Source of the DNA: Candidatus Latescibacterota bacterium
GTDB lineage: Bacteria; Latescibacterota; UBA2968
Assembly: GCA_965204375.1 (NCBI GenBank)
Contig: OZ241986.1
Coordinates: forward strand, 2,688,001 to 2,752,000
Length of the DNA: 64,000 nt
Direction of reading: 5' to 3'
Shown here: positions 1-64,000 of the stretch, piece after piece
Layout of the letters: each line of letters starts with the position of its first letter
Position numbering within the stretch: position 1 is the first letter of the stretch
The notes under the pieces: model-generated
Databases searched by the model: none
Told to the model about the DNA's origin: nothing
The model's input: the letters and a program-made list of their open reading frames with translations, nothing else
Translations under genes and position numbers: made by a program

Positions 1-419
1 ATCTCGCAGACGATCCCGCACACGCCGAAACTTTGAACCGCTTGCGCGGAGCACTGGACGACTGGCGCGAAAAATACGATGTATGGGGCGATGTGCCCGA
101 AGATCAGATGGTATTTCGCATGTGGCAAGGAACAGAGCAACCGCAGACCGAATTACCGGTTTTTGTACCGATATGCGAAGAAAGCCCCGGGCGAGAGGCC
201 GCGCCCGAAGGTGGAACTTTTAAAGGTCCGATAATCGTACAATTTTACTGCGGCACACAGGGCGCGTCAATGGCGTATCAACTCCCAGGCGATGAACACT
301 GGCGATTGTACACCGAATCCATTCCTCTGCCAAAAGGCGAGACCACCATTCGCGCAAAAGCTATTCGAATAGGATACAAAGAGAGTGAGGAAGTGGAAGC
401 GAATTTTGTCGTAACCTGA
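1..419 (+). CDS. Sulfatase-like protein, C-terminal part with Fn3-associated/chitobiase-like tail (5' truncated by window edge)
   Basis: The frame is open from the window start (LADDPAHAETLNRLRGALDDW, a typical sulfatase C-terminus). The tail CGTQGASMAY...LYTESI...IRAKAIRIGYKES resembles an Fn3-associated domain. Confidence 0.6.
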   Translation, partial: LADDPAHAETLNRLRGALDDWREKYDVWGDVPEDQMVFRMWQGTEQPQTELPVFVPICEESPGREAAPEGGTFKGPIIVQFYCGTQGASMAYQLPGDEHWRLYTESIPLPKGETTIRAKAIRIGYKESEEVEANFVVT

Positions 420-455
420 CCGCGAGGGCTGGTTTTTCTAAACAGGAGGTACATA

Positions 456-1193
456 GTGCGCAGGATGCAAATACTGAATAACAGCATTTCAGCACATGCT
501 TTACTGCTCTTATTAGTAGGTGTGGCGGTGATCTCTACATCGCATGCACAGGACCTCATGGAGCGATTGCGAGAACGTATGGTAAGGACACAAATTGAAA
601 ACCGAGGCATCAAAGACCCCGCTGTCCTGGAAGCGATGCGAAAAGTGGAACGCCACCAGTTTGTGCCCGAGTCTTATGCGTCACGAGCGTACGGCGATCA
701 TCCATTGCCCATCGGCGAAGGACAGACCATTTCTCAACCGTATATTGTCGCACTAATGACCGAAGTGTTGAATTTGAAGGAATCGGATAAAGTGCTGGAA
801 ATCGGAACGGGTTCGGGATATCAGGCGGCGGTCCTGGGCGAATTGTGTGACAGCATCTACACCATAGAAATTGTAGAAGTACTGGGCAAGCGCGCCGCAA
901 ACTTGCTCAACACATTGGGATATGAGAATATCGAAGTGAAAGTTGGCGATGGGTACAAAGGATGGCCAGAACACGCGCCTTTTGATGCGATTATTGTGAC
1001 GTGTTCACCAACACAGGTACCCCAACCCCTTCAAGACCAACTCGCCGAAGGTGGACGCATGGTAATCCCAGTTGGAAAACGCGATGCACAAGAACTCGTG
1101 CTATTGACCAAGCAGGAAGGCAAATTGCAACAGCAACACATTATACCTGTCAGATTCGTGCCAATGGTAGATTCCACTGGCGCGACGTATTAG
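456..1193 (+). CDS. pcm: Protein-L-isoaspartate O-methyltransferase with hydrophobic N-terminal extension
   Basis: Motifs GQTISQPY, VLEIGTGSGYQAA, GDGYKGWPEHAPFDAI and VRFVPM; AGGAGG RBS before the GTG. Confidence 0.95.
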   Translation: MRRMQILNNSISAHALLLLLVGVAVISTSHAQDLMERLRERMVRTQIENRGIKDPAVLEAMRKVERHQFVPESYASRAYGDHPLPIGEGQTISQPYIVALMTEVLNLKESDKVLEIGTGSGYQAAVLGELCDSIYTIEIVEVLGKRAANLLNTLGYENIEVKVGDGYKGWPEHAPFDAIIVTCSPTQVPQPLQDQLAEGGRMVIPVGKRDAQELVLLTKQEGKLQQQHIIPVRFVPMVDSTGATY

Positions 1194-1202
1194 ACTCACC
1201 CC

Positions 1203-2063
1203 TCACCTATCAATCCACTTATACGCAGCTTTTGAATTCTTCCAGAAGAACTTCTCCATCGCTTCTGGTCCCTTGTTCTCAATATAATGGGTGACAATAC
1301 TGAGCACGGTCTCATAGGGTGCTGCGCGTTCGCACACGAGCCAATTGCTACCATAGACCAGGCGATCTTCACCAAAAGCATGCCATAACACATCGAGCGT
1401 AGGCACATAATAAGCCGGATCGTCGGGGGCGGGTTGTTGTGCTGCGCGTTCAACCATACCAGACACCTTGCAATACACATTGGAGTATTTAGCAATAGTC
1501 TGAATACCCTGCACCCATTCGGGATCGGGCGCTTCACCCGTTACCTCAACATGCGCCACATGGTCGATAACAATGCGCAGACTGGGGATTTGCTCGGCAA
1601 TAACAGCATTGATGGGCAACTGTTTGCCATTGGTCATCAAATCGAGTTGCAAATCGCGGTCGGCCAATTTTTGGAGTTGTGGCATAAGAGCGTCTTGATC
1701 TTCCAAACTACCCCGCTGAAGACCCAGACGAATCCCGCGATAGAGCGGATCGGCTGAAAAGCGGTTGAGATTCTTCTCAAAATCTTCGGTCTTGGGATCC
1801 AGGCTACCAACAAAGCCGACAATACAGGGATTATCTGCTGCGAGATCCAGAATCCACTGATTGTCTTCAACGAGCTTGCTGGCTTCAACCACAACCGTAC
1901 CCGTCACCCCCATCTTTTCGGTGCGTTCAACAAAGTGTTGCGGCAAAATGGGGCGATAGAGCAATTCATTGTCTTCGGGCGGCCAGGGAACGCCGCCAGG
2001 TCGCGTCGTGTCATAAAAATGAACATGTGTATCAATGATCATAGACATATCCTTTCCGATCAA
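1203..2063 (-). CDS. Amidohydrolase family protein (sugar lactonase-like)
   Basis: Motifs IIDTHVHF, IVIDH, CKVSG and YGSNW. Confidence 0.85.
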   Translation of the reverse strand: MIGKDMSMIIDTHVHFYDTTRPGGVPWPPEDNELLYRPILPQHFVERTEKMGVTGTVVVEASKLVEDNQWILDLAADNPCIVGFVGSLDPKTEDFEKNLNRFSADPLYRGIRLGLQRGSLEDQDALMPQLQKLADRDLQLDLMTNGKQLPINAVIAEQIPSLRIVIDHVAHVEVTGEAPDPEWVQGIQTIAKYSNVYCKVSGMVERAAQQPAPDDPAYYVPTLDVLWHAFGEDRLVYGSNWLVCERAAPYETVLSIVTHYIENKGPEAMEKFFWKNSKAAYKWIDR

Positions 2064-2065
2064 AA

Positions 2066-2938
2066 TTATTTAATTCCCGACATTTTTCTCAGCACTTCGA
2101 CAATAGCGGAATTATCCTGTTCTGCAAGACCGAGCGCAACGCCCGTGCGCAAAAGTTGGGCGTGAAGCCCGGTTACGGGCAATGGTGTCTCCGTGCGCGC
2201 GCCGAGGTCAAGGATGAGTTCCACATCTTTTAAGTGCTGATCCAATGCAGCCTGAGTGGTAAAATCTCCGGTGATCATTTTTTCGCCTTTAATATCCATC
2301 ACGCGAGAATACGCGCCACCCATCTTAAAAACATCGAGCAAAACATCGATATCCACCCCTGTTTTTTGTGCGAGAACAAGCCCCTCGGCCAATACGAGAC
2401 GGTTGAGACCGAGCACGAGATTGACAATGAGTTTGGCTTCCGCACCTTTGCCCGAAGGTCCCATGTGAAAAGTCTTAAGGGAAAAAGCTTCAAAAATATC
2501 CGTACACAACTCAAAAACGGGTAACGTGCCACCGACCATCACGAGAACATCCGATTCTCGCACCTGCTTGCTGGAGCCGAGAATGGTCGCATCGAGAAAG
2601 CGAATGCTTCTGCTTTCAAGACGTTTGGCAAGCGCAGTTGACATCTGCGGATCGGCTGTGGTCGTATCCACTATAATTGCGCCGGGAGATGCCGCAGACA
2701 AAACGCCCCTCGCGCCTGTAACCACATCGTTGACAACATAAGAGTCGGGAAGCGAAAGAACGATTCGACGCGCTTTATCGGCGACATCGGCTGGCGATTT
2801 GCAGGGCGTAAAACCGTCGCCTTCATGTGCTTTTATTCTTTCGGGATCAATATCATACCCCGCAATTTCTAAACCTTTGTCGCGAAAGCGTTCCACGAGT
2901 GCGGACCCGACGAGTCCAAGTCCGATAAGACCGAGCAT
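2066..2938 (-). CDS. NAD(P)-dependent 3-hydroxyisobutyrate/tartronate semialdehyde dehydrogenase family protein
   Basis: GLIGLGLVG Rossmann motif, FLDA, AKLIVN and KD motifs. Start placed at ATG 2938 behind AGGAGG. Confidence 0.88.
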   Translation of the reverse strand: MLGLIGLGLVGSALVERFRDKGLEIAGYDIDPERIKAHEGDGFTPCKSPADVADKARRIVLSLPDSYVVNDVVTGARGVLSAASPGAIIVDTTTADPQMSTALAKRLESRSIRFLDATILGSSKQVRESDVLVMVGGTLPVFELCTDIFEAFSLKTFHMGPSGKGAEAKLIVNLVLGLNRLVLAEGLVLAQKTGVDIDVLLDVFKMGGAYSRVMDIKGEKMITGDFTTQAALDQHLKDVELILDLGARTETPLPVTGLHAQLLRTGVALGLAEQDNSAIVEVLRKMSGIK

Positions 2939-3142
2939 GGGACCTCCTGTAAAAAAATAATAAAACCGTATTATGCACGGCAGATAATATGTCAAATCTT
3001 AAAACAAACGAGACCAGTGCTTACAAAAATACTGTACAATCAGATTCTTGCCAAATAAGAAAATAGTGTTGAATCCCTGCGGGCATTGTTTATCTTAAGA
3101 CCATAACAATATGCCCAAAAACACTCACAACAGGAGCTATAA

Positions 3143-3892
3143 ATGAGTCTGGAACCCATTCAAACACCGGATATAGAACGCCCACCAAAAGCATTGATCG
3201 ACGCGTTATCACATATTGGCAGCGCTACAGCCAGTGGAGAATTATTCAAGCTGGGTATCCGCAATGCCCAGATTTTGGGTCCCCTTCCCCGAACGCCGGG
3301 CAAATCAATTTGCGGCCCGGCACTAACGCTACAATTTATGCCCAAACGAGAAGACTTGCATTCATCGGGTGAATATCAGGGACCGGAAAGACAATTGCAT
3401 CGCCACGTGTTGTATCACACACAGCCAGGCGATGTGGTCGTAGTCGATGCTCGAGGCGACTTGAGCAGTGGCGTTTTTGGCGAAATGATGCTGACCTATT
3501 TCTGCGGGCAGGGCGGTTGTGGTGCGATTGTCGATGGTTGTATTCGCGATTTTCCCCACGCCAGGGAATTAAACCTCGGCTTATGGCTTAAAGGAACAAC
3601 GCCCAATTTTCACGCGCAAACCAATATTTTCCCCCACGCTGTGAATGTCCCGATAGCGTGTGGTGACACGCTTGTAATGCCTGGCGATATTATTATTGCC
3701 GACGACGACGGCGCCGTAGTAGTACCGATTAAACTCGCGCCTGAATTGGCAGAAAAAGCGACCGAACACGCCGAATGGGAAGTCTTTAGCCGAATGAAAC
3801 TCGCCGAAGGCGGCGACCTGCGGAAATATTATCCACTGACAGATGAAGCGCGGGTTGAATATGAAGCGTGGCAAAAAGAAGAGAGAAGTTAG
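3143..3892 (+). CDS. RraA-like / HMG aldolase family protein
   Basis: Motifs GPALTL, GVFGEMM, DGCIRD and PGDIIIADDDG. Confidence 0.85.
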   Translation: MSLEPIQTPDIERPPKALIDALSHIGSATASGELFKLGIRNAQILGPLPRTPGKSICGPALTLQFMPKREDLHSSGEYQGPERQLHRHVLYHTQPGDVVVVDARGDLSSGVFGEMMLTYFCGQGGCGAIVDGCIRDFPHARELNLGLWLKGTTPNFHAQTNIFPHAVNVPIACGDTLVMPGDIIIADDDGAVVVPIKLAPELAEKATEHAEWEVFSRMKLAEGGDLRKYYPLTDEARVEYEAWQKEERS

Positions 3893-4027
3893 AAGAGTGA
3901 AGTGTGAAGTAGGAAGAGTTGTAGCGGCGACCCGTTGTAAACCGCTCGTGGTCGCCCACTGGCACTGGTACACCGCGGGGACGGCGCGGGGTGGACTTCT
4001 TACTTCTCACTTCTTACTTTTTACTTT
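3892..4027. repeat. Intergenic element: inverted heptamer arrays (GAAGTGT/GAAGTAG ... ACTTCTC/ACTTCTT) enclosing a GTAG-type REP-like palindrome
   Basis: Left arm about 3892-3917, right arm about 3995-4027. Internal GTAGCGGCGACCC...GGTCGCCC at about 3921-3957. Confidence 0.7.
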
Positions 4028-4957
4028 CGCATGTCTGGCCGCGCCTAAAATCCCCGCATCATCTCCCAATTCAGCAGAAACAATCTGCACATGTTCTTTT
4101 ACACCAACAGTACCGCGATCCCAAAAAGTTCGCATTGCCGGATCAAAAATCCAATCACCCGCCTGCGCCAATCCGCCTGTTAGTGCAACGCGATCCACAT
4201 TCAATACATTCACCAGACTCACCAGCCCCACACCGAGGAAAAACCCTGTCTCCTCAAACATCTGCATCGCAAAATCATCACCCGCCTCTGCCGCTTCAAA
4301 AATAACCTGTGTGGTCAAACCCTCGGCTTTCAGAGACGTCTCCGGCTTTTCCCCTTCAAGTCTTTCCAACGTACGGCGCACCATAGCCGTGGCAGATGCA
4401 TACATCTCCAAACATCCAAAATTGCCACACGGACAGCGCGGCCCATTGTGGTCCACTGTAATATGCCCCACCTCGGCCGCATTGCCATTAAACCCGTGCA
4501 TAACCCGTCCCTCGCTAATCCATCCACCGCCAACTCCTGTACCCAGAGTCACGCACAAAAAGTGATCAACACCTCGACCTGCTCCCAGCCATTGCTCGCC
4601 ATAAGCAGCCAAATTTGCATCATTATCCACCACCACGCCCAGACCGAGCAGCGCCTCCAGGCGATCCTTTAACCGCACACCGTGCATACACTGTAAATTC
4701 TCGGGCGATATGATCACACCTTCAAACGGATCTAAAGGACCTGGCGCACCAACCCCGACACCCTGCACTTCATCCAGTGAAATCCCGCCATCCCGCGCAG
4801 CCGCACGCGCACATTCAACAATGCCTTCTACCACACCTTCGGCACCCAGATGCAATCGCGTCGGTCGTCGCGCTCTGCCCACAATCTCACCCGACGCTGT
4901 CACAAGCCCCGCACGCGTATTGGTGCCTCCCAAATCTATACCAATCGTCACACTCAT
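4007..4957 (-). CDS. ROK family sugar kinase (glucokinase-like)
   Basis: Motifs IGIDLGGT, NDAN, TLGTGVGGG and EVGH...CPCGNFGCLE. Confidence 0.92.
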   Translation of the reverse strand: MSVTIGIDLGGTNTRAGLVTASGEIVGRARRPTRLHLGAEGVVEGIVECARAAARDGGISLDEVQGVGVGAPGPLDPFEGVIISPENLQCMHGVRLKDRLEALLGLGVVVDNDANLAAYGEQWLGAGRGVDHFLCVTLGTGVGGGWISEGRVMHGFNGNAAEVGHITVDHNGPRCPCGNFGCLEMYASATAMVRRTLERLEGEKPETSLKAEGLTTQVIFEAAEAGDDFAMQMFEETGFFLGVGLVSLVNVLNVDRVALTGGLAQAGDWIFDPAMRTFWDRGTVGVKEHVQIVSAELGDDAGILGAARHAKVKSKK

Positions 4958-5595
4958 TTTTTCGCTCGCGCCTGTGCCACAGCATCTACAAACGATTTTG
5001 CCGTCGCCGTCAAAGATGCCCAGTCTTTATTATCCACAGCCGTCTTATCGACCATCGCGCTGCCAGCCCCCACAGCCACCGCGCCATTTTTGATAAACTC
5101 GGGCGTTGTTTTGGCATCTACCCCACCCGTGGGCATAAGCTTCACCTGCGGCAAAGGACCCAGAATATCCTTAAAATAAGACGGTCCCCCCACGCCAGCG
5201 GGAAACACCTTGACCACATCGGCCCCTGCTTGCCACGCCGTCAAAATTTCCGTAGGCGTAAACCCTGCGGGCATCACGGCCTTGCCATACCGCTTGCTCA
5301 TCTCGATCACCGCCGTATTCAAAATGGGACTCACCACATATTCTGCGCCGGACAGAATTGCTGCCCGCGCCGTCTCTGGATCGAGCACAGACCCCACCCC
5401 AATAATCGTATCTTCCATCTTTGCCGACGCTTCTTCAATCACCTTCAGCGCCCCCGGCACCGTCATCGTCACCTCAATCGCCACCACACCGCCTTCGCGC
5501 AACGCCTTTGACACATCCATCAACTGAGACGGATTATCTGCACGCAACACAGCGACCACGCCGCAATCAATAATGCGATCTACAGTACTTGACAT
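4954..5595 (-). CDS. eda: KDPG/KHG aldolase
   Basis: Motifs VAVLR, IEVT, TPTEI, VKVFPA and MPTGGV. Confidence 0.92.
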   Translation of the reverse strand: MSSTVDRIIDCGVVAVLRADNPSQLMDVSKALREGGVVAIEVTMTVPGALKVIEEASAKMEDTIIGVGSVLDPETARAAILSGAEYVVSPILNTAVIEMSKRYGKAVMPAGFTPTEILTAWQAGADVVKVFPAGVGGPSYFKDILGPLPQVKLMPTGGVDAKTTPEFIKNGAVAVGAGSAMVDKTAVDNKDWASLTATAKSFVDAVAQARAKK

Positions 5596-5670
5596 TTTTC
5601 CTCCCCAAAATTAAACCTCTCTCCAAAAATAGAGAGAGGCGTTATGTTATTGGCGCATTCATCTCAGACT

Positions 5671-6714
5671 CTACCGTCTAATCCGTGCACTCTCACCCTT
5701 CATTGCACTCTCGGCTTCCTCACGCGTAGCCCAGTTCACATCTCCCGGGAACGTATGTGCAAGCGCCGAATAAGCCCCTGCAAAATCCACGATATCCTGA
5801 GCGGACTTGCCCTCGAGCACCCCGGCAATAATACCCGCTGAAAAATTATCGCCACCACCCACGCGATCCACCATCTCCAAATCTTCATAAATGCGCGAAA
5901 AATAAAACTCACTACCATCGTAAAGCAGCGTACGCCAGTCATTCAGCAATCCGGTCTTCGCAACGCGCAGAGTTGTGCCCACAAGCGTCACATTGGGATA
6001 TTGCGATACGGCTTTGCGCGCGACATCTTTATAGCTTTCGGGATCCAGCGCATCGTAATCGCCCGATGTGCCTTCGGCTTTAAGCCCCATCGTTTTTTCA
6101 AAATCCTCTTCATTGCCGATAAGCACCTGCACGTGCGGAATACACTTTGCAATTGTCTCCTGTGCTTGTTCTGCACTCCACAATTTGGATCTGAAATTGA
6201 GATCAAAACTCGTGGTCACGCCTGCATTGCGGGCTGCTACCAGCGCTTCTACTGTAGCCTCTGCCGCACCTTCGGACAACGCGGGGGTAATCCCACTGAC
6301 GTGAAACCACTTGCTCCCTTCAAAAATAGATGCCCAATCCACCATCCCGGGTTTGATATTCATAATCGCGGTATGGCCTCTGTCATACGTCACCGCACTC
6401 GCACGCGGTCCCACCCCAACTTCCATGTGATAAAATCCATTGCGCTCGAGTCCCACACCATCAAAATCCGTCCACAAAATATTGGACATATCCACCCCGT
6501 GCTCGCGCCCCTTGTTGCGAATAATCCAACCCGTCCAATTATCGACCAGGCGGGACACCCACGCCGCCTTCAATCCCAAATGCGCGCAACCGACCGCGAC
6601 ATTGTATTCCCCCCCACCGATCTCGACATCGAGTTTACTCGCATTCTCCAATCGGCGGTATTCTGGCGAAGACAACCGAATCATCGCCTCGCCAAAAGTC
6701 ACGACATCGTACAT
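5671..6714 (-). CDS. kdgK: 2-dehydro-3-deoxygluconokinase (PfkB family)
   Basis: Motifs VVTFGEAMIRL, GGEYNVA, FDLNFRSKLW and DRVGGGD; adjacent to eda. Start placed at ATG 6714 behind GGAGG. Confidence 0.85.
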   Translation of the reverse strand: MYDVVTFGEAMIRLSSPEYRRLENASKLDVEIGGGEYNVAVGCAHLGLKAAWVSRLVDNWTGWIIRNKGREHGVDMSNILWTDFDGVGLERNGFYHMEVGVGPRASAVTYDRGHTAIMNIKPGMVDWASIFEGSKWFHVSGITPALSEGAAEATVEALVAARNAGVTTSFDLNFRSKLWSAEQAQETIAKCIPHVQVLIGNEEDFEKTMGLKAEGTSGDYDALDPESYKDVARKAVSQYPNVTLVGTTLRVAKTGLLNDWRTLLYDGSEFYFSRIYEDLEMVDRVGGGDNFSAGIIAGVLEGKSAQDIVDFAGAYSALAHTFPGDVNWATREEAESAMKGESARIRR

Positions 6715-6730
6715 ATAGTCCTCCAAAAAA

Positions 6731-6828
6731 AGAAGTAAGAAGTGAGAAATGAGAAGTGAGAAGTCCCCCAACACCACCCCAGAGCGGGTGCTTCTTCACC
6801 CTTCACACTTCCTACTTCACACTTCATT
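6731..6828. repeat. Intergenic inverted heptamer-array element (same family as 3892 and 10179)
   Basis: About five AGAAGTG-like units at 6731-6764; CTTCACA/CTTCCTA units at 6791-6828. Confidence 0.75.
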
Positions 6829-7518
6829 CTATTCATCCGATCCGCCCAAAAAACCCGCCATCCACAGCAGGCGCAACAACTCCAAAATCGCCACCAGTGC
6901 TGATGCGACATAAGTCAGCGCGGCGGCATTCAAAACCTTGCGCGAAGCGGGGATCTCCTCAGACGTCAAATATCCGCCATCTGCCAGAATCTGAATAGCC
7001 CGACTGCTCGCATTAAATTCAACTGGCAAGGTGACAATACTAAAAACCACAGCCGCAGAAAAGAACACAATACCCAAAAACAGCAGTTCAAATATGCTGA
7101 AAAGTGCCCCGGCAATAATGAAAATCCACGCCGCCTTCGATCCCAAATTAGCCACCGGAACCAGACTCGTCCGAAGAGACAGGGGCACATATCCCTGTGC
7201 GTGTTGAAACGCATGCCCGGCTTCGTGAGCAGCCACGCCAATCGCGGCTAAGGAGCGATTCCCATACACACTTTCCGACAGGCGCAACATGCGATCTCTC
7301 GGATCGTAGTGATCTGTCAAATGCCCCTGCACAGGCTCCACGCCCACGGGTAAACCGCCGCGACGCAAAATATCTCGCGCGACCTGATCGGCAGTCGCAC
7401 CGCTTCGCGCAACAAATTCATCGTACTTGCGAAACGTGCGCTTCACCTTAAATTGAGCCCACAGCGTAATGGCTATTCCTATAAACATCACCATCAAACC
7501 TACCAGCATGACCTTCAC
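6829..7518 (-). CDS. Neutral zinc metallopeptidase, membrane (YugP family)
   Basis: Motifs LTDHYDP, AAHEAGHA, TLPVEFNASSRA and AAALTYVA. Confidence 0.92.
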   Translation of the reverse strand: MKVMLVGLMVMFIGIAITLWAQFKVKRTFRKYDEFVARSGATADQVARDILRRGGLPVGVEPVQGHLTDHYDPRDRMLRLSESVYGNRSLAAIGVAAHEAGHAFQHAQGYVPLSLRTSLVPVANLGSKAAWIFIIAGALFSIFELLFLGIVFFSAAVVFSIVTLPVEFNASSRAIQILADGGYLTSEEIPASRKVLNAAALTYVASALVAILELLRLLWMAGFLGGSDE

Positions 7519-7527
7519 CTCCTGAAA

Positions 7528-7558
7528 CAGTTGTCAGTTATCAGTTATCGGTTGTCAG
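7528..7558. repeat. Short heptamer tandem repeat (CAGTTRT-like)
   Basis: cagttgt cagttat cagttat cggttgt cag between fmt and the peptidase gene. Confidence 0.6.
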
Positions 7559-7574
7559 CCTTCGCGTCTCACCA

Positions 7575-8510
7575 TTAACCAAATTTTTCGCCAACCTCAA
7601 TGCGATATCCCCGCACAAAATCAGCACCGGACATGCGTTTTTTACCTGCCGGTTGCACCTCGTCCAGCACGAGAACCCCTTCGCCCGTCCCCACAATCAG
7701 TCCGCGTTTCCCATCTACACCAATAACGGTACCCGCTTCTCCCTGCCCCGTGTCAACTGTTGCCCTGTGAACCTTCAACAGTTTATCGCGCCAGAGTGTA
7801 AACGCCCCCGGAAAAGGATTGGTTCCCCGAATGAGATTGCGAATATCCCCAGTGCCTTTCGACCAATCAATCTCCCCATCTTCCTTCTCTAATTTTGGAG
7901 CGCGACTCACCCCTTCGTCCGTCTGCGGCACGGGCATAACAGAACCATCTGACATGCCATCAATAGCCCGAATGAGCAACTCAGCGCCCTGCACCTTCAA
8001 CCGCTCATACAGTTCACCCGCCGTCTCATCGTCCCCAATCGCCACCTTTTGCTGAATTAAAACATCGCCGGCATCCACGCGCGGCGACAATTGAAAAATG
8101 GTCACACCCGTCTCGGTCTCACCATTGATAATAGCCCATTGAATAGGCGCTGCCCCGCGGTATTTGGGCAACAGAGATGGGTGGACATTCACAGAACCCA
8201 ATTTTGGAATCGCCAGCACAGAACGCGGCAAAATCAGAAAAGCCACCACCGCAAATAAATCCGGTTCCAGAGCCTGCAACTGCGCGTGAAAATTCTCATC
8301 TCTGAGCGATTCGGGCTGCAAAACCGGCACATCCAATCCCAGCGACGCAACCGCAGCCTTCACATCGGTTGGTTGCATCTGCTGACCCCGACCGCGTGGC
8401 CTATCTGGCCGCGTCACCACGCCCACAAGATCATGACTGCTTTGAGCCACGCCCTCGAGCGACGGCACTGCAAAATCGGGCGTGCCCATAAACACCACCC
8501 TCATCGCCAA
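7575..8510 (-). CDS. fmt: Methionyl-tRNA formyltransferase
   Basis: Motifs VFMGTPDFAVPSL, NVHPSLLPKYRGAAPIQWA and DAGD. Confidence 0.97.
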   Translation of the reverse strand: MAMRVVFMGTPDFAVPSLEGVAQSSHDLVGVVTRPDRPRGRGQQMQPTDVKAAVASLGLDVPVLQPESLRDENFHAQLQALEPDLFAVVAFLILPRSVLAIPKLGSVNVHPSLLPKYRGAAPIQWAIINGETETGVTIFQLSPRVDAGDVLIQQKVAIGDDETAGELYERLKVQGAELLIRAIDGMSDGSVMPVPQTDEGVSRAPKLEKEDGEIDWSKGTGDIRNLIRGTNPFPGAFTLWRDKLLKVHRATVDTGQGEAGTVIGVDGKRGLIVGTGEGVLVLDEVQPAGKKRMSGADFVRGYRIEVGEKFG

Positions 8511-8525
8511 TCTTCACCTCTCTGA

Positions 8526-10146
<1,621 letters not shown>

Positions 10147-10148
10147 TC

Positions 10149-10177
10149 AATATAACATCCCATCCCTCATGCGTCAA
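10149..10177 (-). promoter_or_regulatory. Sigma70-like promoter for tgt-yajC-fmt
   Basis: TTGACG-17 nt-TATATT on the minus strand. Confidence 0.6.
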
Positions 10178-10178
10178 G

Positions 10179-10280
10179 GAAGTGTGAAGTAAGAAGTGTG
10201 AAGTAGGAAGTAGAATGAAGCACCATTCTTTGGGGGCGAGGCGGGGTTTTCTTCCTTCTCACTTCTCACTTCTCACTTCT
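10179..10280. repeat. Intergenic inverted heptamer-array element
   Basis: GAAGTGT/GAAGTAA/GAAGTAG units at 10179-10220; three or more CTTCTCA units at 10255-10280. Confidence 0.75.
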
Positions 10281-11503
10281 TTTACTGCCTCTTCAGCCAG
10301 CACAAATACAAACCCCTGTTCTGCCAACTCGGGTAACATGCGTTGCAATGCATGTAGTGTATTGGATTTTGCGTGCCCAATACCGATCACCGTACCTTCA
10401 TGCCGTGCGCGTGCAGCGAGCCTGTGCAATCGCTTGATCACCGCGTCTTCATCTTCGACAATATCCAAAAACATCGCATTGCGACCACTTGGAATACCCA
10501 TATCCCGTGCAATTGCATAAGCCACCGATTCGGATGACGTGACACTATCTAAAAAAAAGAAATTCCACTTTTCCACAACGCCTAACACCGCTTTCATCGC
10601 TGCAAAATTTTGTGTTAATCGAGACCCCATGTGATTGTTCATCCCCTTTGCATGGGGCACGGATGCGAGAGCATTCTGAGTCAACTCCGCGATCTTTTCA
10701 GGCGCGTAATCCAAAAAAATTGCATTGGGACCTGGATCGTGTGATGGATAGCCTATCGGCTCCATAGGCAAATGAACCATCACGCCGTGATTTTTCTCAA
10801 TCGCCTGTTGCGCTATCCAAGCCGTATGCTTCTCCCCGGGAAAAATCGAAAACGTAATCGGCTGTGGCAACTCGCAAAAAGACAGAATCAAATCCTGCTC
10901 CTGATACCCAAAATCATCGATCACAATGGCAATGCGACCCGCGAGGCGTTCGAGTTCTTTAATTTTCTCAAACCTGAATAAATTGGTCTGCTTATCATTC
11001 AAACCCACGCGAAGCCACAACTCATTGCCCTGTCGGTCTTCGCTACCTTCAATGACTGCCCCACCCAATTCATGCGCCAGATGGGTCAAAGACAGATTGC
11101 AAAGAGCCAGTGGCAAAGCATCGGGCACTTTCGACTGCACTTCCCAACGCAAATGGGGATCCTCGTCTTTGGACAAACGCACCTCTTTAATCACTTCAGG
11201 AGGAACCCCCAGACCGATCAACACATTTTTTGCCCGCACGACCATCGTATCGGCAAATGCGACAATATCTTCTGGACCGGCTTTCCATCTGGGCGTCTCT
11301 TCTACGGGAAGTGCATATTCGACCGACTGTGGTCGCAAAAAATACGACCGCAGCCGCCAAAAATATGATCGCGGCAGCCAAAAATAGGCAGCCACTCCAC
11401 CGGCGAGCAAAATTATCACAACACAGGGCACAACCCATAACCGAAGAGAGCGCCGCTTGCGAGCCATTTCTAATGGTCTTTTTTCCGACAAACGTTTCGC
11501 CAT
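10259..11503 (-). CDS. Divergent polysaccharide deacetylase family protein (YibQ-like), membrane anchored
   Basis: Motifs IAIVIDDFG, HLPMEP, NNHMGS, FLDS and IGIGH; N-terminal transmembrane segment. Confidence 0.92.
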   Translation of the reverse strand: MAKRLSEKRPLEMARKRRSLRLWVVPCVVIILLAGGVAAYFWLPRSYFWRLRSYFLRPQSVEYALPVEETPRWKAGPEDIVAFADTMVVRAKNVLIGLGVPPEVIKEVRLSKDEDPHLRWEVQSKVPDALPLALCNLSLTHLAHELGGAVIEGSEDRQGNELWLRVGLNDKQTNLFRFEKIKELERLAGRIAIVIDDFGYQEQDLILSFCELPQPITFSIFPGEKHTAWIAQQAIEKNHGVMVHLPMEPIGYPSHDPGPNAIFLDYAPEKIAELTQNALASVPHAKGMNNHMGSRLTQNFAAMKAVLGVVEKWNFFFLDSVTSSESVAYAIARDMGIPSGRNAMFLDIVEDEDAVIKRLHRLAARARHEGTVIGIGHAKSNTLHALQRMLPELAEQGFVFVLAEEAVKEVRSEK

Positions 11504-11512
11504 TTTACAGAC

Positions 11513-12514
11513 TCAATAAATCTGAATTGGATCGGGAATAAAACACAAAACAAAAATAGCCAAGGACGCGTACCCAATCCATCGCCGGGCGGGATCCAGT
11601 TCAACATCGGGATTTGCAGGCGGCGGATGATGCCGCCCCATCAGCGCAGCCAATCCCAACCACACCAGCCAACCGACCCAGCGGGAATCATACCAGGCCC
11701 TGAACACAGATTGTGCATCCCACCAGTGGTAAGGCGGTGCCAATAACCACATCAGAGCCAATCCCACCATTGTCGCCCGAGAAATTAACTGGTGTTTCCC
11801 ACCAAAAATCGCATATACAATATGCCCGCCATCAAATTGTCCCATCGGCAACAAATTCAACACCGTCACAAACAATCCCAACCAGCCCGCAAAAGCCACC
11901 GGGTGCAACATTATCGTGTAGCCCTCAGGCAGATCGCCAATAACCCAGTTGCCCAACCAGCCCGACAACAGGGAATGACCCAGTGCGAGTGTCCCTGCTG
12001 ACACATCCCGCGCTTCCATGATTTTCGACATGTGCAGACCAGCACTCCACGCAATCACCGACATCACAAATCCGGCAATAGGCCCAGACGCGCCAATATC
12101 GATAAGCGCCCGTCGGTTGGGAATTTGAGACCGCAATTTGATCACTGCGCCCAGGGTGCCAATAAACGAAGGGAAGGGGATAAAATAGGGCAATGACGCG
12201 CGCACGCCCCACCAGCGCGAAGTCACATAATGCCCCATCTCGTGTACGACCAAAATAATTAGCAATGTCATGGAAAACGGCAAGCCATAGACCAGATAAC
12301 GCGGATCGAAAATGCGCCAGTCTTCGAACACGGACATAGAGGCCAATTGTGGCGACATAATCATCCCCGCCACCGTCGTCGTGTACGCAGTCGCCAAAAA
12401 CAGCCCAACATGCAGCCTCAAATTCTCCTGCGTCCTGGGCAAAGCCGTCTGCGTGGGAAAATACCGATTATCATTCAAATCGTCTGACACAATCGCTCCT
12501 TCTTCTTCCTTCAC
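11513..12514 (-). CDS. Site-2 protease (M50) family membrane metalloprotease
   Basis: HEMGH and NLLPMGQFDGGH motifs; several transmembrane segments. Confidence 0.92.
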   Translation of the reverse strand: MKEEEGAIVSDDLNDNRYFPTQTALPRTQENLRLHVGLFLATAYTTTVAGMIMSPQLASMSVFEDWRIFDPRYLVYGLPFSMTLLIILVVHEMGHYVTSRWWGVRASLPYFIPFPSFIGTLGAVIKLRSQIPNRRALIDIGASGPIAGFVMSVIAWSAGLHMSKIMEARDVSAGTLALGHSLLSGWLGNWVIGDLPEGYTIMLHPVAFAGWLGLFVTVLNLLPMGQFDGGHIVYAIFGGKHQLISRATMVGLALMWLLAPPYHWWDAQSVFRAWYDSRWVGWLVWLGLAALMGRHHPPPANPDVELDPARRWIGYASLAIFVLCFIPDPIQIY

Positions 12515-12517
12515 CTT

Positions 12518-13402
12518 CTACCTTATCCCCACTGCAATGCGATGCGAATCGCCCAACCCCTGCGATGCAGGCACAAAAGCGTAATCCACCCGCCAGTTGC
12601 GCCGCGTAATACCCAGTCCAAACGACAACATGCGCGTATCGTGCCCGGTTTGAATCCCACCGCGCAAAAACAACCTGCCCATCACCCCGTATTCCAAACC
12701 AAAATTTGCACCTCTGTTGCCCACTGCTGGCAGGCGAAAATCGGCTGTTGCTATCCACGTGCGCCAGAACCACGCCACCCCCATGCGAAACACCCGGGGC
12801 AAGGGGGTGCGTGCCCGGTCTAACTGCGCCATCCGTCCCCAATTTCGATACGATGCTCCCAGCATCAAGTTCTCAGACAGGCGATACAACACGCCTCCAT
12901 CCGCGCTCATCCCCCACGCACTCTCTGGCCCGATATTTTCGTGCAATGCCCGAACCGAAAATCCCACATAAATTCGCTGCCCTATCTTCTGTGCAAAAGA
13001 CAACCCCGCATTGAGATCGTAAACACTAAACATGCCCGCAGGTGTCGCAGTCGGCTCCCGTCGCGCTTCCAATCCCCCAACCCCATAAACGCCCAAACTC
13101 AGCGCAAGGCCGCGCCTACCATTGCCATAAGCCCAGCCACCATACCCCTGCTTGATACCCTGAAACGATCGGTGGTGCGCCAGGATAAAATGTTTGCCCT
13201 GCATAGCTGCCACACCTGCCGGATTCCAAAACGCCGCCGTCTGTTCACCCACCACAGCGGTCTGCGCCTCACCCATCGCAGCAGCACGCGCACCAACTCC
13301 CTCGCGCAACAGCACAAAACCGGCCTTGCGTGCCGAAGCACTGGCCTCAGCGGAAAAAAGGCAACATGTCGCAATAAAAATGCCAAAAATAATGCGCTTC
13401 AC
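12518..13402 (-). CDS. PorV/PorQ-like outer membrane beta-barrel protein
   Basis: GARAAAMGEA and FWNPAG motifs, signal peptide, C-terminal beta strands (VDYAF...SHRIAVG). GTG start at 13402 behind AGGAGG. Confidence 0.75.
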   Translation of the reverse strand: MKRIIFGIFIATCCLFSAEASASARKAGFVLLREGVGARAAAMGEAQTAVVGEQTAAFWNPAGVAAMQGKHFILAHHRSFQGIKQGYGGWAYGNGRRGLALSLGVYGVGGLEARREPTATPAGMFSVYDLNAGLSFAQKIGQRIYVGFSVRALHENIGPESAWGMSADGGVLYRLSENLMLGASYRNWGRMAQLDRARTPLPRVFRMGVAWFWRTWIATADFRLPAVGNRGANFGLEYGVMGRLFLRGGIQTGHDTRMLSFGLGITRRNWRVDYAFVPASQGLGDSHRIAVGIR

Positions 13403-13449
13403 AAAAACCTCCTGATATAGAAATGCTCCAAAACCCAGCGTATCGAATA

Positions 13450-13544
13450 AGAGTAAGCAAACGGGCAAAATGTGTCAACCGCCCATTAGTAAAATGGACC
13501 ATCCCAAGCGCGTAATTGACAGTCTCTGATTTCCTGTTTACATT
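13450..13544. promoter_or_regulatory. Divergent sigma70-like promoter pair
   Basis: Minus strand TTGACA(13478-13473)-17-TACTCT; plus strand TTGACA(13516-13521)-17-TACATT(13539-13544). Confidence 0.6.
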
Positions 13545-13580
13545 GTGCAGAGGCTCATAGCAATTCTCATTGGAGTCATC

Positions 13581-14015
13581 ATGGCACAAGCAGAAATTGG
13601 CGACCGCGTCCAGATTTACTACAAGGGCATCCTGGAAGACGGAACCATAGCCGAAGGTACACCTGAGAACGAACCATTTGAATTTACAATGGGGGACGAA
13701 TCTGTAAAAGATATATTCACGCGCCTTGTAAACGGCATGGAAGAAGGCGACTCTCGCACGGTGATCCTATCTCCGGAAGATGCGTTTGGCCCCTATAATC
13801 CCGACTTTGTAATCGAAGTTGCGCGATCAAAATTCCCTCCTGATGCACTCCTCGAAAAGGGAATGCGCATGGAAGTACAGTCCGACCCCAATGGTACACC
13901 CATCGAAGTATCCGTCAAAGAAATAACATCCCAAACCGTTACATTAGATGGCAACCATCCCTTTGCGGGAGAAGAAATTACTATGACGATTCAATTGTTA
14001 GAGATTGTGGTTTAG
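13581..14015 (+). CDS. FKBP-type peptidyl-prolyl isomerase (SlyD/SlpA-like)
   Basis: Motifs LSPEDAFG and LDGNHPFAGE. Confidence 0.9.
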   Translation: MAQAEIGDRVQIYYKGILEDGTIAEGTPENEPFEFTMGDESVKDIFTRLVNGMEEGDSRTVILSPEDAFGPYNPDFVIEVARSKFPPDALLEKGMRMEVQSDPNGTPIEVSVKEITSQTVTLDGNHPFAGEEITMTIQLLEIVV

Positions 14016-14054
14016 TTGTACGAACGCATATCCGATGGAAAGGAACTTAGCAAA

Positions 14055-16406
14055 GTGAAAATAGATGAGACTGCACAATTCTGGAGAACTAAAAAACTTA
14101 GCGTCCGTGCATCCAATTGTCTGGCAAAAGCAGATATTGCAAACGAACAAGAGCTAATCAAAAAATTCACAACCCTTGATAGTCTAATTGCTCTCAGAAA
14201 TTGTGGCAGAAAAACAGCCGAAGAGATATGGAAATTTCTCACAAACTTAAAATTTGTCTCCAACTACGATCAGGAAACCGAAATTACATCGTTCAATTCG
14301 AGCAATAAGTATTCGCCCCAAACGCAATCGGTCTTTATCCCGCTTCTGAACATAAAAGTATCTGGTCAAACATGGGAAGCTCTTCAAAAAATTCCGGTCA
14401 ACAATATCCTATGGAGTGTTCGAACTCAAAACATTCTCCTTGTGCAAGGCTTCAAAACACTTGCCGAGATTGCTGAACTTTCCGCCAAACAATGGCTCAA
14501 ATTTAAGAATTTCCGACGCAAATCTCTGATCGAGATTCAGGAGACAGTCAATAGAATTATAGAAAACCCTGATATGTTTAATCCAGATGATGAGCATTCT
14601 GATCTGGATCCTAATCATTCTGTTAAATCACAATGGTTCTTTATACCGCTCTTAAACATAAAAGTATCTGTTCGCACATGGGCAGCTATTCAAAAGACTC
14701 CCGTCAACAGTATCCAATGGAGTGTTCGAACAAGAAATGTGATCAAGCAGCAGGGACTACAACAACTTGCCGACCTATGCCAATTTTCATCAGAGGAATG
14801 GCTCAGTTTTAGAAACTTCGGAAGTACCTCTTTGACTGAACTTCAAGTACGCTTGACCAAAACAGTCAAGCAACTTGGAGCCAATCTTGATATGCTTGAC
14901 CCGACCGATGAGGATTCTGATCCACGTCCTGAACATTCTAGCAAAGAGCAACCGCCGGTCTTTATCCCACTTCTGAACATAAAAGTATCTGGTCAGACAT
15001 GGATAGCTCTTCAAAATAGATCTATTCATCAATTAACCTGGAGTGTTCGGACCCAAAATATTCTCCTTGCACAAGACTTCAAAACACTTGCCGAGATTGC
15101 CAAACTTTCTCCCAAACAATGGCTCAAATTTAGAAATTTCGGGCGCAAATCCCTGACCGAAATTCAGGAAACAGTCAATAAAATTATAGCAAATCCCGAT
15201 GTGCTTGATCCGAAAACTGAGTATTCCGTGGAAGTATCACAGATTCAGACACTGACTGAACTCGGTCATGTGGTTTTTCAACGCCTGCAAATTCGCCAAC
15301 AGGAAGTTGTTAAATACTACCACGGTTATGACGAAACACCTAAAAACTTACAGCAAATTGGTGAATTACTTGGGTTTACTCGTGAGTACGTCAGACAAAT
15401 TAAGAAGACAGTCAACAACAAACTCAATCAGGGCGTGGACAATTATCTAATCACAACCACCATCTTCCGTCTTTTGAGCAAGTCTATCCGCTATATTCTA
15501 TCACAGTATGGCGGATTCTGTTCTGTCGAAAAACTCCAAGAAATTATTCGTCAGCGGTTGAGATGGGGAAATAGCGAACAGTGGATTATAAACTGGTTTA
15601 ATGAAGCATTCGGCGAGGCGTGGATATGCTCAGGAGCAGACGATTATAAAATTGTTGATGGTGTCTGCTATCTGAAATCGGGAGAATCCTTTCAGGACTT
15701 TTTAATACAACTCGCATCGAGACTCCAACATTACGGTTATCGACCATTGGCATTGGAAGAATGCCAAAATCTCATTGCAAAAATGGACGGAGCAGTATAC
15801 AACTGCGACAGCAGTTCAATAGCTTTCGATTCAAGTCGGTTGCTCGATGTAATTACCAGCTATCCCAGCTTAAAAGTTTATCGGTATGGTAAAACACACA
15901 TCGGACTAAAAGCATGGACCTGGTTCAATCCTGAAAAACCAATGACTGCCGCAGGACAAGCTTCACTCATCGAATGGTATCTCCGAATGACTAATGAGCC
16001 AGCCACGGCAAAAGAGATTGCCAATGGGATAGGGAGCCAACTTGGCAATTTCAGGTTGACGTCTTTCGACGTTGCCGATATTTGCGAAAAACACCCCTAT
16101 CGCTTTCAAGTTGATGACAATGGTGCCTACGGCTTACACCTTTGGGAAGAATCTTCAAAATATCGACAAGACCTCACAGAATTACTTTCAGATGAACCAT
16201 TATCTATTGAACAGATTGTAGAGGTATTATCCGCCCCAGAACCGGCTGATACGTTGCTAATTGTTGCAGCATTAAACTTTTCAGATTCGTTTGTAGAAAC
16301 GGTGCCTTTCGAGTGGGTATTAAAGCCACAGACGGGCACTATTAAAACGGAAGATGATTTCGATTATACCAATCTTACTTTTGAAGACTTAATACCTAAA
16401 TTATGA
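14055..16406 (+). CDS. Multi-domain protein: four RNA polymerase alpha-CTD-like repeats, a sigma-70 region-4 HTH and a C-terminal region
   Basis: LSVRASNCL...LRNCGRKTAEEI plus three WSVRTxN...FR/KNFGxxSLxEI/L repeats, then RQQEVVKYYHG...NLQQIGELLGFTREYVRQI. GTG start at 14055; the ORF is open from 14016. Confidence 0.8.
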   Translation: MKIDETAQFWRTKKLSVRASNCLAKADIANEQELIKKFTTLDSLIALRNCGRKTAEEIWKFLTNLKFVSNYDQETEITSFNSSNKYSPQTQSVFIPLLNIKVSGQTWEALQKIPVNNILWSVRTQNILLVQGFKTLAEIAELSAKQWLKFKNFRRKSLIEIQETVNRIIENPDMFNPDDEHSDLDPNHSVKSQWFFIPLLNIKVSVRTWAAIQKTPVNSIQWSVRTRNVIKQQGLQQLADLCQFSSEEWLSFRNFGSTSLTELQVRLTKTVKQLGANLDMLDPTDEDSDPRPEHSSKEQPPVFIPLLNIKVSGQTWIALQNRSIHQLTWSVRTQNILLAQDFKTLAEIAKLSPKQWLKFRNFGRKSLTEIQETVNKIIANPDVLDPKTEYSVEVSQIQTLTELGHVVFQRLQIRQQEVVKYYHGYDETPKNLQQIGELLGFTREYVRQIKKTVNNKLNQGVDNYLITTTIFRLLSKSIRYILSQYGGFCSVEKLQEIIRQRLRWGNSEQWIINWFNEAFGEAWICSGADDYKIVDGVCYLKSGESFQDFLIQLASRLQHYGYRPLALEECQNLIAKMDGAVYNCDSSSIAFDSSRLLDVITSYPSLKVYRYGKTHIGLKAWTWFNPEKPMTAAGQASLIEWYLRMTNEPATAKEIANGIGSQLGNFRLTSFDVADICEKHPYRFQVDDNGAYGLHLWEESSKYRQDLTELLSDEPLSIEQIVEVLSAPEPADTLLIVAALNFSDSFVETVPFEWVLKPQTGTIKTEDDFDYTNLTFEDLIPKL
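14331..15215 (+). repeat. Three intragenic repeats of about 310 bp encoding alpha-CTD modules
   Basis: TTTATxCCxCTxxTxAACATAAAAGTATCTG recurs in units starting at 14331, 14637 and 14958. Confidence 0.9.
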
Positions 16407-18046
16407 AAGGTTCACATCGCATGGTTTTGCCACAACATCAACAACCCATAACTATTCGACTTGCACGGAAAGCAGACATTGAAGGCGCGAAACGAATTGC
16501 GGACCAAAACCGATCAGAATTGGGATTTGTCAACATCGCCATTTTACAGGTAGCACAAAGCAAGGGCTGGCTACTTGTTGCAGCCGAATGGGAAGATCAG
16601 AGAAAGCATGATATGGTCATTGGCTTTGCAAACTTCCGAATTAGACAGGATAGAAATGCAACGCTGTATGAAATAGCAGTAGCTGATACACACAGGCGCA
16701 CAGGTGTCGGTACCCGTTTACTGAGCGAATTAATCCGACGTGTTCACCTTGCAGGAGGACAATATATTCGTCTCAAGTGCCCTGACGACCTAGATTCTAA
16801 TCAGTTTTACCAAAAATGCGGATTTCGGCATGTCGAAACGGAACAAGGGAAAAAAAGACGACTCCATGTGTGGCACTACCATATCCCCCCGACGCACGGC
16901 AAAGAGATAGAAACTTTCTCGATTACTTCACCTAATTCCATGGTTGATGAGAGGGAGACAAGGCATCCCATTGGATGGGAGGTCGAATCTCACATACCCG
17001 CGCATTTCTACGCTTCTTTGACTGTTTCACCGGATCAAATGAGAACATTGCACCACCTCTGGCATGAACATGCACACAATTTTGATTGGAAATTTGGCAA
17101 ATCGAATCCATTTCAACGAGTACTCATCTCGCCTGTCGTTGCTAGCAAGCAGACCTTTGATTTTGTGAGAGAACTAAAACGGACGGGTGAAACGGAAGTA
17201 GCCATGTTTGATTCTGGTGGCTATTTCGTCCAAAAGGGAGATATTTCTTACTACGATCTACATCGAAAACTCTATGAATGCTATAAGCGAGAGGATTGGG
17301 CGGATATATACGTTTTACCAGATAATCCGCCACTCAGCAAAGATTCGCTGAGTTCCGCTGAAGCGAAGATAAAACAAACTGTTGAAGGTAGCTTGCGCCT
17401 TTATAATGACCTTTCCGACACAATTCAGCAGCGGGCGATGCCCGTCGTTCACGCAACGAAAAGTGAACATCTCGACTATTGCCTGCGACATTACAAAAAT
17501 TTTAAAAAAATTGGGTTCGGCTCATTTCCCACAAGTGGGACTTCGAACTCTATCAACCGATTGAACATCAATGCACTGATGATTCTCCAACGGCTGACTC
17601 GAATGCTGAATTCTGACGGTGTTAAAATACATACTTTCGGTATTTCAACACCGCCCGCAATCTATCTGCTGTCATTGGTCGGTGTGCATTCGTTTGATTC
17701 CAATGGATGGATGCGCTCAGGTGGCTATGGCAAGGTCTTCCTACCATTTATGCGGGGTTATATGGTCACTTTTAATTCTCGAAATAATGGGAGTTTGAAT
17801 GAAGCGGAATTTAAATTATGGAAAGAAAACATACAGCATGATTGTCCGTTCTGTGATTCTTTTGATCGGCTTTCCAACAACCGATGGGATCGGATTATGC
17901 ACAATTTAATCGTTATGGCAGAATTGGAAACGCATCAGCGAACACCTCAAATGGATATGTTACAAGAGTTATCAGGAGCTTACTATCGTATGTCGGAAAG
18001 CTTAATAGGTGAAGACTTGTGGCCTATTAGTAATCACGACCTTTAA
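16403..18046 (+). CDS. GNAT acetyltransferase fused to a TGT/DpdA-like guanine transglycosylase
   Basis: N-terminal GNAT: LYEIAV...RRTGVGTRLL, NQFYQKCGF. C-terminal TGT fold: MFDSGGYFVQ, LPD, IHTFG, SFDSNGW, CPFC...HN. ATGA overlap with the upstream gene. Confidence 0.82.
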   Translation: MKGSHRMVLPQHQQPITIRLARKADIEGAKRIADQNRSELGFVNIAILQVAQSKGWLLVAAEWEDQRKHDMVIGFANFRIRQDRNATLYEIAVADTHRRTGVGTRLLSELIRRVHLAGGQYIRLKCPDDLDSNQFYQKCGFRHVETEQGKKRRLHVWHYHIPPTHGKEIETFSITSPNSMVDERETRHPIGWEVESHIPAHFYASLTVSPDQMRTLHHLWHEHAHNFDWKFGKSNPFQRVLISPVVASKQTFDFVRELKRTGETEVAMFDSGGYFVQKGDISYYDLHRKLYECYKREDWADIYVLPDNPPLSKDSLSSAEAKIKQTVEGSLRLYNDLSDTIQQRAMPVVHATKSEHLDYCLRHYKNFKKIGFGSFPTSGTSNSINRLNINALMILQRLTRMLNSDGVKIHTFGISTPPAIYLLSLVGVHSFDSNGWMRSGGYGKVFLPFMRGYMVTFNSRNNGSLNEAEFKLWKENIQHDCPFCDSFDRLSNNRWDRIMHNLIVMAELETHQRTPQMDMLQELSGAYYRMSESLIGEDLWPISNHDL

Positions 18047-18056
18047 CGGAGAAACT

Positions 18057-18899
18057 ATGGCACGGTCACACATCTTAAAAGGATTTTCAGATTTGGAGTC
18101 GGCATTGTGGGTTCACAAATACTACCCCGGACTTACAATTCGGCAAATGATCAAAAGAGCTTTGGAAAACGGTTACTCAGTAACAGATACCGCACGTTAT
18201 GAAGCAGTTCAGCTATTAAGCGAGTGGGGATTGGCGGATGGAAAAGGCCGATCATTAACTCCCGAAGGCCAGGCTTTCTATTCTCTATGGGAAACAAAAC
18301 GAAGTACCGCAATTGATTTTTTACACGGACGACAATACGGCTTATGGACCCAAAATCACCCCGACCAAAACATCGCTTCGTGGGCATATAAAAACATCTG
18401 TGACTACCTGTGGACACAGCAAACGCTTCCAGACAAAGATCGAGACCTGGTGTCTTACATCAATGATCTTCGTACTTCCGACGAAGTGGTGATTCCACCG
18501 GATACGGGTAATGCGTTCTCCAATAAGTCAATTAAAGACGCTTACGATTGGCTCCTACCATTAGATCCACCTGTCTTAGCTAACGGAGGAGTTGAGCACA
18601 GATCACTTAAAGACGCGATATTCACACAAAGAGCATTCTGTTCGACATTACTTTTTATGATGGGACTCGGTTATATTGTGCGAGAATCTGACACGGCATT
18701 TGGGGATCTGGTCAAAATTGACGATACGCGAAAACAGGCCATTTGTCGCTTCTGTCTCATCAGCGAAACCGGTTTCGATCTCATGCTTGACGAGGCACTA
18801 CGTCAGGTCTCTTACTCGTGCCTTTCGGTACAGCGGGACTGGGACGGGATTTACATGGTGTTGAATCAAGAGCCTGAGGTCAGGGACTTTATTGATTGA
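18057..18899 (+). CDS. Hypothetical protein of the defence cluster (possibly BrxA-like DNA-binding)
   Basis: 280-aa ORF with a GGAGA RBS, 10 nt after the GNAT-TGT stop. The BrxA-like call rests on context only. Confidence 0.6.
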   Translation: MARSHILKGFSDLESALWVHKYYPGLTIRQMIKRALENGYSVTDTARYEAVQLLSEWGLADGKGRSLTPEGQAFYSLWETKRSTAIDFLHGRQYGLWTQNHPDQNIASWAYKNICDYLWTQQTLPDKDRDLVSYINDLRTSDEVVIPPDTGNAFSNKSIKDAYDWLLPLDPPVLANGGVEHRSLKDAIFTQRAFCSTLLFMMGLGYIVRESDTAFGDLVKIDDTRKQAICRFCLISETGFDLMLDEALRQVSYSCLSVQRDWDGIYMVLNQEPEVRDFID

Positions 18900-18907
18900 A
18901 ATGCTCG

Positions 18908-19117
18908 AAAATTGCGATCCATTCCCTTCAAGAAGCGATCAACTATGAAGACGAAGAGGACGCTTGATTGCATTGAGATGAATGCCTTGGGCGGAACAAA
19001 TCTACAATCAAATCGCAAACCTGACACTCGAAGAACAACTAACTTTCTGGCAAGAACGACCCAAGTTGCAGTGAAAGCATCATGAAAAAAATGAGACACA
19101 AAACATCTACAAATTAA
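18908..19117 (+). pseudogene. Frameshifted copy of the small ORF at 28124, plus a PIN-toxin C-terminal relic
   Basis: Aligns by eye with about 28088-28303 (MKTKRTLDCIEM vs MKTKKTFDCVEM), then a 2-nt deletion and further indels. Confidence 0.8.
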
Positions 19118-19122
19118 ATTCG

Positions 19123-19656
19123 ATGCTCTGGCAATCTTACCATAGAAAACTGCTTGCATTGGCGGAAACCAGCGAGACTTTGACAGTTTCTCAGCAAACG
19201 GTCTGTCAGTTTTTGCGACAAGAGATTGGAGACTATCAGCAGCGTATCAATCTCTGGGGAAATCCAGGAGTCGGTAAAACGTTTCTCGTTCACCATCTCC
19301 ATCACTGTGCAGAAGGTCTCTATTTTTCATCTGTGGAAAATCGTCCAAGCACAGAAATTTCCCCAAATTCAGTGGTTATCATTGATAACGCACCATCTGA
19401 CCGAAGTTTGACGCGTTCCACCTTTGGGGATACGCTTTGGGCTGGCGCATCATCGGTAATTCTGGTAACACGCCAACCAATTGATGATGCGGTTCGGAGA
19501 ATTGAGTTGGCCCTGACAGATAGAGATAGGGCGCAAATTGAGGATGTGATGGGTAGGCTTTTCTCTCATTTGCCACCAGATAAGGTGCGCGATTTTGAAC
19601 GCTACCGCTCAGGAATTTGGGAACAACTTAAGGTGTTAGTAGAACAGGCGAGATAA
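19123..19656 (+). CDS. Small P-loop ATPase (BrxF-sized)
   Basis: Walker A GNPGVGKT; Walker B-like VVIIDN; 177 aa. Confidence 0.75.
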   Translation: MLWQSYHRKLLALAETSETLTVSQQTVCQFLRQEIGDYQQRINLWGNPGVGKTFLVHHLHHCAEGLYFSSVENRPSTEISPNSVVIIDNAPSDRSLTRSTFGDTLWAGASSVILVTRQPIDDAVRRIELALTDRDRAQIEDVMGRLFSHLPPDKVRDFERYRSGIWEQLKVLVEQAR

Positions 19657-19693
19657 AACATAGGCAAAATCCTATCGGGAGAGGATAATATAT

Positions 19694-22600
19694 ATGGCTT
19701 TAGAAGAGATCCGTCAGAAAAGAACTGTGATTGATACGCCAAGAGCATCAGACCTCGCGGCGAGACCCGACGAATGGGAAAACCGTTTTCAATTTCACGT
19801 CTCAACGCATGTCACGCTTGCAGATATGACCGATAAGTGGGATGCCATTCTTAAAAATCTCCTACAAGGGCGTTCGGCAACCGGACTCATCCATGCTGAT
19901 ACAGGATATGGCAAAACCTCAACAGCAGCCGCACTTTGGCATTATGCCGAAAAACGTGATGTAGTCACTGTGCCACCTTTTGCGTGGAATAGCATTGCTG
20001 ACATGCTCATCGCAACGCACGGTTGGGTCTGTCATCGCTTGAAGGTGACCAGACCGGATCTAATTTCTGATTTAGACCAAGAATATAAAACGCTGATTGC
20101 AAGTAGTAATGAAGATAGAGCGCTCAGAATAAGCCAAGAAGAAGAAGTTCCACTCGATTATGCTCGAAAGTCTGTCCAGTCCCTCAAAGCAAGGGGAGAT
20201 TTAACGGATGAGGTTTCCGCGAATCGTCTCATTGACTACCTGCTAAAGGCAACTTCAACGGTTCTTGAGGCAGACTACAAAGGGTTGCTTATTCTGCCAG
20301 ATGAGTTCGAACTTTTTGCCAATACGAACCCAGACATCGCCAAGAATTTTTCTGAACTCAAAGATTTTATTTTTTCGCTCTATCAAGAAGAGAATCTCCC
20401 AGTCGGCTGTGTGGTTCTGACCTACCGCCGAACATTTTCAACAATCCAAAACAGGGAACCTCACATAGTCGCACGTTTCAACCAGCCTCCAGGGAGTTCA
20501 ACGGACCTTGAGCAAGAATATGGAAAAATTGAAAACGGCAAATCTTTCGCCCACGAACTTTGGGAAAAGTTATCTATTACTTGTGACCTATCCAACGAGG
20601 AGCAAAATGCTATTGATCCAGATGTGCTGTTTGCCCTCGGACAATTTTTGGGGCATCAACGCACAACCCAACTGATTAGTGGCCCCAGGTCCGTTGTCGC
20701 GACGTTGCAACGAGCAGCTATTCACTACACTGAAACGCAACAGCCATATTCAATTTTCGATTTTTGTAAAGATTATATCTCTCAAGGCATCATCTGCTTC
20801 AACAACCAAGAAATCGACGCGGTCAAAGCCTATACCTCAATCATGAGCCAACCCATCATCGACGGTAACGAGGCGAGGCAACAAGTCGTCAAACTCCTAT
20901 GCATCTGTCCAGATGGCGTGCCGGAGGCACTTTTCAAGAAGCACAACATTTCTGATAAAGATCGCGCAGCAGTTGTGAATAAGTTATTGGGTACACACGT
21001 TATTAGAAAAATCATCGGACCGACATTAACCCACTACAAGGATGATCTGCAGGCAGGCGACGCACTCATTGAACTCCTAAAAGTCCTGAGGGATCAGTAC
21101 AACCCCGCAAGTCCAGAAACGCATCGCGCCGCTGTCAGGTCATTTGCAAATTTCATTTTACCCGAAATCTTCACTCAGACTGTAGGAGCATCCTTTACTG
21201 GTTGGGGAGGACTGAAAAAGATGGAAGGAGATATTGAACCGATATTTCAGGCTGCCTTATCGGGCAGTTCTCTCCGAGATTATCCTGATCGGACACTGAC
21301 AGTCCATGTTGGCACTGAGGAATTCCAAGAAATTAGCGGTGCCTATCGTGAAAGCCAGTTGTTCACCTCCTTTATTCTTAATACTCAGCAGGATAAGCAC
21401 ATCCCAAATACCTGTGACATTCATGCAGACAAGGTCTGTTTTCACCTCAACATCTCTGAAGCTATCGACAAACTAGAAATCCCAAAAGATATTGGCAAAC
21501 TCGGCGATCTCTTTCTCCCCGAGTCTGTTACCCCTTCGCTACTCTTGTCGATGCTCGACTTCTTTGCTCAAGAAACCACTCTTGCCCAAATCAAGGAGTT
21601 AAAACAGGACGCGCAGGTGCAACTCTTGGAAACCCAAATTCGTAACCAATTGATCGGTTACTTCTTCTCCGCTGAGGTCAAGAAAAGTGCTGTATCACAA
21701 CAGGCAGATTTAGCACAAGTGCCTGCAGGGAAAAATTTTGTTGAACGGGCTTTAGGTGTACTGATACGAAAAAAATTCAAATCATATCGTGCCATAGCGA
21801 TCTCACATCAGTGGAAAAAAAATTTGGGGATCTACATGCAGGTATTGAGAGACGCCGAAAATCTCGGAGTAAGGAGAGGTGAGGAACCGGTTGAAATGAT
21901 TGGCAGAGATGTGCCAAGGTTGTTTAATGTTGGTCAGCACACCACTTTTTCTAATACCTTCTACCCAGACGGTATTTTGCGTGATCTTTTGCTCGTCAAT
22001 GAACTTGACGTCAATGGAAAAACCGTAGCGGAAGGAGTTGAGGTTAAAAATAATCAGGGATCCGTTGCGGTATATCTCAAACTCCATGACATGGAAAAGC
22101 GCATTTTGAAGAGGCTGGAGAAAAGCGAAGAAAGCATCGTCGTTGATGGCAAGAGCACAGAAGCAATAAAATGCCACGAGATTTTCCAGCAGGAAGCAAA
22201 GTTTGGATATCTCAATGATGAAATTGAGGAGTTAATAAAAGTATTGACAGCAAGAGGATTAGTTGACCAAAAACAACAGCAAGGGAGGGATTACCTGTAT
22301 TGTGTTGAGACAGAAATCAATTTCGCCGAACTGCAAAGCAAATTCCAACGGCTTGAGGAAATTGAGGCACTGGCAAAATCAAATGGCTTCACCCCGGAAA
22401 GAGAAGGGAATAACTCGCTATCATCGGTTGGAGCAGATTTGCAGACAACCGGCATTGAGTTCGATGAAGTTCGCAAGGATTCATTACGGCAAAAACTCAA
22501 TTCCATTGAGCACGCTTTCACAACGCAGTGTGCAAGGTGGCTGGATACGGAAAAACAACGAGCCAATCAGAAACGCCATGAAATTGAGCCGTTGCGCCTT

Positions 22601-23779
22601 GATATTCCTAAAGTACTTGATGAAAAAACGGGACACCCATTGACAGAGTTTTCGACACTCCTGTTTAATAATATTCGCAGTGAGGTCAGGAAAGCGTATA
22701 CAGCTATCTCTGATCAAGTTTCCGCTTTACAGAATGAAGTCAAGAACACACTAAACGGAAAGTTACAAAAATACTACATGGAGGGTAGAAGTTCTGAAAC
22801 AGCAATTGACGTTGCGGCACAACTTCGGGACTTCTGCGGCGTGATTGATACAAAAATCGGTGTACTGCGGACTTCTCAAAAAAAGGCTGAACAACTTTAC
22901 ACATTTTTTGAGAAATGGCGCACGCTTGCCAGACAGATAGAAAATGATCGGCAAATGATGCACGATGCAAACTCCAACGATGCTATCAACAATCTTATTG
23001 GCCGGTTAGATACAGAACAGCAACAAATCAAAAAACATCTCGCTAATCGGACATTGAGTCTGAGCCAAGTCCTTGAAAATCATGAACACTTCGCCAAACG
23101 ATTCTTAGAAATCAAGGATGAATACGATCAGATTACTGCTAACCGGAGGGATGAATTTATCAAATTCCAAGCTGAAATTGAAAAGGAACTCAATGAATTG
23201 CTTGAAAAGCCTCATATCGGAGAACCCTACAATCCGTTAGACGAAGATGGATCCTACCGCCGAGTCCAGGAAAAAGTAGTTGAAAGAATTCAAGAATTCA
23301 GTGAAAAGGCAGTTAAGAGTGTTCAAGCCATCATGAGCGATCTGATGAAACCAATCGAAGTTTTCGAAGTCAAGCCCAAGGTCAAAAATGATGCTATGGC
23401 TTTGCAAGAGAAGCTCTCAGCATTAGAAATTCGGATCAGTCATATTGATCGGAAACTAAAACCTAATGGTATTGAGGATCAATTGTCCGAGTTAGTTCAA
23501 TCTTTGCTTAAAATGAGAGAAGAAGGTACAGAGTTGGTGCAGCAATGGGAAGATATTCAAGGTCAGTTAAGATGTGACAAGAGTGAGTTAAGTCCCAAGG
23601 CAAGAGCACTGTTGGACCTGATTGAAATGGATACAGACAAAGATTTCACAGAACTTATTATTGATCTCAGGCAGTCTGGAAATGAAATGTTTGGTTCGAC
23701 TTCAGAGATTATCGAGAGTCTGGAAGAATTATATCAATACAATTGGCTGAACATCAAAATCTCACGCACAACTGCATAA
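19694..23779 (+). CDS. Large P-loop ATPase with long C-terminal coiled coil (BrxC/PglY-like)
   Basis: Walker A ADTGYGKT, Walker B LLILPDEFE, long heptad-rich helical C-terminal part; 1361 aa; GAGGA RBS. Confidence 0.75.
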   Translation: MALEEIRQKRTVIDTPRASDLAARPDEWENRFQFHVSTHVTLADMTDKWDAILKNLLQGRSATGLIHADTGYGKTSTAAALWHYAEKRDVVTVPPFAWNSIADMLIATHGWVCHRLKVTRPDLISDLDQEYKTLIASSNEDRALRISQEEEVPLDYARKSVQSLKARGDLTDEVSANRLIDYLLKATSTVLEADYKGLLILPDEFELFANTNPDIAKNFSELKDFIFSLYQEENLPVGCVVLTYRRTFSTIQNREPHIVARFNQPPGSSTDLEQEYGKIENGKSFAHELWEKLSITCDLSNEEQNAIDPDVLFALGQFLGHQRTTQLISGPRSVVATLQRAAIHYTETQQPYSIFDFCKDYISQGIICFNNQEIDAVKAYTSIMSQPIIDGNEARQQVVKLLCICPDGVPEALFKKHNISDKDRAAVVNKLLGTHVIRKIIGPTLTHYKDDLQAGDALIELLKVLRDQYNPASPETHRAAVRSFANFILPEIFTQTVGASFTGWGGLKKMEGDIEPIFQAALSGSSLRDYPDRTLTVHVGTEEFQEISGAYRESQLFTSFILNTQQDKHIPNTCDIHADKVCFHLNISEAIDKLEIPKDIGKLGDLFLPESVTPSLLLSMLDFFAQETTLAQIKELKQDAQVQLLETQIRNQLIGYFFSAEVKKSAVSQQADLAQVPAGKNFVERALGVLIRKKFKSYRAIAISHQWKKNLGIYMQVLRDAENLGVRRGEEPVEMIGRDVPRLFNVGQHTTFSNTFYPDGILRDLLLVNELDVNGKTVAEGVEVKNNQGSVAVYLKLHDMEKRILKRLEKSEESIVVDGKSTEAIKCHEIFQQEAKFGYLNDEIEELIKVLTARGLVDQKQQQGRDYLYCVETEINFAELQSKFQRLEEIEALAKSNGFTPEREGNNSLSSVGADLQTTGIEFDEVRKDSLRQKLNSIEHAFTTQCARWLDTEKQRANQKRHEIEPLRLDIPKVLDEKTGHPLTEFSTLLFNNIRSEVRKAYTAISDQVSALQNEVKNTLNGKLQKYYMEGRSSETAIDVAAQLRDFCGVIDTKIGVLRTSQKKAEQLYTFFEKWRTLARQIENDRQMMHDANSNDAINNLIGRLDTEQQQIKKHLANRTLSLSQVLENHEHFAKRFLEIKDEYDQITANRRDEFIKFQAEIEKELNELLEKPHIGEPYNPLDEDGSYRRVQEKVVERIQEFSEKAVKSVQAIMSDLMKPIEVFEVKPKVKNDAMALQEKLSALEIRISHIDRKLKPNGIEDQLSELVQSLLKMREEGTELVQQWEDIQGQLRCDKSELSPKARALLDLIEMDTDKDFTELIIDLRQSGNEMFGSTSEIIESLEELYQYNWLNIKISRTTA

Positions 23780-23792
23780 AGCGAGGAGTAAA

Positions 23793-24923
23793 TTGGATAG
23801 GTTGTTCAAATCTCTAAAGAAAATTCCGTGCCTGACAAATCTACCAAAGGAGACGCGAGGACTATGGGAGATGTGCTTGGCTGATATTTGGTGTCCCAGT
23901 TCGCTAGCAGAATGGCGCGAGACTGTTGATGCTCCCTGGGAAGTTCCTGCAAAAGAAGTGCTCTTTGTGAATTTCCCAGAAGCTGAAAGCAAAGAATTGA
24001 CGGACACTTTTGGTTTTCCCAAAATTGACCTTCCTCCGTTACCTCTAATCGAATACGTAAACCAGAAATTACCCGAGCATTTCAACACCTTATGCACAGA
24101 CGACTCGAAACTCTTAAAACAATCACAACTCGTCCAGACAGTTACAGAACGCGTATCATATACGCTTCCCGACATTGTGGTTTTTCTGGTGCTTGATGGG
24201 CTGTCGTTGTACGATGTGGCAGATTGGGCATTCCCAAAATCTTGGCACATGATGTGTGAACCTTGTCTTGTTGATGGACTAAGCGTCACAACGAGTGGCA
24301 TGCGTCGGTTAATCGGGTCGCCACCCTTAACACATCAATTGTTTACATTAGGGTACATGCAGCGGTTAGGATTTTCATATTGGGAGCGTTCTAAAAATCA
24401 GCTTACTAACATACTCTTTTCCGAATTTCCACCGAGCCAATTGTTTCGCATCACAACCTTTGAAGAGATTTTAGATAGATTACAGAATACGGACATACCC
24501 AACCGAACGTTCATCCAAATTGTCCGCACAGGACTCGATGGGGTCTGCCACAATCACAGAGAAAAACCGAATATAGACGCAATGCTTAGTCAACTTAAAT
24601 TGGACATTGAGCAGATTGTCGAAGCGGTTGGCTCATCTCAGAAAACGGTACGGGTTTTTATAACCAGCGACCATGGGATTCTTTGGTTCACAAAACAAAA
24701 AGTGATGCCATTTCAATCGGGTAATACCTCCGCTCGTTATACTTATGCGGAATCCTCACCTGACACATCAAGAATCACCATTGCTGAATCCGGAGAGCCA
24801 GTTACAGTTTTGACAGGCGATAAAGTCATCGCCAGAAAATGTAAAGTGACGGAGTGGGGATTTCACGGTGGGATTTCTGCACAAGAATCTTTCGTGCCTT
24901 TATTCGACATCACACCCATATAG
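23793..24923 (+). CDS. PglZ-like alkaline phosphatase superfamily protein
   Basis: VFLVLDGLS, VFITSDHG and HGGISAQESFVP match the PglZ core motifs; AGGAG RBS before a TTG start. Confidence 0.82.
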   Translation: MDRLFKSLKKIPCLTNLPKETRGLWEMCLADIWCPSSLAEWRETVDAPWEVPAKEVLFVNFPEAESKELTDTFGFPKIDLPPLPLIEYVNQKLPEHFNTLCTDDSKLLKQSQLVQTVTERVSYTLPDIVVFLVLDGLSLYDVADWAFPKSWHMMCEPCLVDGLSVTTSGMRRLIGSPPLTHQLFTLGYMQRLGFSYWERSKNQLTNILFSEFPPSQLFRITTFEEILDRLQNTDIPNRTFIQIVRTGLDGVCHNHREKPNIDAMLSQLKLDIEQIVEAVGSSQKTVRVFITSDHGILWFTKQKVMPFQSGNTSARYTYAESSPDTSRITIAESGEPVTVLTGDKVIARKCKVTEWGFHGGISAQESFVPLFDITPI

Positions 24924-24935
24924 TAGGTAATTCAA

Positions 24936-26144
24936 ATGGCAGAAGTCAACTTGCGAATCGGTACAGAATACGAAAGCGACGAACTGATTTATATGAATGC
25001 GACAGGGTCACGTGCCGTTTTCATCTGCGGCAAGCGTGGATCTGGCAAAAGCTATACCATGGGAGTTATTATTGAAGAACTGTTCAACCAAGAACAGGAT
25101 GAGGCAACGATTATCATTGCCGACCCGATGGGAATTTACCACACGATGGCTCAGCCAAACGAAACGCAAGCCGATGAAGTCCGTGATGCCGGATTTCTTA
25201 CCAGTGGTTTTCCCGTTCGACTCATTGTCCCAGGCGATCCCTTGATTCGATACGGTGATGCTGCGGTGCTTGCGAAGTTACGAGAAAACGAGGTCGAAGT
25301 CGTTCCACTTGAAATTAACGCCGCTGACCTTTCTCCCGAGGCCTGGTGTGAGTTGTTCGACATTGGCATAAACGACGCAATGGGAATTGTTTTGTGGAGA
25401 GCTGTTGATACACTTCTTGAAAAAGATCAACATTTTACGATTGATGATATTCTTTCGGCAATCCAAGAAGACCGAAAGGCAAAAGATACCTCCAAAGAGG
25501 CTTTAGAAAATCGGCTAACGGTGGCTAATCGCTGGGGAATTTTCGCAAAAGAACCAACTTCGTTGAATGATTTATTTCTCTTAAATCATATTAACATCTT
25601 AGACCTTAGTGTGATTGATGCAGGTACAAAAGGACTACGTAACATGGTACTCGATGTTGTCTCCCGTCGTCTTTTTACTGAACGAACCCGAGAAAGACGT
25701 AGAGAGGAGTTTGGATTATCTACAAAACTACCGCGGGTTTGGCTGGCGATTGACGAAGCTCATCAATTTGTCCCAAAAGGACGAGCCTCGCTCTGCAAGG
25801 AAATGCTCATTCGTTGGGTGAAAGAAGGACGTCAGCCGGGACTTAGCCTCGTTGTAGCAACCCAACAGCCAGCTGCGATTGACCCTGAGCTATTATCACA
25901 ATGCGATGTCATTGTCGCACATAAAATTACAACTTGGGATGACATTAACGCACTTGACCGACTGAGTGCTACTTACATGGAAGGGGACTTAAAGAGCTAC
26001 ATTCGCGATCTGAATCGTAGGGGTGAAGCCTTGTTAGTCGATGATGAAACTGAGTCTGTTGCGACAATTCGAGTTCGCCCGCGATTTAGTTCGCATGGCG
26101 GTGCTGAAATTCAAGAGAAGACTATCCAGAAATTTTTATTTTAA
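24936..26144 (+). CDS. HerA/FtsK-family ATPase (DUF87-like)
   Basis: Motifs GKRGSGKSYT, DPMG, LAIDEAHQF and KEGRQPGLSLVVATQQP. Confidence 0.88.
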   Translation: MAEVNLRIGTEYESDELIYMNATGSRAVFICGKRGSGKSYTMGVIIEELFNQEQDEATIIIADPMGIYHTMAQPNETQADEVRDAGFLTSGFPVRLIVPGDPLIRYGDAAVLAKLRENEVEVVPLEINAADLSPEAWCELFDIGINDAMGIVLWRAVDTLLEKDQHFTIDDILSAIQEDRKAKDTSKEALENRLTVANRWGIFAKEPTSLNDLFLLNHINILDLSVIDAGTKGLRNMVLDVVSRRLFTERTRERRREEFGLSTKLPRVWLAIDEAHQFVPKGRASLCKEMLIRWVKEGRQPGLSLVVATQQPAAIDPELLSQCDVIVAHKITTWDDINALDRLSATYMEGDLKSYIRDLNRRGEALLVDDETESVATIRVRPRFSSHGGAEIQEKTIQKFLF

Positions 26145-26201
26145 CGTCTCATTTACTCCAAGCTAATCATACAATCCAAAATATTTGAAAGGAGACCAAC
26201 C

Positions 26202-26492
26202 ATGCAAACTCCAACAAAAGAATGGATACACAAGGCGGTGGATGGGCTTCCTGATCAAGAGACAGAACAACTGAAAGACTACCTCGAATTTCTAACCTGG
26301 AAAGCCAAGGAGAAGAAATCATCGTCGGAGCAAAGAAAAAAAAATCCGACTGCGCAACGCATTATCAAAGCAATGGAAAAACCGCCCTATGTCACGCATG
26401 AAGACATCGAATCACTTTTACAAGTGATCAAAGAAGCAAAGCAACCGACACATTTTGAGTCACCCTTTGAGTCGGATGAGCAAAAAGATTAA
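26202..26492 (+). CDS. Putative antitoxin
   Basis: Small ORF coupled by a TAATG overlap to the downstream PIN gene; AGGAG RBS. Confidence 0.7.
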   Translation: MQTPTKEWIHKAVDGLPDQETEQLKDYLEFLTWKAKEKKSSSEQRKKNPTAQRIIKAMEKPPYVTHEDIESLLQVIKEAKQPTHFESPFESDEQKD

Positions 26493-26911
26493 TGAGCAGA
26501 TATCTATTAGAAACCACAACTTGTAGCCGCTTGATGGAAAATGAACCCACCGTCAAGAGGCATTTGGAATCTCTGACCGATTTGGACTACTCCTTCACTA
26601 TTCCTATCGTCCACGGAGAGATACTGTATGGGATTGAACGGTTGCCAAAAGGAAAAAGAAAGCGAGATATTTCGCAGAGGGCCAATCGTCTTTTTTCCGA
26701 AATTCAATGCGACCCCATTCCAAAAGAAACGGCCACCCACTACGCAAAACTCAAACGGCAAGCCGAGGGACAGGGAACCTCCGTCGCAGAAAATGACCTC
26801 TGGATCGCTGCGACAGCTCTGGCGTTAGATGCGATTCTGGTGACTTCTGATACTGATTTTCAGAGGATTCAGGGATTGTTGGGTTTGCAGTTAGAGGATT
26901 GGACTACTTGA
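26492..26911 (+). CDS. vapC: VapC-type PIN domain toxin
   Basis: Motifs YLLETT (E in place of the usual D), GEILYG, NDLWIAATA and LVTSDTDF. Confidence 0.88.
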   Translation: MSRYLLETTTCSRLMENEPTVKRHLESLTDLDYSFTIPIVHGEILYGIERLPKGKRKRDISQRANRLFSEIQCDPIPKETATHYAKLKRQAEGQGTSVAENDLWIAATALALDAILVTSDTDFQRIQGLLGLQLEDWTT

Positions 26912-26932
26912 CGACATATTGAGGATAAAAAA

Positions 26933-28063
26933 ATGTGTTTTAGAAAACCTGGCTGGACCAGTTTTTTGCGACACCAGGGTCCCGATTTTCTCAAATGGAT
27001 TGAGAAAGAAAATATTCTATTGAGGAAATTTGATGCATTAGCGACAGCACTATATTCACTACTAAAGGCTCGTATCAATACAACCGAGGCCGCTCAGGCT
27101 GTCTGGAGAACTGTTCCAGATGTATTGGCTCGCTGTAACGAACAAGACACCTATGAAAAGCCGGGAGCATTTGATGCATACGCTTGGCTACACTTGTTAG
27201 AACGCTATGTCCGAACCTGGCTCGCTCTGGAAAAACTTGTAGAGGCGTGTTGCCTTCCATTAGCAAAGCACGGGATACGTGCTTTGGATGTGGGAACTGG
27301 CCCTGGCCCATCCGCATTTGCGGTTCACGACTTTTACAGTGCTATGACCGAATTTTCTGAACAGACAGGTAATTTGAAATGGAGACAACCCGCCAAGGTC
27401 ACTCCTGTCGATCTTAGCCATAGCACCAATGAGCTACGATATCAGCTCGAACAGTCTCTACGAAAATCGGAAAAAGTAATTATACAATACGACGTCTTGC
27501 CGAATTTTGGCAACATTATGCCAAGGCAAGAACGTGAAGCACTCAGAGAACGTTTACTTTATGAGGACGTGTACTTCGATGAAGACCATGGTGAGGAAGA
27601 ATCTTGGTACTCGGCAGATGAGATCAATCACATAGTTCAATCTTTGCATCGATACCGCCTGATTACATTTAGTAACTTTCTTACTACTGAGGATACGGTA
27701 AACAAATTCAGACCTAATCTTGACGGTATTTTTCGCGATGCCCGTACAGGCACTGTCATCCTGGTACTTGGCGGCAAAGGAAAAAAGTATCAAAAAATAT
27801 ATAAAAAGTTGGACTGCATAGCTGAACAGACAGGATTTCAACGGAAAGTTGTCGAGGAAAGAATATCTGCCAAAGACAGCGGACTCGCCGAACGAATCTA
27901 CAAAGAAGGCTGGCGATTTTACAAACACCTCCAATGCCTCGCTCCAAATGAAAACCCTAAGGCAAGGGAGACACGAAAAGTATGTCAAGAGTTTAAAAAC
28001 GGAAAACTGTGTTTCCATTCCAGTCAGCTACGCGCATACCGAAAATACCGCTATACAATGTAG
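26933..28063 (+). CDS. Putative class I SAM-dependent methyltransferase-fold protein
   Basis: RALDVGTGPGP SAM-binding motif; FSNFLT. Confidence 0.6.
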   Translation: MCFRKPGWTSFLRHQGPDFLKWIEKENILLRKFDALATALYSLLKARINTTEAAQAVWRTVPDVLARCNEQDTYEKPGAFDAYAWLHLLERYVRTWLALEKLVEACCLPLAKHGIRALDVGTGPGPSAFAVHDFYSAMTEFSEQTGNLKWRQPAKVTPVDLSHSTNELRYQLEQSLRKSEKVIIQYDVLPNFGNIMPRQEREALRERLLYEDVYFDEDHGEEESWYSADEINHIVQSLHRYRLITFSNFLTTEDTVNKFRPNLDGIFRDARTGTVILVLGGKGKKYQKIYKKLDCIAEQTGFQRKVVEERISAKDSGLAERIYKEGWRFYKHLQCLAPNENPKARETRKVCQEFKNGKLCFHSSQLRAYRKYRYTM

Positions 28064-28146
28064 TAAACACATTTTCTGGATACTCAAATATTGCGATCCA
28101 TTCTCCTCATGAGGCGATCAACTATGAAGACGAAGAAGACATTTGA
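28042..28146 (+). pseudogene. 3' fragment of a PIN-domain toxin gene
   Basis: The frame reads KIPLYNVVNTFSGYSNIAIHSPHEAINYEDEEDI*, resembling the C-terminus of PIN proteins that precede MKTKKTFDCVEMK-type ORFs. Confidence 0.55.
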
Positions 28147-28303
28147 TTGCGTTGAGATGAAACACCGTGGCGCAGAACGAATCTACAATCAAATAGCAAA
28201 CATGACACTCAAAGAACAACTAACTTTCTGGAGAGAACGTACCGAGTTGCTGCGAAAGCATCAGCAAAGGGTACAAATGAGAAGCAAGACATCTGCGAAT
28301 TAA
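28124..28303 (+). CDS. Small protein, likely orphan TA partner (MKTKKTFDCVEMKHRGAERIY...)
   Basis: Intact 59-aa ORF overlapping the PIN relic; degenerate paralog at 18945. Confidence 0.65.
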   Translation: MKTKKTFDCVEMKHRGAERIYNQIANMTLKEQLTFWRERTELLRKHQQRVQMRSKTSAN

Positions 28304-28338
28304 AAAAGCAAAGCAACCGACACAAATTAGGTGACACG

Positions 28339-28848
28339 ATGTGGCATCAATTGGGAATCATCGCGCTTGGTATCGCGCTATATGCGTGTGGCCCCGATGT
28401 TCAATTGGTAAAAGATGAACACGAAGAGTATTATGTGTATTGGGATGACGCCCACAAACGGTATTTCAGACATGGGTTATACCAGTCATTTTACGAAAGT
28501 GGTCGCCAGCGATCGGTTGGCAAATACGAACAAGACATAAAAGTAGGTATTTGGACACACTGGTATGAAAACGGGCAAAAACAGGGAGAAATGGACTGGG
28601 TAGATGGCAAGCCCGAAGGCGTAGTGACAGAATGGTACAAAAACGGACAGCAAAAAAATACGGGAACGTGGGAAAATGGTGGGCGACATGGTCTCTCGAC
28701 CTGGTGGTATGCAAACGGACAAAAGCAAAAAGAAGTGAACTACATAGAGGGAGAACCCGACGGAATCTGGACGTATTGGGATTCGACAGGTGTAATAACA
28801 AAAAAGCAGTACTGGGATCGCGGTGCATTCTTACGGGTTGACGAATAG
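28339..28848 (+). CDS. MORN-variant repeat lipoprotein (YwqK-like)
   Basis: Lipobox-like LYAC; repeated WYxNGQK/Q units. Confidence 0.8.
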   Translation: MWHQLGIIALGIALYACGPDVQLVKDEHEEYYVYWDDAHKRYFRHGLYQSFYESGRQRSVGKYEQDIKVGIWTHWYENGQKQGEMDWVDGKPEGVVTEWYKNGQQKNTGTWENGGRHGLSTWWYANGQKQKEVNYIEGEPDGIWTYWDSTGVITKKQYWDRGAFLRVDE

Positions 28849-28885
28849 ACGAATAGACGAATAGACGAATAGACGAATAGACGAA
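28840..28885 (+). repeat. Octamer tandem repeat (GACGAATA)x5 plus a partial unit
   Basis: Read directly; contains the TAG stop of the MORN gene. Confidence 0.95.
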
Positions 28886-28963
28886 CCCTACCCCACTACC
28901 CAAAATCACTATGAGCTTTGATGAACTGCTGGCGCAGTTGTATCTCGCCTGAAAGGATCAAAA

Positions 28964-31729
28964 ATGGCAGACAAAACCCTGTACTTATTAGACGGCATGG
29001 CACTGGTCTATCGCGGGCATTTTGCAATGATACGCAATCCGCGGATGACATCGAAAGGACTGAACACCTCGTCGTTATTCGTCTTTGCCAATACCCTATT
29101 GGATATTTTGGGCAACACACAGCCCTCGCATTTGGCCGTGGTCTTCGACACGCCAGAACCGACATTTCGGGACGAGATATACAAAGAATACAAGGCACAA
29201 CGAGAAAAAATGCCCGAAGACATAAGTGGCGCGCTACCCTACATCAACCAAATGTGTGAAGCGTTCAACGTGCCCGTCATCCGCAAACCCGGCTATGAAG
29301 CCGACGACGTAATCGGCACACTGGCAAAAATAGCCGAAAAGGACGACTTCACAACGTATATGGTAACCCCCGATAAAGACTACGCACAACTCGTCTCAAA
29401 CAAGACATTCATCAGCAAACCTGGACGCACGGGCGATGGCGCTGAGATTTTAGGCGTTCCGGAGGTACTGGAACAATGGGAAATAGAGCGTGTGGATCAG
29501 GTCATCGACATGTTGGGACTGATGGGTGATTCGAGTGATAATGTGCCGGGCATACCGGGCATAGGGCCAAAAACCGCACAAAAACTGATCGCCCAATACG
29601 ACAGTGTGGAGGGACTACTCGACCACATTGATGAATTGAAAGGCAAACAAAAAGAAAATGTAGAGACATATCGCGATCAGGCCCTACTATCAAAGGAATT
29701 GGTCACCATCCATCTCAACGTACCCTTGGACTTTGGATTAGATGACCTCGCGGTAAAAAAACGAGACGAACAAAAATTGAAAACCCTGTTCGCAGAACTG
29801 GAATTCAGCACACTGGGCAAGCGGCTATTTGGAAATGATTTTAATATAGATCAGCAACAGATCTCGCTCTTCGGCGATGATACAGCGCTGGACGGCGTAT
29901 CAACACACAAAACCATTGCAGATGTCGAACACACATACCACCTCGTAGATACGCCGGAAAAGCGCGCATCATTGATCAAAAAATTGGCACAGCAAAAGGC
30001 GTTTTGTTTTGATACAGAAACAACGGGACTAAACCCGAGAACATGTGAATTGCTCGGCCTCGCCTTTTCATTTCAACCGCACACGGGATATTACGTGCCA
30101 ATGCCAGAAGACCCGGATAAAAATAAGGCCGTATTGGAAGAATTCCGCGGCATTCTGGAAAATCCTGACACGGAGAAAATCGGGCACCATCTCAAATTTG
30201 ACCTCGCCGTCTTATTGTGGCAAGGCATCAGGGTTCAAGGGCCGTTTTTTGATACCATGCTCGCCGCTTATGTAACCGCACCTGAAATGCGTCTCAATAT
30301 GAATGCTCTATCGCTGGCATTATTGGATTATGAACCCATTAAAATTGAGTCTTTAATCGGCGAAAAAGAAAAAGGCAAAAAACAAAAAACCCTGCGCGAA
30401 GTCCCTCTGGACAAAGTAGCAGAATACGCGGCCCAAGATGCGGACATCACCTTGCAACTCGCCGAAGCTCTGCGTCCCAAAATCAAAGAAATGGGACAAA
30501 CGCGCGTATTTGAAGACATAGAATGCCCGCTGGTATCTGTACTGGCGCAAATGGAATACGAAGGCATTCGTATGGAAGCATCAGTTATCGAAGTACTCTC
30601 GGAAGATCTGAAAGATGAATTAGTCGCCATCCAAAGGCGTATTTACGACCTGGCCGATGAAACATTTAACCTGAACTCACCCAAACAATTGGGCGATATC
30701 CTATTTGAAAAATTAAAACTCGATCCCAATGCACCGCGCACAGGTAAGACAAAGCAGTATAAGACAGATGAATCAACTTTACAACGGTTGGAGCACAAAC
30801 ACGAGATAGTGAAGCAAATTTTGGATTATCGCACTTATGCAAAACTAAAATCCACCTATCTGGATATGTTGCCGGGAACCATCTTTAAAAATACCGGGCG
30901 CGTCCACACGCATTACGAGCAGGCCGTCACGGCCACCGGACGGTTGCAATCGCACGGACCAAATCTGCAAAATATTCCCATTCGCACGGAAAAGGGACGC
31001 GAAATTCGCAAAGCCTTTGTACCTCGCAATGAAAATTACACCCTCTTGTCAGCAGACTATTCACAAATTGAATTGCGCGTAGCGGCCGAACTGAGTCGAG
31101 ATGAAGAGATGCACAGGGCATTTCGGGAAGGGCTGGATATCCACGCGGCAACCGCAATGAAAATTTACGGATTGGATGAACGCGATGTAACCGACGACAT
31201 GCGTCGGCAAGCAAAAACCGTAAACTTTGGTATAATTTATGGAATTTCGGCCTTTGGCCTGGCGCAACGCCTGAATATTCCGCGCTATGAAGCCAGTAAT
31301 TTAATCGAGCAATATTTTGAACAATTTCCCGGTGCCAAAAAGTACATGGATGACACCATTGAATTTGCGCGAGAACACGGGTATGTGGAAACCATGGCGG
31401 GACGCAGGCGATATCTGCGGGATATCCACTCGCGCAATGCCACCACGCGCAAAAGTGCCGAGCGCAACGCAATCAACTCGCGGATTCAGGGTTCAGCGGC
31501 CGACATGATTAAAATTGCGATGCGCCGCGTCCAGGATGCCTTGTTTGAACGGGACTTAAAAACGCGCATGCTGCTACAAGTACACGACGAACTCGTCTTT
31601 GACATGCACAAAGACGAAGCCGATATCGTGATGCCACTAATCGAAGACGCGATGAAAAATGCCCTGCCAATGTCCGTGCCAATTGTCGTGGAAATGGGCA
31701 TGGGAAATACCTGGCTGGAAGCGCATTGA
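28964..31729 (+). CDS. polA: DNA polymerase I
   Basis: 5'-3' exonuclease (LLDGMALVYR, GYEADD), 3'-5' exonuclease (FDTETTG) and polymerase motifs (ADYSQIELR, KTVNFGIIYG, QVHDEL). Confidence 0.99.
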   Translation: MADKTLYLLDGMALVYRGHFAMIRNPRMTSKGLNTSSLFVFANTLLDILGNTQPSHLAVVFDTPEPTFRDEIYKEYKAQREKMPEDISGALPYINQMCEAFNVPVIRKPGYEADDVIGTLAKIAEKDDFTTYMVTPDKDYAQLVSNKTFISKPGRTGDGAEILGVPEVLEQWEIERVDQVIDMLGLMGDSSDNVPGIPGIGPKTAQKLIAQYDSVEGLLDHIDELKGKQKENVETYRDQALLSKELVTIHLNVPLDFGLDDLAVKKRDEQKLKTLFAELEFSTLGKRLFGNDFNIDQQQISLFGDDTALDGVSTHKTIADVEHTYHLVDTPEKRASLIKKLAQQKAFCFDTETTGLNPRTCELLGLAFSFQPHTGYYVPMPEDPDKNKAVLEEFRGILENPDTEKIGHHLKFDLAVLLWQGIRVQGPFFDTMLAAYVTAPEMRLNMNALSLALLDYEPIKIESLIGEKEKGKKQKTLREVPLDKVAEYAAQDADITLQLAEALRPKIKEMGQTRVFEDIECPLVSVLAQMEYEGIRMEASVIEVLSEDLKDELVAIQRRIYDLADETFNLNSPKQLGDILFEKLKLDPNAPRTGKTKQYKTDESTLQRLEHKHEIVKQILDYRTYAKLKSTYLDMLPGTIFKNTGRVHTHYEQAVTATGRLQSHGPNLQNIPIRTEKGREIRKAFVPRNENYTLLSADYSQIELRVAAELSRDEEMHRAFREGLDIHAATAMKIYGLDERDVTDDMRRQAKTVNFGIIYGISAFGLAQRLNIPRYEASNLIEQYFEQFPGAKKYMDDTIEFAREHGYVETMAGRRRYLRDIHSRNATTRKSAERNAINSRIQGSAADMIKIAMRRVQDALFERDLKTRMLLQVHDELVFDMHKDEADIVMPLIEDAMKNALPMSVPIVVEMGMGNTWLEAH

Positions 31730-32313
31730 AAAATGGAAAACACATGTTCAACTGGCTCAAAAAACTATTCGCCCCTCCTGTCGAACACCTGCCCCAACTC
31801 GAAATGTTTCGCGATCACCTCAATGACCTGCCCGAAATTCAGCACATTATCGGCTATGCCACACGCACCTATCGTTCGGGTGACGAAGCCGCCTGGTGTC
31901 GCATTATGGAAGGCAATGTGGGCAGCAACTGGACAACGGAGAAATGCCGGGCGCAATTGATCCGCGACCCTCGCTTCCAGGCAGAGAACCTCTTTTTCAT
32001 CACCCACAACGACGACCCCATAGCCAGCGCGTGTGCCTGGAAAACACCTGGCCAATCGCCGGAAACGGGTGAAGTTCACATGGTCGCCGCGCACGCAGAC
32101 CACCGCGGCAAAGGACTCGGGCATTTGCTCAACGCCCTCGTCCTCCATCGCTTAAAAGATCTGGGCTATCAAAAAGCACATCTCAAAACCGATGACTGGC
32201 GCCTACCGGCCATCAAAACCTACCTCGACGCGGGCTTCCAGCCCCTCAACACCCACGAAAGTCATCCCGAACGCTGGGAAGCCATCTTCGCCCAGCTAAA
32301 AATTAAAAAATAA
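31726..32313 (+). CDS. GNAT family N-acetyltransferase
   Basis: HRGKGLG acetyl-CoA motif; AIKTYLDAGF. Confidence 0.85.
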   Translation: MKNGKHMFNWLKKLFAPPVEHLPQLEMFRDHLNDLPEIQHIIGYATRTYRSGDEAAWCRIMEGNVGSNWTTEKCRAQLIRDPRFQAENLFFITHNDDPIASACAWKTPGQSPETGEVHMVAAHADHRGKGLGHLLNALVLHRLKDLGYQKAHLKTDDWRLPAIKTYLDAGFQPLNTHESHPERWEAIFAQLKIKK

Positions 32314-32319
32314 ACTTCC

Positions 32320-33318
32320 TCATCCCATCAACGCATTATACCCCATCCCCATCACCTCCTTGACGTGTTCCAGTGTGCGTTGCCCTTCAATACGCGCCCT
32401 CGAACCACCCAAATTCAAAATATCGCGCACCAGATCGGGCTGTTCTTCAAACCCCTTGCGGCGTACCCGAAACGGCGTCATAAAATCGTTCAACACATCT
32501 GCCAACGCGCCTTTACACGTCGTACAGCCAACCGATCCACTGCGACATGCCCTTGCCACCTGCTCGGCATTCTCTTCATCGAACACCTCTCGATAGTGAA
32601 ATGCCGAACACACATCGGGATTTCCCGGATCAGTTGCCCGCACCCGCCCCGGATCAGTAACCATATTCATCACCTTTGCACGCACAGACGCTTCTTTATC
32701 CGACAAATCAATAGCATTGCCATAACTCTTCCCCATCTTACTCTGACCATCCGTACCCTTCAAGCGCGTGCCATAAACGCCATCGGGAATGGGAAACACC
32801 TCACCATAAATCCGATTAAATCGCGCAGCCACTTCCTGCGCCAGTTCAATATGGGGTCTTTGATCTGGACCCACTGGCACATATCGCGGACGAAAAAGCA
32901 AAATATCCGCCGCCTGAGACACCGGATACCCCACAAAACCGTAAGGCACTCGATTCCCCAACCCCATCTTACCCATCTCTTCCTTAACCGTTGGATTCCG
33001 CAACAAACGCGGCAACGTCACCAAATTGGAAAAAATCATGGTTAACTCTGCCAGTTGCGGCACCTGTGATTGCAAAAAACAAACGCTTTTTTTCGGATCA
33101 AAACCCACCGCCAGATAATCCAACACCATTTCCCTGACGTGACGCTCCAGATCCTCTGTCCGATCCCGATGCGTCGTCAGCACCTGATAATCGGCAATCA
33201 TAAAAAAACACTGAAACTCATCCTGCATCTCAAACCGATTCTTCAACGCCCCGACATAATGTCCCAAATGCATTCTACCCGTCGGGCGATCACCTGTTAA
33301 AACAATTGTACGACTCAT
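32320..33318 (-). CDS. trpS: Tryptophan--tRNA ligase
   Basis: LTGDRPTGRMHLGH (HIGH), YPVSQAADIL and KMGKS (KMSKS variant). Start at ATG 33318 behind AAGGA. Confidence 0.97.
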   Translation of the reverse strand: MSRTIVLTGDRPTGRMHLGHYVGALKNRFEMQDEFQCFFMIADYQVLTTHRDRTEDLERHVREMVLDYLAVGFDPKKSVCFLQSQVPQLAELTMIFSNLVTLPRLLRNPTVKEEMGKMGLGNRVPYGFVGYPVSQAADILLFRPRYVPVGPDQRPHIELAQEVAARFNRIYGEVFPIPDGVYGTRLKGTDGQSKMGKSYGNAIDLSDKEASVRAKVMNMVTDPGRVRATDPGNPDVCSAFHYREVFDEENAEQVARACRSGSVGCTTCKGALADVLNDFMTPFRVRRKGFEEQPDLVRDILNLGGSRARIEGQRTLEHVKEVMGMGYNALMG

Positions 33319-33359
33319 CTCTGTTCCTTTCTTTGAACGATTAAAAATCCATAATTTCC

Positions 33360-33504
33360 AAAAAAAAGCGCGCCACCTTCCGGTAGCGCGCGGCACAAAC
33401 AAAGATCGCCAGATATCCGGTGGTGGACATACATCTCCCATTGCGCCTGTCCACCACCAGCGTCCGCCAACATTAAACAGCTCTGTCATCGCACTCAAAA
33501 ACAT
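33360..33504 (-). promoter_or_regulatory. Proximal Trp attenuator: WWW leader codons, alternative hairpins and terminator
   Basis: TGGTGGTGG at 33459-33451; 11-bp inverted repeat 33448-33458/33419-33429; terminator GCGCGCTACC-GGAA-GGTGGCGCGC-T8 at 33391-33360. Confidence 0.8.
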
Positions 33505-33518
33505 CGCATACCTACCAC

Positions 33519-33550
33519 AAAAAAACCGCCGTCAAAAAGCCGACGGCGGT
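33519..33550 (-). terminator. Distal attenuator terminator
   Basis: ACCGCCGTC-8 nt loop-GACGGCGGT followed by a T run on the minus strand. Confidence 0.85.
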
Positions 33551-33581
33551 CAATTCAGAATTCTCAAATAAATACAATCCG

Positions 33582-33692
33582 TCAGCAAACCCACACAGCA
33601 ACACACCACCAACCGCAGACGGTCTCAGACACACGGAGAGCCAGCACCCTATCGGGCGTCGCATCAGTCAAAATGTGATCGTGCATAATCAT
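33582..33692 (-). CDS. Distal Trp-rich leader peptide MIMHDHILTDATPDRVLALRVSETVCGWWCVAVWVC
   Basis: Translated by hand: GGGAG RBS, WW..W near the C-terminus, stop about 30 nt before a terminator. Confidence 0.7.
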   Translation of the reverse strand: MIMHDHILTDATPDRVLALRVSETVCGWWCVAVWVC

Positions 33693-33715
33693 AACAAACT
33701 CCCGTGATATATCGC

Positions 33716-33766
33716 CGATAAAAATAACGACTTCAATACCCCAAGTCAAGCCGTTTGATCTTCTTT
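33716..33766. repeat. 51-bp direct repeat, copy 1; contains the minus-strand promoter TTGACT-17-TATTTT for the trpS leader
   Basis: 44/51 identical to 37187-37237 by manual alignment. Confidence 0.88.
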
Positions 33767-35237
33767 AGCTCACGAACCGGAACGAGTAGAGCTTTGCCGA
33801 TCGCATCACGACGCGAAGCCGCAGCGGCCCCCGATCCGTGGGGATCCGGCGGCCGGCCCCCTGCCACGACACGCCTGCCTTGATTGCATTGGCGACAATC
33901 GTCTCGCACGTCTTCAGCGTGTAGCCTTCCACGGGGCGCCCCTCCTCGTCCTGCAGCTCGACAAGCAGCCAGCCGCCCCCGCCACAATCTACATTCAACT
34001 CGAGCGCCTGACCGTCGAACGCCAGCGGCGGAGTCACAAACTCTCCGCCAGAGAGAGACGCATCCGCCGAGACAAAACCGTCCCGCCTCAGGATCGCCCG
34101 GAACAGCCCAGTGTTCCAACCGTCGCGCACCTCATCATTGTGCCGACTTCCCCGCCCCGAATAGTAGATCCACATCTCGGTCTCGGTAAGCACAGGCCAG
34201 ACATTGGCCATCACCATACCACCCGATGGCCCCCCATCCAGCCCCCGGCGGATAAACGGCTCCCGGTCTCCCTGACGCGACCATATAATCCCGTCACGGC
34301 TCGTGAAGAGCCGGACATCCATTGTGGCCGGGAAATCAGATGCTTCCCAGTGGTAATAAGCGGCGGGCATCATAAAGTACGCATCATCCGCCTCGGGATG
34401 CTTATAGACTGCGTTCGTGTAGTAATCGACCTGCGGCCTATCCATTGACCGGGGAGGCAGAGGAGCTTCCAGGTCCAGCGCATCCCCTTCCAGGACGATC
34501 AGCGTGGGCTGCGACCAGGTCTTAAAGTCGGGCGACGTAATCCGGCCAACGGAGCGGTACCGCTTTCCGAGCTTCATTTCCGCCGCCTCGTCCCGCCGCT
34601 GGGTCTCATGCACCCGCGTATAGCCGACGTAGAGATCCAGGCTGTCATCCCAAAAGAAAACATTCTGAGTATCGCACATCTGGTTGGGCGGATTCGGCTG
34701 GCCCTCATCATACGTCCAATGGATCCCGTCGGGTGAATGCATGGCCCAAAGCCCCGGCAGAACACCGGCCTCGATCTCATCATCCCTGGGATAGTACTTC
34801 GACCAGAGCCGGTAGCGCGAATCGGCGGGCGCACGTTCGTCTATATAGACCGTCGCGCCCTGCATACTCTGACGCTCATCCAGCGGGGCAACGATATTGT
34901 TGGCAGTGCTGCCCTGGAACGTGACGAGGTGCATCTCTGGCTTCTGCCAGGAGACCCCGTCTTCGGACTCTGCATAACAGAGACGGACCGCCCCTTCCTG
35001 CGGACCTCCCGATTTCATCTGTGCGCCGTACCAGAGCCGGAAGTGCCGCTCCCCTTCCCGGATCACCGTATTGTATCCCCCAATCCCGAGCTTCTCCCAC
35101 GGCTTGTCCGCCCGGAGCACCGGCTCGGGGGACTGCAAAGGCGGATTCATACGGAGGTTGACGCCGGAGGCGCGATCGAAGAAACGCGCATCGATGAAAA
35201 GCTGCTTCCGGCTCCCGACATGGACTGTAGCGGCCAT
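33765..35237 (-). CDS. Hypothetical glycoside hydrolase-like beta-propeller protein
   Basis: Asp-box-like repeats SEDGVSW, SPDGIHW, SPDFKTW and SRDGIIW; LRRDGF. Start at ATG 35237. Confidence 0.65.
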   Translation of the reverse strand: MAATVHVGSRKQLFIDARFFDRASGVNLRMNPPLQSPEPVLRADKPWEKLGIGGYNTVIREGERHFRLWYGAQMKSGGPQEGAVRLCYAESEDGVSWQKPEMHLVTFQGSTANNIVAPLDERQSMQGATVYIDERAPADSRYRLWSKYYPRDDEIEAGVLPGLWAMHSPDGIHWTYDEGQPNPPNQMCDTQNVFFWDDSLDLYVGYTRVHETQRRDEAAEMKLGKRYRSVGRITSPDFKTWSQPTLIVLEGDALDLEAPLPPRSMDRPQVDYYTNAVYKHPEADDAYFMMPAAYYHWEASDFPATMDVRLFTSRDGIIWSRQGDREPFIRRGLDGGPSGGMVMANVWPVLTETEMWIYYSGRGSRHNDEVRDGWNTGLFRAILRRDGFVSADASLSGGEFVTPPLAFDGQALELNVDCGGGGWLLVELQDEEGRPVEGYTLKTCETIVANAIKAGVSWQGAGRRIPTDRGPLRLRVVMRSAKLYSFRFVS

Positions 35238-35307
35238 GAGATACCCCTTCCTATTGTCGATGCTAACTACGAAAAGTTTGCCTGACTCCGATCCATCCTG
35301 TACATCC

Positions 35308-36255
35308 CTACTCACACGCAAGTGCGGCCAACATGGCCTTGATATACCCAACTGAATAGGCGAGCGCGTGGGTGTTGCCGGCAGGCCCATCCCCTTCAAG
35401 CGTCGGATAGTGGTCGGGGTTCAGGCAGCCGTCGTAACCCACCCGCTTCAGTTCGCGCAGGATCTTGTACATGTTCATGTCCCCATCGTCCAGCAGGACC
35501 TCCTCGAACGCACCGGCGGTTGCAAAGCTCGCCCGCACGTTTCGAAAGTGGACCTCGAAGAGACGTCCCTTCCGTCCGTAGTTGTGAATTTCGTCCAGAA
35601 CGAGTGGAAGTCCTCCGGCCTCCGCGCGTGTCCCGCAACAGTAGAGGTAGCCGACACACGGGTTCGGAAAAGCGTCGATCACCCGGTGGAATCCCAGCCC
35701 GCCAAAGAGCGCATCCTGCGTCGGCGGGTCGGAGGGATGCATCATCAGTCTGACGCCTGCGGCTTCCGCGATAGGCACGAGCCGTTCGTAAGCCGCACAG
35801 ACGCGTCCCCACCGCTGCTCTCGCACTGCTATATCCGGCGGCTCATCCCCTTCTGCGAGTGACAGACTGTCCCCTCGAGCCGGGTATCCGCCGCGGTGCG
35901 ATGCCCGATAGCGTCCAATCATCCAGGGATCCGTGGAATAGTCGAAGTGCACCCGTCCAAGAGGATAGCCCGCTTCGCCAAGGACCCGGACGGACTCGCA
36001 CGCGGCGTCGAGTTCCTCCTCAGCGCCATCATCTTCGTCCATGAACCGCTTCGATAGACCGGGCAAACTGATGCGATTCACCTGCAGACCCCAGGAATGA
36101 ACTCGTTTCTTCATTTTTAGTGCCTCGTCCAGATCGAAGACGCCACGGTCATCGGTCGGCAATGGCAGGGCATCGACGCAATCGACGCCCAACTGGGTCA
36201 ACTGGCGCAACGTCGCGTCGGACGGGTCTTGACACCAGGTAGCTACTTTGATCAT
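35308..36255 (-). CDS. Mannonate dehydratase (UxuA)-like protein
   Basis: Motifs MHPSDPP, VHFRNV, FEEVLLDDGD, PDHYP and AYSVGYIKA. Confidence 0.82.
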   Translation of the reverse strand: MIKVATWCQDPSDATLRQLTQLGVDCVDALPLPTDDRGVFDLDEALKMKKRVHSWGLQVNRISLPGLSKRFMDEDDGAEEELDAACESVRVLGEAGYPLGRVHFDYSTDPWMIGRYRASHRGGYPARGDSLSLAEGDEPPDIAVREQRWGRVCAAYERLVPIAEAAGVRLMMHPSDPPTQDALFGGLGFHRVIDAFPNPCVGYLYCCGTRAEAGGLPLVLDEIHNYGRKGRLFEVHFRNVRASFATAGAFEEVLLDDGDMNMYKILRELKRVGYDGCLNPDHYPTLEGDGPAGNTHALAYSVGYIKAMLAALACE

Positions 36256-36292
36256 GGGAAACCTCCTATTATAGTCTCAAACCCGAGCAGCG

Positions 36293-37138
36293 CTAACCCC
36301 CTTCGGGATGGCGACCACCCAGCAATTGAAGCAGGCGATCGCTGGCAGACGCCCGCGCATCTTCGGGAATGGGCACCCGGTTCATCCATCCGAATCGCCG
36401 GAACGCCCAATCAACCGCGTACTGCGACTGCATCAGGTACCGCGTGCGATCGGACCTGTTTGGCGCCCCCCGGTGCCAGCACTGCGGATCCTGCACGTAG
36501 ATATCCCCCGCCTTGCAGAAAACAGATACGGGACCTTGCTCCTCGAACTCCGGATTCTCCTGACTGTTCGGATCCTTGCCCGAAAGATGGCTTCCGGGGA
36601 CGTACTGTGTGGGACCGTGTTCGATCTGCTCGATATCGCTCAGTGCCATTTGCACGGTAATCCAGAGCACCGGCGGTCGAATCCGGGGGTCGTGGCGGGG
36701 CACGCTCTCCGGGACGGGAAAGTGGACTGCGCCATCCACGTGCCACCTTTCGATCGCCACACCGGACTGGTTTCGCAGCACGTTCTGTCCACAGAAGCGG
36801 CAATTGGGTCCGACGATCGCCTCGGCGAGGCTCAGGATCGGTTCCCGAAGGAGCATCTCTCTGAAGATCCCGTCCAGCGCAATCGTATTCCGCAGGATAA
36901 ACGGTCGATCCCCCTCGCCGTGCATTTGCACGTACCGGCGATCGTGCAAGCCGAGGTCTTCCTCTTCCGCAAGCAAAGGATCGTCGAGAAACGCATCCGT
37001 TCGGTCCCGCAACGCCTGCATTTCACCTGCTTCGAGCACGCCGGGGATATGCACGAAACCGTCTCTGTGGAAGCAGTCGATGATCTCCCGGGTGGTCTTT
37101 TCTCCAAATGGCTCGCCGGATTGGATCGGACTCGACAA
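36293..37138 (-). CDS. Phytanoyl-CoA dioxygenase (PhyH) family 2OG-Fe(II) oxygenase
   Basis: Motifs WHVD, GPTQYVPGSH and WHRGAPN. TTG start at 37138 behind AGGAGG; the ORF is open from 37186. Confidence 0.88.
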   Translation of the reverse strand: MSSPIQSGEPFGEKTTREIIDCFHRDGFVHIPGVLEAGEMQALRDRTDAFLDDPLLAEEEDLGLHDRRYVQMHGEGDRPFILRNTIALDGIFREMLLREPILSLAEAIVGPNCRFCGQNVLRNQSGVAIERWHVDGAVHFPVPESVPRHDPRIRPPVLWITVQMALSDIEQIEHGPTQYVPGSHLSGKDPNSQENPEFEEQGPVSVFCKAGDIYVQDPQCWHRGAPNRSDRTRYLMQSQYAVDWAFRRFGWMNRVPIPEDARASASDRLLQLLGGRHPEGG

Positions 37139-37186
37139 TGGAATCCTCCTTGAGATGTACGTCCAAACGGAACCGAAACGTATCAT

Positions 37187-37237
37187 CGATGAAAATAACG
37201 ACTACAACAACTCAAGTCAAACCGTTTGATTTTCTTT
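37187..37237. repeat. 51-bp direct repeat, copy 2; overlaps the stop of the DCC gene and contains TTGACT-17-TATTTT
   Basis: Matches 33716-33766. Confidence 0.88.
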
Positions 37238-37636
37238 TGTCTCTGCGCGCTCCCCATAAGACAATTCACACGTCCCCACATCACACGCCACGCGACCTGA
37301 AAGATGGCGATATCGCGCAATCAACGCATATCCCGCCCGAAAAACGAGATTCAAAATCGGCACGTGATACAACCATGCAAACAGATGGAAGGGGGGTAGC
37401 CTGCGATAGATTTGATACACGGCATCCGCACCCACATAAATATCCTCTTTGCCCACCACCAGTCGCATACCCGTATTAAAATCCGACGACGCCAGCTTTG
37501 GAAAATGGTCTTCAATCCCCTGCGTCTGCCTGGGCAAATAATCAAACTGACTGCGTTTGTCTTTCTTTTTCATACGGCGAACACTCCAGATACAAAAACG
37601 ACATTCGCCGTCATATACAACAATCGGTTTTTCCAT
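37217..37636 (-). CDS. DCC family thiol-disulfide oxidoreductase (DUF393)
   Basis: YDGECRFC motif; YALIARYR. Confidence 0.88.
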   Translation of the reverse strand: MEKPIVVYDGECRFCIWSVRRMKKKDKRSQFDYLPRQTQGIEDHFPKLASSDFNTGMRLVVGKEDIYVGADAVYQIYRRLPPFHLFAWLYHVPILNLVFRAGYALIARYRHLSGRVACDVGTCELSYGERAETKENQTV

Positions 37637-37655
37637 CACGCCTCCGCAAAAAAAC

Positions 37656-38846
37656 CTAACTCCTCGGATAAAACACATCCACCAGAGTCTCCACATCATC
37701 CCATGCGCACGAAAAACGCTCTTCAAATCCGCGATGGATATTGTGCTCGACCTCTGTCTCGTCGGGCAGCGGAAACACAATCGTCTCTCGATCGGCCTCA
37801 ATTGACGCATTCACCGCCAGACTCATCTCCTGATCCAACCGCCCCATCGCAGCACCGTAATCCGGCTCGCGATCTTCTCGAACAGCATTGGCGATACTCA
37901 ACAACTCATCTGCCACGGCCACTTGCCCTTCACTCAGCGCATAGTTTGCAAATGGATTCTCCCACGCAATCGCACCGCCGGGCAACTCATAGCGAATCTC
38001 GCGCAACACATTTACCCCATCTACCGTTTCCGTCACGCGCACGGGTTCATAAGCCACGCCCTGGGCGCCGGTTTCCAATTCATCCTTTGGCACAACATAC
38101 ACATTGCCATCCACAATGCTACCCGCTGTTCCATCAATCTCATCCATACCCGCTTGCTTGCGCCCGAGTGAACGCGCGTGAATCACATTGGAATACACCA
38201 TCAGCGCGGCCACATCATTGTCAAATTCCAAAAAACTCAAACTCCATCTTTCCAACTCGTGATGCCGTTTCATGCGATCTATATGTGGAATCACGGGCGT
38301 TGTATGGCTCAACCCAATCACCTGCCTGGGATTGCCACCGGCCAGCACGCGCAACAAACTCATGCCGTGATACCCACCCTCGTGACATATCCGATAGATC
38401 CGTCCAATCTCCCCAATAACATCTGATACGAGCACCTTCTTCTTCAACCGCTCAATCGGCGCGCGATAATAATTCTCGGCGACCTCCAGATAAACGCCCG
38501 CATCTCTCGCAGCTCGAATCATCATATCTGATGCCGGTCGAGTCATAGCAATAGGCGTCTCCACAACCTGGTGCATACCTGCTTGCGCCAAAAAACAGCA
38601 AATCGCATGGTGCGCCACGCCTGGCACCACCACATCGGCAACATCGATATCTTCATTATCGACCAGGTCCCGCACACTCGTATAAGCCTTTACCTCGTGT
38701 TCTGCTGCCAAACTCTGGGCTGTTTCCTCATCCTTATCGCAAATGGCGACAAAGTCAAAAACATCTGCCAACTGCACAATCACAGGCAAATGCGCCCCTG
38801 CGCCGCGCCGCCCGGCACCCACAAGTGCAATTTTGAGACGATCCAT
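37656..38846 (-). CDS. Gfo/Idh/MocA family oxidoreductase
   Basis: Motifs IALVGAG, VETPIA (EKP variant) and AENY. Confidence 0.85.
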   Translation of the reverse strand: MDRLKIALVGAGRRGAGAHLPVIVQLADVFDFVAICDKDEETAQSLAAEHEVKAYTSVRDLVDNEDIDVADVVVPGVAHHAICCFLAQAGMHQVVETPIAMTRPASDMMIRAARDAGVYLEVAENYYRAPIERLKKKVLVSDVIGEIGRIYRICHEGGYHGMSLLRVLAGGNPRQVIGLSHTTPVIPHIDRMKRHHELERWSLSFLEFDNDVAALMVYSNVIHARSLGRKQAGMDEIDGTAGSIVDGNVYVVPKDELETGAQGVAYEPVRVTETVDGVNVLREIRYELPGGAIAWENPFANYALSEGQVAVADELLSIANAVREDREPDYGAAMGRLDQEMSLAVNASIEADRETIVFPLPDETEVEHNIHRGFEERFSCAWDDVETLVDVFYPRS

Positions 38847-38976
38847 AATATCCCTCCAATAAAGTTTGTTTTCGCCATTCTGCTACGGGTCTAACATCAA
38901 TCTGCTTGCGGAATTTTTATCTTAACCTATCTTTGCGATAAATCAAACAATAATCAACACAAAAGAGGAGCAGGTC

Positions 38977-39393
38977 ATGTCGCAAAACAAAACCATTGGG
39001 GGTGGGGGCTTTCACCACGTTGCAATTCGCGCCCACGACTTTGAAGCATCCGTAAAATTTTATACCGAAGCGATGGGATTTCAAAAAAAAATCTCCTGGG
39101 GTGAAGGCAAAAGACGCGCCATCATGCTGGACACTGGGGATGGAAATTACCTCGAAATTTTCGCCAATGGCACAGATGAACCCAAACCGGAAGGGTCCAT
39201 CATCCACTTTGCTCTGCGCACCAGCGATTGCAACGCTGCCATCGAACGCGCCAGAGCAGCCGGTGCCCAAATTACCGTAGAACCCAAAGACGTCGAAATT
39301 CCCAGCGAACCCCACAAAACCCCTGTACGCATCGCCTTTTGCAAAGGTCCCGATGGCGAAATCATCGAATTTTTTCAAAACGAATTGACTTGA
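38977..39393 (+). CDS. VOC/glyoxalase family protein
   Basis: Motifs FHHVAI, IHFAL and GPDGEIIEF. Confidence 0.9.
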   Translation: MSQNKTIGGGGFHHVAIRAHDFEASVKFYTEAMGFQKKISWGEGKRRAIMLDTGDGNYLEIFANGTDEPKPEGSIIHFALRTSDCNAAIERARAAGAQITVEPKDVEIPSEPHKTPVRIAFCKGPDGEIIEFFQNELT

Positions 39394-39489
39394 ACGACGA
39401 ATCAGCGGAGCGGGGAACCTCGCTTTATCTCTGAACGTCTTACACGAGACATCACAGCCATTTACATCTGCCGGGGAAAAGGAAAAATC

Positions 39490-39912
39490 ATGAACAAAAT
39501 TATACCTGTTTTGTGTCTGATATTCGCAATCGCCGCATGCGGTGACGACAATCCCGCCGATTCGGGCCAACCCGTCGTCAATCAAACATTTAATCTGCCG
39601 AGCGGAACGAGTGAAGACTTTGGCTTTACCATTGACACAGATGTACAGCAAAACGTCATTCTTCAAGGCGAATTTAGCGTTGAAAACGGCAGTGTTCAGA
39701 TGGCTGTTGTGAGCGAATCTGAGTATCAAACCTGGCGAGAAGGGGGCACGCCCTCCGTGATTTATAGCACGAACATAGTATCTGAAGATACCTTTAGCTT
39801 TTCCATTGATGACAGTAACACCTACTACGTCGTTTTTCTCAACACGGGGCCAAATACCGTAACAGTCAAAGCCGAAATTTTCCTGCTCAGTACTGCCGAA
39901 CAAGATATTTAG
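39490..39912 (+). CDS. Hypothetical lipoprotein
   Basis: Signal peptide with lipobox IAAC; beta-rich body. Confidence 0.7.
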
Positions 39913-40066
39913 ACTACCCGGAAAAATGCCTGCCTGTGCTTATTGCACACCAGCAGATATGCAGCACCTGAAACGCATCTTCCCACCAATTTTCCGATTG
40001 ACGAGACAAGAAGAACAAGTTATAATTACTCCTGCTCATTATCAATCACAGTTAAACGAGGTATTT

Positions 40067-41773
40067 ATGAACATCCCCAAGCACGACGTGCTCCTGATAG
40101 GTGGAGGGGGTGCGGGCCTGCGCGCAGCAATTGCCGCATCTGAAACATATCGTGGCGCAGATATTGGCGTAGTCTCCAAAGTCTATCCCATGCGAAGTCA
40201 CACCGTTTCTGCCGAAGGTGGCACGGCAGCGGTCATGCGCGAAGACGACAACCTGGATCTGCATGCTTACGACACCATTAAAGGCAGCGACTTCCTCGCC
40301 GATCAGGACGTGGTAGAAGCCTTTGTCAAAGAAGCCGTCGATGAAGTCATCCAATTAGAACACTGGGGGTGTCCCTGGAGCCGCGACGAAGACGGTCGCG
40401 TAAGCGTTCGCGCATTTGGTGGCATGAGTGTCAAACGCACGCTCTATGCCGCCGACAAAACCGGCTTCCACATGCTGCACGCCCTCTTTCAAACATCTCT
40501 CAAATACGACGCCATTACCCGATACGACGAATGGTTCGTCACCTCTTTACTCGTCGAAGATGGCAGGGTATGCGGCGTCACCGCTATCAACATCCGATCC
40601 GGCAACATTCACGCCATTGGCGCAAAATCCGTTATTATATGTACGGGTGGCGCGGGCAAAATTTTTCCATTTACCACCAATGCCGCCATCAAAAACGGCG
40701 ACGGAATGGCTCTGGCCTACCGCATTGGCTGTCCTCTAAAAGACCTCGAATTTGTGCAATATCACCCCACGGGCTTGCCCGGCACGGGAATCTTAATGAC
40801 CGAAGCCTCGCGGGGCGAAGGCGGCCACCTCGTCAACAGTAAGGGCGAACGCTACCTCAGCGAATACGTCCCTGGCAAAATGGAACTCGGTCCGCGCGAC
40901 ATCTTATCTCGTTCCTTTATTCACGAACAGCACAAGGGCAACGTCTTTGAAGGTCCCGATGGCAGCTACGTTCACCTCGACCTTCGGCACCTGGGTGAAA
41001 AAATCATTGACGAAAGACTGCCCTTCGTACGCGAACTCACCCGCAATTACGTCGGCATTGATCCGGTTCACGAACCCATTCCCGTGCGTCCGGTTGTCCA
41101 CTACTGCATGGGCGGTGTGCATACCGACATCAATGGCGTAACACCCATCCCCGGTCTTTATGCCGCAGGCGAAGCGGCTTGTGTTACCCTCAATGGAGCC
41201 AATCGCCTGGGATCCAACTCACTGACCGAATGCCTCGTCTTTGGCGCGCGCGCAGGCCAGGTAGCCGCGCAACACGCCGCCGACACCGACTTTGCAGATT
41301 CGGCCTCAATGGCCAAAATGGCGCAAGACGAGCAAAAACGCATTGAAACCCAATTCTTTGGCAACAACGGCAAAGAGCGCGTGGCCAATATCCGCGATGA
41401 TCTCCGCAAAACCATGGAAGAAGGCGCGGGCATTTTCCGAACCGAAGACGCGCTCAAAACCACGTGTGACACCATTCGCACCCTCAAAGAACGCTATAAC
41501 AATATCGGCATAGACGACCACTCGCGCGTCTTCAATACCGACCTCGTCAACGCCCTCGAACTGGGTTACATGCTCGACGTCGCCGAAGGACTCGCACACT
41601 CGGCCCTCTTGCGACGCGAATCTCGAGGCTCTCACGCGCGATCGGACTATGAAGAGCGCGACGACGAAAACTTCCTCAAACACTCTCTGGCCTATCAAAC
41701 CGATGGCGACCCCCGCATCGAGTACTCGCCCGTAACACTCACGCGCTGGGAACCCGAAGAACGAACCTATTAA
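40067..41773 (+). CDS. frdA: Fumarate reductase flavoprotein subunit
   Basis: Motifs [32 protein letters not shown] and [10 protein letters not shown]. Start at ATG 40067. Confidence 0.92.
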
Positions 41774-41783
41774 AGGAAAATTT

Positions 41784-42536
41784 ATGAGCGATCTCAGAAC
41801 CATAAAAATCACGGTATTGCGCTATCGCCCCGAAGAAGAGGACGCGCCAACCGAACAGACTTACGAGGTTGAATTTCGCGACGACTGGGTCGTTCTCGAC
41901 GCGCTCAACCACATCAAAGACCACATTGACGGCACGCTATCATTCCGCTGGTCTTGTCGGATGGGCGTATGCGGCAGTTGCGGCATGATGGTCAATGGCG
42001 AACCCAAACTCACCTGTGCCGCGATGTTGCGCGACTATTATCCCAACGAAGTGCTCGTGGAACCTCTGGTCAACTTCCCCATTGTACGCGATCTCGTCAC
42101 CGACATGACCGACTTTATGGACAAACTCAAAGCGGTCAAACCCTGGATCATTCGAGAAGAAGAAAAACCCGTATCCGAAGGGGAACACCTCCAGACGCCG
42201 GATCAGCTCAAAGATTACAAACAATTCAGCCAGTGCATCAACTGCATGCTCTGTTACGCTGCCTGTCCGGTCTATGGCCTCGAACACGACTTCGTCGGTC
42301 CGGCCGCAATTGCCCTGGGCCACCGCTACAACCTCGATTCCCGAGATGAAGGCAATCAGCAGCGTCAACACATCATTGCCAGCAAAGAAGGCATCTGGGA
42401 ATGCACGTATGTCGGTGAATGCTCCGTCGTTTGTCCCAAACACGTCGATCCCGCAGAAGCCATTCAACAAACCAAAGTCGCAACCACAACCAACCGTTTC
42501 AAATCGCTTGTCATGCCCTGGGGAAACAAAACATGA
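41784..42536 (+). CDS. frdB: Fumarate reductase iron-sulfur subunit
   Basis: Cys clusters [21 protein letters not shown] and [12 protein letters not shown]. Confidence 0.93.
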
Positions 42537-42967
42537 TGCTCGACTCCGAAACGACCAAAACTTATACGCGCCCCATATCCAAAGCCTGGTGGCTGCGCGA
42601 CCGAGGACATTTTAATTGCAGATATTTCATGTTCTTGCTCCGCGAACTCACAAGCGTATTCGTCGCCCTGTACGTCGCACTTTTTATCTACGAAATTTTT
42701 CTTTTAACAAAAGGGCCAGACGCACACGCAACCTTCCGTGAATCCATGAACTCAGGTCCCTGGATCGCATTTCACGTCATCGCCCTGCTCTTCGCCCTGT
42801 ACCACAGCTGGACCTGGTTGGGGCTAACGACCAAAATGCAGGCCGCTGGACGTGGCCTCGTAAAAATTGGCACAAAGACCCTGCCACCCATTTTTATCGC
42901 ACTGGGGTCTTACGGCGCGTGGATTGTTGCGACAATTATCATCGCCTACCTATTCCTAACTCTATAG
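42533..42967 (+). CDS. frdC: Fumarate reductase membrane subunit C
   Basis: Motifs YTRP...WW, LRELTS and HSWTW; three transmembrane segments. Confidence 0.85.
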
Positions 42968-42982
42968 ACCGAGGATATCGCT

Positions 42983-43345
42983 GTGAATTACAAAGAACAC
43001 AAAAGCGAACCCTTCTGGTGGGGCATGTTCTCGCAAGGCGGTGTTATTGCCGCACTCCTCATACCCATCCACATTTTTTTGGGCGGCATCGCCGTACATT
43101 TGGGACTTATAGACGCCGAACTCATGTCGCATGAACGCCTGACCGGACTGCTCCAAAATCCGATAGTCAAACTCTACCTCTGTGTTCTGCTCATCTTCCC
43201 CCTCTACCACGCGGCTCACCGAATCCGCTTCACCCTCGCCGAAATCGGATTGCACAGCCTCGCCAAAGTCCTGCCCTTTCTCTGTTATGGCGGTGCATTG
43301 GTGGGCACAGCGGTAGTCCTCTACATCTTGTGGATATTGCTCTAA
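42983..43345 (+). CDS. frdD: Fumarate reductase membrane subunit D
   Basis: Motifs SEPFWWGMFSQGG, HAAHRI and CYG. Confidence 0.9.
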   Translation: MNYKEHKSEPFWWGMFSQGGVIAALLIPIHIFLGGIAVHLGLIDAELMSHERLTGLLQNPIVKLYLCVLLIFPLYHAAHRIRFTLAEIGLHSLAKVLPFLCYGGALVGTAVVLYILWILL

Positions 43346-43369
43346 GCCCTCTCAACCATAAAAACTAAA

Positions 43370-43396
43370 AAGCTCGGATGAACTTCATCCGAGCTT
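43370..43396. terminator. Hairpin between convergent frdD and SGNH genes
   Basis: Perfect inverted repeat AAGCTCGGATGAA-C-TTCATCCGAGCTT. Confidence 0.75.
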
Positions 43397-43421
43397 GTGT
43401 TTTGTGGCAAAAAATCAATTT

Positions 43422-44495
43422 CTATTTTGTTTTCTTTATCCTTCTAATCTTTCTCACCTTTCTAATGGTCCCGCCTCCCTCATCCCCATCCAGCAGAGGC
43501 TCCAACCTCCCCGCAACGCGCTCTCCCATCTCGATCATCCCGTGATCCCCTGGATGAATCAGATCCACCGTCAATCCACCGATATTGCCCAACGTTTCTG
43601 TCCCCTCAATCAAATGTGCATTCTCATGGGGGCAACCATTCACCGCATCTCGCAATGCCTGCCTGAAAGCCGCCGTCCTTTCGCGTTCTTCGGCATCGCC
43701 ACAAAATTCTCTAAAATGCGGATAAATCGTAATATACCCCACGGGCCGGTCGGGATTCGCACCTGCGACCGCATTTACCATATACGTCACGCGCTCGGAA
43801 AATTCCGACAGAGAAAACCCCGCACCCATCATATTGACCGACAAAGCCAGCGTCGCCACATCCCAATCGTCGCGCGCGGCAATATAATCGGCCAATTCGC
43901 GTTCACAATAAGCCGACCCACCCACGCCCAAATTGATCAAATCCGCTCCCAAACGCCACGCCACCTGGCTCACATAGGTCAAATGCATAGCCGTAGCCGA
44001 CGCGCCGTGTGTAATCGACGTGCCATAGCTCAAATACCGTCGCTTTGGCAACTCATCAACCGTGGGCGGGCGAAGTTCTTCGCCCTCAATACCGTGATAG
44101 TGCAAACTGGTATTTCTCAGGACTAACCGCCATACATCACGCGAAAAAGGCAAATCTCGCACCGCTTCAGATTCAATCGTCCTCAGCCTTGCGGGATAAG
44201 TCAATTTCAGCGTCCTTGGTTCCTTCCCAATTTGAAAACGCTCTTTCCCTTGAAAAGGGCCAAAAAATGGAATCACTTCAGCCGATCCGCCCGGGCTGGA
44301 CAGCGTCACATTGACCGTGTTGCCCGCGCTCACAAAACGGATCTCCGACCCCGCCGGACTCAACATGCGTTCCTGCGCCCCCGCATTCAAACACAACCGC
44401 ACATCTTCGGGCACGCGCTGCACCCGAAGCCCATCTCTCCCTTCAACATCTCGCAATTCAGCTACATTGTGAAATTCGACATTGTCGTGAATCAT
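43422..44495 (-). CDS. SGNH/GDSL hydrolase family protein
   Basis: Motifs YGTSITHG, NLGVGG and DLIHP. Start at ATG 44495. Confidence 0.85.
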   Translation of the reverse strand: MIHDNVEFHNVAELRDVEGRDGLRVQRVPEDVRLCLNAGAQERMLSPAGSEIRFVSAGNTVNVTLSSPGGSAEVIPFFGPFQGKERFQIGKEPRTLKLTYPARLRTIESEAVRDLPFSRDVWRLVLRNTSLHYHGIEGEELRPPTVDELPKRRYLSYGTSITHGASATAMHLTYVSQVAWRLGADLINLGVGGSAYCERELADYIAARDDWDVATLALSVNMMGAGFSLSEFSERVTYMVNAVAGANPDRPVGYITIYPHFREFCGDAEERERTAAFRQALRDAVNGCPHENAHLIEGTETLGNIGGLTVDLIHPGDHGMIEMGERVAGRLEPLLDGDEGGGTIRKVRKIRRIKKTK

Positions 44496-44511
44496 AAAAA
44501 AAACCTCCTGA

Positions 44512-46035
44512 TTACTCTGCCTGGGGGACCAGAACGGCTCCATCGGCTGTTGTGGCCTGGAAAGCAAACGCCCAGCCGCCATGATTGGAGCCCCGGTCGT
44601 TACTGAGCTTGAGCACGATAGAATTGGCGCCTGCCTGAAGCGTCACCGGAATGCTCTGGGCTCGAAAAGCGTAGTGGTGACCCAGATCGAAAACCTCATC
44701 GTTTACGCGCAAAATCAAGGCGTCATCCCAAGCCACGCGCAGGTTTGTCGTCATATCCGCAGGTGCATGTAAGACGCAGCGGGCAAGTGCCGCGCCCACA
44801 TCGGTATTGCCCACACCCGGGCCCCAGGGCCGAAATACGTGGTTAAAATCGACAAATCCGTGGTGGGCGGCGCGTTTGACCCAACGCGCTACGTCCCGTC
44901 CCCGTTGTCGTGAGCCAGCGGTCAACCAGGCCGACTCTTCACCGTGCAAACCATCAAACGTCGCTTCTAACTGAAAGGCCATCTCCGGGGGCAAGGTCGT
45001 TTCCATCGCTTGACCGTTGTGATTGGCGAAAGGGCCGCATAGGCACCATTCGCCGCTGGTCGGCAGCGGCAGATCATGGGTGCCGCGCGGCAGTTCGACA
45101 CCCGGCAGCAGTTGCGACCAATCAGGCACGGCGAAAAACGGTCGCACGGCGTCCTGCTGGTACCAATAGACGGTAGAGCAGATATCGTTGGCCATACAGC
45201 CGAAGCGCATGTGAATCGATTGCTGGAAGGGAAGTGAGTCCTTTTCGAAGAAGCGGTAGCCCACCAACCGTTGCGCCGGACGCGCCTGCCCCACATCGTC
45301 ATGCACATAGTAAGGCATTGCGGCGTAGTGATGGGTTTCGGGCGGATGCAGGGCACCCCCGTAGCCTGCCCCAAAGGTATCCTCGCCCCCAATGCCGCGC
45401 AAAAAGGCCGGATGTTCGCCCTCTCCATCGATGTAGATATTTTCAGCACCGCCGTGGCTCCAGCGATCGACATCATCGAGCAAACGCACGCCGTACACAA
45501 AACCCAACAACTCTCCCGGCCCGTCAGCATCCAGCATCAGAAAATCTTCACCGTAGCGCTGGGTCGGCATTTCTCGCCGCCAGCGGGCGCAGAAACGTCG
45601 CCGTTCGCTCAGCGTCTGATTGGGGTAGCGGTGCCAATCCACCTGCAGGTAGGCGCGATTATCTTCAGGCCCGGCTTCAAACTCAACCCGTGCGGATCGG
45701 GCGAAGGGCATCTGGAAGTAGCTGTTGTAGCCAATCCAGGCCTTGACCGAGAGGAAGTGGGTGTCTATCGGATACCAGCCCTGGCCGTGCATGACCCCAA
45801 AAAAGTCACCGACAGGCGCCTCAACATAGGGGATCGGCTCATCATCAAAATAGATGCGAATAAGCACTTTGCGGCTGGTCATGGGTATGCGCTCTGGCCG
45901 CGACAGTACGACCCAAAGGTGCTGAATACAGCCTGGCCCATCGAGTTCGGCATAGACGGCTTTTTGGTTTGCCAGCAAAGGTCCGGTCATACTGACGCGG
46001 TCGGGGATACCAACTTCGGGGAGCTGTAAATCCAT
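44512..46035 (-). CDS. DUF2961 (GH172-like) domain protein with C-terminal beta-sandwich
   Basis: Motifs GPGCIQHLW, IYFDDE.PYVEAPVGDFFG, NSYFQMPF and GEDTFG. Confidence 0.8.
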   Translation of the reverse strand: MDLQLPEVGIPDRVSMTGPLLANQKAVYAELDGPGCIQHLWVVLSRPERIPMTSRKVLIRIYFDDEPIPYVEAPVGDFFGVMHGQGWYPIDTHFLSVKAWIGYNSYFQMPFARSARVEFEAGPEDNRAYLQVDWHRYPNQTLSERRRFCARWRREMPTQRYGEDFLMLDADGPGELLGFVYGVRLLDDVDRWSHGGAENIYIDGEGEHPAFLRGIGGEDTFGAGYGGALHPPETHHYAAMPYYVHDDVGQARPAQRLVGYRFFEKDSLPFQQSIHMRFGCMANDICSTVYWYQQDAVRPFFAVPDWSQLLPGVELPRGTHDLPLPTSGEWCLCGPFANHNGQAMETTLPPEMAFQLEATFDGLHGEESAWLTAGSRQRGRDVARWVKRAAHHGFVDFNHVFRPWGPGVGNTDVGAALARCVLHAPADMTTNLRVAWDDALILRVNDEVFDLGHHYAFRAQSIPVTLQAGANSIVLKLSNDRGSNHGGWAFAFQATTADGAVLVPQAE

Positions 46036-46141
46036 AGCAGACTCCATTCTACGAATCAACGGAACGGTGTACAACTGGCCGATTCTTAGGCCAGTTCATC
46101 TACGAACCCCGCCCATCCTCCCAAAATCAGTATGTATCGCC

Positions 46142-46181
46142 ATTCGTCTATTCGTCTATTCGTCTATTCGTCTATTCGTCT
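46142..46181 (-). repeat. Octamer tandem repeat (ATTCGTCT)x5, reverse complement of the 28840 array
   Basis: Read directly; abuts the TAG stop of the heparinase-like gene. Confidence 0.95.
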
Positions 46182-48141
46182 ATGCCACCCATGCCTCACC
46201 TGAAGATAGATCGCGACCAAGCGACCATGTTTTCTCAAAAGCCTCAACAGTCAATTCAACGCGGTCATCTCCAGCGCGAAATACATCGGACAATTCGGCT
46301 GCAATGCCGGGAACATCTGTCCCGCGATAGGGTACAACCACAGTCAAAAACGCCGTGGGTGCCTGCTCGTTCAGCGCAAAACGAAATGCTTTGCGCGGCA
46401 TGCGAGAACCATAAGTCCATGCAAACCAGCCCTCTTCCTCTGCCATACACGTCTCGCAATTTGTCGCAGCCTGAACCAGCACATTAGCATCGTCAAATTG
46501 CGTAAAAGCGCGCTTTTCCGCCTCGTCAAACACCACATCGCCCGGCGCAAATTGGAAATGCAAATCCAGTTGGCCGGGAACATCGCCAATCGCCTCGTCC
46601 AAAAACGCGAAAAACTGCCGATTGACAAACCACACCGAACGGCGGTGAACCAATCCTGGATACGACCCATTCTCCACCACCAGCACATCGCTATCAACTC
46701 CTTCTGACACCCACAATAAATGCCGCCCATCATCGGACGTATCACCGCTATCCAACGTCAAAGTCTGATGCACTGTCGTCTGCCGATGCCACGCGCGGCC
46801 TTCTGCATCGTGACCATAAGTGTAAAAACCCGTATCAGGCATCAACCAGCGCCCATAAGCGTACAATTCAAACGTCCCATTATCCGGTTGATCGTGGCTC
46901 GAAATAGCGGGCGGCGAACAATGCAGCACCATGTGAATCTGATCGGGTCCCCAATCATCGCGCATCACATACAAACCGGCCTCTTGAAATGCACGGCTCT
47001 TTTGCCCGGGCAAAAATTCGCGATCCAGAGTCGCCCGCGCAGCGTATTTGGGATCACCCAGCAATTCTGTAGCCTCGACAAGTGCGTCATAAAGTCCCCA
47101 CTTTGAGCGATCATCCGTCTCCTTTAACGCACGCGACCCATCCCCAAACATCGGCGCACCCAAATCGGGCGACGCAATCCAGAAAATATAGTCGTGCATC
47201 AACCGCACGCGCTCTCGAAACGCCTCTGAAATCTCAATGCCAAAAGTATCCATGCGACCAAAAATTTCCACAGCATCCCGCAACACCCCCGTATGATACC
47301 CAAAAGACCACTCTCGCTGAACGCCATCGGTTGTTGTCTGCGCCAGAAAATTCTCTTCGACCCGTTCCAATGCCAATTCCATCCATTCACGCGATTCCAC
47401 AAACTCCCGGAAAGTATAGGCAATATTGATAAACCCCCGCTGTTCAAACACGGCCTTATTGTGAATCAACCCCATCGGAATCAGCTTTGTCTTAACCTGA
47501 TGATCGTACAGACTCGCCAGCAACAGACCGAGAAACTCGGGCGTAAATGCCTCGGCATGAACCAAACTGCGAAATGCCGAACAGATATTCGTCGCTCGAA
47601 TACCCGTCTGAATATCCAGCCAGACAAACCCCTTCCAGTACGTATAAACAGAATGGGTTTTGGTGTGATTTTCCAGCGGATGTTTTGAAATCCAATCGGT
47701 CGTCATCTCCACAAATGTTCGGGCGTATTTTTCGTCGCGCGTCGCAGCATAAGCCTGTGCGAGCGGTGCAGCCCAATAAAAACGGTACACAGCCGCAACC
47801 CATTCAATATCGCCGCGGGGATCCCATTCCCAGTCAAAATCATCGCCATAACGCGCCTCGTCATAAGGTCCCCACTGAATAATGCGCTGGCATATCTTGT
47901 CGGCTGTCTCAAAATCGCCTTCCCCAGACGCCTCACCTATTGGATATTTCGCCCGATAATAATCGCGCAGCGCTGCAAGTGCGCCACTTCGATCTCCAAC
48001 ATCCGCAGCCCGTTTTGCCCCCTCCAAACCCGTCAGATCTAATTTTTCCAAAATTCGTCCAGGATCAAACGACTCCAGAGACATCTCGTGATCAATTTGA
48101 TCCGCCCCCTTGGGGTACTCCACTACTGAACTCATAGCCAT
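46180..48141 (-). CDS. Heparinase II/III-like polysaccharide lyase
   Basis: Motifs DGVQREWSFGYH, PMFGD, HDQPDNGTFEL and HQTL. Confidence 0.85.
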   Translation of the reverse strand: MAMSSVVEYPKGADQIDHEMSLESFDPGRILEKLDLTGLEGAKRAADVGDRSGALAALRDYYRAKYPIGEASGEGDFETADKICQRIIQWGPYDEARYGDDFDWEWDPRGDIEWVAAVYRFYWAAPLAQAYAATRDEKYARTFVEMTTDWISKHPLENHTKTHSVYTYWKGFVWLDIQTGIRATNICSAFRSLVHAEAFTPEFLGLLLASLYDHQVKTKLIPMGLIHNKAVFEQRGFINIAYTFREFVESREWMELALERVEENFLAQTTTDGVQREWSFGYHTGVLRDAVEIFGRMDTFGIEISEAFRERVRLMHDYIFWIASPDLGAPMFGDGSRALKETDDRSKWGLYDALVEATELLGDPKYAARATLDREFLPGQKSRAFQEAGLYVMRDDWGPDQIHMVLHCSPPAISSHDQPDNGTFELYAYGRWLMPDTGFYTYGHDAEGRAWHRQTTVHQTLTLDSGDTSDDGRHLLWVSEGVDSDVLVVENGSYPGLVHRRSVWFVNRQFFAFLDEAIGDVPGQLDLHFQFAPGDVVFDEAEKRAFTQFDDANVLVQAATNCETCMAEEEGWFAWTYGSRMPRKAFRFALNEQAPTAFLTVVVPYRGTDVPGIAAELSDVFRAGDDRVELTVEAFEKTWSLGRDLSSGEAWVA

Positions 48142-48599
48142 GCCTCCCAATTTCTTCACATTGTGATAACCTTGTACCACTCAATAAAATCTATAAGCCC
48201 TATCTCTATGGGATTGCAAAATTGCAGCCCACATCTTGAGATTTAAAGACCGATCTTCCGCACCTGTCCTCCCGCGATTGCCCACAATATAGTCCAGAGC
48301 CAAAAGGGTGTCAACGAACCCTCTGATGTACATATCTTTCACTTTCCTTCCCACTCACCGCTCAAAATTTACACTCTTTCCTCCTTTAATCCATCGGCTG
48401 TCAACTGGCAATCGCCAAATCGAGTTGTAAATCACATGAAATACGGCGTATCGAGGGTATAATAAGGCACTTTTCGCATCTATACGGGCTATTTATCGCC
48501 AATTCTCGCATCACCGCGTTTTCTGGCATAAAATTTGCGAGTCCCAATGGTGTGTTCCAAATCTCGTTTTGTTATACTTTTCGAAAGGAGCTATGATAA

Positions 48600-49139
48600 A
48601 TGGCAAACAAAGCGGAAGCAGAAAGAGTATCTATTTGGAGTATTGGAGACGCGGAAAGAACATTGTTTGTGGGCATGGCCTTCGCGTTCTTTGTATTTGG
48701 GTTGGCGTTTGTGCTTTGGTATATTATCAAAGATGGCAGTGTGGATCAGGCAATTTTTGACGGGATAAAAATAGTTGGTCCTGTGGGTCTTTCCGCCGTT
48801 ACTTTAACATTTTTTTTAATAGAAGGGTGGCATCTTATGATTATTCCAGTAGAGAAATACCGCGAAAAATACCGCGAAAAATACCGCGAAAAATACCGTA
48901 AAGAGCGGTTTGAAGAAGGGCGAAAAGAAGGACGAAAAGAAGGTATTGCGCAGGGAATTAAAGAACGTGCTATTGAAGATATCCTCGAAGTATTGGAGAT
49001 TCGCTTTGCGTGCGCTCCATCGCATCCCATAGCGGACCGCCTTGCCGCTATGGACGATGTGCAACGCCTCAAGCAGTTGCTCCGCACAGCGATACAGGTA
49101 TCTGACCTTGAGAAATTTCAACAAGCATTGGACACCTGA
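48600..49139 (+). CDS. Two-TM protein with Rpn-type C-terminal tail
   Basis: Two hydrophobic segments, (EKYR)x4, then EEGRKEGRKEG and ILEVLEIRF...RLKQLLRTA. Confidence 0.65.
   Translation: MANKAEAERVSIWSIGDAERTLFVGMAFAFFVFGLAFVLWYIIKDGSVDQAIFDGIKIVGPVGLSAVTLTFFLIEGWHLMIIPVEKYREKYREKYREKYRKERFEEGRKEGRKEGIAQGIKERAIEDILEVLEIRFACAPSHPIADRLAAMDDVQRLKQLLRTAIQVSDLEKFQQALDT
48852..48899 (+). repeat. In-frame 12-nt tandem repeat (GAAAAATACCGC)x4
   Basis: Read directly; encodes EKYR four times. Confidence 0.9.
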
Positions 49140-49209
49140 TGCGATGATAAATGGAGCGGCGAAGAGGTACGCAATCCTCCAGTTGTAGTATCCTGAGCAA
49201 AATTTTGCA

Positions 49210-51339
49210 TCAACTTTTAATTTTTAACGCGACCACCACACTCTGAAGGGGTTGCAATTTCATCGACACACCTTCATCCGTCAACGCGATACCGGGGTCA
49301 GAATCCGAACCATCAAAAAATTCATAGGTATCGTACACCGGAACCCGATCTATACGCAATAGCAAAACATCTGGCAAGAGATGAATTGGACAAACAACTT
49401 CCCTGACAAAACGCGCATCCAGATTGTGCGCCACCAGCAATCCCGAATGCCGGGTATAGCGCGTATAGGCAAAAACGCGGTCTTCAGAGTCGGTATTGCG
49501 GTGAAAATAAACATGCCCGGTTTGTAACTCAGACTGCTGGCTCACAAATTTGTGCAACGCCTCATAAGCGGCAACAAGCTGTGAATGTGGTTCTCGCTCT
49601 GCCCACTCGGGATGCAACAATGCAGACGATTCAAAATCAGTACGCGCCTCCTCGCCCCATTCTGAACCCCACTCCAAAGCATAGGCTAAATTCACATAAT
49701 GTGCCGTACCCGCCGTCGCATTGATCAGCGAACACTGGATATTGCGCAACAGTGCCATTGCCCGGGATTGATAGCGATCTCGCCAAATTTTTGTCGCGCG
49801 CAGGCTATCGTGATTCTCAAAATAGGCCATTGCCACAGTGCGGGGGGCAAATGTGCCAGAAGTGTGTTCTAAAAAATCGGCATACTGATTTCCGTACTCG
49901 GCATCCCGATGAAAATCCACCAACAATGCGTAAATCATATCCACTGGAATATCCACTGCCTCACCTAACTCGCACAGAGTTTCGCCCAAAACGAGCGCAT
50001 CGGGTTTAACTGCATTGATGCGATTTTTAATCTGCTTCAAAAATGGCCGATCCACCGTTTGGCTCGCATCAATACGCACCCCATCCAGATCACAGGTACG
50101 CATCCAAAAAGGCGCGATTCCCGACAGATAATTTTGCAAGGGCCTGTTAAAAGACAAGTCGAGCAACGCCACATCCGAATAAACCAGCCATGCAATCTGA
50201 TGAATTTTGGGCTGCCCGTGCTCATCCATCACATACCAGTCGGGATATTGTTCAATCAACGGACAATCGCGGCTGGTCTGCATCAACACCAGATCGAAAA
50301 TCACCTGCTTACCCAGCGCGTGTGCCCGCCGCGTTAGCGCGCGCAATTCCGCACGCCCAATCAACTGTATCAGCGTATCGCGCCCGACCCAATCAACCAA
50401 TTCTTTGAATGTGCGAAAATTGTTAAAATCATCGACCTTACGCAACCTCGACAACTGTCGCTCGTGCAATAAAGTCTGCAAATCCAAATCGACAATCAGC
50501 CCATCCGACACCAGCGAAAGAAAATCTACTTCTTCTGGCGGCGTGACCAGATCGGGATCAATCCGATAAAAATCCCTCACGGCATAAACACTCCCCAACA
50601 CGCCTTTGCGCACATCCTGTCCCGTGTGTAAATCTCCAAATCCGGGTTCAAAAAACGGGAGCAAATACACCACATCTGTCCGCATCTCCTCAATCCGCGA
50701 TGTCACATCGCAAAATGTACCACTCACAAATTGCCCATCTTCATCCAGACGCGCGCCAACTTTTCGCACACAGACTTCGGTAATTGAAAGACAGCGGCGA
50801 ACCCGATCGGGGCTGATCGCGATTACCCCATCTCGATTCAGTGCAATATCATTAACCGAAATCCAGGCCTTTGAAGCATCTGACAGCGCCTTATCATCAG
50901 CCGAAAACTCGACCGTATAGTGAAAAACACCCGTCTGATTGATCTGTATCACATCCGATTCGAAAACCAGATTATTCCCCGCAAGAACGGGTTGCCCCAC
51001 CCCATCCACAATCATACGCATAGAAACATAAAAACCTGCACCCGTGCGAAACTCACCCCGCTCATCTACAAAGCCGCGATCATTCACATCGGTCCACACA
51101 CGCGCTTCTACATCGCCCGTGCGACAGGTAGCCAAATCGATATCCGCAACAAATAACTCAGCTCGAACACGCGCTTCTACCGCACTATCAGGCATCAAAA
51201 ATGCCCGAGCCATCACGGTATCATATCGAATACCATCCAACTCAACCGTCAGATTACCAGCCCAGACATCTGCGTTGTCATACGCCTGCACAGCATATCG
51301 CTCGTGCAATTTGTATTTAAATTCCAAACGCTTATCCAC
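49210..51339 (-). CDS. Alpha-amylase family (GH13) glycoside hydrolase
   Basis: Motifs GSVYAVRDF, VIFDLV, DGVRID, LGET and FENHD. Confidence 0.8.
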   Translation of the reverse strand: MDKRLEFKYKLHERYAVQAYDNADVWAGNLTVELDGIRYDTVMARAFLMPDSAVEARVRAELFVADIDLATCRTGDVEARVWTDVNDRGFVDERGEFRTGAGFYVSMRMIVDGVGQPVLAGNNLVFESDVIQINQTGVFHYTVEFSADDKALSDASKAWISVNDIALNRDGVIAISPDRVRRCLSITEVCVRKVGARLDEDGQFVSGTFCDVTSRIEEMRTDVVYLLPFFEPGFGDLHTGQDVRKGVLGSVYAVRDFYRIDPDLVTPPEEVDFLSLVSDGLIVDLDLQTLLHERQLSRLRKVDDFNNFRTFKELVDWVGRDTLIQLIGRAELRALTRRAHALGKQVIFDLVLMQTSRDCPLIEQYPDWYVMDEHGQPKIHQIAWLVYSDVALLDLSFNRPLQNYLSGIAPFWMRTCDLDGVRIDASQTVDRPFLKQIKNRINAVKPDALVLGETLCELGEAVDIPVDMIYALLVDFHRDAEYGNQYADFLEHTSGTFAPRTVAMAYFENHDSLRATKIWRDRYQSRAMALLRNIQCSLINATAGTAHYVNLAYALEWGSEWGEEARTDFESSALLHPEWAEREPHSQLVAAYEALHKFVSQQSELQTGHVYFHRNTDSEDRVFAYTRYTRHSGLLVAHNLDARFVREVVCPIHLLPDVLLLRIDRVPVYDTYEFFDGSDSDPGIALTDEGVSMKLQPLQSVVVALKIKS

Positions 51340-51573
51340 ATGCTCTCCCTGTAAAACAACCGCACTTTCATACCCTGGACAATATATGAAAGTTTGTTAG
51401 GAAAATCTCAATAAACTGGGGACTGATAGCCTGGCGGTAGGGCTGGGTGGTTTCTCACTTCACACTTCTTTTGTAATACGCATTTAACAGATAAGAAACG
51501 GTAAAGAAATATACGTCTAATATATTCAACCGTCAGTTTACGCCACCCCAACTATCTCAGGGAGGAATACAGT

Positions 51574-51912
51574 ATGAAACTCATCACAGCAGTCATCCAG
51601 CCCCACAAGCTGGACGATGTGCGCGCAGCACTCGGCGACATCGGCATCCAGGGCATGACCGTTACTGAAGCACGCGGCTTTGGACGCCAAAGAGGACACC
51701 GAGAAGTCTATCGCGGTGCCGAATACATCGTCGATTTTCTACCCAAAGTCAAGCTGGAGATCGCCATCAATGACGATGAAGTTGACCGCGCTATTGATGC
51801 GATAGAGAACGCTGCCAAAACGGGCAATGTAGGCGATGGAAAGATATTCGTTGCGGATTTGGGACAAGCTGTTCGCATTCGAACGGGCGAAACCGGGCCC
51901 GATGCACTGTAA
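51574..51912 (+). CDS. glnK: P-II nitrogen regulator, copy 1
   Basis: GFGRQRGHREVYRGAEY T-loop and GDGKIF; upstream of amtB. Confidence 0.95.
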   Translation: MKLITAVIQPHKLDDVRAALGDIGIQGMTVTEARGFGRQRGHREVYRGAEYIVDFLPKVKLEIAINDDEVDRAIDAIENAAKTGNVGDGKIFVADLGQAVRIRTGETGPDAL

Positions 51913-51938
51913 CACAATACATATCTCAGGAGAATACA

Positions 51939-53267
51939 ATGATTAAACGCCATAACATCTTTACCTTGCTCATCGGCCTGGCATTGTTGCTGGCCTTGCC
52001 CAACATCGCGCTTGCCGACGCACATGAACCCAACTCAGGCGATACAGCCTGGATGCTTACTTCAACTGCCCTGGTGCTATTTATGACCATCCCCGGCCTC
52101 GCCCTCTTTTACGGCGGCCTCGTACGCACCAAAAATGTTTTGTCTGTTCTCATGCAGTGTTTCGCCCTCACCGCCATCATGACCCTGGTCTGGGTCATCA
52201 TCGGCTATAGCCTCGCCTTCAACACCGATGGCATGGAAGCCGGTACCACCAACATAAATTCCTTTGTCGGCGGTTTAGGCACCATGTTCTTATCCGGTGT
52301 AACCGCCAGCAGCCTGTCTGGCACCATTCCCGAAACAGTTTTCATCACCTTCCAGATGACCTTTGCCATTATCACCCCGGCCCTCATCGTCGGGGCTTTT
52401 GCAGAGCGCATGAAATTCTCGGCCATGATCCTGTTCTCAATCCTCTGGTCCATGGTAGTCTATGCACCTATCTGCCACATGGCCTGGAGTGGCGACGGTT
52501 CCTTCTTTGGCGACATGGGCGTACTCGACTTTGCAGGCGGCACGGTTGTACACATCAACGCGGGTATTGCAGCACTCGTTGCATGTATTGTCATTGGCAA
52601 ACGCCAGGGCTATCCCGACACGCTCATGGCTCCTCACAGCCTGACAATCACCGTTATAGGCGCGTCCATGCTGTGGGTCGGCTGGTTCGGCTTTAATGCC
52701 GGAAGTGCTGTCGCTGCCGACGGAGCCGCAGGTATGGCCATGCTCGTCACACAGGTAGCCACTGCATCTGCAACACTGGGCTGGATCGCAGCCGAATGGA
52801 TCAAACTCGGCAAACCCAGTATTCTGGGTGCAGTCACAGGCGCTGTTGCCGGTCTCGTCGCCATCACCCCCGCTTCGGGCAGTGTAGGACCAATGGGTGC
52901 AATAGTCGTTGGTCTGGCATCTGGTGTCCTCTGCTTCTGGGCCGCCACCAGCCTCAAGCGCGCATTGGGTTATGACGACTCCCTCGATGCTTTCGGTGTT
53001 CACGGCATAGGCGGTATTGTAGGTGCGCTCCTCACGGGCATCTTTGCCGCTGAAAGCCTCGGTGGACAAGGACTCAGTGCCGATTCTATCGGCGGACAAT
53101 TCGTCGTACAGCTCATCGGCGTCGTCTTCACCATCGTCTATTGCGGTGTCTTATCCTTCATCTTGCTCAAAATCGTCGATGCCATTGTTGGCCTACGCGT
53201 CTCGCAAGACGAAGAAACCGAAGGACTCGATATCTCGCTCCACGACGAACGCGGCTACAATTATTAA
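51939..53267 (+). CDS. amtB: Ammonium transporter, copy 1
   Basis: Motifs FQMTFAII, DFAGGTVVH, WFGFNAGS and DDSLDAFGVHG. Confidence 0.97.
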   Translation: MIKRHNIFTLLIGLALLLALPNIALADAHEPNSGDTAWMLTSTALVLFMTIPGLALFYGGLVRTKNVLSVLMQCFALTAIMTLVWVIIGYSLAFNTDGMEAGTTNINSFVGGLGTMFLSGVTASSLSGTIPETVFITFQMTFAIITPALIVGAFAERMKFSAMILFSILWSMVVYAPICHMAWSGDGSFFGDMGVLDFAGGTVVHINAGIAALVACIVIGKRQGYPDTLMAPHSLTITVIGASMLWVGWFGFNAGSAVAADGAAGMAMLVTQVATASATLGWIAAEWIKLGKPSILGAVTGAVAGLVAITPASGSVGPMGAIVVGLASGVLCFWAATSLKRALGYDDSLDAFGVHGIGGIVGALLTGIFAAESLGGQGLSADSIGGQFVVQLIGVVFTIVYCGVLSFILLKIVDAIVGLRVSQDEETEGLDISLHDERGYNY

Positions 53268-53284
53268 AAACTCTTAGCCAAACC

Positions 53285-53356
53285 AAAAGAGCGGGCACGA
53301 TGTGTCCGCTCTTTTTTTATTTTTTTAGCGCACTTCTTGAAGAAGTGCGTTTTTTT
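53285..53356 (+). terminator. Two consecutive Rho-independent terminators after amtB copy 1
   Basis: AAAAGAGCGGGCAC...GTGTCCGCTCTTTTTTT and GCGCACTTCT-TGA-AGAAGTGCGT followed by a T run. Confidence 0.8.
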
Positions 53357-53451
53357 CTTTCTATTTCAAAAATCGGGTTTTATAATACACGACCTCGTAA
53401 ATGGATCGAAAAGCGATCCCGACCACACACCTTATAAAGAAGGAGTTTAGA

Positions 53452-53790
53452 ATGAAACTCATCACAGCAGTCATCCAGCCCCACAAGCTGGACGATGTGC
53501 GCGCAGCACTCGGCGACATCGGCATCCAGGGCATGACCGTCACCGAAGCACGCGGCTTTGGACGCCAAAGAGGACACCGAGAGGTCTATCGCGGAGCCGA
53601 ATACATCGTCGATTTTCTGCCCAAAGCCAAGCTGGAGATCGCCGTCAATGACGATGAAGTAGATCGCGCCATTGATGCGATAGAGCATGCAGCTAAAACC
53701 GGCAACGTAGGTGATGGGAAAATTTTTGTCACAGACTTGGGACAAGCTGTTCGCATTCGAACGGGCGAAACCGGACCCGACGCACTTTAG
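53452..53790 (+). CDS. glnK: P-II nitrogen regulator, copy 2
   Basis: Near-identical to copy 1; AAGGAG RBS before ATG 53452. Confidence 0.95.
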   Translation: MKLITAVIQPHKLDDVRAALGDIGIQGMTVTEARGFGRQRGHREVYRGAEYIVDFLPKAKLEIAVNDDEVDRAIDAIEHAAKTGNVGDGKIFVTDLGQAVRIRTGETGPDAL

Positions 53791-53826
53791 AACCACAAAA
53801 TGAAAAACTCTGGAGGGAACACAAAT

Positions 53827-55152
53827 ATGAAACGCCACATACCCATCTTTGCAAGCCTCATGCTCGTCTTAGGACTGCCAGACCTCGCGCTTGCCGACGC
53901 ACACGAACAACTCAACGGCAGTGACACAGCCTGGCTACTCACCTCAACTGCCCTGGTGCTATTTATGACCATCCCCGGCCTCGCCCTCTTTTACGGCGGC
54001 CTCGTACGCGCCAAAAATGTACTCTCCGTCCTCATGCAGTGTTTCGCACTCACCGCAATATTGAGCGTCGTCTGGGTCATCATCGGCTATAGCCTTGCCT
54101 TCAATACCAATGGCATGACAGCAGGTACCACGAATTTCAACTCCTTCATCGGTGGCCTGGGCACTGCGTTCTTATCCGGTGTGACAGCCGATAGCCTATC
54201 TGGCACCATTCCAGAAACGGTCTTCATCACCTTTCAAATGACCTTCTTCATCATCACACCTGCGCTCATTGTCGGGGCTTTTGCCGAACGCATGAAATTT
54301 TCAGCCGTACTCTTATTCTCTGTACTCTGGGGCATTTTTGTTTACGCGCCCATCTGCCACATGACATGGGGTGGTGACGGTTCCCTCTTTGGCGACATGG
54401 GCGTGCTCGACTTTGCAGGTGGACTCGTCGTACACATCAACGCGGGTATCGCAGCACTGGTCGCGTGCATTGTCATTGGCAAACGCCAGGGCTATCCCGA
54501 CGCACAAATTTTGCCACACAGCCTCAGCCTTACAGTCGTTGGCGCGTCCATGCTGTGGGTTGGTTGGTTCGGCTTTAATGCCGGAAGTGCTGTCGCTGCC
54601 GACGGAGCCGCAGGAATGGCCATGCTCGTCACGCAGATATCTGCTGCAGTCGCCACCTCCACCTGGATGTTTATCGAATGGATCAAAAACGGCAAACCCA
54701 GTATTTTAGGTGCTGTCACGGGCACCATTGCCGGATTGGGTGCCATTACACCAGCTTCGGGCAGCGTAGGCCCCCTGGGCGCAATTGTCATCGGCCTTGC
54801 TGCCGGTGCGATTTGCTTTTGGGCATCCACCACACTCAAACGCAAGTTGGGCTATGACGACTCCCTCGACGTCTTCGGCGTTCACGGCGTGGGCGGCATT
54901 ATTGGCACCCTGCTATGTGGTATTTTTGTCGTCAAAAGTCTGGGCGGTCAGGGATTGGCCGAAGGCATGACCATGGGCAGTCAATTCACCGCGCAACTGA
55001 CAGCGGTCATTATCACCATCGTCTATTGCGGCGTAGTATCCTTCATCCTGCTCAAAATCGTTGACGCCGCCGTTGGCCTGCGCGTCTCGCAAGAAGAAGA
55101 AACCGGAGGACTCGATATTGCCCTCCACGACGAACGCGGCTACAATTATTAA
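53827..55152 (+). CDS. amtB: Ammonium transporter, copy 2
   Basis: Motifs FQMTFFII, DFAGGLVVH, WFGFNAGS and DDSLDVFGVHG. Confidence 0.97.
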   Translation: MKRHIPIFASLMLVLGLPDLALADAHEQLNGSDTAWLLTSTALVLFMTIPGLALFYGGLVRAKNVLSVLMQCFALTAILSVVWVIIGYSLAFNTNGMTAGTTNFNSFIGGLGTAFLSGVTADSLSGTIPETVFITFQMTFFIITPALIVGAFAERMKFSAVLLFSVLWGIFVYAPICHMTWGGDGSLFGDMGVLDFAGGLVVHINAGIAALVACIVIGKRQGYPDAQILPHSLSLTVVGASMLWVGWFGFNAGSAVAADGAAGMAMLVTQISAAVATSTWMFIEWIKNGKPSILGAVTGTIAGLGAITPASGSVGPLGAIVIGLAAGAICFWASTTLKRKLGYDDSLDVFGVHGVGGIIGTLLCGIFVVKSLGGQGLAEGMTMGSQFTAQLTAVIITIVYCGVVSFILLKIVDAAVGLRVSQEEETGGLDIALHDERGYNY

Positions 55153-55171
55153 CCTGCTTGACAAATCAGAC

Positions 55172-55203
55172 AAAAAAAGCGGGCACATTGTACCCGCTTT
55201 TTT
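55172..55203 (+). terminator. Rho-independent terminator after amtB copy 2
   Basis: AAAAAAAGCGGGCAC-ATT-GTACCCGCTTTTTT, a paralog of the 53285 hairpin. Confidence 0.8.
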
Positions 55204-55279
55204 TATTGTTGCAATTATTTTCCAGACACCTTTATTTCTCACCGACAACCGTCACAATCCACTACAGAAAGGAACAAAG

Positions 55280-56239
55280 ATGAAAATTGTTTTACACCCC
55301 CCTGTCGATGAAGACCTTTGCCAACAAGTGCGAGACACAGCCCCCAACGCCGAAGTTGTCATGGCAGATAATCACAATGTCATCGAGGCCATCGCAGATG
55401 CCGAAATTATATTTGGAAATTTTTCGTCTGAAATTGTCAGTGCAGCCCCCAATCTCAAATGGATTCAATCCACGAGTGCCGGCATGGACAAAGCACTGAT
55501 CCCCGAAGTCGCCAACAGCGACATCACAATATGCAATGCCAGCGGCGTCCATGCCGTTCAGGTCGCCGAACACGCCTGGGCACTCACCACTGCCCTCACG
55601 CGCGGGCTACACGTTTCTTTTCGCCATCAACTCGACCATGCCTGGACGCGCCCTCCACTCGCCGACTTATTGGAAGCCACTATTCTCATCGTCGGATTTG
55701 GCGGCATTGGTCAATACTATGCACAACTCGCCCAGGGCTATGACGCGCGTCTGATTGCGCTGGATATCCAGGGCGGTGACAAACCCGATTACGTCGAAGC
55801 GATCTGGGACATGGATCGTCTGGATGAAGGTCTGCAAATAGCCGATGTCGTATTTATCGCCGTGCCGTACACACCCGAAACCGAAAAACTCATCAATGCC
55901 CGCACCCTGAGCCTGATGAAAAAAACCGCCTTTCTGGTCAACACCGCACGCGGTCCCATCGTCGATGAAGCCGCTTTGGCAGAGGGCCTCAAAAACGGCG
56001 AAATCGCCGGTGCTGGCCTGGACGTATTTGAAAAAGAACCCCTGTCTCCCGACAGCCCACTCTGGGACATGGAAAATGTCATTATCACCCCACATGCAGC
56101 TGGCGGGTCTCCCAATCGACACAACCGAACCGTCGGCTTCTTCTGCCAAAACCTGAAACGCTATCAGGCGGGCGAACCGCTCTTTAACGAAGTCGATAAA
56201 TCCCTCGGATATCCAAAACGGGAACGGCGCGTCACATGA
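55280..56239 (+). CDS. D-2-hydroxyacid dehydrogenase family protein
   Basis: Motifs IVGFGGIG, VNTARG, AGLDVFEKEP and ITPHAAG. Start at ATG 55280. Confidence 0.92.
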   Translation: MKIVLHPPVDEDLCQQVRDTAPNAEVVMADNHNVIEAIADAEIIFGNFSSEIVSAAPNLKWIQSTSAGMDKALIPEVANSDITICNASGVHAVQVAEHAWALTTALTRGLHVSFRHQLDHAWTRPPLADLLEATILIVGFGGIGQYYAQLAQGYDARLIALDIQGGDKPDYVEAIWDMDRLDEGLQIADVVFIAVPYTPETEKLINARTLSLMKKTAFLVNTARGPIVDEAALAEGLKNGEIAGAGLDVFEKEPLSPDSPLWDMENVIITPHAAGGSPNRHNRTVGFFCQNLKRYQAGEPLFNEVDKSLGYPKRERRVT

Positions 56240-56251
56240 GAAGGAAATTGA

Positions 56252-59032
56252 ATGCGCCTATCGTGGAATGAAATTCGCATCCGTGCGGCCCAGTTTGCCC
56301 AAGACTGGAAAGATGCTGGCTACGAGAAGGGTGAGACACAGAGCTTTTACAACGAGTTTTTCGACATTTTCGACGTAAAGCGGCGTACGGTTGCCCGCTA
56401 CGAGGAGCACGTCCAGCGATTGGATAACTCTCGCGGCTTTATCGACCTGTTTTGGCCGGGGGTGTTGCTCGTTGAGCAGAAGAGCGCGGGGGTCAATCTG
56501 GCGGCGGCTCGCAAGCAGGCGGGCACCTATTTCGACGCTCTGCCAGAGCGTGACCGTCCGCGCTATCAGTTGCTCTGCGACTTTCAGACCTTTGAGCTGC
56601 TTGATCGAGACGAGCGAGAGGAAGTCTCTTTCGCCCTCGCCGATTTGCCCCAACACGTCGAAAAGTTCGGTTTTATCCTCGGCGTCCAAAAGCGCACCTT
56701 CCGCGACCAGGATCCGGTCAATATCGAAGCATCCGAGCGCGTAGGTCAACTTCACGACGCGCTGGCCGCTTCCGGCTATACGGGCCACGATCTCGAACAG
56801 TTCCTCGTCCGCATCGTTTTCTGCCTGTTCGCCGATGATACCGGCATCTTTGAGCCACGCGACATTTTCTTCGACTTTTTAGAGAACCGCACGCAAAAAG
56901 ATGGATCAGACCTCGGCGGCTGGCTGGCGCAATTGTTCCAGATACTCAACACGCCTGAAGACCGTCGCCCGACCACTCTGGACGAAGACCTCAACCTTTT
57001 TCCATACATCAATGGCGACCTATTCCGCGACCCACTGCTCATTCCGTCGTTTGATTCCGAGATGCGCCAGCGTCTAATTGATGCCTGCACCTTTGATTGG
57101 TCAAGTATTTCGCCAGCGATCTTCGGTTCGCTCTTTCAATCCGTCATGGACAAGGACGAGCGCAGGGCACAGGGAGCGCATTACACCACCGAAAAGAACA
57201 TCCTCAAGGTCATTGAACCGCTGTTTCTCGATGCTTTGCGTGCTGAGTTCCACCACCTCAAGTCTCGTCGTGACAGTCGGCGCATCCCCGAAATGATTGC
57301 CTTTCAGCAACGGCTCGGGGAGTTGCGCTTTCTCGATCCGGCCTGCGGTTGCGGCAATTTTCTGATCATTGCCTACCGCGAATTGCGGGCGTTGGAAATT
57401 GAGGTGCTCAAGGAGATTCGTCCACGCGGACAACTCGATGCTCTGGCAGAGTTGCTTTCTGTCGTGGATGTGGATCAGTTCTACGGTATTGAGTTGGGAG
57501 AATTTCCCGCGCACATTGCCGAGGTCGCACTGTGGATGATGGATCACCTGATGAACAATCGTCTAAGCCTGGAGTTCGGCCAGACTTATGCACGTATTCC
57601 GCTGGAAAAATCGCCGCATATTTGGCACGGAGACGCGCTGGAGACCGATTGGAACGACCTTCTCCCGTCCGGCGAATGTTCTTATGTACTGGGTAATCCG
57701 CCGTTTGTGGGTGCAAAATTCCAATCCCCAGCGCAACGCGAACAGGTAAGCCACATCGCTGCGTTGGGCAAAGGCAGGGGCACTCTCGATTACGTCACTG
57801 CTTGGTTTATCAAGGCTGGTGAATACGTGCAACAGGGCGCGGCACAGATCGGTTTTGTAGCGACCAATTCCATCACGCAAGGCGAACAAGTGGCGCAACT
57901 CTGGCCGATCCTATTTGACCGATATAAGCTGGACATCGCCTTCGCGCACCGCACCTTTGCCTGGGGATCGGACGCCCGCGGTATGGCGCATGTTCATGTC
58001 ATCATTATCGGACTGACTAAACGGGATGATGCGCCGCGAGAGAACCGTTTATTTTCCTACGACCATCCCAAAGGCGAGCCGCACGAGAGCCGCCACGCAG
58101 CCCTTTCGCCCTACCTGTTCGACGCGGGCGGCCTCGCCAATCCGCGCATCGTGGTAAAATCAGAACACCGACCAATTAACAGACTGCCGAGATTGATCAC
58201 TGGAACTCAACCTCTTGAAAGAGGGTTTTTGGTTTTTAATCGACACGAGCGCGATCAATTTCTATCTGTCGAACCGGAGGCGCAGAATTTCTTTCGTCTA
58301 TTTCTCGGATCTTATGAGTTCATCAATGGCATCGAACGCTGGATTTTGCATACTCAGGATATAGAACCAAAAGATCTGAGGCAGTTGCCAGAAATAGTAA
58401 AACGACTGCGGTCCGTATCTGAATTTCGTGGATCAAGTAAACGCACTACAACATTGGCGTTATCAAAGTATCCTTCCCTGTATGGTGTAACCGTTTTGCC
58501 AGATAGTCCATTTTTGGTCTGTCCACAAGTAAGTTCCGAGCGGCGCGAATACATCCCAATAGGATGGTTACAACCGCCAACTATTCCGAGTGAGAAGTTG
58601 CGGGTGCTTTTAAATGCAGACCTATGGCATTTCGCCCTGCTCACCTCCGCTATGCACATGGCGTGGATGCGGACGGTCACGGGGCGTCTGAAAAGCGACT
58701 ACATGTATTCTGTCGGCGTAGTGTACAACACCTTCCCCCTCCCCCCTGTCCCCGCAGAACGACTACAACGTCTCACGCCCTACGCCGAAGCCGTGCTCTC
58801 CACCCGCGCCGCCCATCCCGACGCCACCCTCGCCGACCTCTACGATCCCGACTTCATGCCAGTTAATCTCCGCAAGGCACACCAGGCCCTTGACCGTGCA
58901 GTTGATCACCTGTACCGCCGTTCTCCATTTTCCACTGACCGTGAACGTGTCGAACACCTGCTTGTCTTATACGAAAAAATGATCACCCCCCTCTCCGCTC
59001 CAAAACCAAAGCGAAGACGAAGGCGACCATAG
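56252..59032 (+). CDS. MmeI/YeeA-like Type IIL restriction-modification enzyme
   Basis: N-terminal IDLFWPGVLLVEQKS (PD-ExK), GAHYT, DPACGCGNFL, GNPPF and C-terminal LADLYDP. Confidence 0.92.
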   Translation: MRLSWNEIRIRAAQFAQDWKDAGYEKGETQSFYNEFFDIFDVKRRTVARYEEHVQRLDNSRGFIDLFWPGVLLVEQKSAGVNLAAARKQAGTYFDALPERDRPRYQLLCDFQTFELLDRDEREEVSFALADLPQHVEKFGFILGVQKRTFRDQDPVNIEASERVGQLHDALAASGYTGHDLEQFLVRIVFCLFADDTGIFEPRDIFFDFLENRTQKDGSDLGGWLAQLFQILNTPEDRRPTTLDEDLNLFPYINGDLFRDPLLIPSFDSEMRQRLIDACTFDWSSISPAIFGSLFQSVMDKDERRAQGAHYTTEKNILKVIEPLFLDALRAEFHHLKSRRDSRRIPEMIAFQQRLGELRFLDPACGCGNFLIIAYRELRALEIEVLKEIRPRGQLDALAELLSVVDVDQFYGIELGEFPAHIAEVALWMMDHLMNNRLSLEFGQTYARIPLEKSPHIWHGDALETDWNDLLPSGECSYVLGNPPFVGAKFQSPAQREQVSHIAALGKGRGTLDYVTAWFIKAGEYVQQGAAQIGFVATNSITQGEQVAQLWPILFDRYKLDIAFAHRTFAWGSDARGMAHVHVIIIGLTKRDDAPRENRLFSYDHPKGEPHESRHAALSPYLFDAGGLANPRIVVKSEHRPINRLPRLITGTQPLERGFLVFNRHERDQFLSVEPEAQNFFRLFLGSYEFINGIERWILHTQDIEPKDLRQLPEIVKRLRSVSEFRGSSKRTTTLALSKYPSLYGVTVLPDSPFLVCPQVSSERREYIPIGWLQPPTIPSEKLRVLLNADLWHFALLTSAMHMAWMRTVTGRLKSDYMYSVGVVYNTFPLPPVPAERLQRLTPYAEAVLSTRAAHPDATLADLYDPDFMPVNLRKAHQALDRAVDHLYRRSPFSTDRERVEHLLVLYEKMITPLSAPKPKRRRRRP

Positions 59033-59182
59033 ACCCAAAGCGATACAGGATTACATCAGGTGTCCAAGAAAAGGCTGTTTTGTATATTGTTTTCTTCAGG
59101 TCATTTTTATATTTTGTGAACGTGATATGCCATGTGTGAGAACGGGGAATGTCGTAAATACTTCGACTGAAAGGACTGTATA

Positions 59183-60292
59183 ATGGCTGACCAGACTGTT
59201 CAGAAAAAAAATGAAGAAGAGGAAATTGAGGGCTTTGATGACAAAGAGGATGCGGCGTGGAAAGACTATCCAATAGACACGCTGCTGATTCGAAACGAAA
59301 GTCGCACGGTTTTCGATGTTCTGAGAAGGGTCAATCAAGGCAATTACATCATGGACCCGGAATTTCAAAGAGACTTTATCTGGTCTGAAGACAAACAGAG
59401 CAAACTCATTGAATCTGTACTGATGCGGATTCCCCTCCCGGTTTTCTATTTGGCTGAGGACGATCAAGGGCGTATGGTGGTCGTAGATGGATTGCAACGC
59501 CTTTCGACATTCAAGCGTTTTGTCGATGGCGAGTTGCGCTTGTCGCTTCCGGGCCAGGATGAACTGAACAACAAGCGATTCACCGACCTATCGCCCAAGC
59601 TCCAGAACCGAGTTGAAGACTGCAATCTGATCTTCTATATCATGGATGCCAAGGTACCGGATCGAGCACGTCTGGATATATTCGAGCGCGTAAATGGCGG
59701 GGTTCCTCTTACCCGGCAGCAAATGCGCAATAGCTTGTACATGGGCGAGGCGACCCGTTTTCTCAAGACCGAGGCACGTACAGATATTTTTTTAAACGCC
59801 ACAGGACGTAGCCTGAATAAGGATACGATGCGAGATCGAGAGTTTGTCAACCGATTTTGTGCTTTCCAACTTCTCGACCTTGATGAATACAAGGGAAATA
59901 TGGACGATTTTCTCGCACAAGTACTAAAAAAAATGAACCGTCTGACAGAGAAAGACCTATCGTGTCTATCGATGAAATTTCGGAGGGGTCTTGCAAACAG
60001 TCACAAAATTTTCGGCATACATGCTTTCAGAAAGCACAGTAGGGGACAGGAAAAACGCGGTGTACTCAATGCTTCGCTTTGGGATGTGATGTCAACCGGT
60101 TTGTCGCGCTACCCGGAAAACGAGGTAAAATCCCGTGTGGAGGTTCTCAAAAATAAGTTTTATCCCTTAATGGACGATGAGGAGTTCGTCGCATCCATCA
60201 CTTATGGCCCCAGTAGCACGGGAAAAGTTAGACGCCGGTTTCGCATTGCCAGCGCGATGTTCGAGGAGGTATTTGGTGCTTACACAACTTGA
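59183..60292 (+). CDS. DUF262 (ParB/GmrS-like) protein, Menshen NsnA-like
   Basis: Motifs PEFQRDFIW, LIES, VDGLQRL and FERVN. Confidence 0.85.
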   Translation: MADQTVQKKNEEEEIEGFDDKEDAAWKDYPIDTLLIRNESRTVFDVLRRVNQGNYIMDPEFQRDFIWSEDKQSKLIESVLMRIPLPVFYLAEDDQGRMVVVDGLQRLSTFKRFVDGELRLSLPGQDELNNKRFTDLSPKLQNRVEDCNLIFYIMDAKVPDRARLDIFERVNGGVPLTRQQMRNSLYMGEATRFLKTEARTDIFLNATGRSLNKDTMRDREFVNRFCAFQLLDLDEYKGNMDDFLAQVLKKMNRLTEKDLSCLSMKFRRGLANSHKIFGIHAFRKHSRGQEKRGVLNASLWDVMSTGLSRYPENEVKSRVEVLKNKFYPLMDDEEFVASITYGPSSTGKVRRRFRIASAMFEEVFGAYTT

Positions 60293-61406
60293 TTTGCAGC
60301 ATTTCAAGTGTTTTGAATTGCTTCATCTTCCTTTGCATCCAATGACATTATTATCGGGTACCAATGCCTCGGGAAAATCCTCGGTGCTTCAAGCTCTTGT
60401 CTTGCTGCATCAGACAATGCGTGAACACGAATGGTCACTACGCCTCATGCTAAACGGCAAGTCTGTCCAACTTGGCACTGTATCTGATATCGTGGATAAA
60501 GTATATGGTCGGCGAGAATTTGAAATCGGCCTGATAGATGGGGAGATTCCATATCAGTGGATGTTTACAGGCGAGCGTTTGGAGATGTCCATGGCAGTCA
60601 AGCGGGTGGTTGCCAACGGCATCTCAATAGACGATCCCTCTCAACTTCGTTACCTACTTTCACCAGATGAAGCACCATCTCTATCCGAGCGTCTGAAGAA
60701 TCTCACCTATCTCACGGCAGAGAGAATTGGTCCACGAGAAACTTACAACGTTGACGATTCGCAGGTTGCGCCAGTGGTGGGGCCATCTGGAGAAGATGCC
60801 GCGAGTGTGTTGTATGCCAAGCGCGACGAACACGTCTGTGAGGCACTCGCATTGCCGGATGCTTCAAGTAGAAACTTGCTGCAACAAGTGGAGGCGAGGA
60901 TACGGACTTTCTTCCCCGGATGCCGTTTGAATATACAAAAGGTTAAGGATGCGAATACCGTTACGCTGGGACTTCGCACATCCGACGATACAGACTTCCA
61001 CCGCCCCGTTCATGCGGGGTTTGGCATTACACAGGTTCTACCTATTGTTATCGCTGCGCTCGCCGCGAAACCTGAAGATCTTCTACTGATAGAAAATCCG
61101 GAAGTTCATCTCCATCCAGCCGCACAGGTACAGATGGGACAGTTTCTTGCAAAGGTCACGCATTCAGGCATCCAAGTCATTCTGGAAACACACAGCGATC
61201 ATATACTGAATGGTGCCCGGCGTGCTGTCAGGTCGGGCGTTCTATCAGCCGATCAAGTTTCGATTCACTTCTTTCGACCAAGGTCGGGCGATGATGCACA
61301 GGTTGTAAGTCCCATTCTGGATAACACTGGTAATATTGATGTTTGGCCGGACGGATTTTTCGATCAGTTCGACAAGGATATAAACCATTTTGCGGGATGG
61401 GATTAG
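60276..61406 (+). CDS. ABC-type ATPase with DUF3696, Menshen NsnB-like
   Basis: Motifs GTNASGKSS, GFGITQVLP, IENPEVHLHP, ETHSDH and WPDGFFDQ. GTG start behind GAGGAGG. Confidence 0.85.
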   Translation: MLTQLDLQHFKCFELLHLPLHPMTLLSGTNASGKSSVLQALVLLHQTMREHEWSLRLMLNGKSVQLGTVSDIVDKVYGRREFEIGLIDGEIPYQWMFTGERLEMSMAVKRVVANGISIDDPSQLRYLLSPDEAPSLSERLKNLTYLTAERIGPRETYNVDDSQVAPVVGPSGEDAASVLYAKRDEHVCEALALPDASSRNLLQQVEARIRTFFPGCRLNIQKVKDANTVTLGLRTSDDTDFHRPVHAGFGITQVLPIVIAALAAKPEDLLLIENPEVHLHPAAQVQMGQFLAKVTHSGIQVILETHSDHILNGARRAVRSGVLSADQVSIHFFRPRSGDDAQVVSPILDNTGNIDVWPDGFFDQFDKDINHFAGWD

Positions 61407-62360
61407 CGTTGGAACTCCTTACAAATGACCTGTCAATCCATGGGCAGTTTCACGATATTCCCACATTTCGAATAGCACTTAAGCAACTCATGGCGATCCG
61501 AAAATGTAGCCAAACGGTACGGGCGCGAAGTGTACTGTCACAGAAACATGGCCAGTGTTCAGGTCATGCCTAACGTATATATGCAGCAAGCGATACAAGG
61601 ACTGCCTATAGATGACCGACGGGCCGTGATGCAGTGGTTGACTCGCCGTGGGCCATTCTGGGAAGATGAGCGTCTTCACGGTGAAGATGATTGGCTTGAA
61701 TGTCGCGGAGACGTTGTTACAGATACCGCTGTAGGAGAAGCAGCATACCGTTGCTTCAATAGGACTGAAACCAGTCTTGTGAGTCTGATTCCGTCTTCAT
61801 GGGACTTTTCTCCCGCGGTGGTCAATTGGTGGAAGAACGATAAGGAAGTTGAGTCGGTTGAAATCGTCAACTATCGAGAGGCCGATGATCTAGAAACGGT
61901 ATTAAAGACTATACCCGATCAAATTGCGTCGTGGAGGGAGTTGGCGGATGCGTCAAGAGAACGTTATACGGAATTGATATTTTCCTTAGATTGCTTTAAG
62001 CCGCTCGAAGGACATCCCTTTGCTCTCTACGCTGCCCAAAGCGTACTCAGCCGTCTTGAGATACTGAACCGACTCAAGGCTTGCTTTAATGCGAAAGGAG
62101 AACGCACTGCCGAGGGACATAAAATCTATCAGACGCATTTCGTTGGTCAACGCGCATGGTTTTCCGATTCATCAGATACTGAGAAGCGCGATTTTAAAAA
62201 CGATCTGACCTTTCTCCTGAACGACGGGACCTCGTTATTGTGTCCCTGGCATGGAAAGGTGAATTATCACATTCCACTCCGTATTCATTTTTCGTGGCCT
62301 GTAACGGCGGTTGACCCATTGTATATAGTGTATGTTGGCCCTAAACTCACACTACCATAG
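61397..62360 (+). pseudogene. Third gene of the Menshen-like trio (NsnC-like), split by a frameshift at about 61501-61504
   Basis: MGLALELLTNDLSIHGQF...LMAIR joins NVAKRYGREVYCHRN if one A of CGAAAATG is removed. C-terminus WHGK...RIHF...YIVYVGPKL. Confidence 0.65.
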
Positions 62361-62390
62361 TGGTAACCAAACTCCTTTGGAGAAAACACC

Positions 62391-63989
62391 GTGAAAAACC
62401 CCAATATCATCGTCATTCTCGTAGATGACATGGGCTATTCGGATCTCGGTTCTTATGGTGGCGAGATCCGAACGCCCAATCTGGATCGCCTATCGGCAAA
62501 TGGCTTGCGATTCACGCAAAGTTATAACTCTGCCCGCTGCTGTCCCTCGCGGGCTTCGCTACTCACAGGACTGTATTCCCACCAGGCTGGCATCGCCAAT
62601 TTTACGGGACCTGACCGAACCGCCGAATGGGGACCGGCCTATCTGGGTCGGCTAAACAACAACTGCGTGACACTGGCAGAAGTCCTCAAAACCGCGGGCT
62701 ACAGCACCTATGGCGTCGGCAAATGGCACGTTGGAGATCAAAGTAACCCAACAGACCGGGGATTTGACGAATATTACGGATTCATCAAAGGCCACAGCGC
62801 ACCCCAATGGGACCCGTCTTATTATCATCGCTATCCAGAATCTCGAACACCCGAACTCTCTTTTGATGACGATGCATACTACGCAACAGAAGCATTCAAC
62901 GATTACGCCGTAGAATTTATCGATCAGGCGCAACAAAAAGACAATCCCTATTTCCTCTACCTCGCCCATTCGGCTCCGCATTTTCCCTTACATGCCCCGG
63001 CAGAAACCCGCGATTCATATCTCGATATTTACCGCCGAGGTTGGGATGTCTTGCGCCGTGAACGCTACGCGCGCCAGAAAGAATCCGGTCTGGCAACAGA
63101 AAACTGGCAATTCACACCGCGCTCAATTGTTCCCATCGAAGAAAATGATGCCATCGCAAACGGGTACAGCGGCAAACAGAATCCCGCGTGGGAGGATCTC
63201 TCCCAGGACCGGCAGGAAGATCTCACCTACCGCATGGCGGTCTTTGCGGCCATGATCGAGCATATCGATCGCGGCATAGGCAGAATCATTGACCGCCTAA
63301 AAGAAACAGGAGAACTGGACAACACACTCATTCTATTTACAAGCGACAATGGCGCGTGTTACGAATGGGGACCTTTTGGATTTGACGAACGCAGCAGATT
63401 GGGCGTCACCCATCTCCACACGGGTGAAGAACTGAAAAAAATCGGTGGACCGGACACATATCACTCTGTGGGCAGCGCGTGGTCGTGCCTGAGCAACACA
63501 CCGCTGCGCATGTACAAACACTACAACCACGAAGGCGGAAATTGCAGCCCATTCATCGCCCATTGGCCCGAAGGGATTGCGCAACCCGACCGCTGGGTTC
63601 GCACCCCCATGCACCTGTTTGACATCATGCCGACCATAAGCGAAATTACCGGAGCCAAATATCCCAAAACACACAATGGAGAACGCATACATCCGCAAGA
63701 AGGAACGAGCCTCACACCCCTATTCAACGCACGCAGCCTGCCCGAACGCAGCCTGTGTTTCGATCACTTTGAAGCCAGCGCCATACGCAGGGGAAAATGG
63801 AAATTGCTGAAGGGAAATACCCGATATCCCAACAAAAATTGGGAACTCTACGACATGGAAAAAGACCGCTGTGAAACCAGCGATCTATCAGCAGAACATC
63901 CAGAATTGGTAAAATCACTCGAGAGAGAATGGATTGAATGGGCCGTGCGGGTTAAGGTACATCCTTACTATCAGGAAGTGGCAAAATGA
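62391..63989 (+). CDS. Arylsulfatase
   Basis: Motifs PNIIVILVDDMG, CCPSRASLLTG (CxPxR), GKWH and SDNG. Confidence 0.95.
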   Translation: MKNPNIIVILVDDMGYSDLGSYGGEIRTPNLDRLSANGLRFTQSYNSARCCPSRASLLTGLYSHQAGIANFTGPDRTAEWGPAYLGRLNNNCVTLAEVLKTAGYSTYGVGKWHVGDQSNPTDRGFDEYYGFIKGHSAPQWDPSYYHRYPESRTPELSFDDDAYYATEAFNDYAVEFIDQAQQKDNPYFLYLAHSAPHFPLHAPAETRDSYLDIYRRGWDVLRRERYARQKESGLATENWQFTPRSIVPIEENDAIANGYSGKQNPAWEDLSQDRQEDLTYRMAVFAAMIEHIDRGIGRIIDRLKETGELDNTLILFTSDNGACYEWGPFGFDERSRLGVTHLHTGEELKKIGGPDTYHSVGSAWSCLSNTPLRMYKHYNHEGGNCSPFIAHWPEGIAQPDRWVRTPMHLFDIMPTISEITGAKYPKTHNGERIHPQEGTSLTPLFNARSLPERSLCFDHFEASAIRRGKWKLLKGNTRYPNKNWELYDMEKDRCETSDLSAEHPELVKSLEREWIEWAVRVKVHPYYQEVAK

Positions 63990-64000
63990 GCATCATCCGT

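Follow-up and report, generated by a model that had tools for sequence, protein, structure and literature searches.

Could BREX-like proteins be combined with a base-exchanging enzyme to distinguish self from foreign DNA? This question is raised by a gene island in a window of 64,000 nucleotides (the whole stretch of DNA that was analysed) from contig OZ241986.1 of a Candidatus Latescibacterota bacterium. Seven + strand ORFs in the same orientation, here named A to G, make up an operon at 14016-26144. The intergenic spacings from A through G are -4, 10, 223, 37, 13 and 12 nt, i.e., between -4 and 37 nt except for the 223 nt between C and D, and the GC content is 0.41-0.46 over 14-30 kb vs about 0.50-0.55 in the flanks. 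The ORFs and the GC profile agree with the first-pass annotation, which had described seven co-oriented, mostly tightly spaced genes in an AT-richer island; its domain calls for A, B, D, E, F and G also stood in Pfam, those for D, E and F weakly. Models for methyltransferases, DpdB/DpdC, PglX and BrxL had no match among the island ORFs, which bears out the reported lack of a DNA methyltransferase and of recognisable dpdB/dpdC, pglX and brxL genes. PAPS reductase, a feature of type 4 BREX, was absent from all island ORFs, and domain scans of the island revealed neither a ParB-like nor a DUF328 protein. A VapBC-like pair adjoins the low-GC island.

The presumed writer is B (16403..18046, + strand, 547 aa), which consists of a GNAT domain (approximately residues 1-165) and a TGT-fold transglycosylase (approximately residues 196-547). 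Pfam matched the GNAT part at 1.7e-12 and the TGT part at 2.1e-5, the latter with 24.2 bits and thus below the cut-off of 26.3 bits. A Foldseek search of the PDB with the AF2 model (pLDDT 81.9) returned both folds with a probability of 1.00, and the GNAT-TGT fusion proposed earlier was confirmed in both halves. The GNAT half matched Ard1/RimI-type GNATs (3e-10; TM 0.85 to Ard1) and bears an RRTGVGT motif, which we take to be the GNAT acetyl-CoA motif. The TGT half matched bacterial and archaeal TGTs (4.5e-9 to 9e-9), and human tRNA TGTs were also among the best fold matches. The FDSGGY, LPD, GFGSF, FDS and HxCxxC...H motifs were invariant across 21 sequences, including D270 (FDSGGY), D432 (FDS) and H479/C481/C484/H500. 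In a PDB profile search, FDSGGY, the FDS Asp and HxCxxC...H aligned with those segments of ArcTGT (1iq8) that hold its catalytic Asp and its Zn site. With catalytic roles for D270, D432 and the Zn site assumed from the TGT literature, the model of B is that of an apparently competent TGT, a TIM-barrel that carries a Zn site together with two catalytic Asp residues. The suggested kinship to DpdA found no specific link: DpdA (7ui4) was matched at no better than E=0.26 by the profile search of the PDB and was not among the Foldseek matches listed for B (from ranks 1-50), and the best structural matches were tRNA TGTs.

Upstream of B, A (14016..16406, + strand, 796 aa) matched RNA_pol_A_CTD in four stretches (4e-48) and the Sigma70_r4 HTH (5e-8) in Pfam, as expected for an alpha-CTD x4/sigma-4 protein, and its C-terminal domain includes a HARE-HTH-like stretch. 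Additionally, it matched MzaA (3.5e-6) and BREX_PglW (2.4e-5) in NCBIfam and PglW in PADLOC (3.2e-7, region 803-982). The Chloroflexi versions of A combine Sigma70_r4, alpha-CTD and HARE-HTH. Judged by these domains, A is a DNA-binding protein of RNA-polymerase modules. It is also a further conserved (eighth) component. Downstream of B, C lies in an ORF of 296 aa (18009..18899, + strand); translation probably starts at 18057, where the gene is called in the database and where M17 is invariant, which gives 280 aa. It had been described as an unknown 280-aa protein, and that description holds, as C had zero matches in Pfam, PADLOC and NCBIfam, and none of the 120 clusters listed among its relatives (194 database clusters) had a Pfam domain. 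Its AF2 model (pLDDT 86.7) contains wHTH modules, with weak wHTH matches only in Foldseek (E>0.3), and on this model C is presumed to be the DNA-binding partner of the writer. The wHTH modules suggest an architecture perhaps analogous to that of the DUF4007 protein; C had no HMM match to DUF4007 (PF13182), hhalign against 11 DUF4007 proteins gave a probability of 0.1%, and HMM scans matched C to neither BrxA nor SspB.

E (19694..23779, + strand, 1361 aa), a BrxC/BrxD-type AAA+ ATPase, contains a GYGKT Walker A (K74), an LPDE Walker B (D203 E204) and a long, helical C-terminal half. The first-pass view of E as a BrxC-type large ATPase finds support only through its distant relatives, 18 of 35 of which matched PF10923 BrxC_BrxD (best 1.7e-7), while PADLOC assigned 7 of the 35 to BrxD and 1 to SspC. 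E itself matched only AAA_16 in Pfam (9e-4), missed DUF6079 (PF19557) and had no direct match to the PADLOC BrxC/PglY models. When the E family was compared with 10 DUF6079 proteins in hhalign, the probability was 19% (E 1.2e-3, 85 columns), and Atlas neighbours carry BrxC_BrxD or DUF6079, which is a lead only. D (19123..19656, + strand, 177 aa) is a small P-loop NTPase with a GNPGVGKT Walker A, as called before. In its Walker B (IIDN), the Asp is not followed by an acidic residue, which makes it doubtful whether D hydrolyses NTP. Among 41 scanned C+D members, AAA_16 was matched by 17 and nSTAND3 by 3, a generic P-loop assignment only; nSTAND3/NACHT matches were confined to a few D-family members, and HMM scans of D and family members revealed no BrxB signal.

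F (23793..24923, + strand, 376 aa) is a short protein assigned to the PglZ/alkaline-phosphatase fold. It matched PglZ in PADLOC (6.5e-6), BREX_PglZ_2 (1.2e-6) and PglZ_4 (7.5e-6) in NCBIfam and PglZ in Pfam (2.2e-3), all far below curated cut-offs, with a weak Phosphodiest match also; a PDB profile search returned PorX (0.12) and PglZ (0.62) weakly. In 17 F sequences, DGLS (D135), T166, D249/H253, DHG (293-295) and HGGxSxxE (358-365) were invariant, so that metal and nucleophile motifs are conserved. The designation of F as a PglZ-motif protein is thus upheld by model matches and by DHG and the other motifs, but not at curated thresholds, and F is presumed from these motifs to be a phosphodiesterase/nuclease effector. 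G (24936..26144, + strand, 402 aa), a short HerA/FtsK-type ATPase with a GKRGSGKS Walker A at residue 32, was the best-conserved protein of the locus (45-92% identity between loci). It matched DUF87 in Pfam (3.1e-20) and HerA (4.2e-24), mad8 (6.9e-22, along its full length) and DndH (3.8e-8) in PADLOC, and its identification as HerA was right. In Poribacteria, D is located immediately upstream of F. Complex prediction for D and F gave a score of 0.56 (best control 0.01). Of 80 solved complexes, 58 passed the mark, as did 2 of 110 pairs that were mismatched; scores of 0.60 or below held only 7 of the solved complexes and both passing mismatches. The runs shared at least 94% of contacts, with a partner pLDDT of at least 78, and the prediction lends weak support to a pairing of D with F.

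An E-family anchor search recovered this order of genes at 45 loci of other genomes, all bacterial; these are Latescibacterota, Gemmatimonadota, Poribacteria and Chloroflexota MAGs, with a concentration in Poribacteria, Latescibacterota and Chloroflexota. TGT and C were each present in 40 of the 45 loci, with C each time adjoining the TGT gene, followed by D (36), F (33), G (32) and an A-like gene (32, directly upstream of the TGT gene, by iterated HMM). GNAT was found by tblastn in 36 loci, and the 9 misses are all on contigs that break off within the system or next to it. Recurrence of the genes, in unchanged order, at 45 loci of other genomes places the arrangement far beyond chance, and the synteny of TGT, PglZ, ATPase and HerA anticipated from the single locus is indeed conserved across genomes.

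In L039, L043, L045 and L046, GNAT directly follows E, and D, F and G are missing though the sequence runs on; the three genes are also jointly missing from subtype-2 loci. Two same-genus genomes (L093 and L094) contain a GNAT-TGT fusion, a C-like gene and an E-like gene (1e-104); downstream, D-F-G give way to two proteins of 576 aa and 441 aa and a helicase of >1344 aa (PDB 9wae_A, 2e-144). The constant core comprises TGT, GNAT, C and E, with A also counted in the best explanation, and the NTPase, PglZ and HerA can be missing or swapped for a helicase module. The first-pass annotation had read the locus as a BREX chassis; PglZ, HerA and the small ATPase are the dispensable part of the system and not its chassis. 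Within the phylum, 10 of 168 genomes contain the system, the flanking genes vary between relatives' loci, and the L048 copy has decayed.

The host genome contains preQ0/preQ1 genes, namely QueC (2.9e-78) and two QueF copies (1.8e-28 and 2.5e-26), as well as a separate canonical tgt (2.8e-163). Among 50,697 phage records, the GNAT subfamily of B matched two phages only. Thermocrinis Great Boiling Spring virus (TGBSV) encodes a neighbouring GNAT and 257-aa TGT with 31-35% identity to B, which adjoin clamp, helicase, nuclease and DNA polymerase genes on a contig with a terminase. Dinoroseobacter phage R5C, a cultured phage, encodes the same GNAT subfamily (36% over 90 aa, 2e-15) two genes after a TGT distant from B (14% identity in Foldseek), and this pair is inside a cluster annotated QueD, QueC, GTP cyclohydrolase, QueF and radical-SAM, i.e., preQ1 biosynthesis. 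These phage GNAT/TGT pairs, one of them in a preQ1 cluster, suggest DNA as the target, and by their gene context the product is possibly an acylated 7-deazaguanine.

On balance, we lean slightly towards an anti-phage system that resembles restriction-modification and has two modules, a marking core and a dispensable restriction module. The core (A, TGT, GNAT, C and E) would mark host DNA: the TGT would swap guanine in DNA for a 7-deazaguanine from the host Q pathway, and the GNAT would acylate this 7-deazaguanine or a precursor of it. DNA binding, site choice and ATP-driven access would fall to C, E and A, a role likened to that of SspB/SspC, which work alongside sulfur-transfer enzymes in Ssp and type-4 BREX. 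D-F-G would then restrict unmarked, non-self DNA, with HerA pumping the DNA and PglZ nicking or cleaving it. Of the BREX/Dpd/HerA hybrid put forward in the first-pass annotation, the hybrid nature is supported by homology, the fold model, synteny and phage relatives, whereas no specific DpdA link was found and HerA, PglZ and the small ATPase are dispensable. If the modular model is true, the writer cassette alone should modify DNA, and PglZ/HerA expressed without it should prove either toxic or inactive. A more specific joint reading, which we consider possible but doubtful, holds that GNAT and TGT write an undescribed acetyl-preQ1-type base, that A-TGT-C-E-GNAT is a portable cassette and that phages have captured it in part. 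The base would be N-acylated 7-aminomethyl-7-deazaguanine, the cassette would pair with interchangeable modules (NTPase-PglZ-HerA or the large helicase set), and TGBSV and R5C would have taken the writer pair as a disguise for their DNA. In the same joint reading A, with only RNA-polymerase DNA-binding modules, may link promoters to marking or sensing, or else it may act as bait for phage factors hijacking RNA polymerase.

GNAT toxins of the AtaT/TacT type acetylate charged tRNA, and the GNAT-TGT protein might likewise act on tRNA instead of marking DNA, by base exchange and/or acetylation, halting translation once a BREX-like sensor detects infection. The TGT superfamily consists mainly of tRNA enzymes, the best folds were bacterial, archaeal and human tRNA TGTs and RimI/Ard1 GNATs (protein N-terminal acetyltransferases), and neither the profile search nor the Foldseek matches listed gave a specific DpdA signal. 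Such a tRNA-directed effector is nevertheless unlikely: the phage pairs sit in DNA-replication and preQ1 clusters, where a host-killing effector would be out of place, a canonical tgt is already in the genome, and the GNAT-TGT pair always accompanies DNA-binding proteins, is constant and persists without PglZ/HerA. It is quite improbable that the system is one of modification-dependent restriction, in which the TGT reads or excises 7-deazaguanines or other odd guanines in foreign DNA, with no self-mark. Variants that retain TGT, GNAT, C and E without a recognisable nuclease module look more like orphan writers than like restriction enzymes. By that account, the TGT would excise the base or be covalently trapped, and HerA and PglZ would process the damaged DNA. 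The conserved nucleophile Asp and base pocket make base excision chemistry possible, phages with deazaguanine DNA exist (PMC10516641), and a site-specificity subunit is not recognisable; the phage TGT+GNAT copies, however, favour a writer, and the universal GNAT would be left without a role.

A non-immune function would reduce the BREX-like parts to common DNA-handling domains in an epigenetic, DNA-maintenance or mobile-element module for segregation, repair or regulation. It would suit the transcription-factor-like domains of A, the work of HerA/FtsK ATPases in repair and segregation, and the weak matches to PADLOC and NCBIfam defence models. However, the patchy spread, the low-GC island with its VapBC-like neighbour, the swapped downstream modules, the decayed L048 copy and the writer genes taken by phages all speak against it; patchy spread, an island, module swaps, decay and phage capture are typical of defence systems, and we consider a non-immune function decidedly unlikely.

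The interpretation coincides with an in-silico proposal that Rakesh & Krishnan drew from comparative genomics, the BREX-Related Capture (BRC) system (NAR 2026, PMC12839542), and the concept is thus already published. The caveat in the first-pass annotation about earlier comparative surveys was correct, and with it the claimed novelty of a TGT-marking BREX hybrid falls. According to the published main text, BRC spans 45 taxa, archaea included; HerA is universal, GNAT and TGT occur in a subset only and are "occasionally fused", and DpdB/DpdC are absent. The BRC PglZ is described there as a short form that begins with an inactive Swi2/Snf2-like domain and lacks extra BREX-PglZ domains, the ATPase as ORC/Cdc6-type AAA+ (DUF6079, BrxC-like), the DNA binder as tripartite (DUF4007, BrxA-like) and the small NTPase as an active STAND protein homologous to BrxB. 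In kind, the parts of the present system are those of this description, with HerA/FtsK, GNAT and TGT next to a multi-HTH binder, a small NTPase, a PglZ of short length and an AAA+ ATPase that is BrxC-like; the proposed logic of TGT/GNAT marking with HerA feeding DNA to PglZ is also shared. Both are known from computation alone, and no experimental work on such systems was found in the searchable literature. The same main-text description sets the present clade apart from BRC. In particular, E and C are not matched by the DUF6079 and DUF4007 models; GNAT and TGT, which B provides, are constant here, whereas HerA, PglZ and the NTPase are optional; the HerA/FtsK of BRC operons is represented by G, yet G is absent from four complete variant loci; and the A-type alpha-CTD/sigma-4 protein is an extra conserved gene compared with the BRC listing.

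In Ssp (type-4 BREX/phosphorothioation), SspB is a DUF4007 protein, SspC is a BrxC-type ATPase and SspD accompanies them, as summarised in PMC12839542. The likeness to Ssp and type-4 BREX comprises a non-methyl mark, a DNA binder of ~280 aa and a large BrxC-type ATPase beside the writer, separable restriction partners and the SspC match of one E relative. In contrast, the chemistry here would be base exchange rather than sulfur insertion, and C is not DUF4007; Ssp-like loci of the same phylum matched none of the present system's profiles. Dpd and phage DpdA resemble the system in their TGT-superfamily enzyme, defence/anti-restriction context and preQ0/preQ1 dependence, and phage enzymes decorate the preQ1 amine with methyl (DpdM) or formyl (DpdN) groups (PMC10516641). 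Unlike in Dpd, DpdB, DpdC and the Dpd helicase set are absent here, and the TGT did not match DpdA more closely than tRNA TGTs. PMC10516641 makes no mention of a GNAT partner, with counts of 0 for each of 'acetyl', 'GNAT' and 'acetyltransferase'.

As in canonical BREX types 1-3, a PglZ-domain protein and a BrxC/BrxD-type ATPase share an operon, although both are distant relatives and, in the window's own versions of these two, fall below every curated cut-off. Unlike in canonical BREX, PglX, BrxL, BrxA and BrxB models are unmatched here, and PglZ has about 376 aa vs about 700-900 aa. A resembles the alpha-CTD-plus-wHTH segment of type 2 BREX PglW as described in PMC12839542. The mad8 match of G is the likeness to MADS (mad1-mad8), in which MAD7/MAD8 form an ATPase-nuclease module; as described in PMC13662399, MADS has m6A methylation, kinase and OLD-like modules, and nothing else is in common.

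If the marking and restriction model is true, this would be the first BREX-type immunity with a replaced base, not methyl or sulfur, as the self-mark, and a ninth natural 7-deazaguanine derivative in DNA might be added. Phage defence in Poribacteria, Latescibacterota and Chloroflexota is little studied, and the E family is large, with hundreds of clusters at 50% identity (394 representatives at E<=1e-3).

The island consists of seven genes, A to G, which an ORF check placed on the plus strand (window 14016-26144), in the stretch that the first-pass annotation had assigned to them. The gaps and overlaps between adjacent genes were -4 to 37 nt, with the sole exception of 223 nt between C and D. 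The GC content was 0.41-0.46 over 14-30 kb of the window, as compared with approximately 0.50-0.55 elsewhere, and this low-GC stretch lay between an FKBP isomerase gene and polA. In Pfam searches, A had four alpha-CTD repeats of RNA polymerase (4e-48) together with sigma-70 region 4 (5e-8), B had GNAT (1.7e-12) and, just short of the cut-off, TGT (24.2 bits vs 26.3), and G had HerA (DUF87, 3e-20); D and E showed weak P-loop matches, F showed weak PglZ/phosphodiesterase matches, and C had no Pfam match. PADLOC and NCBIfam models matched A (PglW and MzaA), B (TGT), F (BREX PglZ types 2 and 4) and G (HerA, mad8 and DndH), all far under the curated thresholds with the exception of the HerA domain. 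As evident from these domain searches, the earlier parts list held in its anatomy (GNAT-TGT, P-loop ATPases, PglZ-like F and HerA), although the model matches behind the PglZ and ATPase assignments were weak. The absence of a DNA methyltransferase, also claimed at first pass, was borne out for every island ORF by Pfam, PADLOC and NCBIfam, and the same searches found no PAPS reductase, DpdB, DpdC, PglX or BrxL in any of them. The island is a real feature with a well-supported anatomy. Directly 3' of HerA, we observed a VapBC-like pair (26202-26911) composed of a 96-aa ORF and a 139-aa PIN-domain ORF (PIN, 3.3e-18) with a 1-nt overlap, and a 376-aa protein without a family (26933-28063) and a 169-aa MORN-repeat protein (28339-28848) lie between the system and polA. 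The latter two were found in none of the 45 related loci, and all of these genes were ruled out as members of the system because no related locus conserves them.

The N-terminal 760 residues of E, the 1361-aa ATPase, retrieved 111 database clusters, nearly all without annotation. A scan of one genome per species identified 45 loci with the E family, all in MAGs titled Latescibacterota, Gemmatimonadetes, Poribacteria or Chloroflexi/Anaerolineae; within the phylum of the window, the family was present in 10 of 168 genomes. Using tblastn and iterated HMMs, we found TGT and C each in 40 of the 45 loci, the small P-loop NTPase D in 36, F in 33 and G in 32; in 32 loci, an A-like gene immediately preceded the TGT gene. 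GNAT was present in 36 loci, a count that excludes iterated-HMM labels since that HMM drifted onto TGT-only ORFs, and all nine misses were on contigs ending in or beside the system. The order A-[GNAT-TGT]-C-D-E-F-G was seen in the Latescibacterota/Gemmatimonadetes group and in locus L010. The Poribacteria loci placed D behind E and had A shrunk to a 79-127-aa alpha-CTD protein, and the Chloroflexi loci carried GNAT as a separate gene after G. The genes, on whose recurrence in other genomes the first-pass annotation had staked its reading, thus co-occur across phyla despite changes in fusion state and order, a pattern that is the mark of a functional unit. The genes flanking the system in the window had no match in any related locus. 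A decayed copy of the whole system, with every component in short ORF fragments, was present in an Anaerolineales MAG (L048, 5534-16772), and two Poribacteria loci contained extra DNA of approximately 3.2 kb (L012, 14491-17742) and 0.8 kb (L015, 14523-15359) between the small NTPase and PglZ genes.

In four loci (L039, L043, L045 and L046, of which L045 comes from a complete genome), GNAT directly followed E, and D, F and G were absent even though the contigs continued. A second arrangement, subtype 2, was found in two genomes of the window's own genus (L093, G087:C1:3677000-3696999, 5728-20000; L094, G084:C1:1-16000, 1006-15962). In both, a GNAT-TGT fusion was accompanied by genes resembling C (~1e-12) and E (1e-104); in place of D, PglZ and HerA, the two loci contained 576-aa and 441-aa proteins followed by a DEAD/DEAH-type helicase of more than 1344 aa. 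This helicase is closely related to PDB 9wae_A (2e-144), no MZB domain was found at its locus, and the 576-aa and 441-aa proteins had no relatives among PDB sequences. No A gene was found in either subtype-2 locus. Taken together, the loci lacking D, F and G and the subtype-2 loci therefore define TGT, GNAT, C and E as the constant core, to which A is added in the PglZ/HerA-type loci, and D, F and G behave as a single, exchangeable unit. Such modularity, newly found here, has a parallel in Dnd, Ssp and R-M systems, where modification modules occur as orphans or with new partners. The predicted F-D complex scored 0.56 against 0.01 for the best control. Of 80 solved complexes, 58 reached the mark, as did 2 of 110 mismatched pairs; only 7 of the 80 solved complexes, plus both passing mismatches, had scores of 0.60 or less. 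The predicted contacts agreed at 94% or more and partner pLDDT was at least 78, and the model lends weak support to an F-D pairing.

The AF2 model of B (pLDDT 81.9) was similar to Ard1/RimI-type GNATs (3e-10, TM 0.85, probability 1.00) and to bacterial, archaeal and human tRNA-guanine transglycosylases (4.5e-9 and up, probability 1.00) in Foldseek. FDSGGY, LPD, GFGSF, H-FG, FDS and HxCxxC...RxxHN were invariant across 21 B homologues, and these segments correspond to what we take, from the TGT literature, to be the catalytic Asp residues and the zinc site; with them conserved, the TGT enzyme of B looks active. In a PDB profile search, the FDS and CxxC...HN segments aligned to the archaeosine TGT 1iq8 (1.1e-3), whereas DpdA 7ui4 was matched at 0.26 only, and no specific tie of B to DpdA was found. 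The window's genome encodes QueC, two copies of QueF and a separate canonical tgt (window 8932-10071, minus strand; Pfam TGT, 2.8e-163), which lies approximately 4 kb upstream of the island with the TGT paralogue; given this gene set, preQ0 and preQ1 should be available in the host. A base-exchange defence system resembling restriction-modification is the best explanation for the island, a predicted function that we consider somewhat probable, with a tRNA-directed effector, modification-dependent restriction and a non-immune function as the rival readings. The same genome contains a second, different TGT-HerA island on the minus strand (L049, G000:C1:5841000-5860999, locus coordinates 2401-11426), which encodes a 582-aa DUF6884/YaaA-like and TGT fusion (TGT, 1.8e-8), a 715-aa unknown protein, a 607-aa HerA, a UvrD helicase and a PD-(D/E)XK nuclease, and adjoins a DarT/NADAR pair.

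A full-text literature search for PglZ, HerA and TGT found a single work, in which Rakesh and Krishnan (NAR 2026, PMC12839542) defined the "BREX-Related Capture" (BRC) system in 45 taxa. According to the accessible text of that article, BRC comprises PglZ, a DUF6079 ORC/Cdc6 ATPase, a STAND NTPase (BrxB homologue), a BrxA-like DUF4007 protein, HerA/FtsK, GNAT and TGT, with GNAT and TGT occasionally fused and DpdB and DpdC absent; self-marking by TGT/GNAT and restriction by PglZ fed by HerA were proposed. The idea put forward at first pass is the same as this proposal, and the concept is therefore not new; the accompanying caveat that comparative surveys had predicted BREX/HerA/Dpd hybrids was right. 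Literature searches on BRC, on DpdA with acetyltransferases and 7-deazaguanine, and on DpdA with acetylated dPreQ1 in phages yielded no experimental study. We filed the window system as a variant of BRC, for which a prediction had already been published, and not as a proven member. In BRC as described there, all systems have HerA and only some have GNAT/TGT, whereas the E-family loci show the reverse. The system is also distinct in that two components belong to other protein families, A is an extra gene, the writer cassette has exchangeable restriction modules and homologues of the writer pair occur in phages.

HMM searches of the window's genome revealed no match to DUF6079, DUF4007 or BrxB at the locus. 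E had no DUF6079 match, and when 35 distant relatives of E were compared by hhalign with ten same-phylum DUF6079 proteins, the probability was 19%; the reference alignment was small and shallow, and a search of HHpred depth might connect the two families. An exhaustive profile search returned 394 E-family representatives at E≤1e-3 and 260 at ≤1e-30. Among 35 of the more distant members, PF10923 (BrxC_BrxD) matched 18, PADLOC BrxD seven and SspC one, and these matches mark E as a probable BrxC/BrxD-type ATPase, although one that the DUF6079 model does not match. C had 194 relatives, with a Pfam domain in none of the 120 listed, and neither C nor E found anything meaningful among PDB sequences in profile searches. 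C had no DUF4007 match by HMM and reached 0.1% in hhalign against eleven DUF4007 proteins; here too the reference alignment was small and shallow, and a search of HHpred depth might connect the two. The confident C model (pLDDT 86.7) consists of winged-helix modules and showed no whole-protein match in Foldseek, only weak matches to single wHTH units; an Atlas suggestion of PF28110 (DpdG, 0.88) is a lead only. D had no BrxB match by HMM, and its relatives gave only generic P-loop matches. Kinship with MADS beyond the HerA-like ATPase was rejected. DUF4007 genes were present in 45 of the 168 phylum genomes, including 12 of 20 of the same genus, in loci (L064-L075, L087-L091) whose gene sizes resemble Ssp-type phosphorothioation systems and which are unrelated to the window system; DUF6079 was present in 16 of the 168.

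A was composed of alpha-CTD repeats, sigma region 4 and a HARE-HTH-like stretch, and the Chloroflexi versions had an additional sigma region 2 or a clear HARE-HTH. Its alpha-CTD units were near-identical tandem repeats of approximately 107 aa (window 14016-16406; homologues in L004-L009, L019 and L020), and the repeat number may be variable, as the ORF lengths of close homologues span 579-1006 aa. A weakly matched, in PADLOC/NCBIfam, a segment of PglW in which, according to PMC12839542, wHTH modules come after an alpha-CTD-like domain. DNA targeting factor, regulator and sensor are candidate roles for A.

Phage-borne homologues of the writer pair are newly found here. Foldseek of B against viral models, together with an IMG/VR and GenBank phage scan, identified a 257-aa TGT (31% identity, 1.2e-20) and a 135-aa GNAT (35% identity, 5.4e-15) that are adjacent in the Thermocrinis Great Boiling Spring virus. 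Beside the pair are the viral genes for a sliding clamp, a helicase, a PD-(D/E)XK nuclease and a DNA polymerase, and the contig also encodes a terminase; this TGT keeps the catalytic motifs and lacks the zinc subdomain, and QueC was not found on the partial genome. The cultured Dinoroseobacter phage vB_DshS-R5C (R5C) carries a GNAT of B's subfamily (36% over 90 aa, 2e-15) two genes after a TGT distantly related to B, in a cluster annotated as QueD, QueC, GTP cyclohydrolase, QueF and radical SAM. Among 50,697 phage records, this GNAT matched only these two phages. Cui et al. 2023 (PMC10516641) reported methyl-preQ1 and formyl-preQ1 in phage DNA, and the accessible text of that article never mentions the acetyl form. 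The simplest reading, from two phages, is that this GNAT would decorate a 7-deazaguanine bound for, or already in, DNA. We also observed a GNAT 32% identical to B residues 9-157 at 159564-159971 in LR756501.1 / LR756503.1, 735-kb unannotated "uncultured phage" records.
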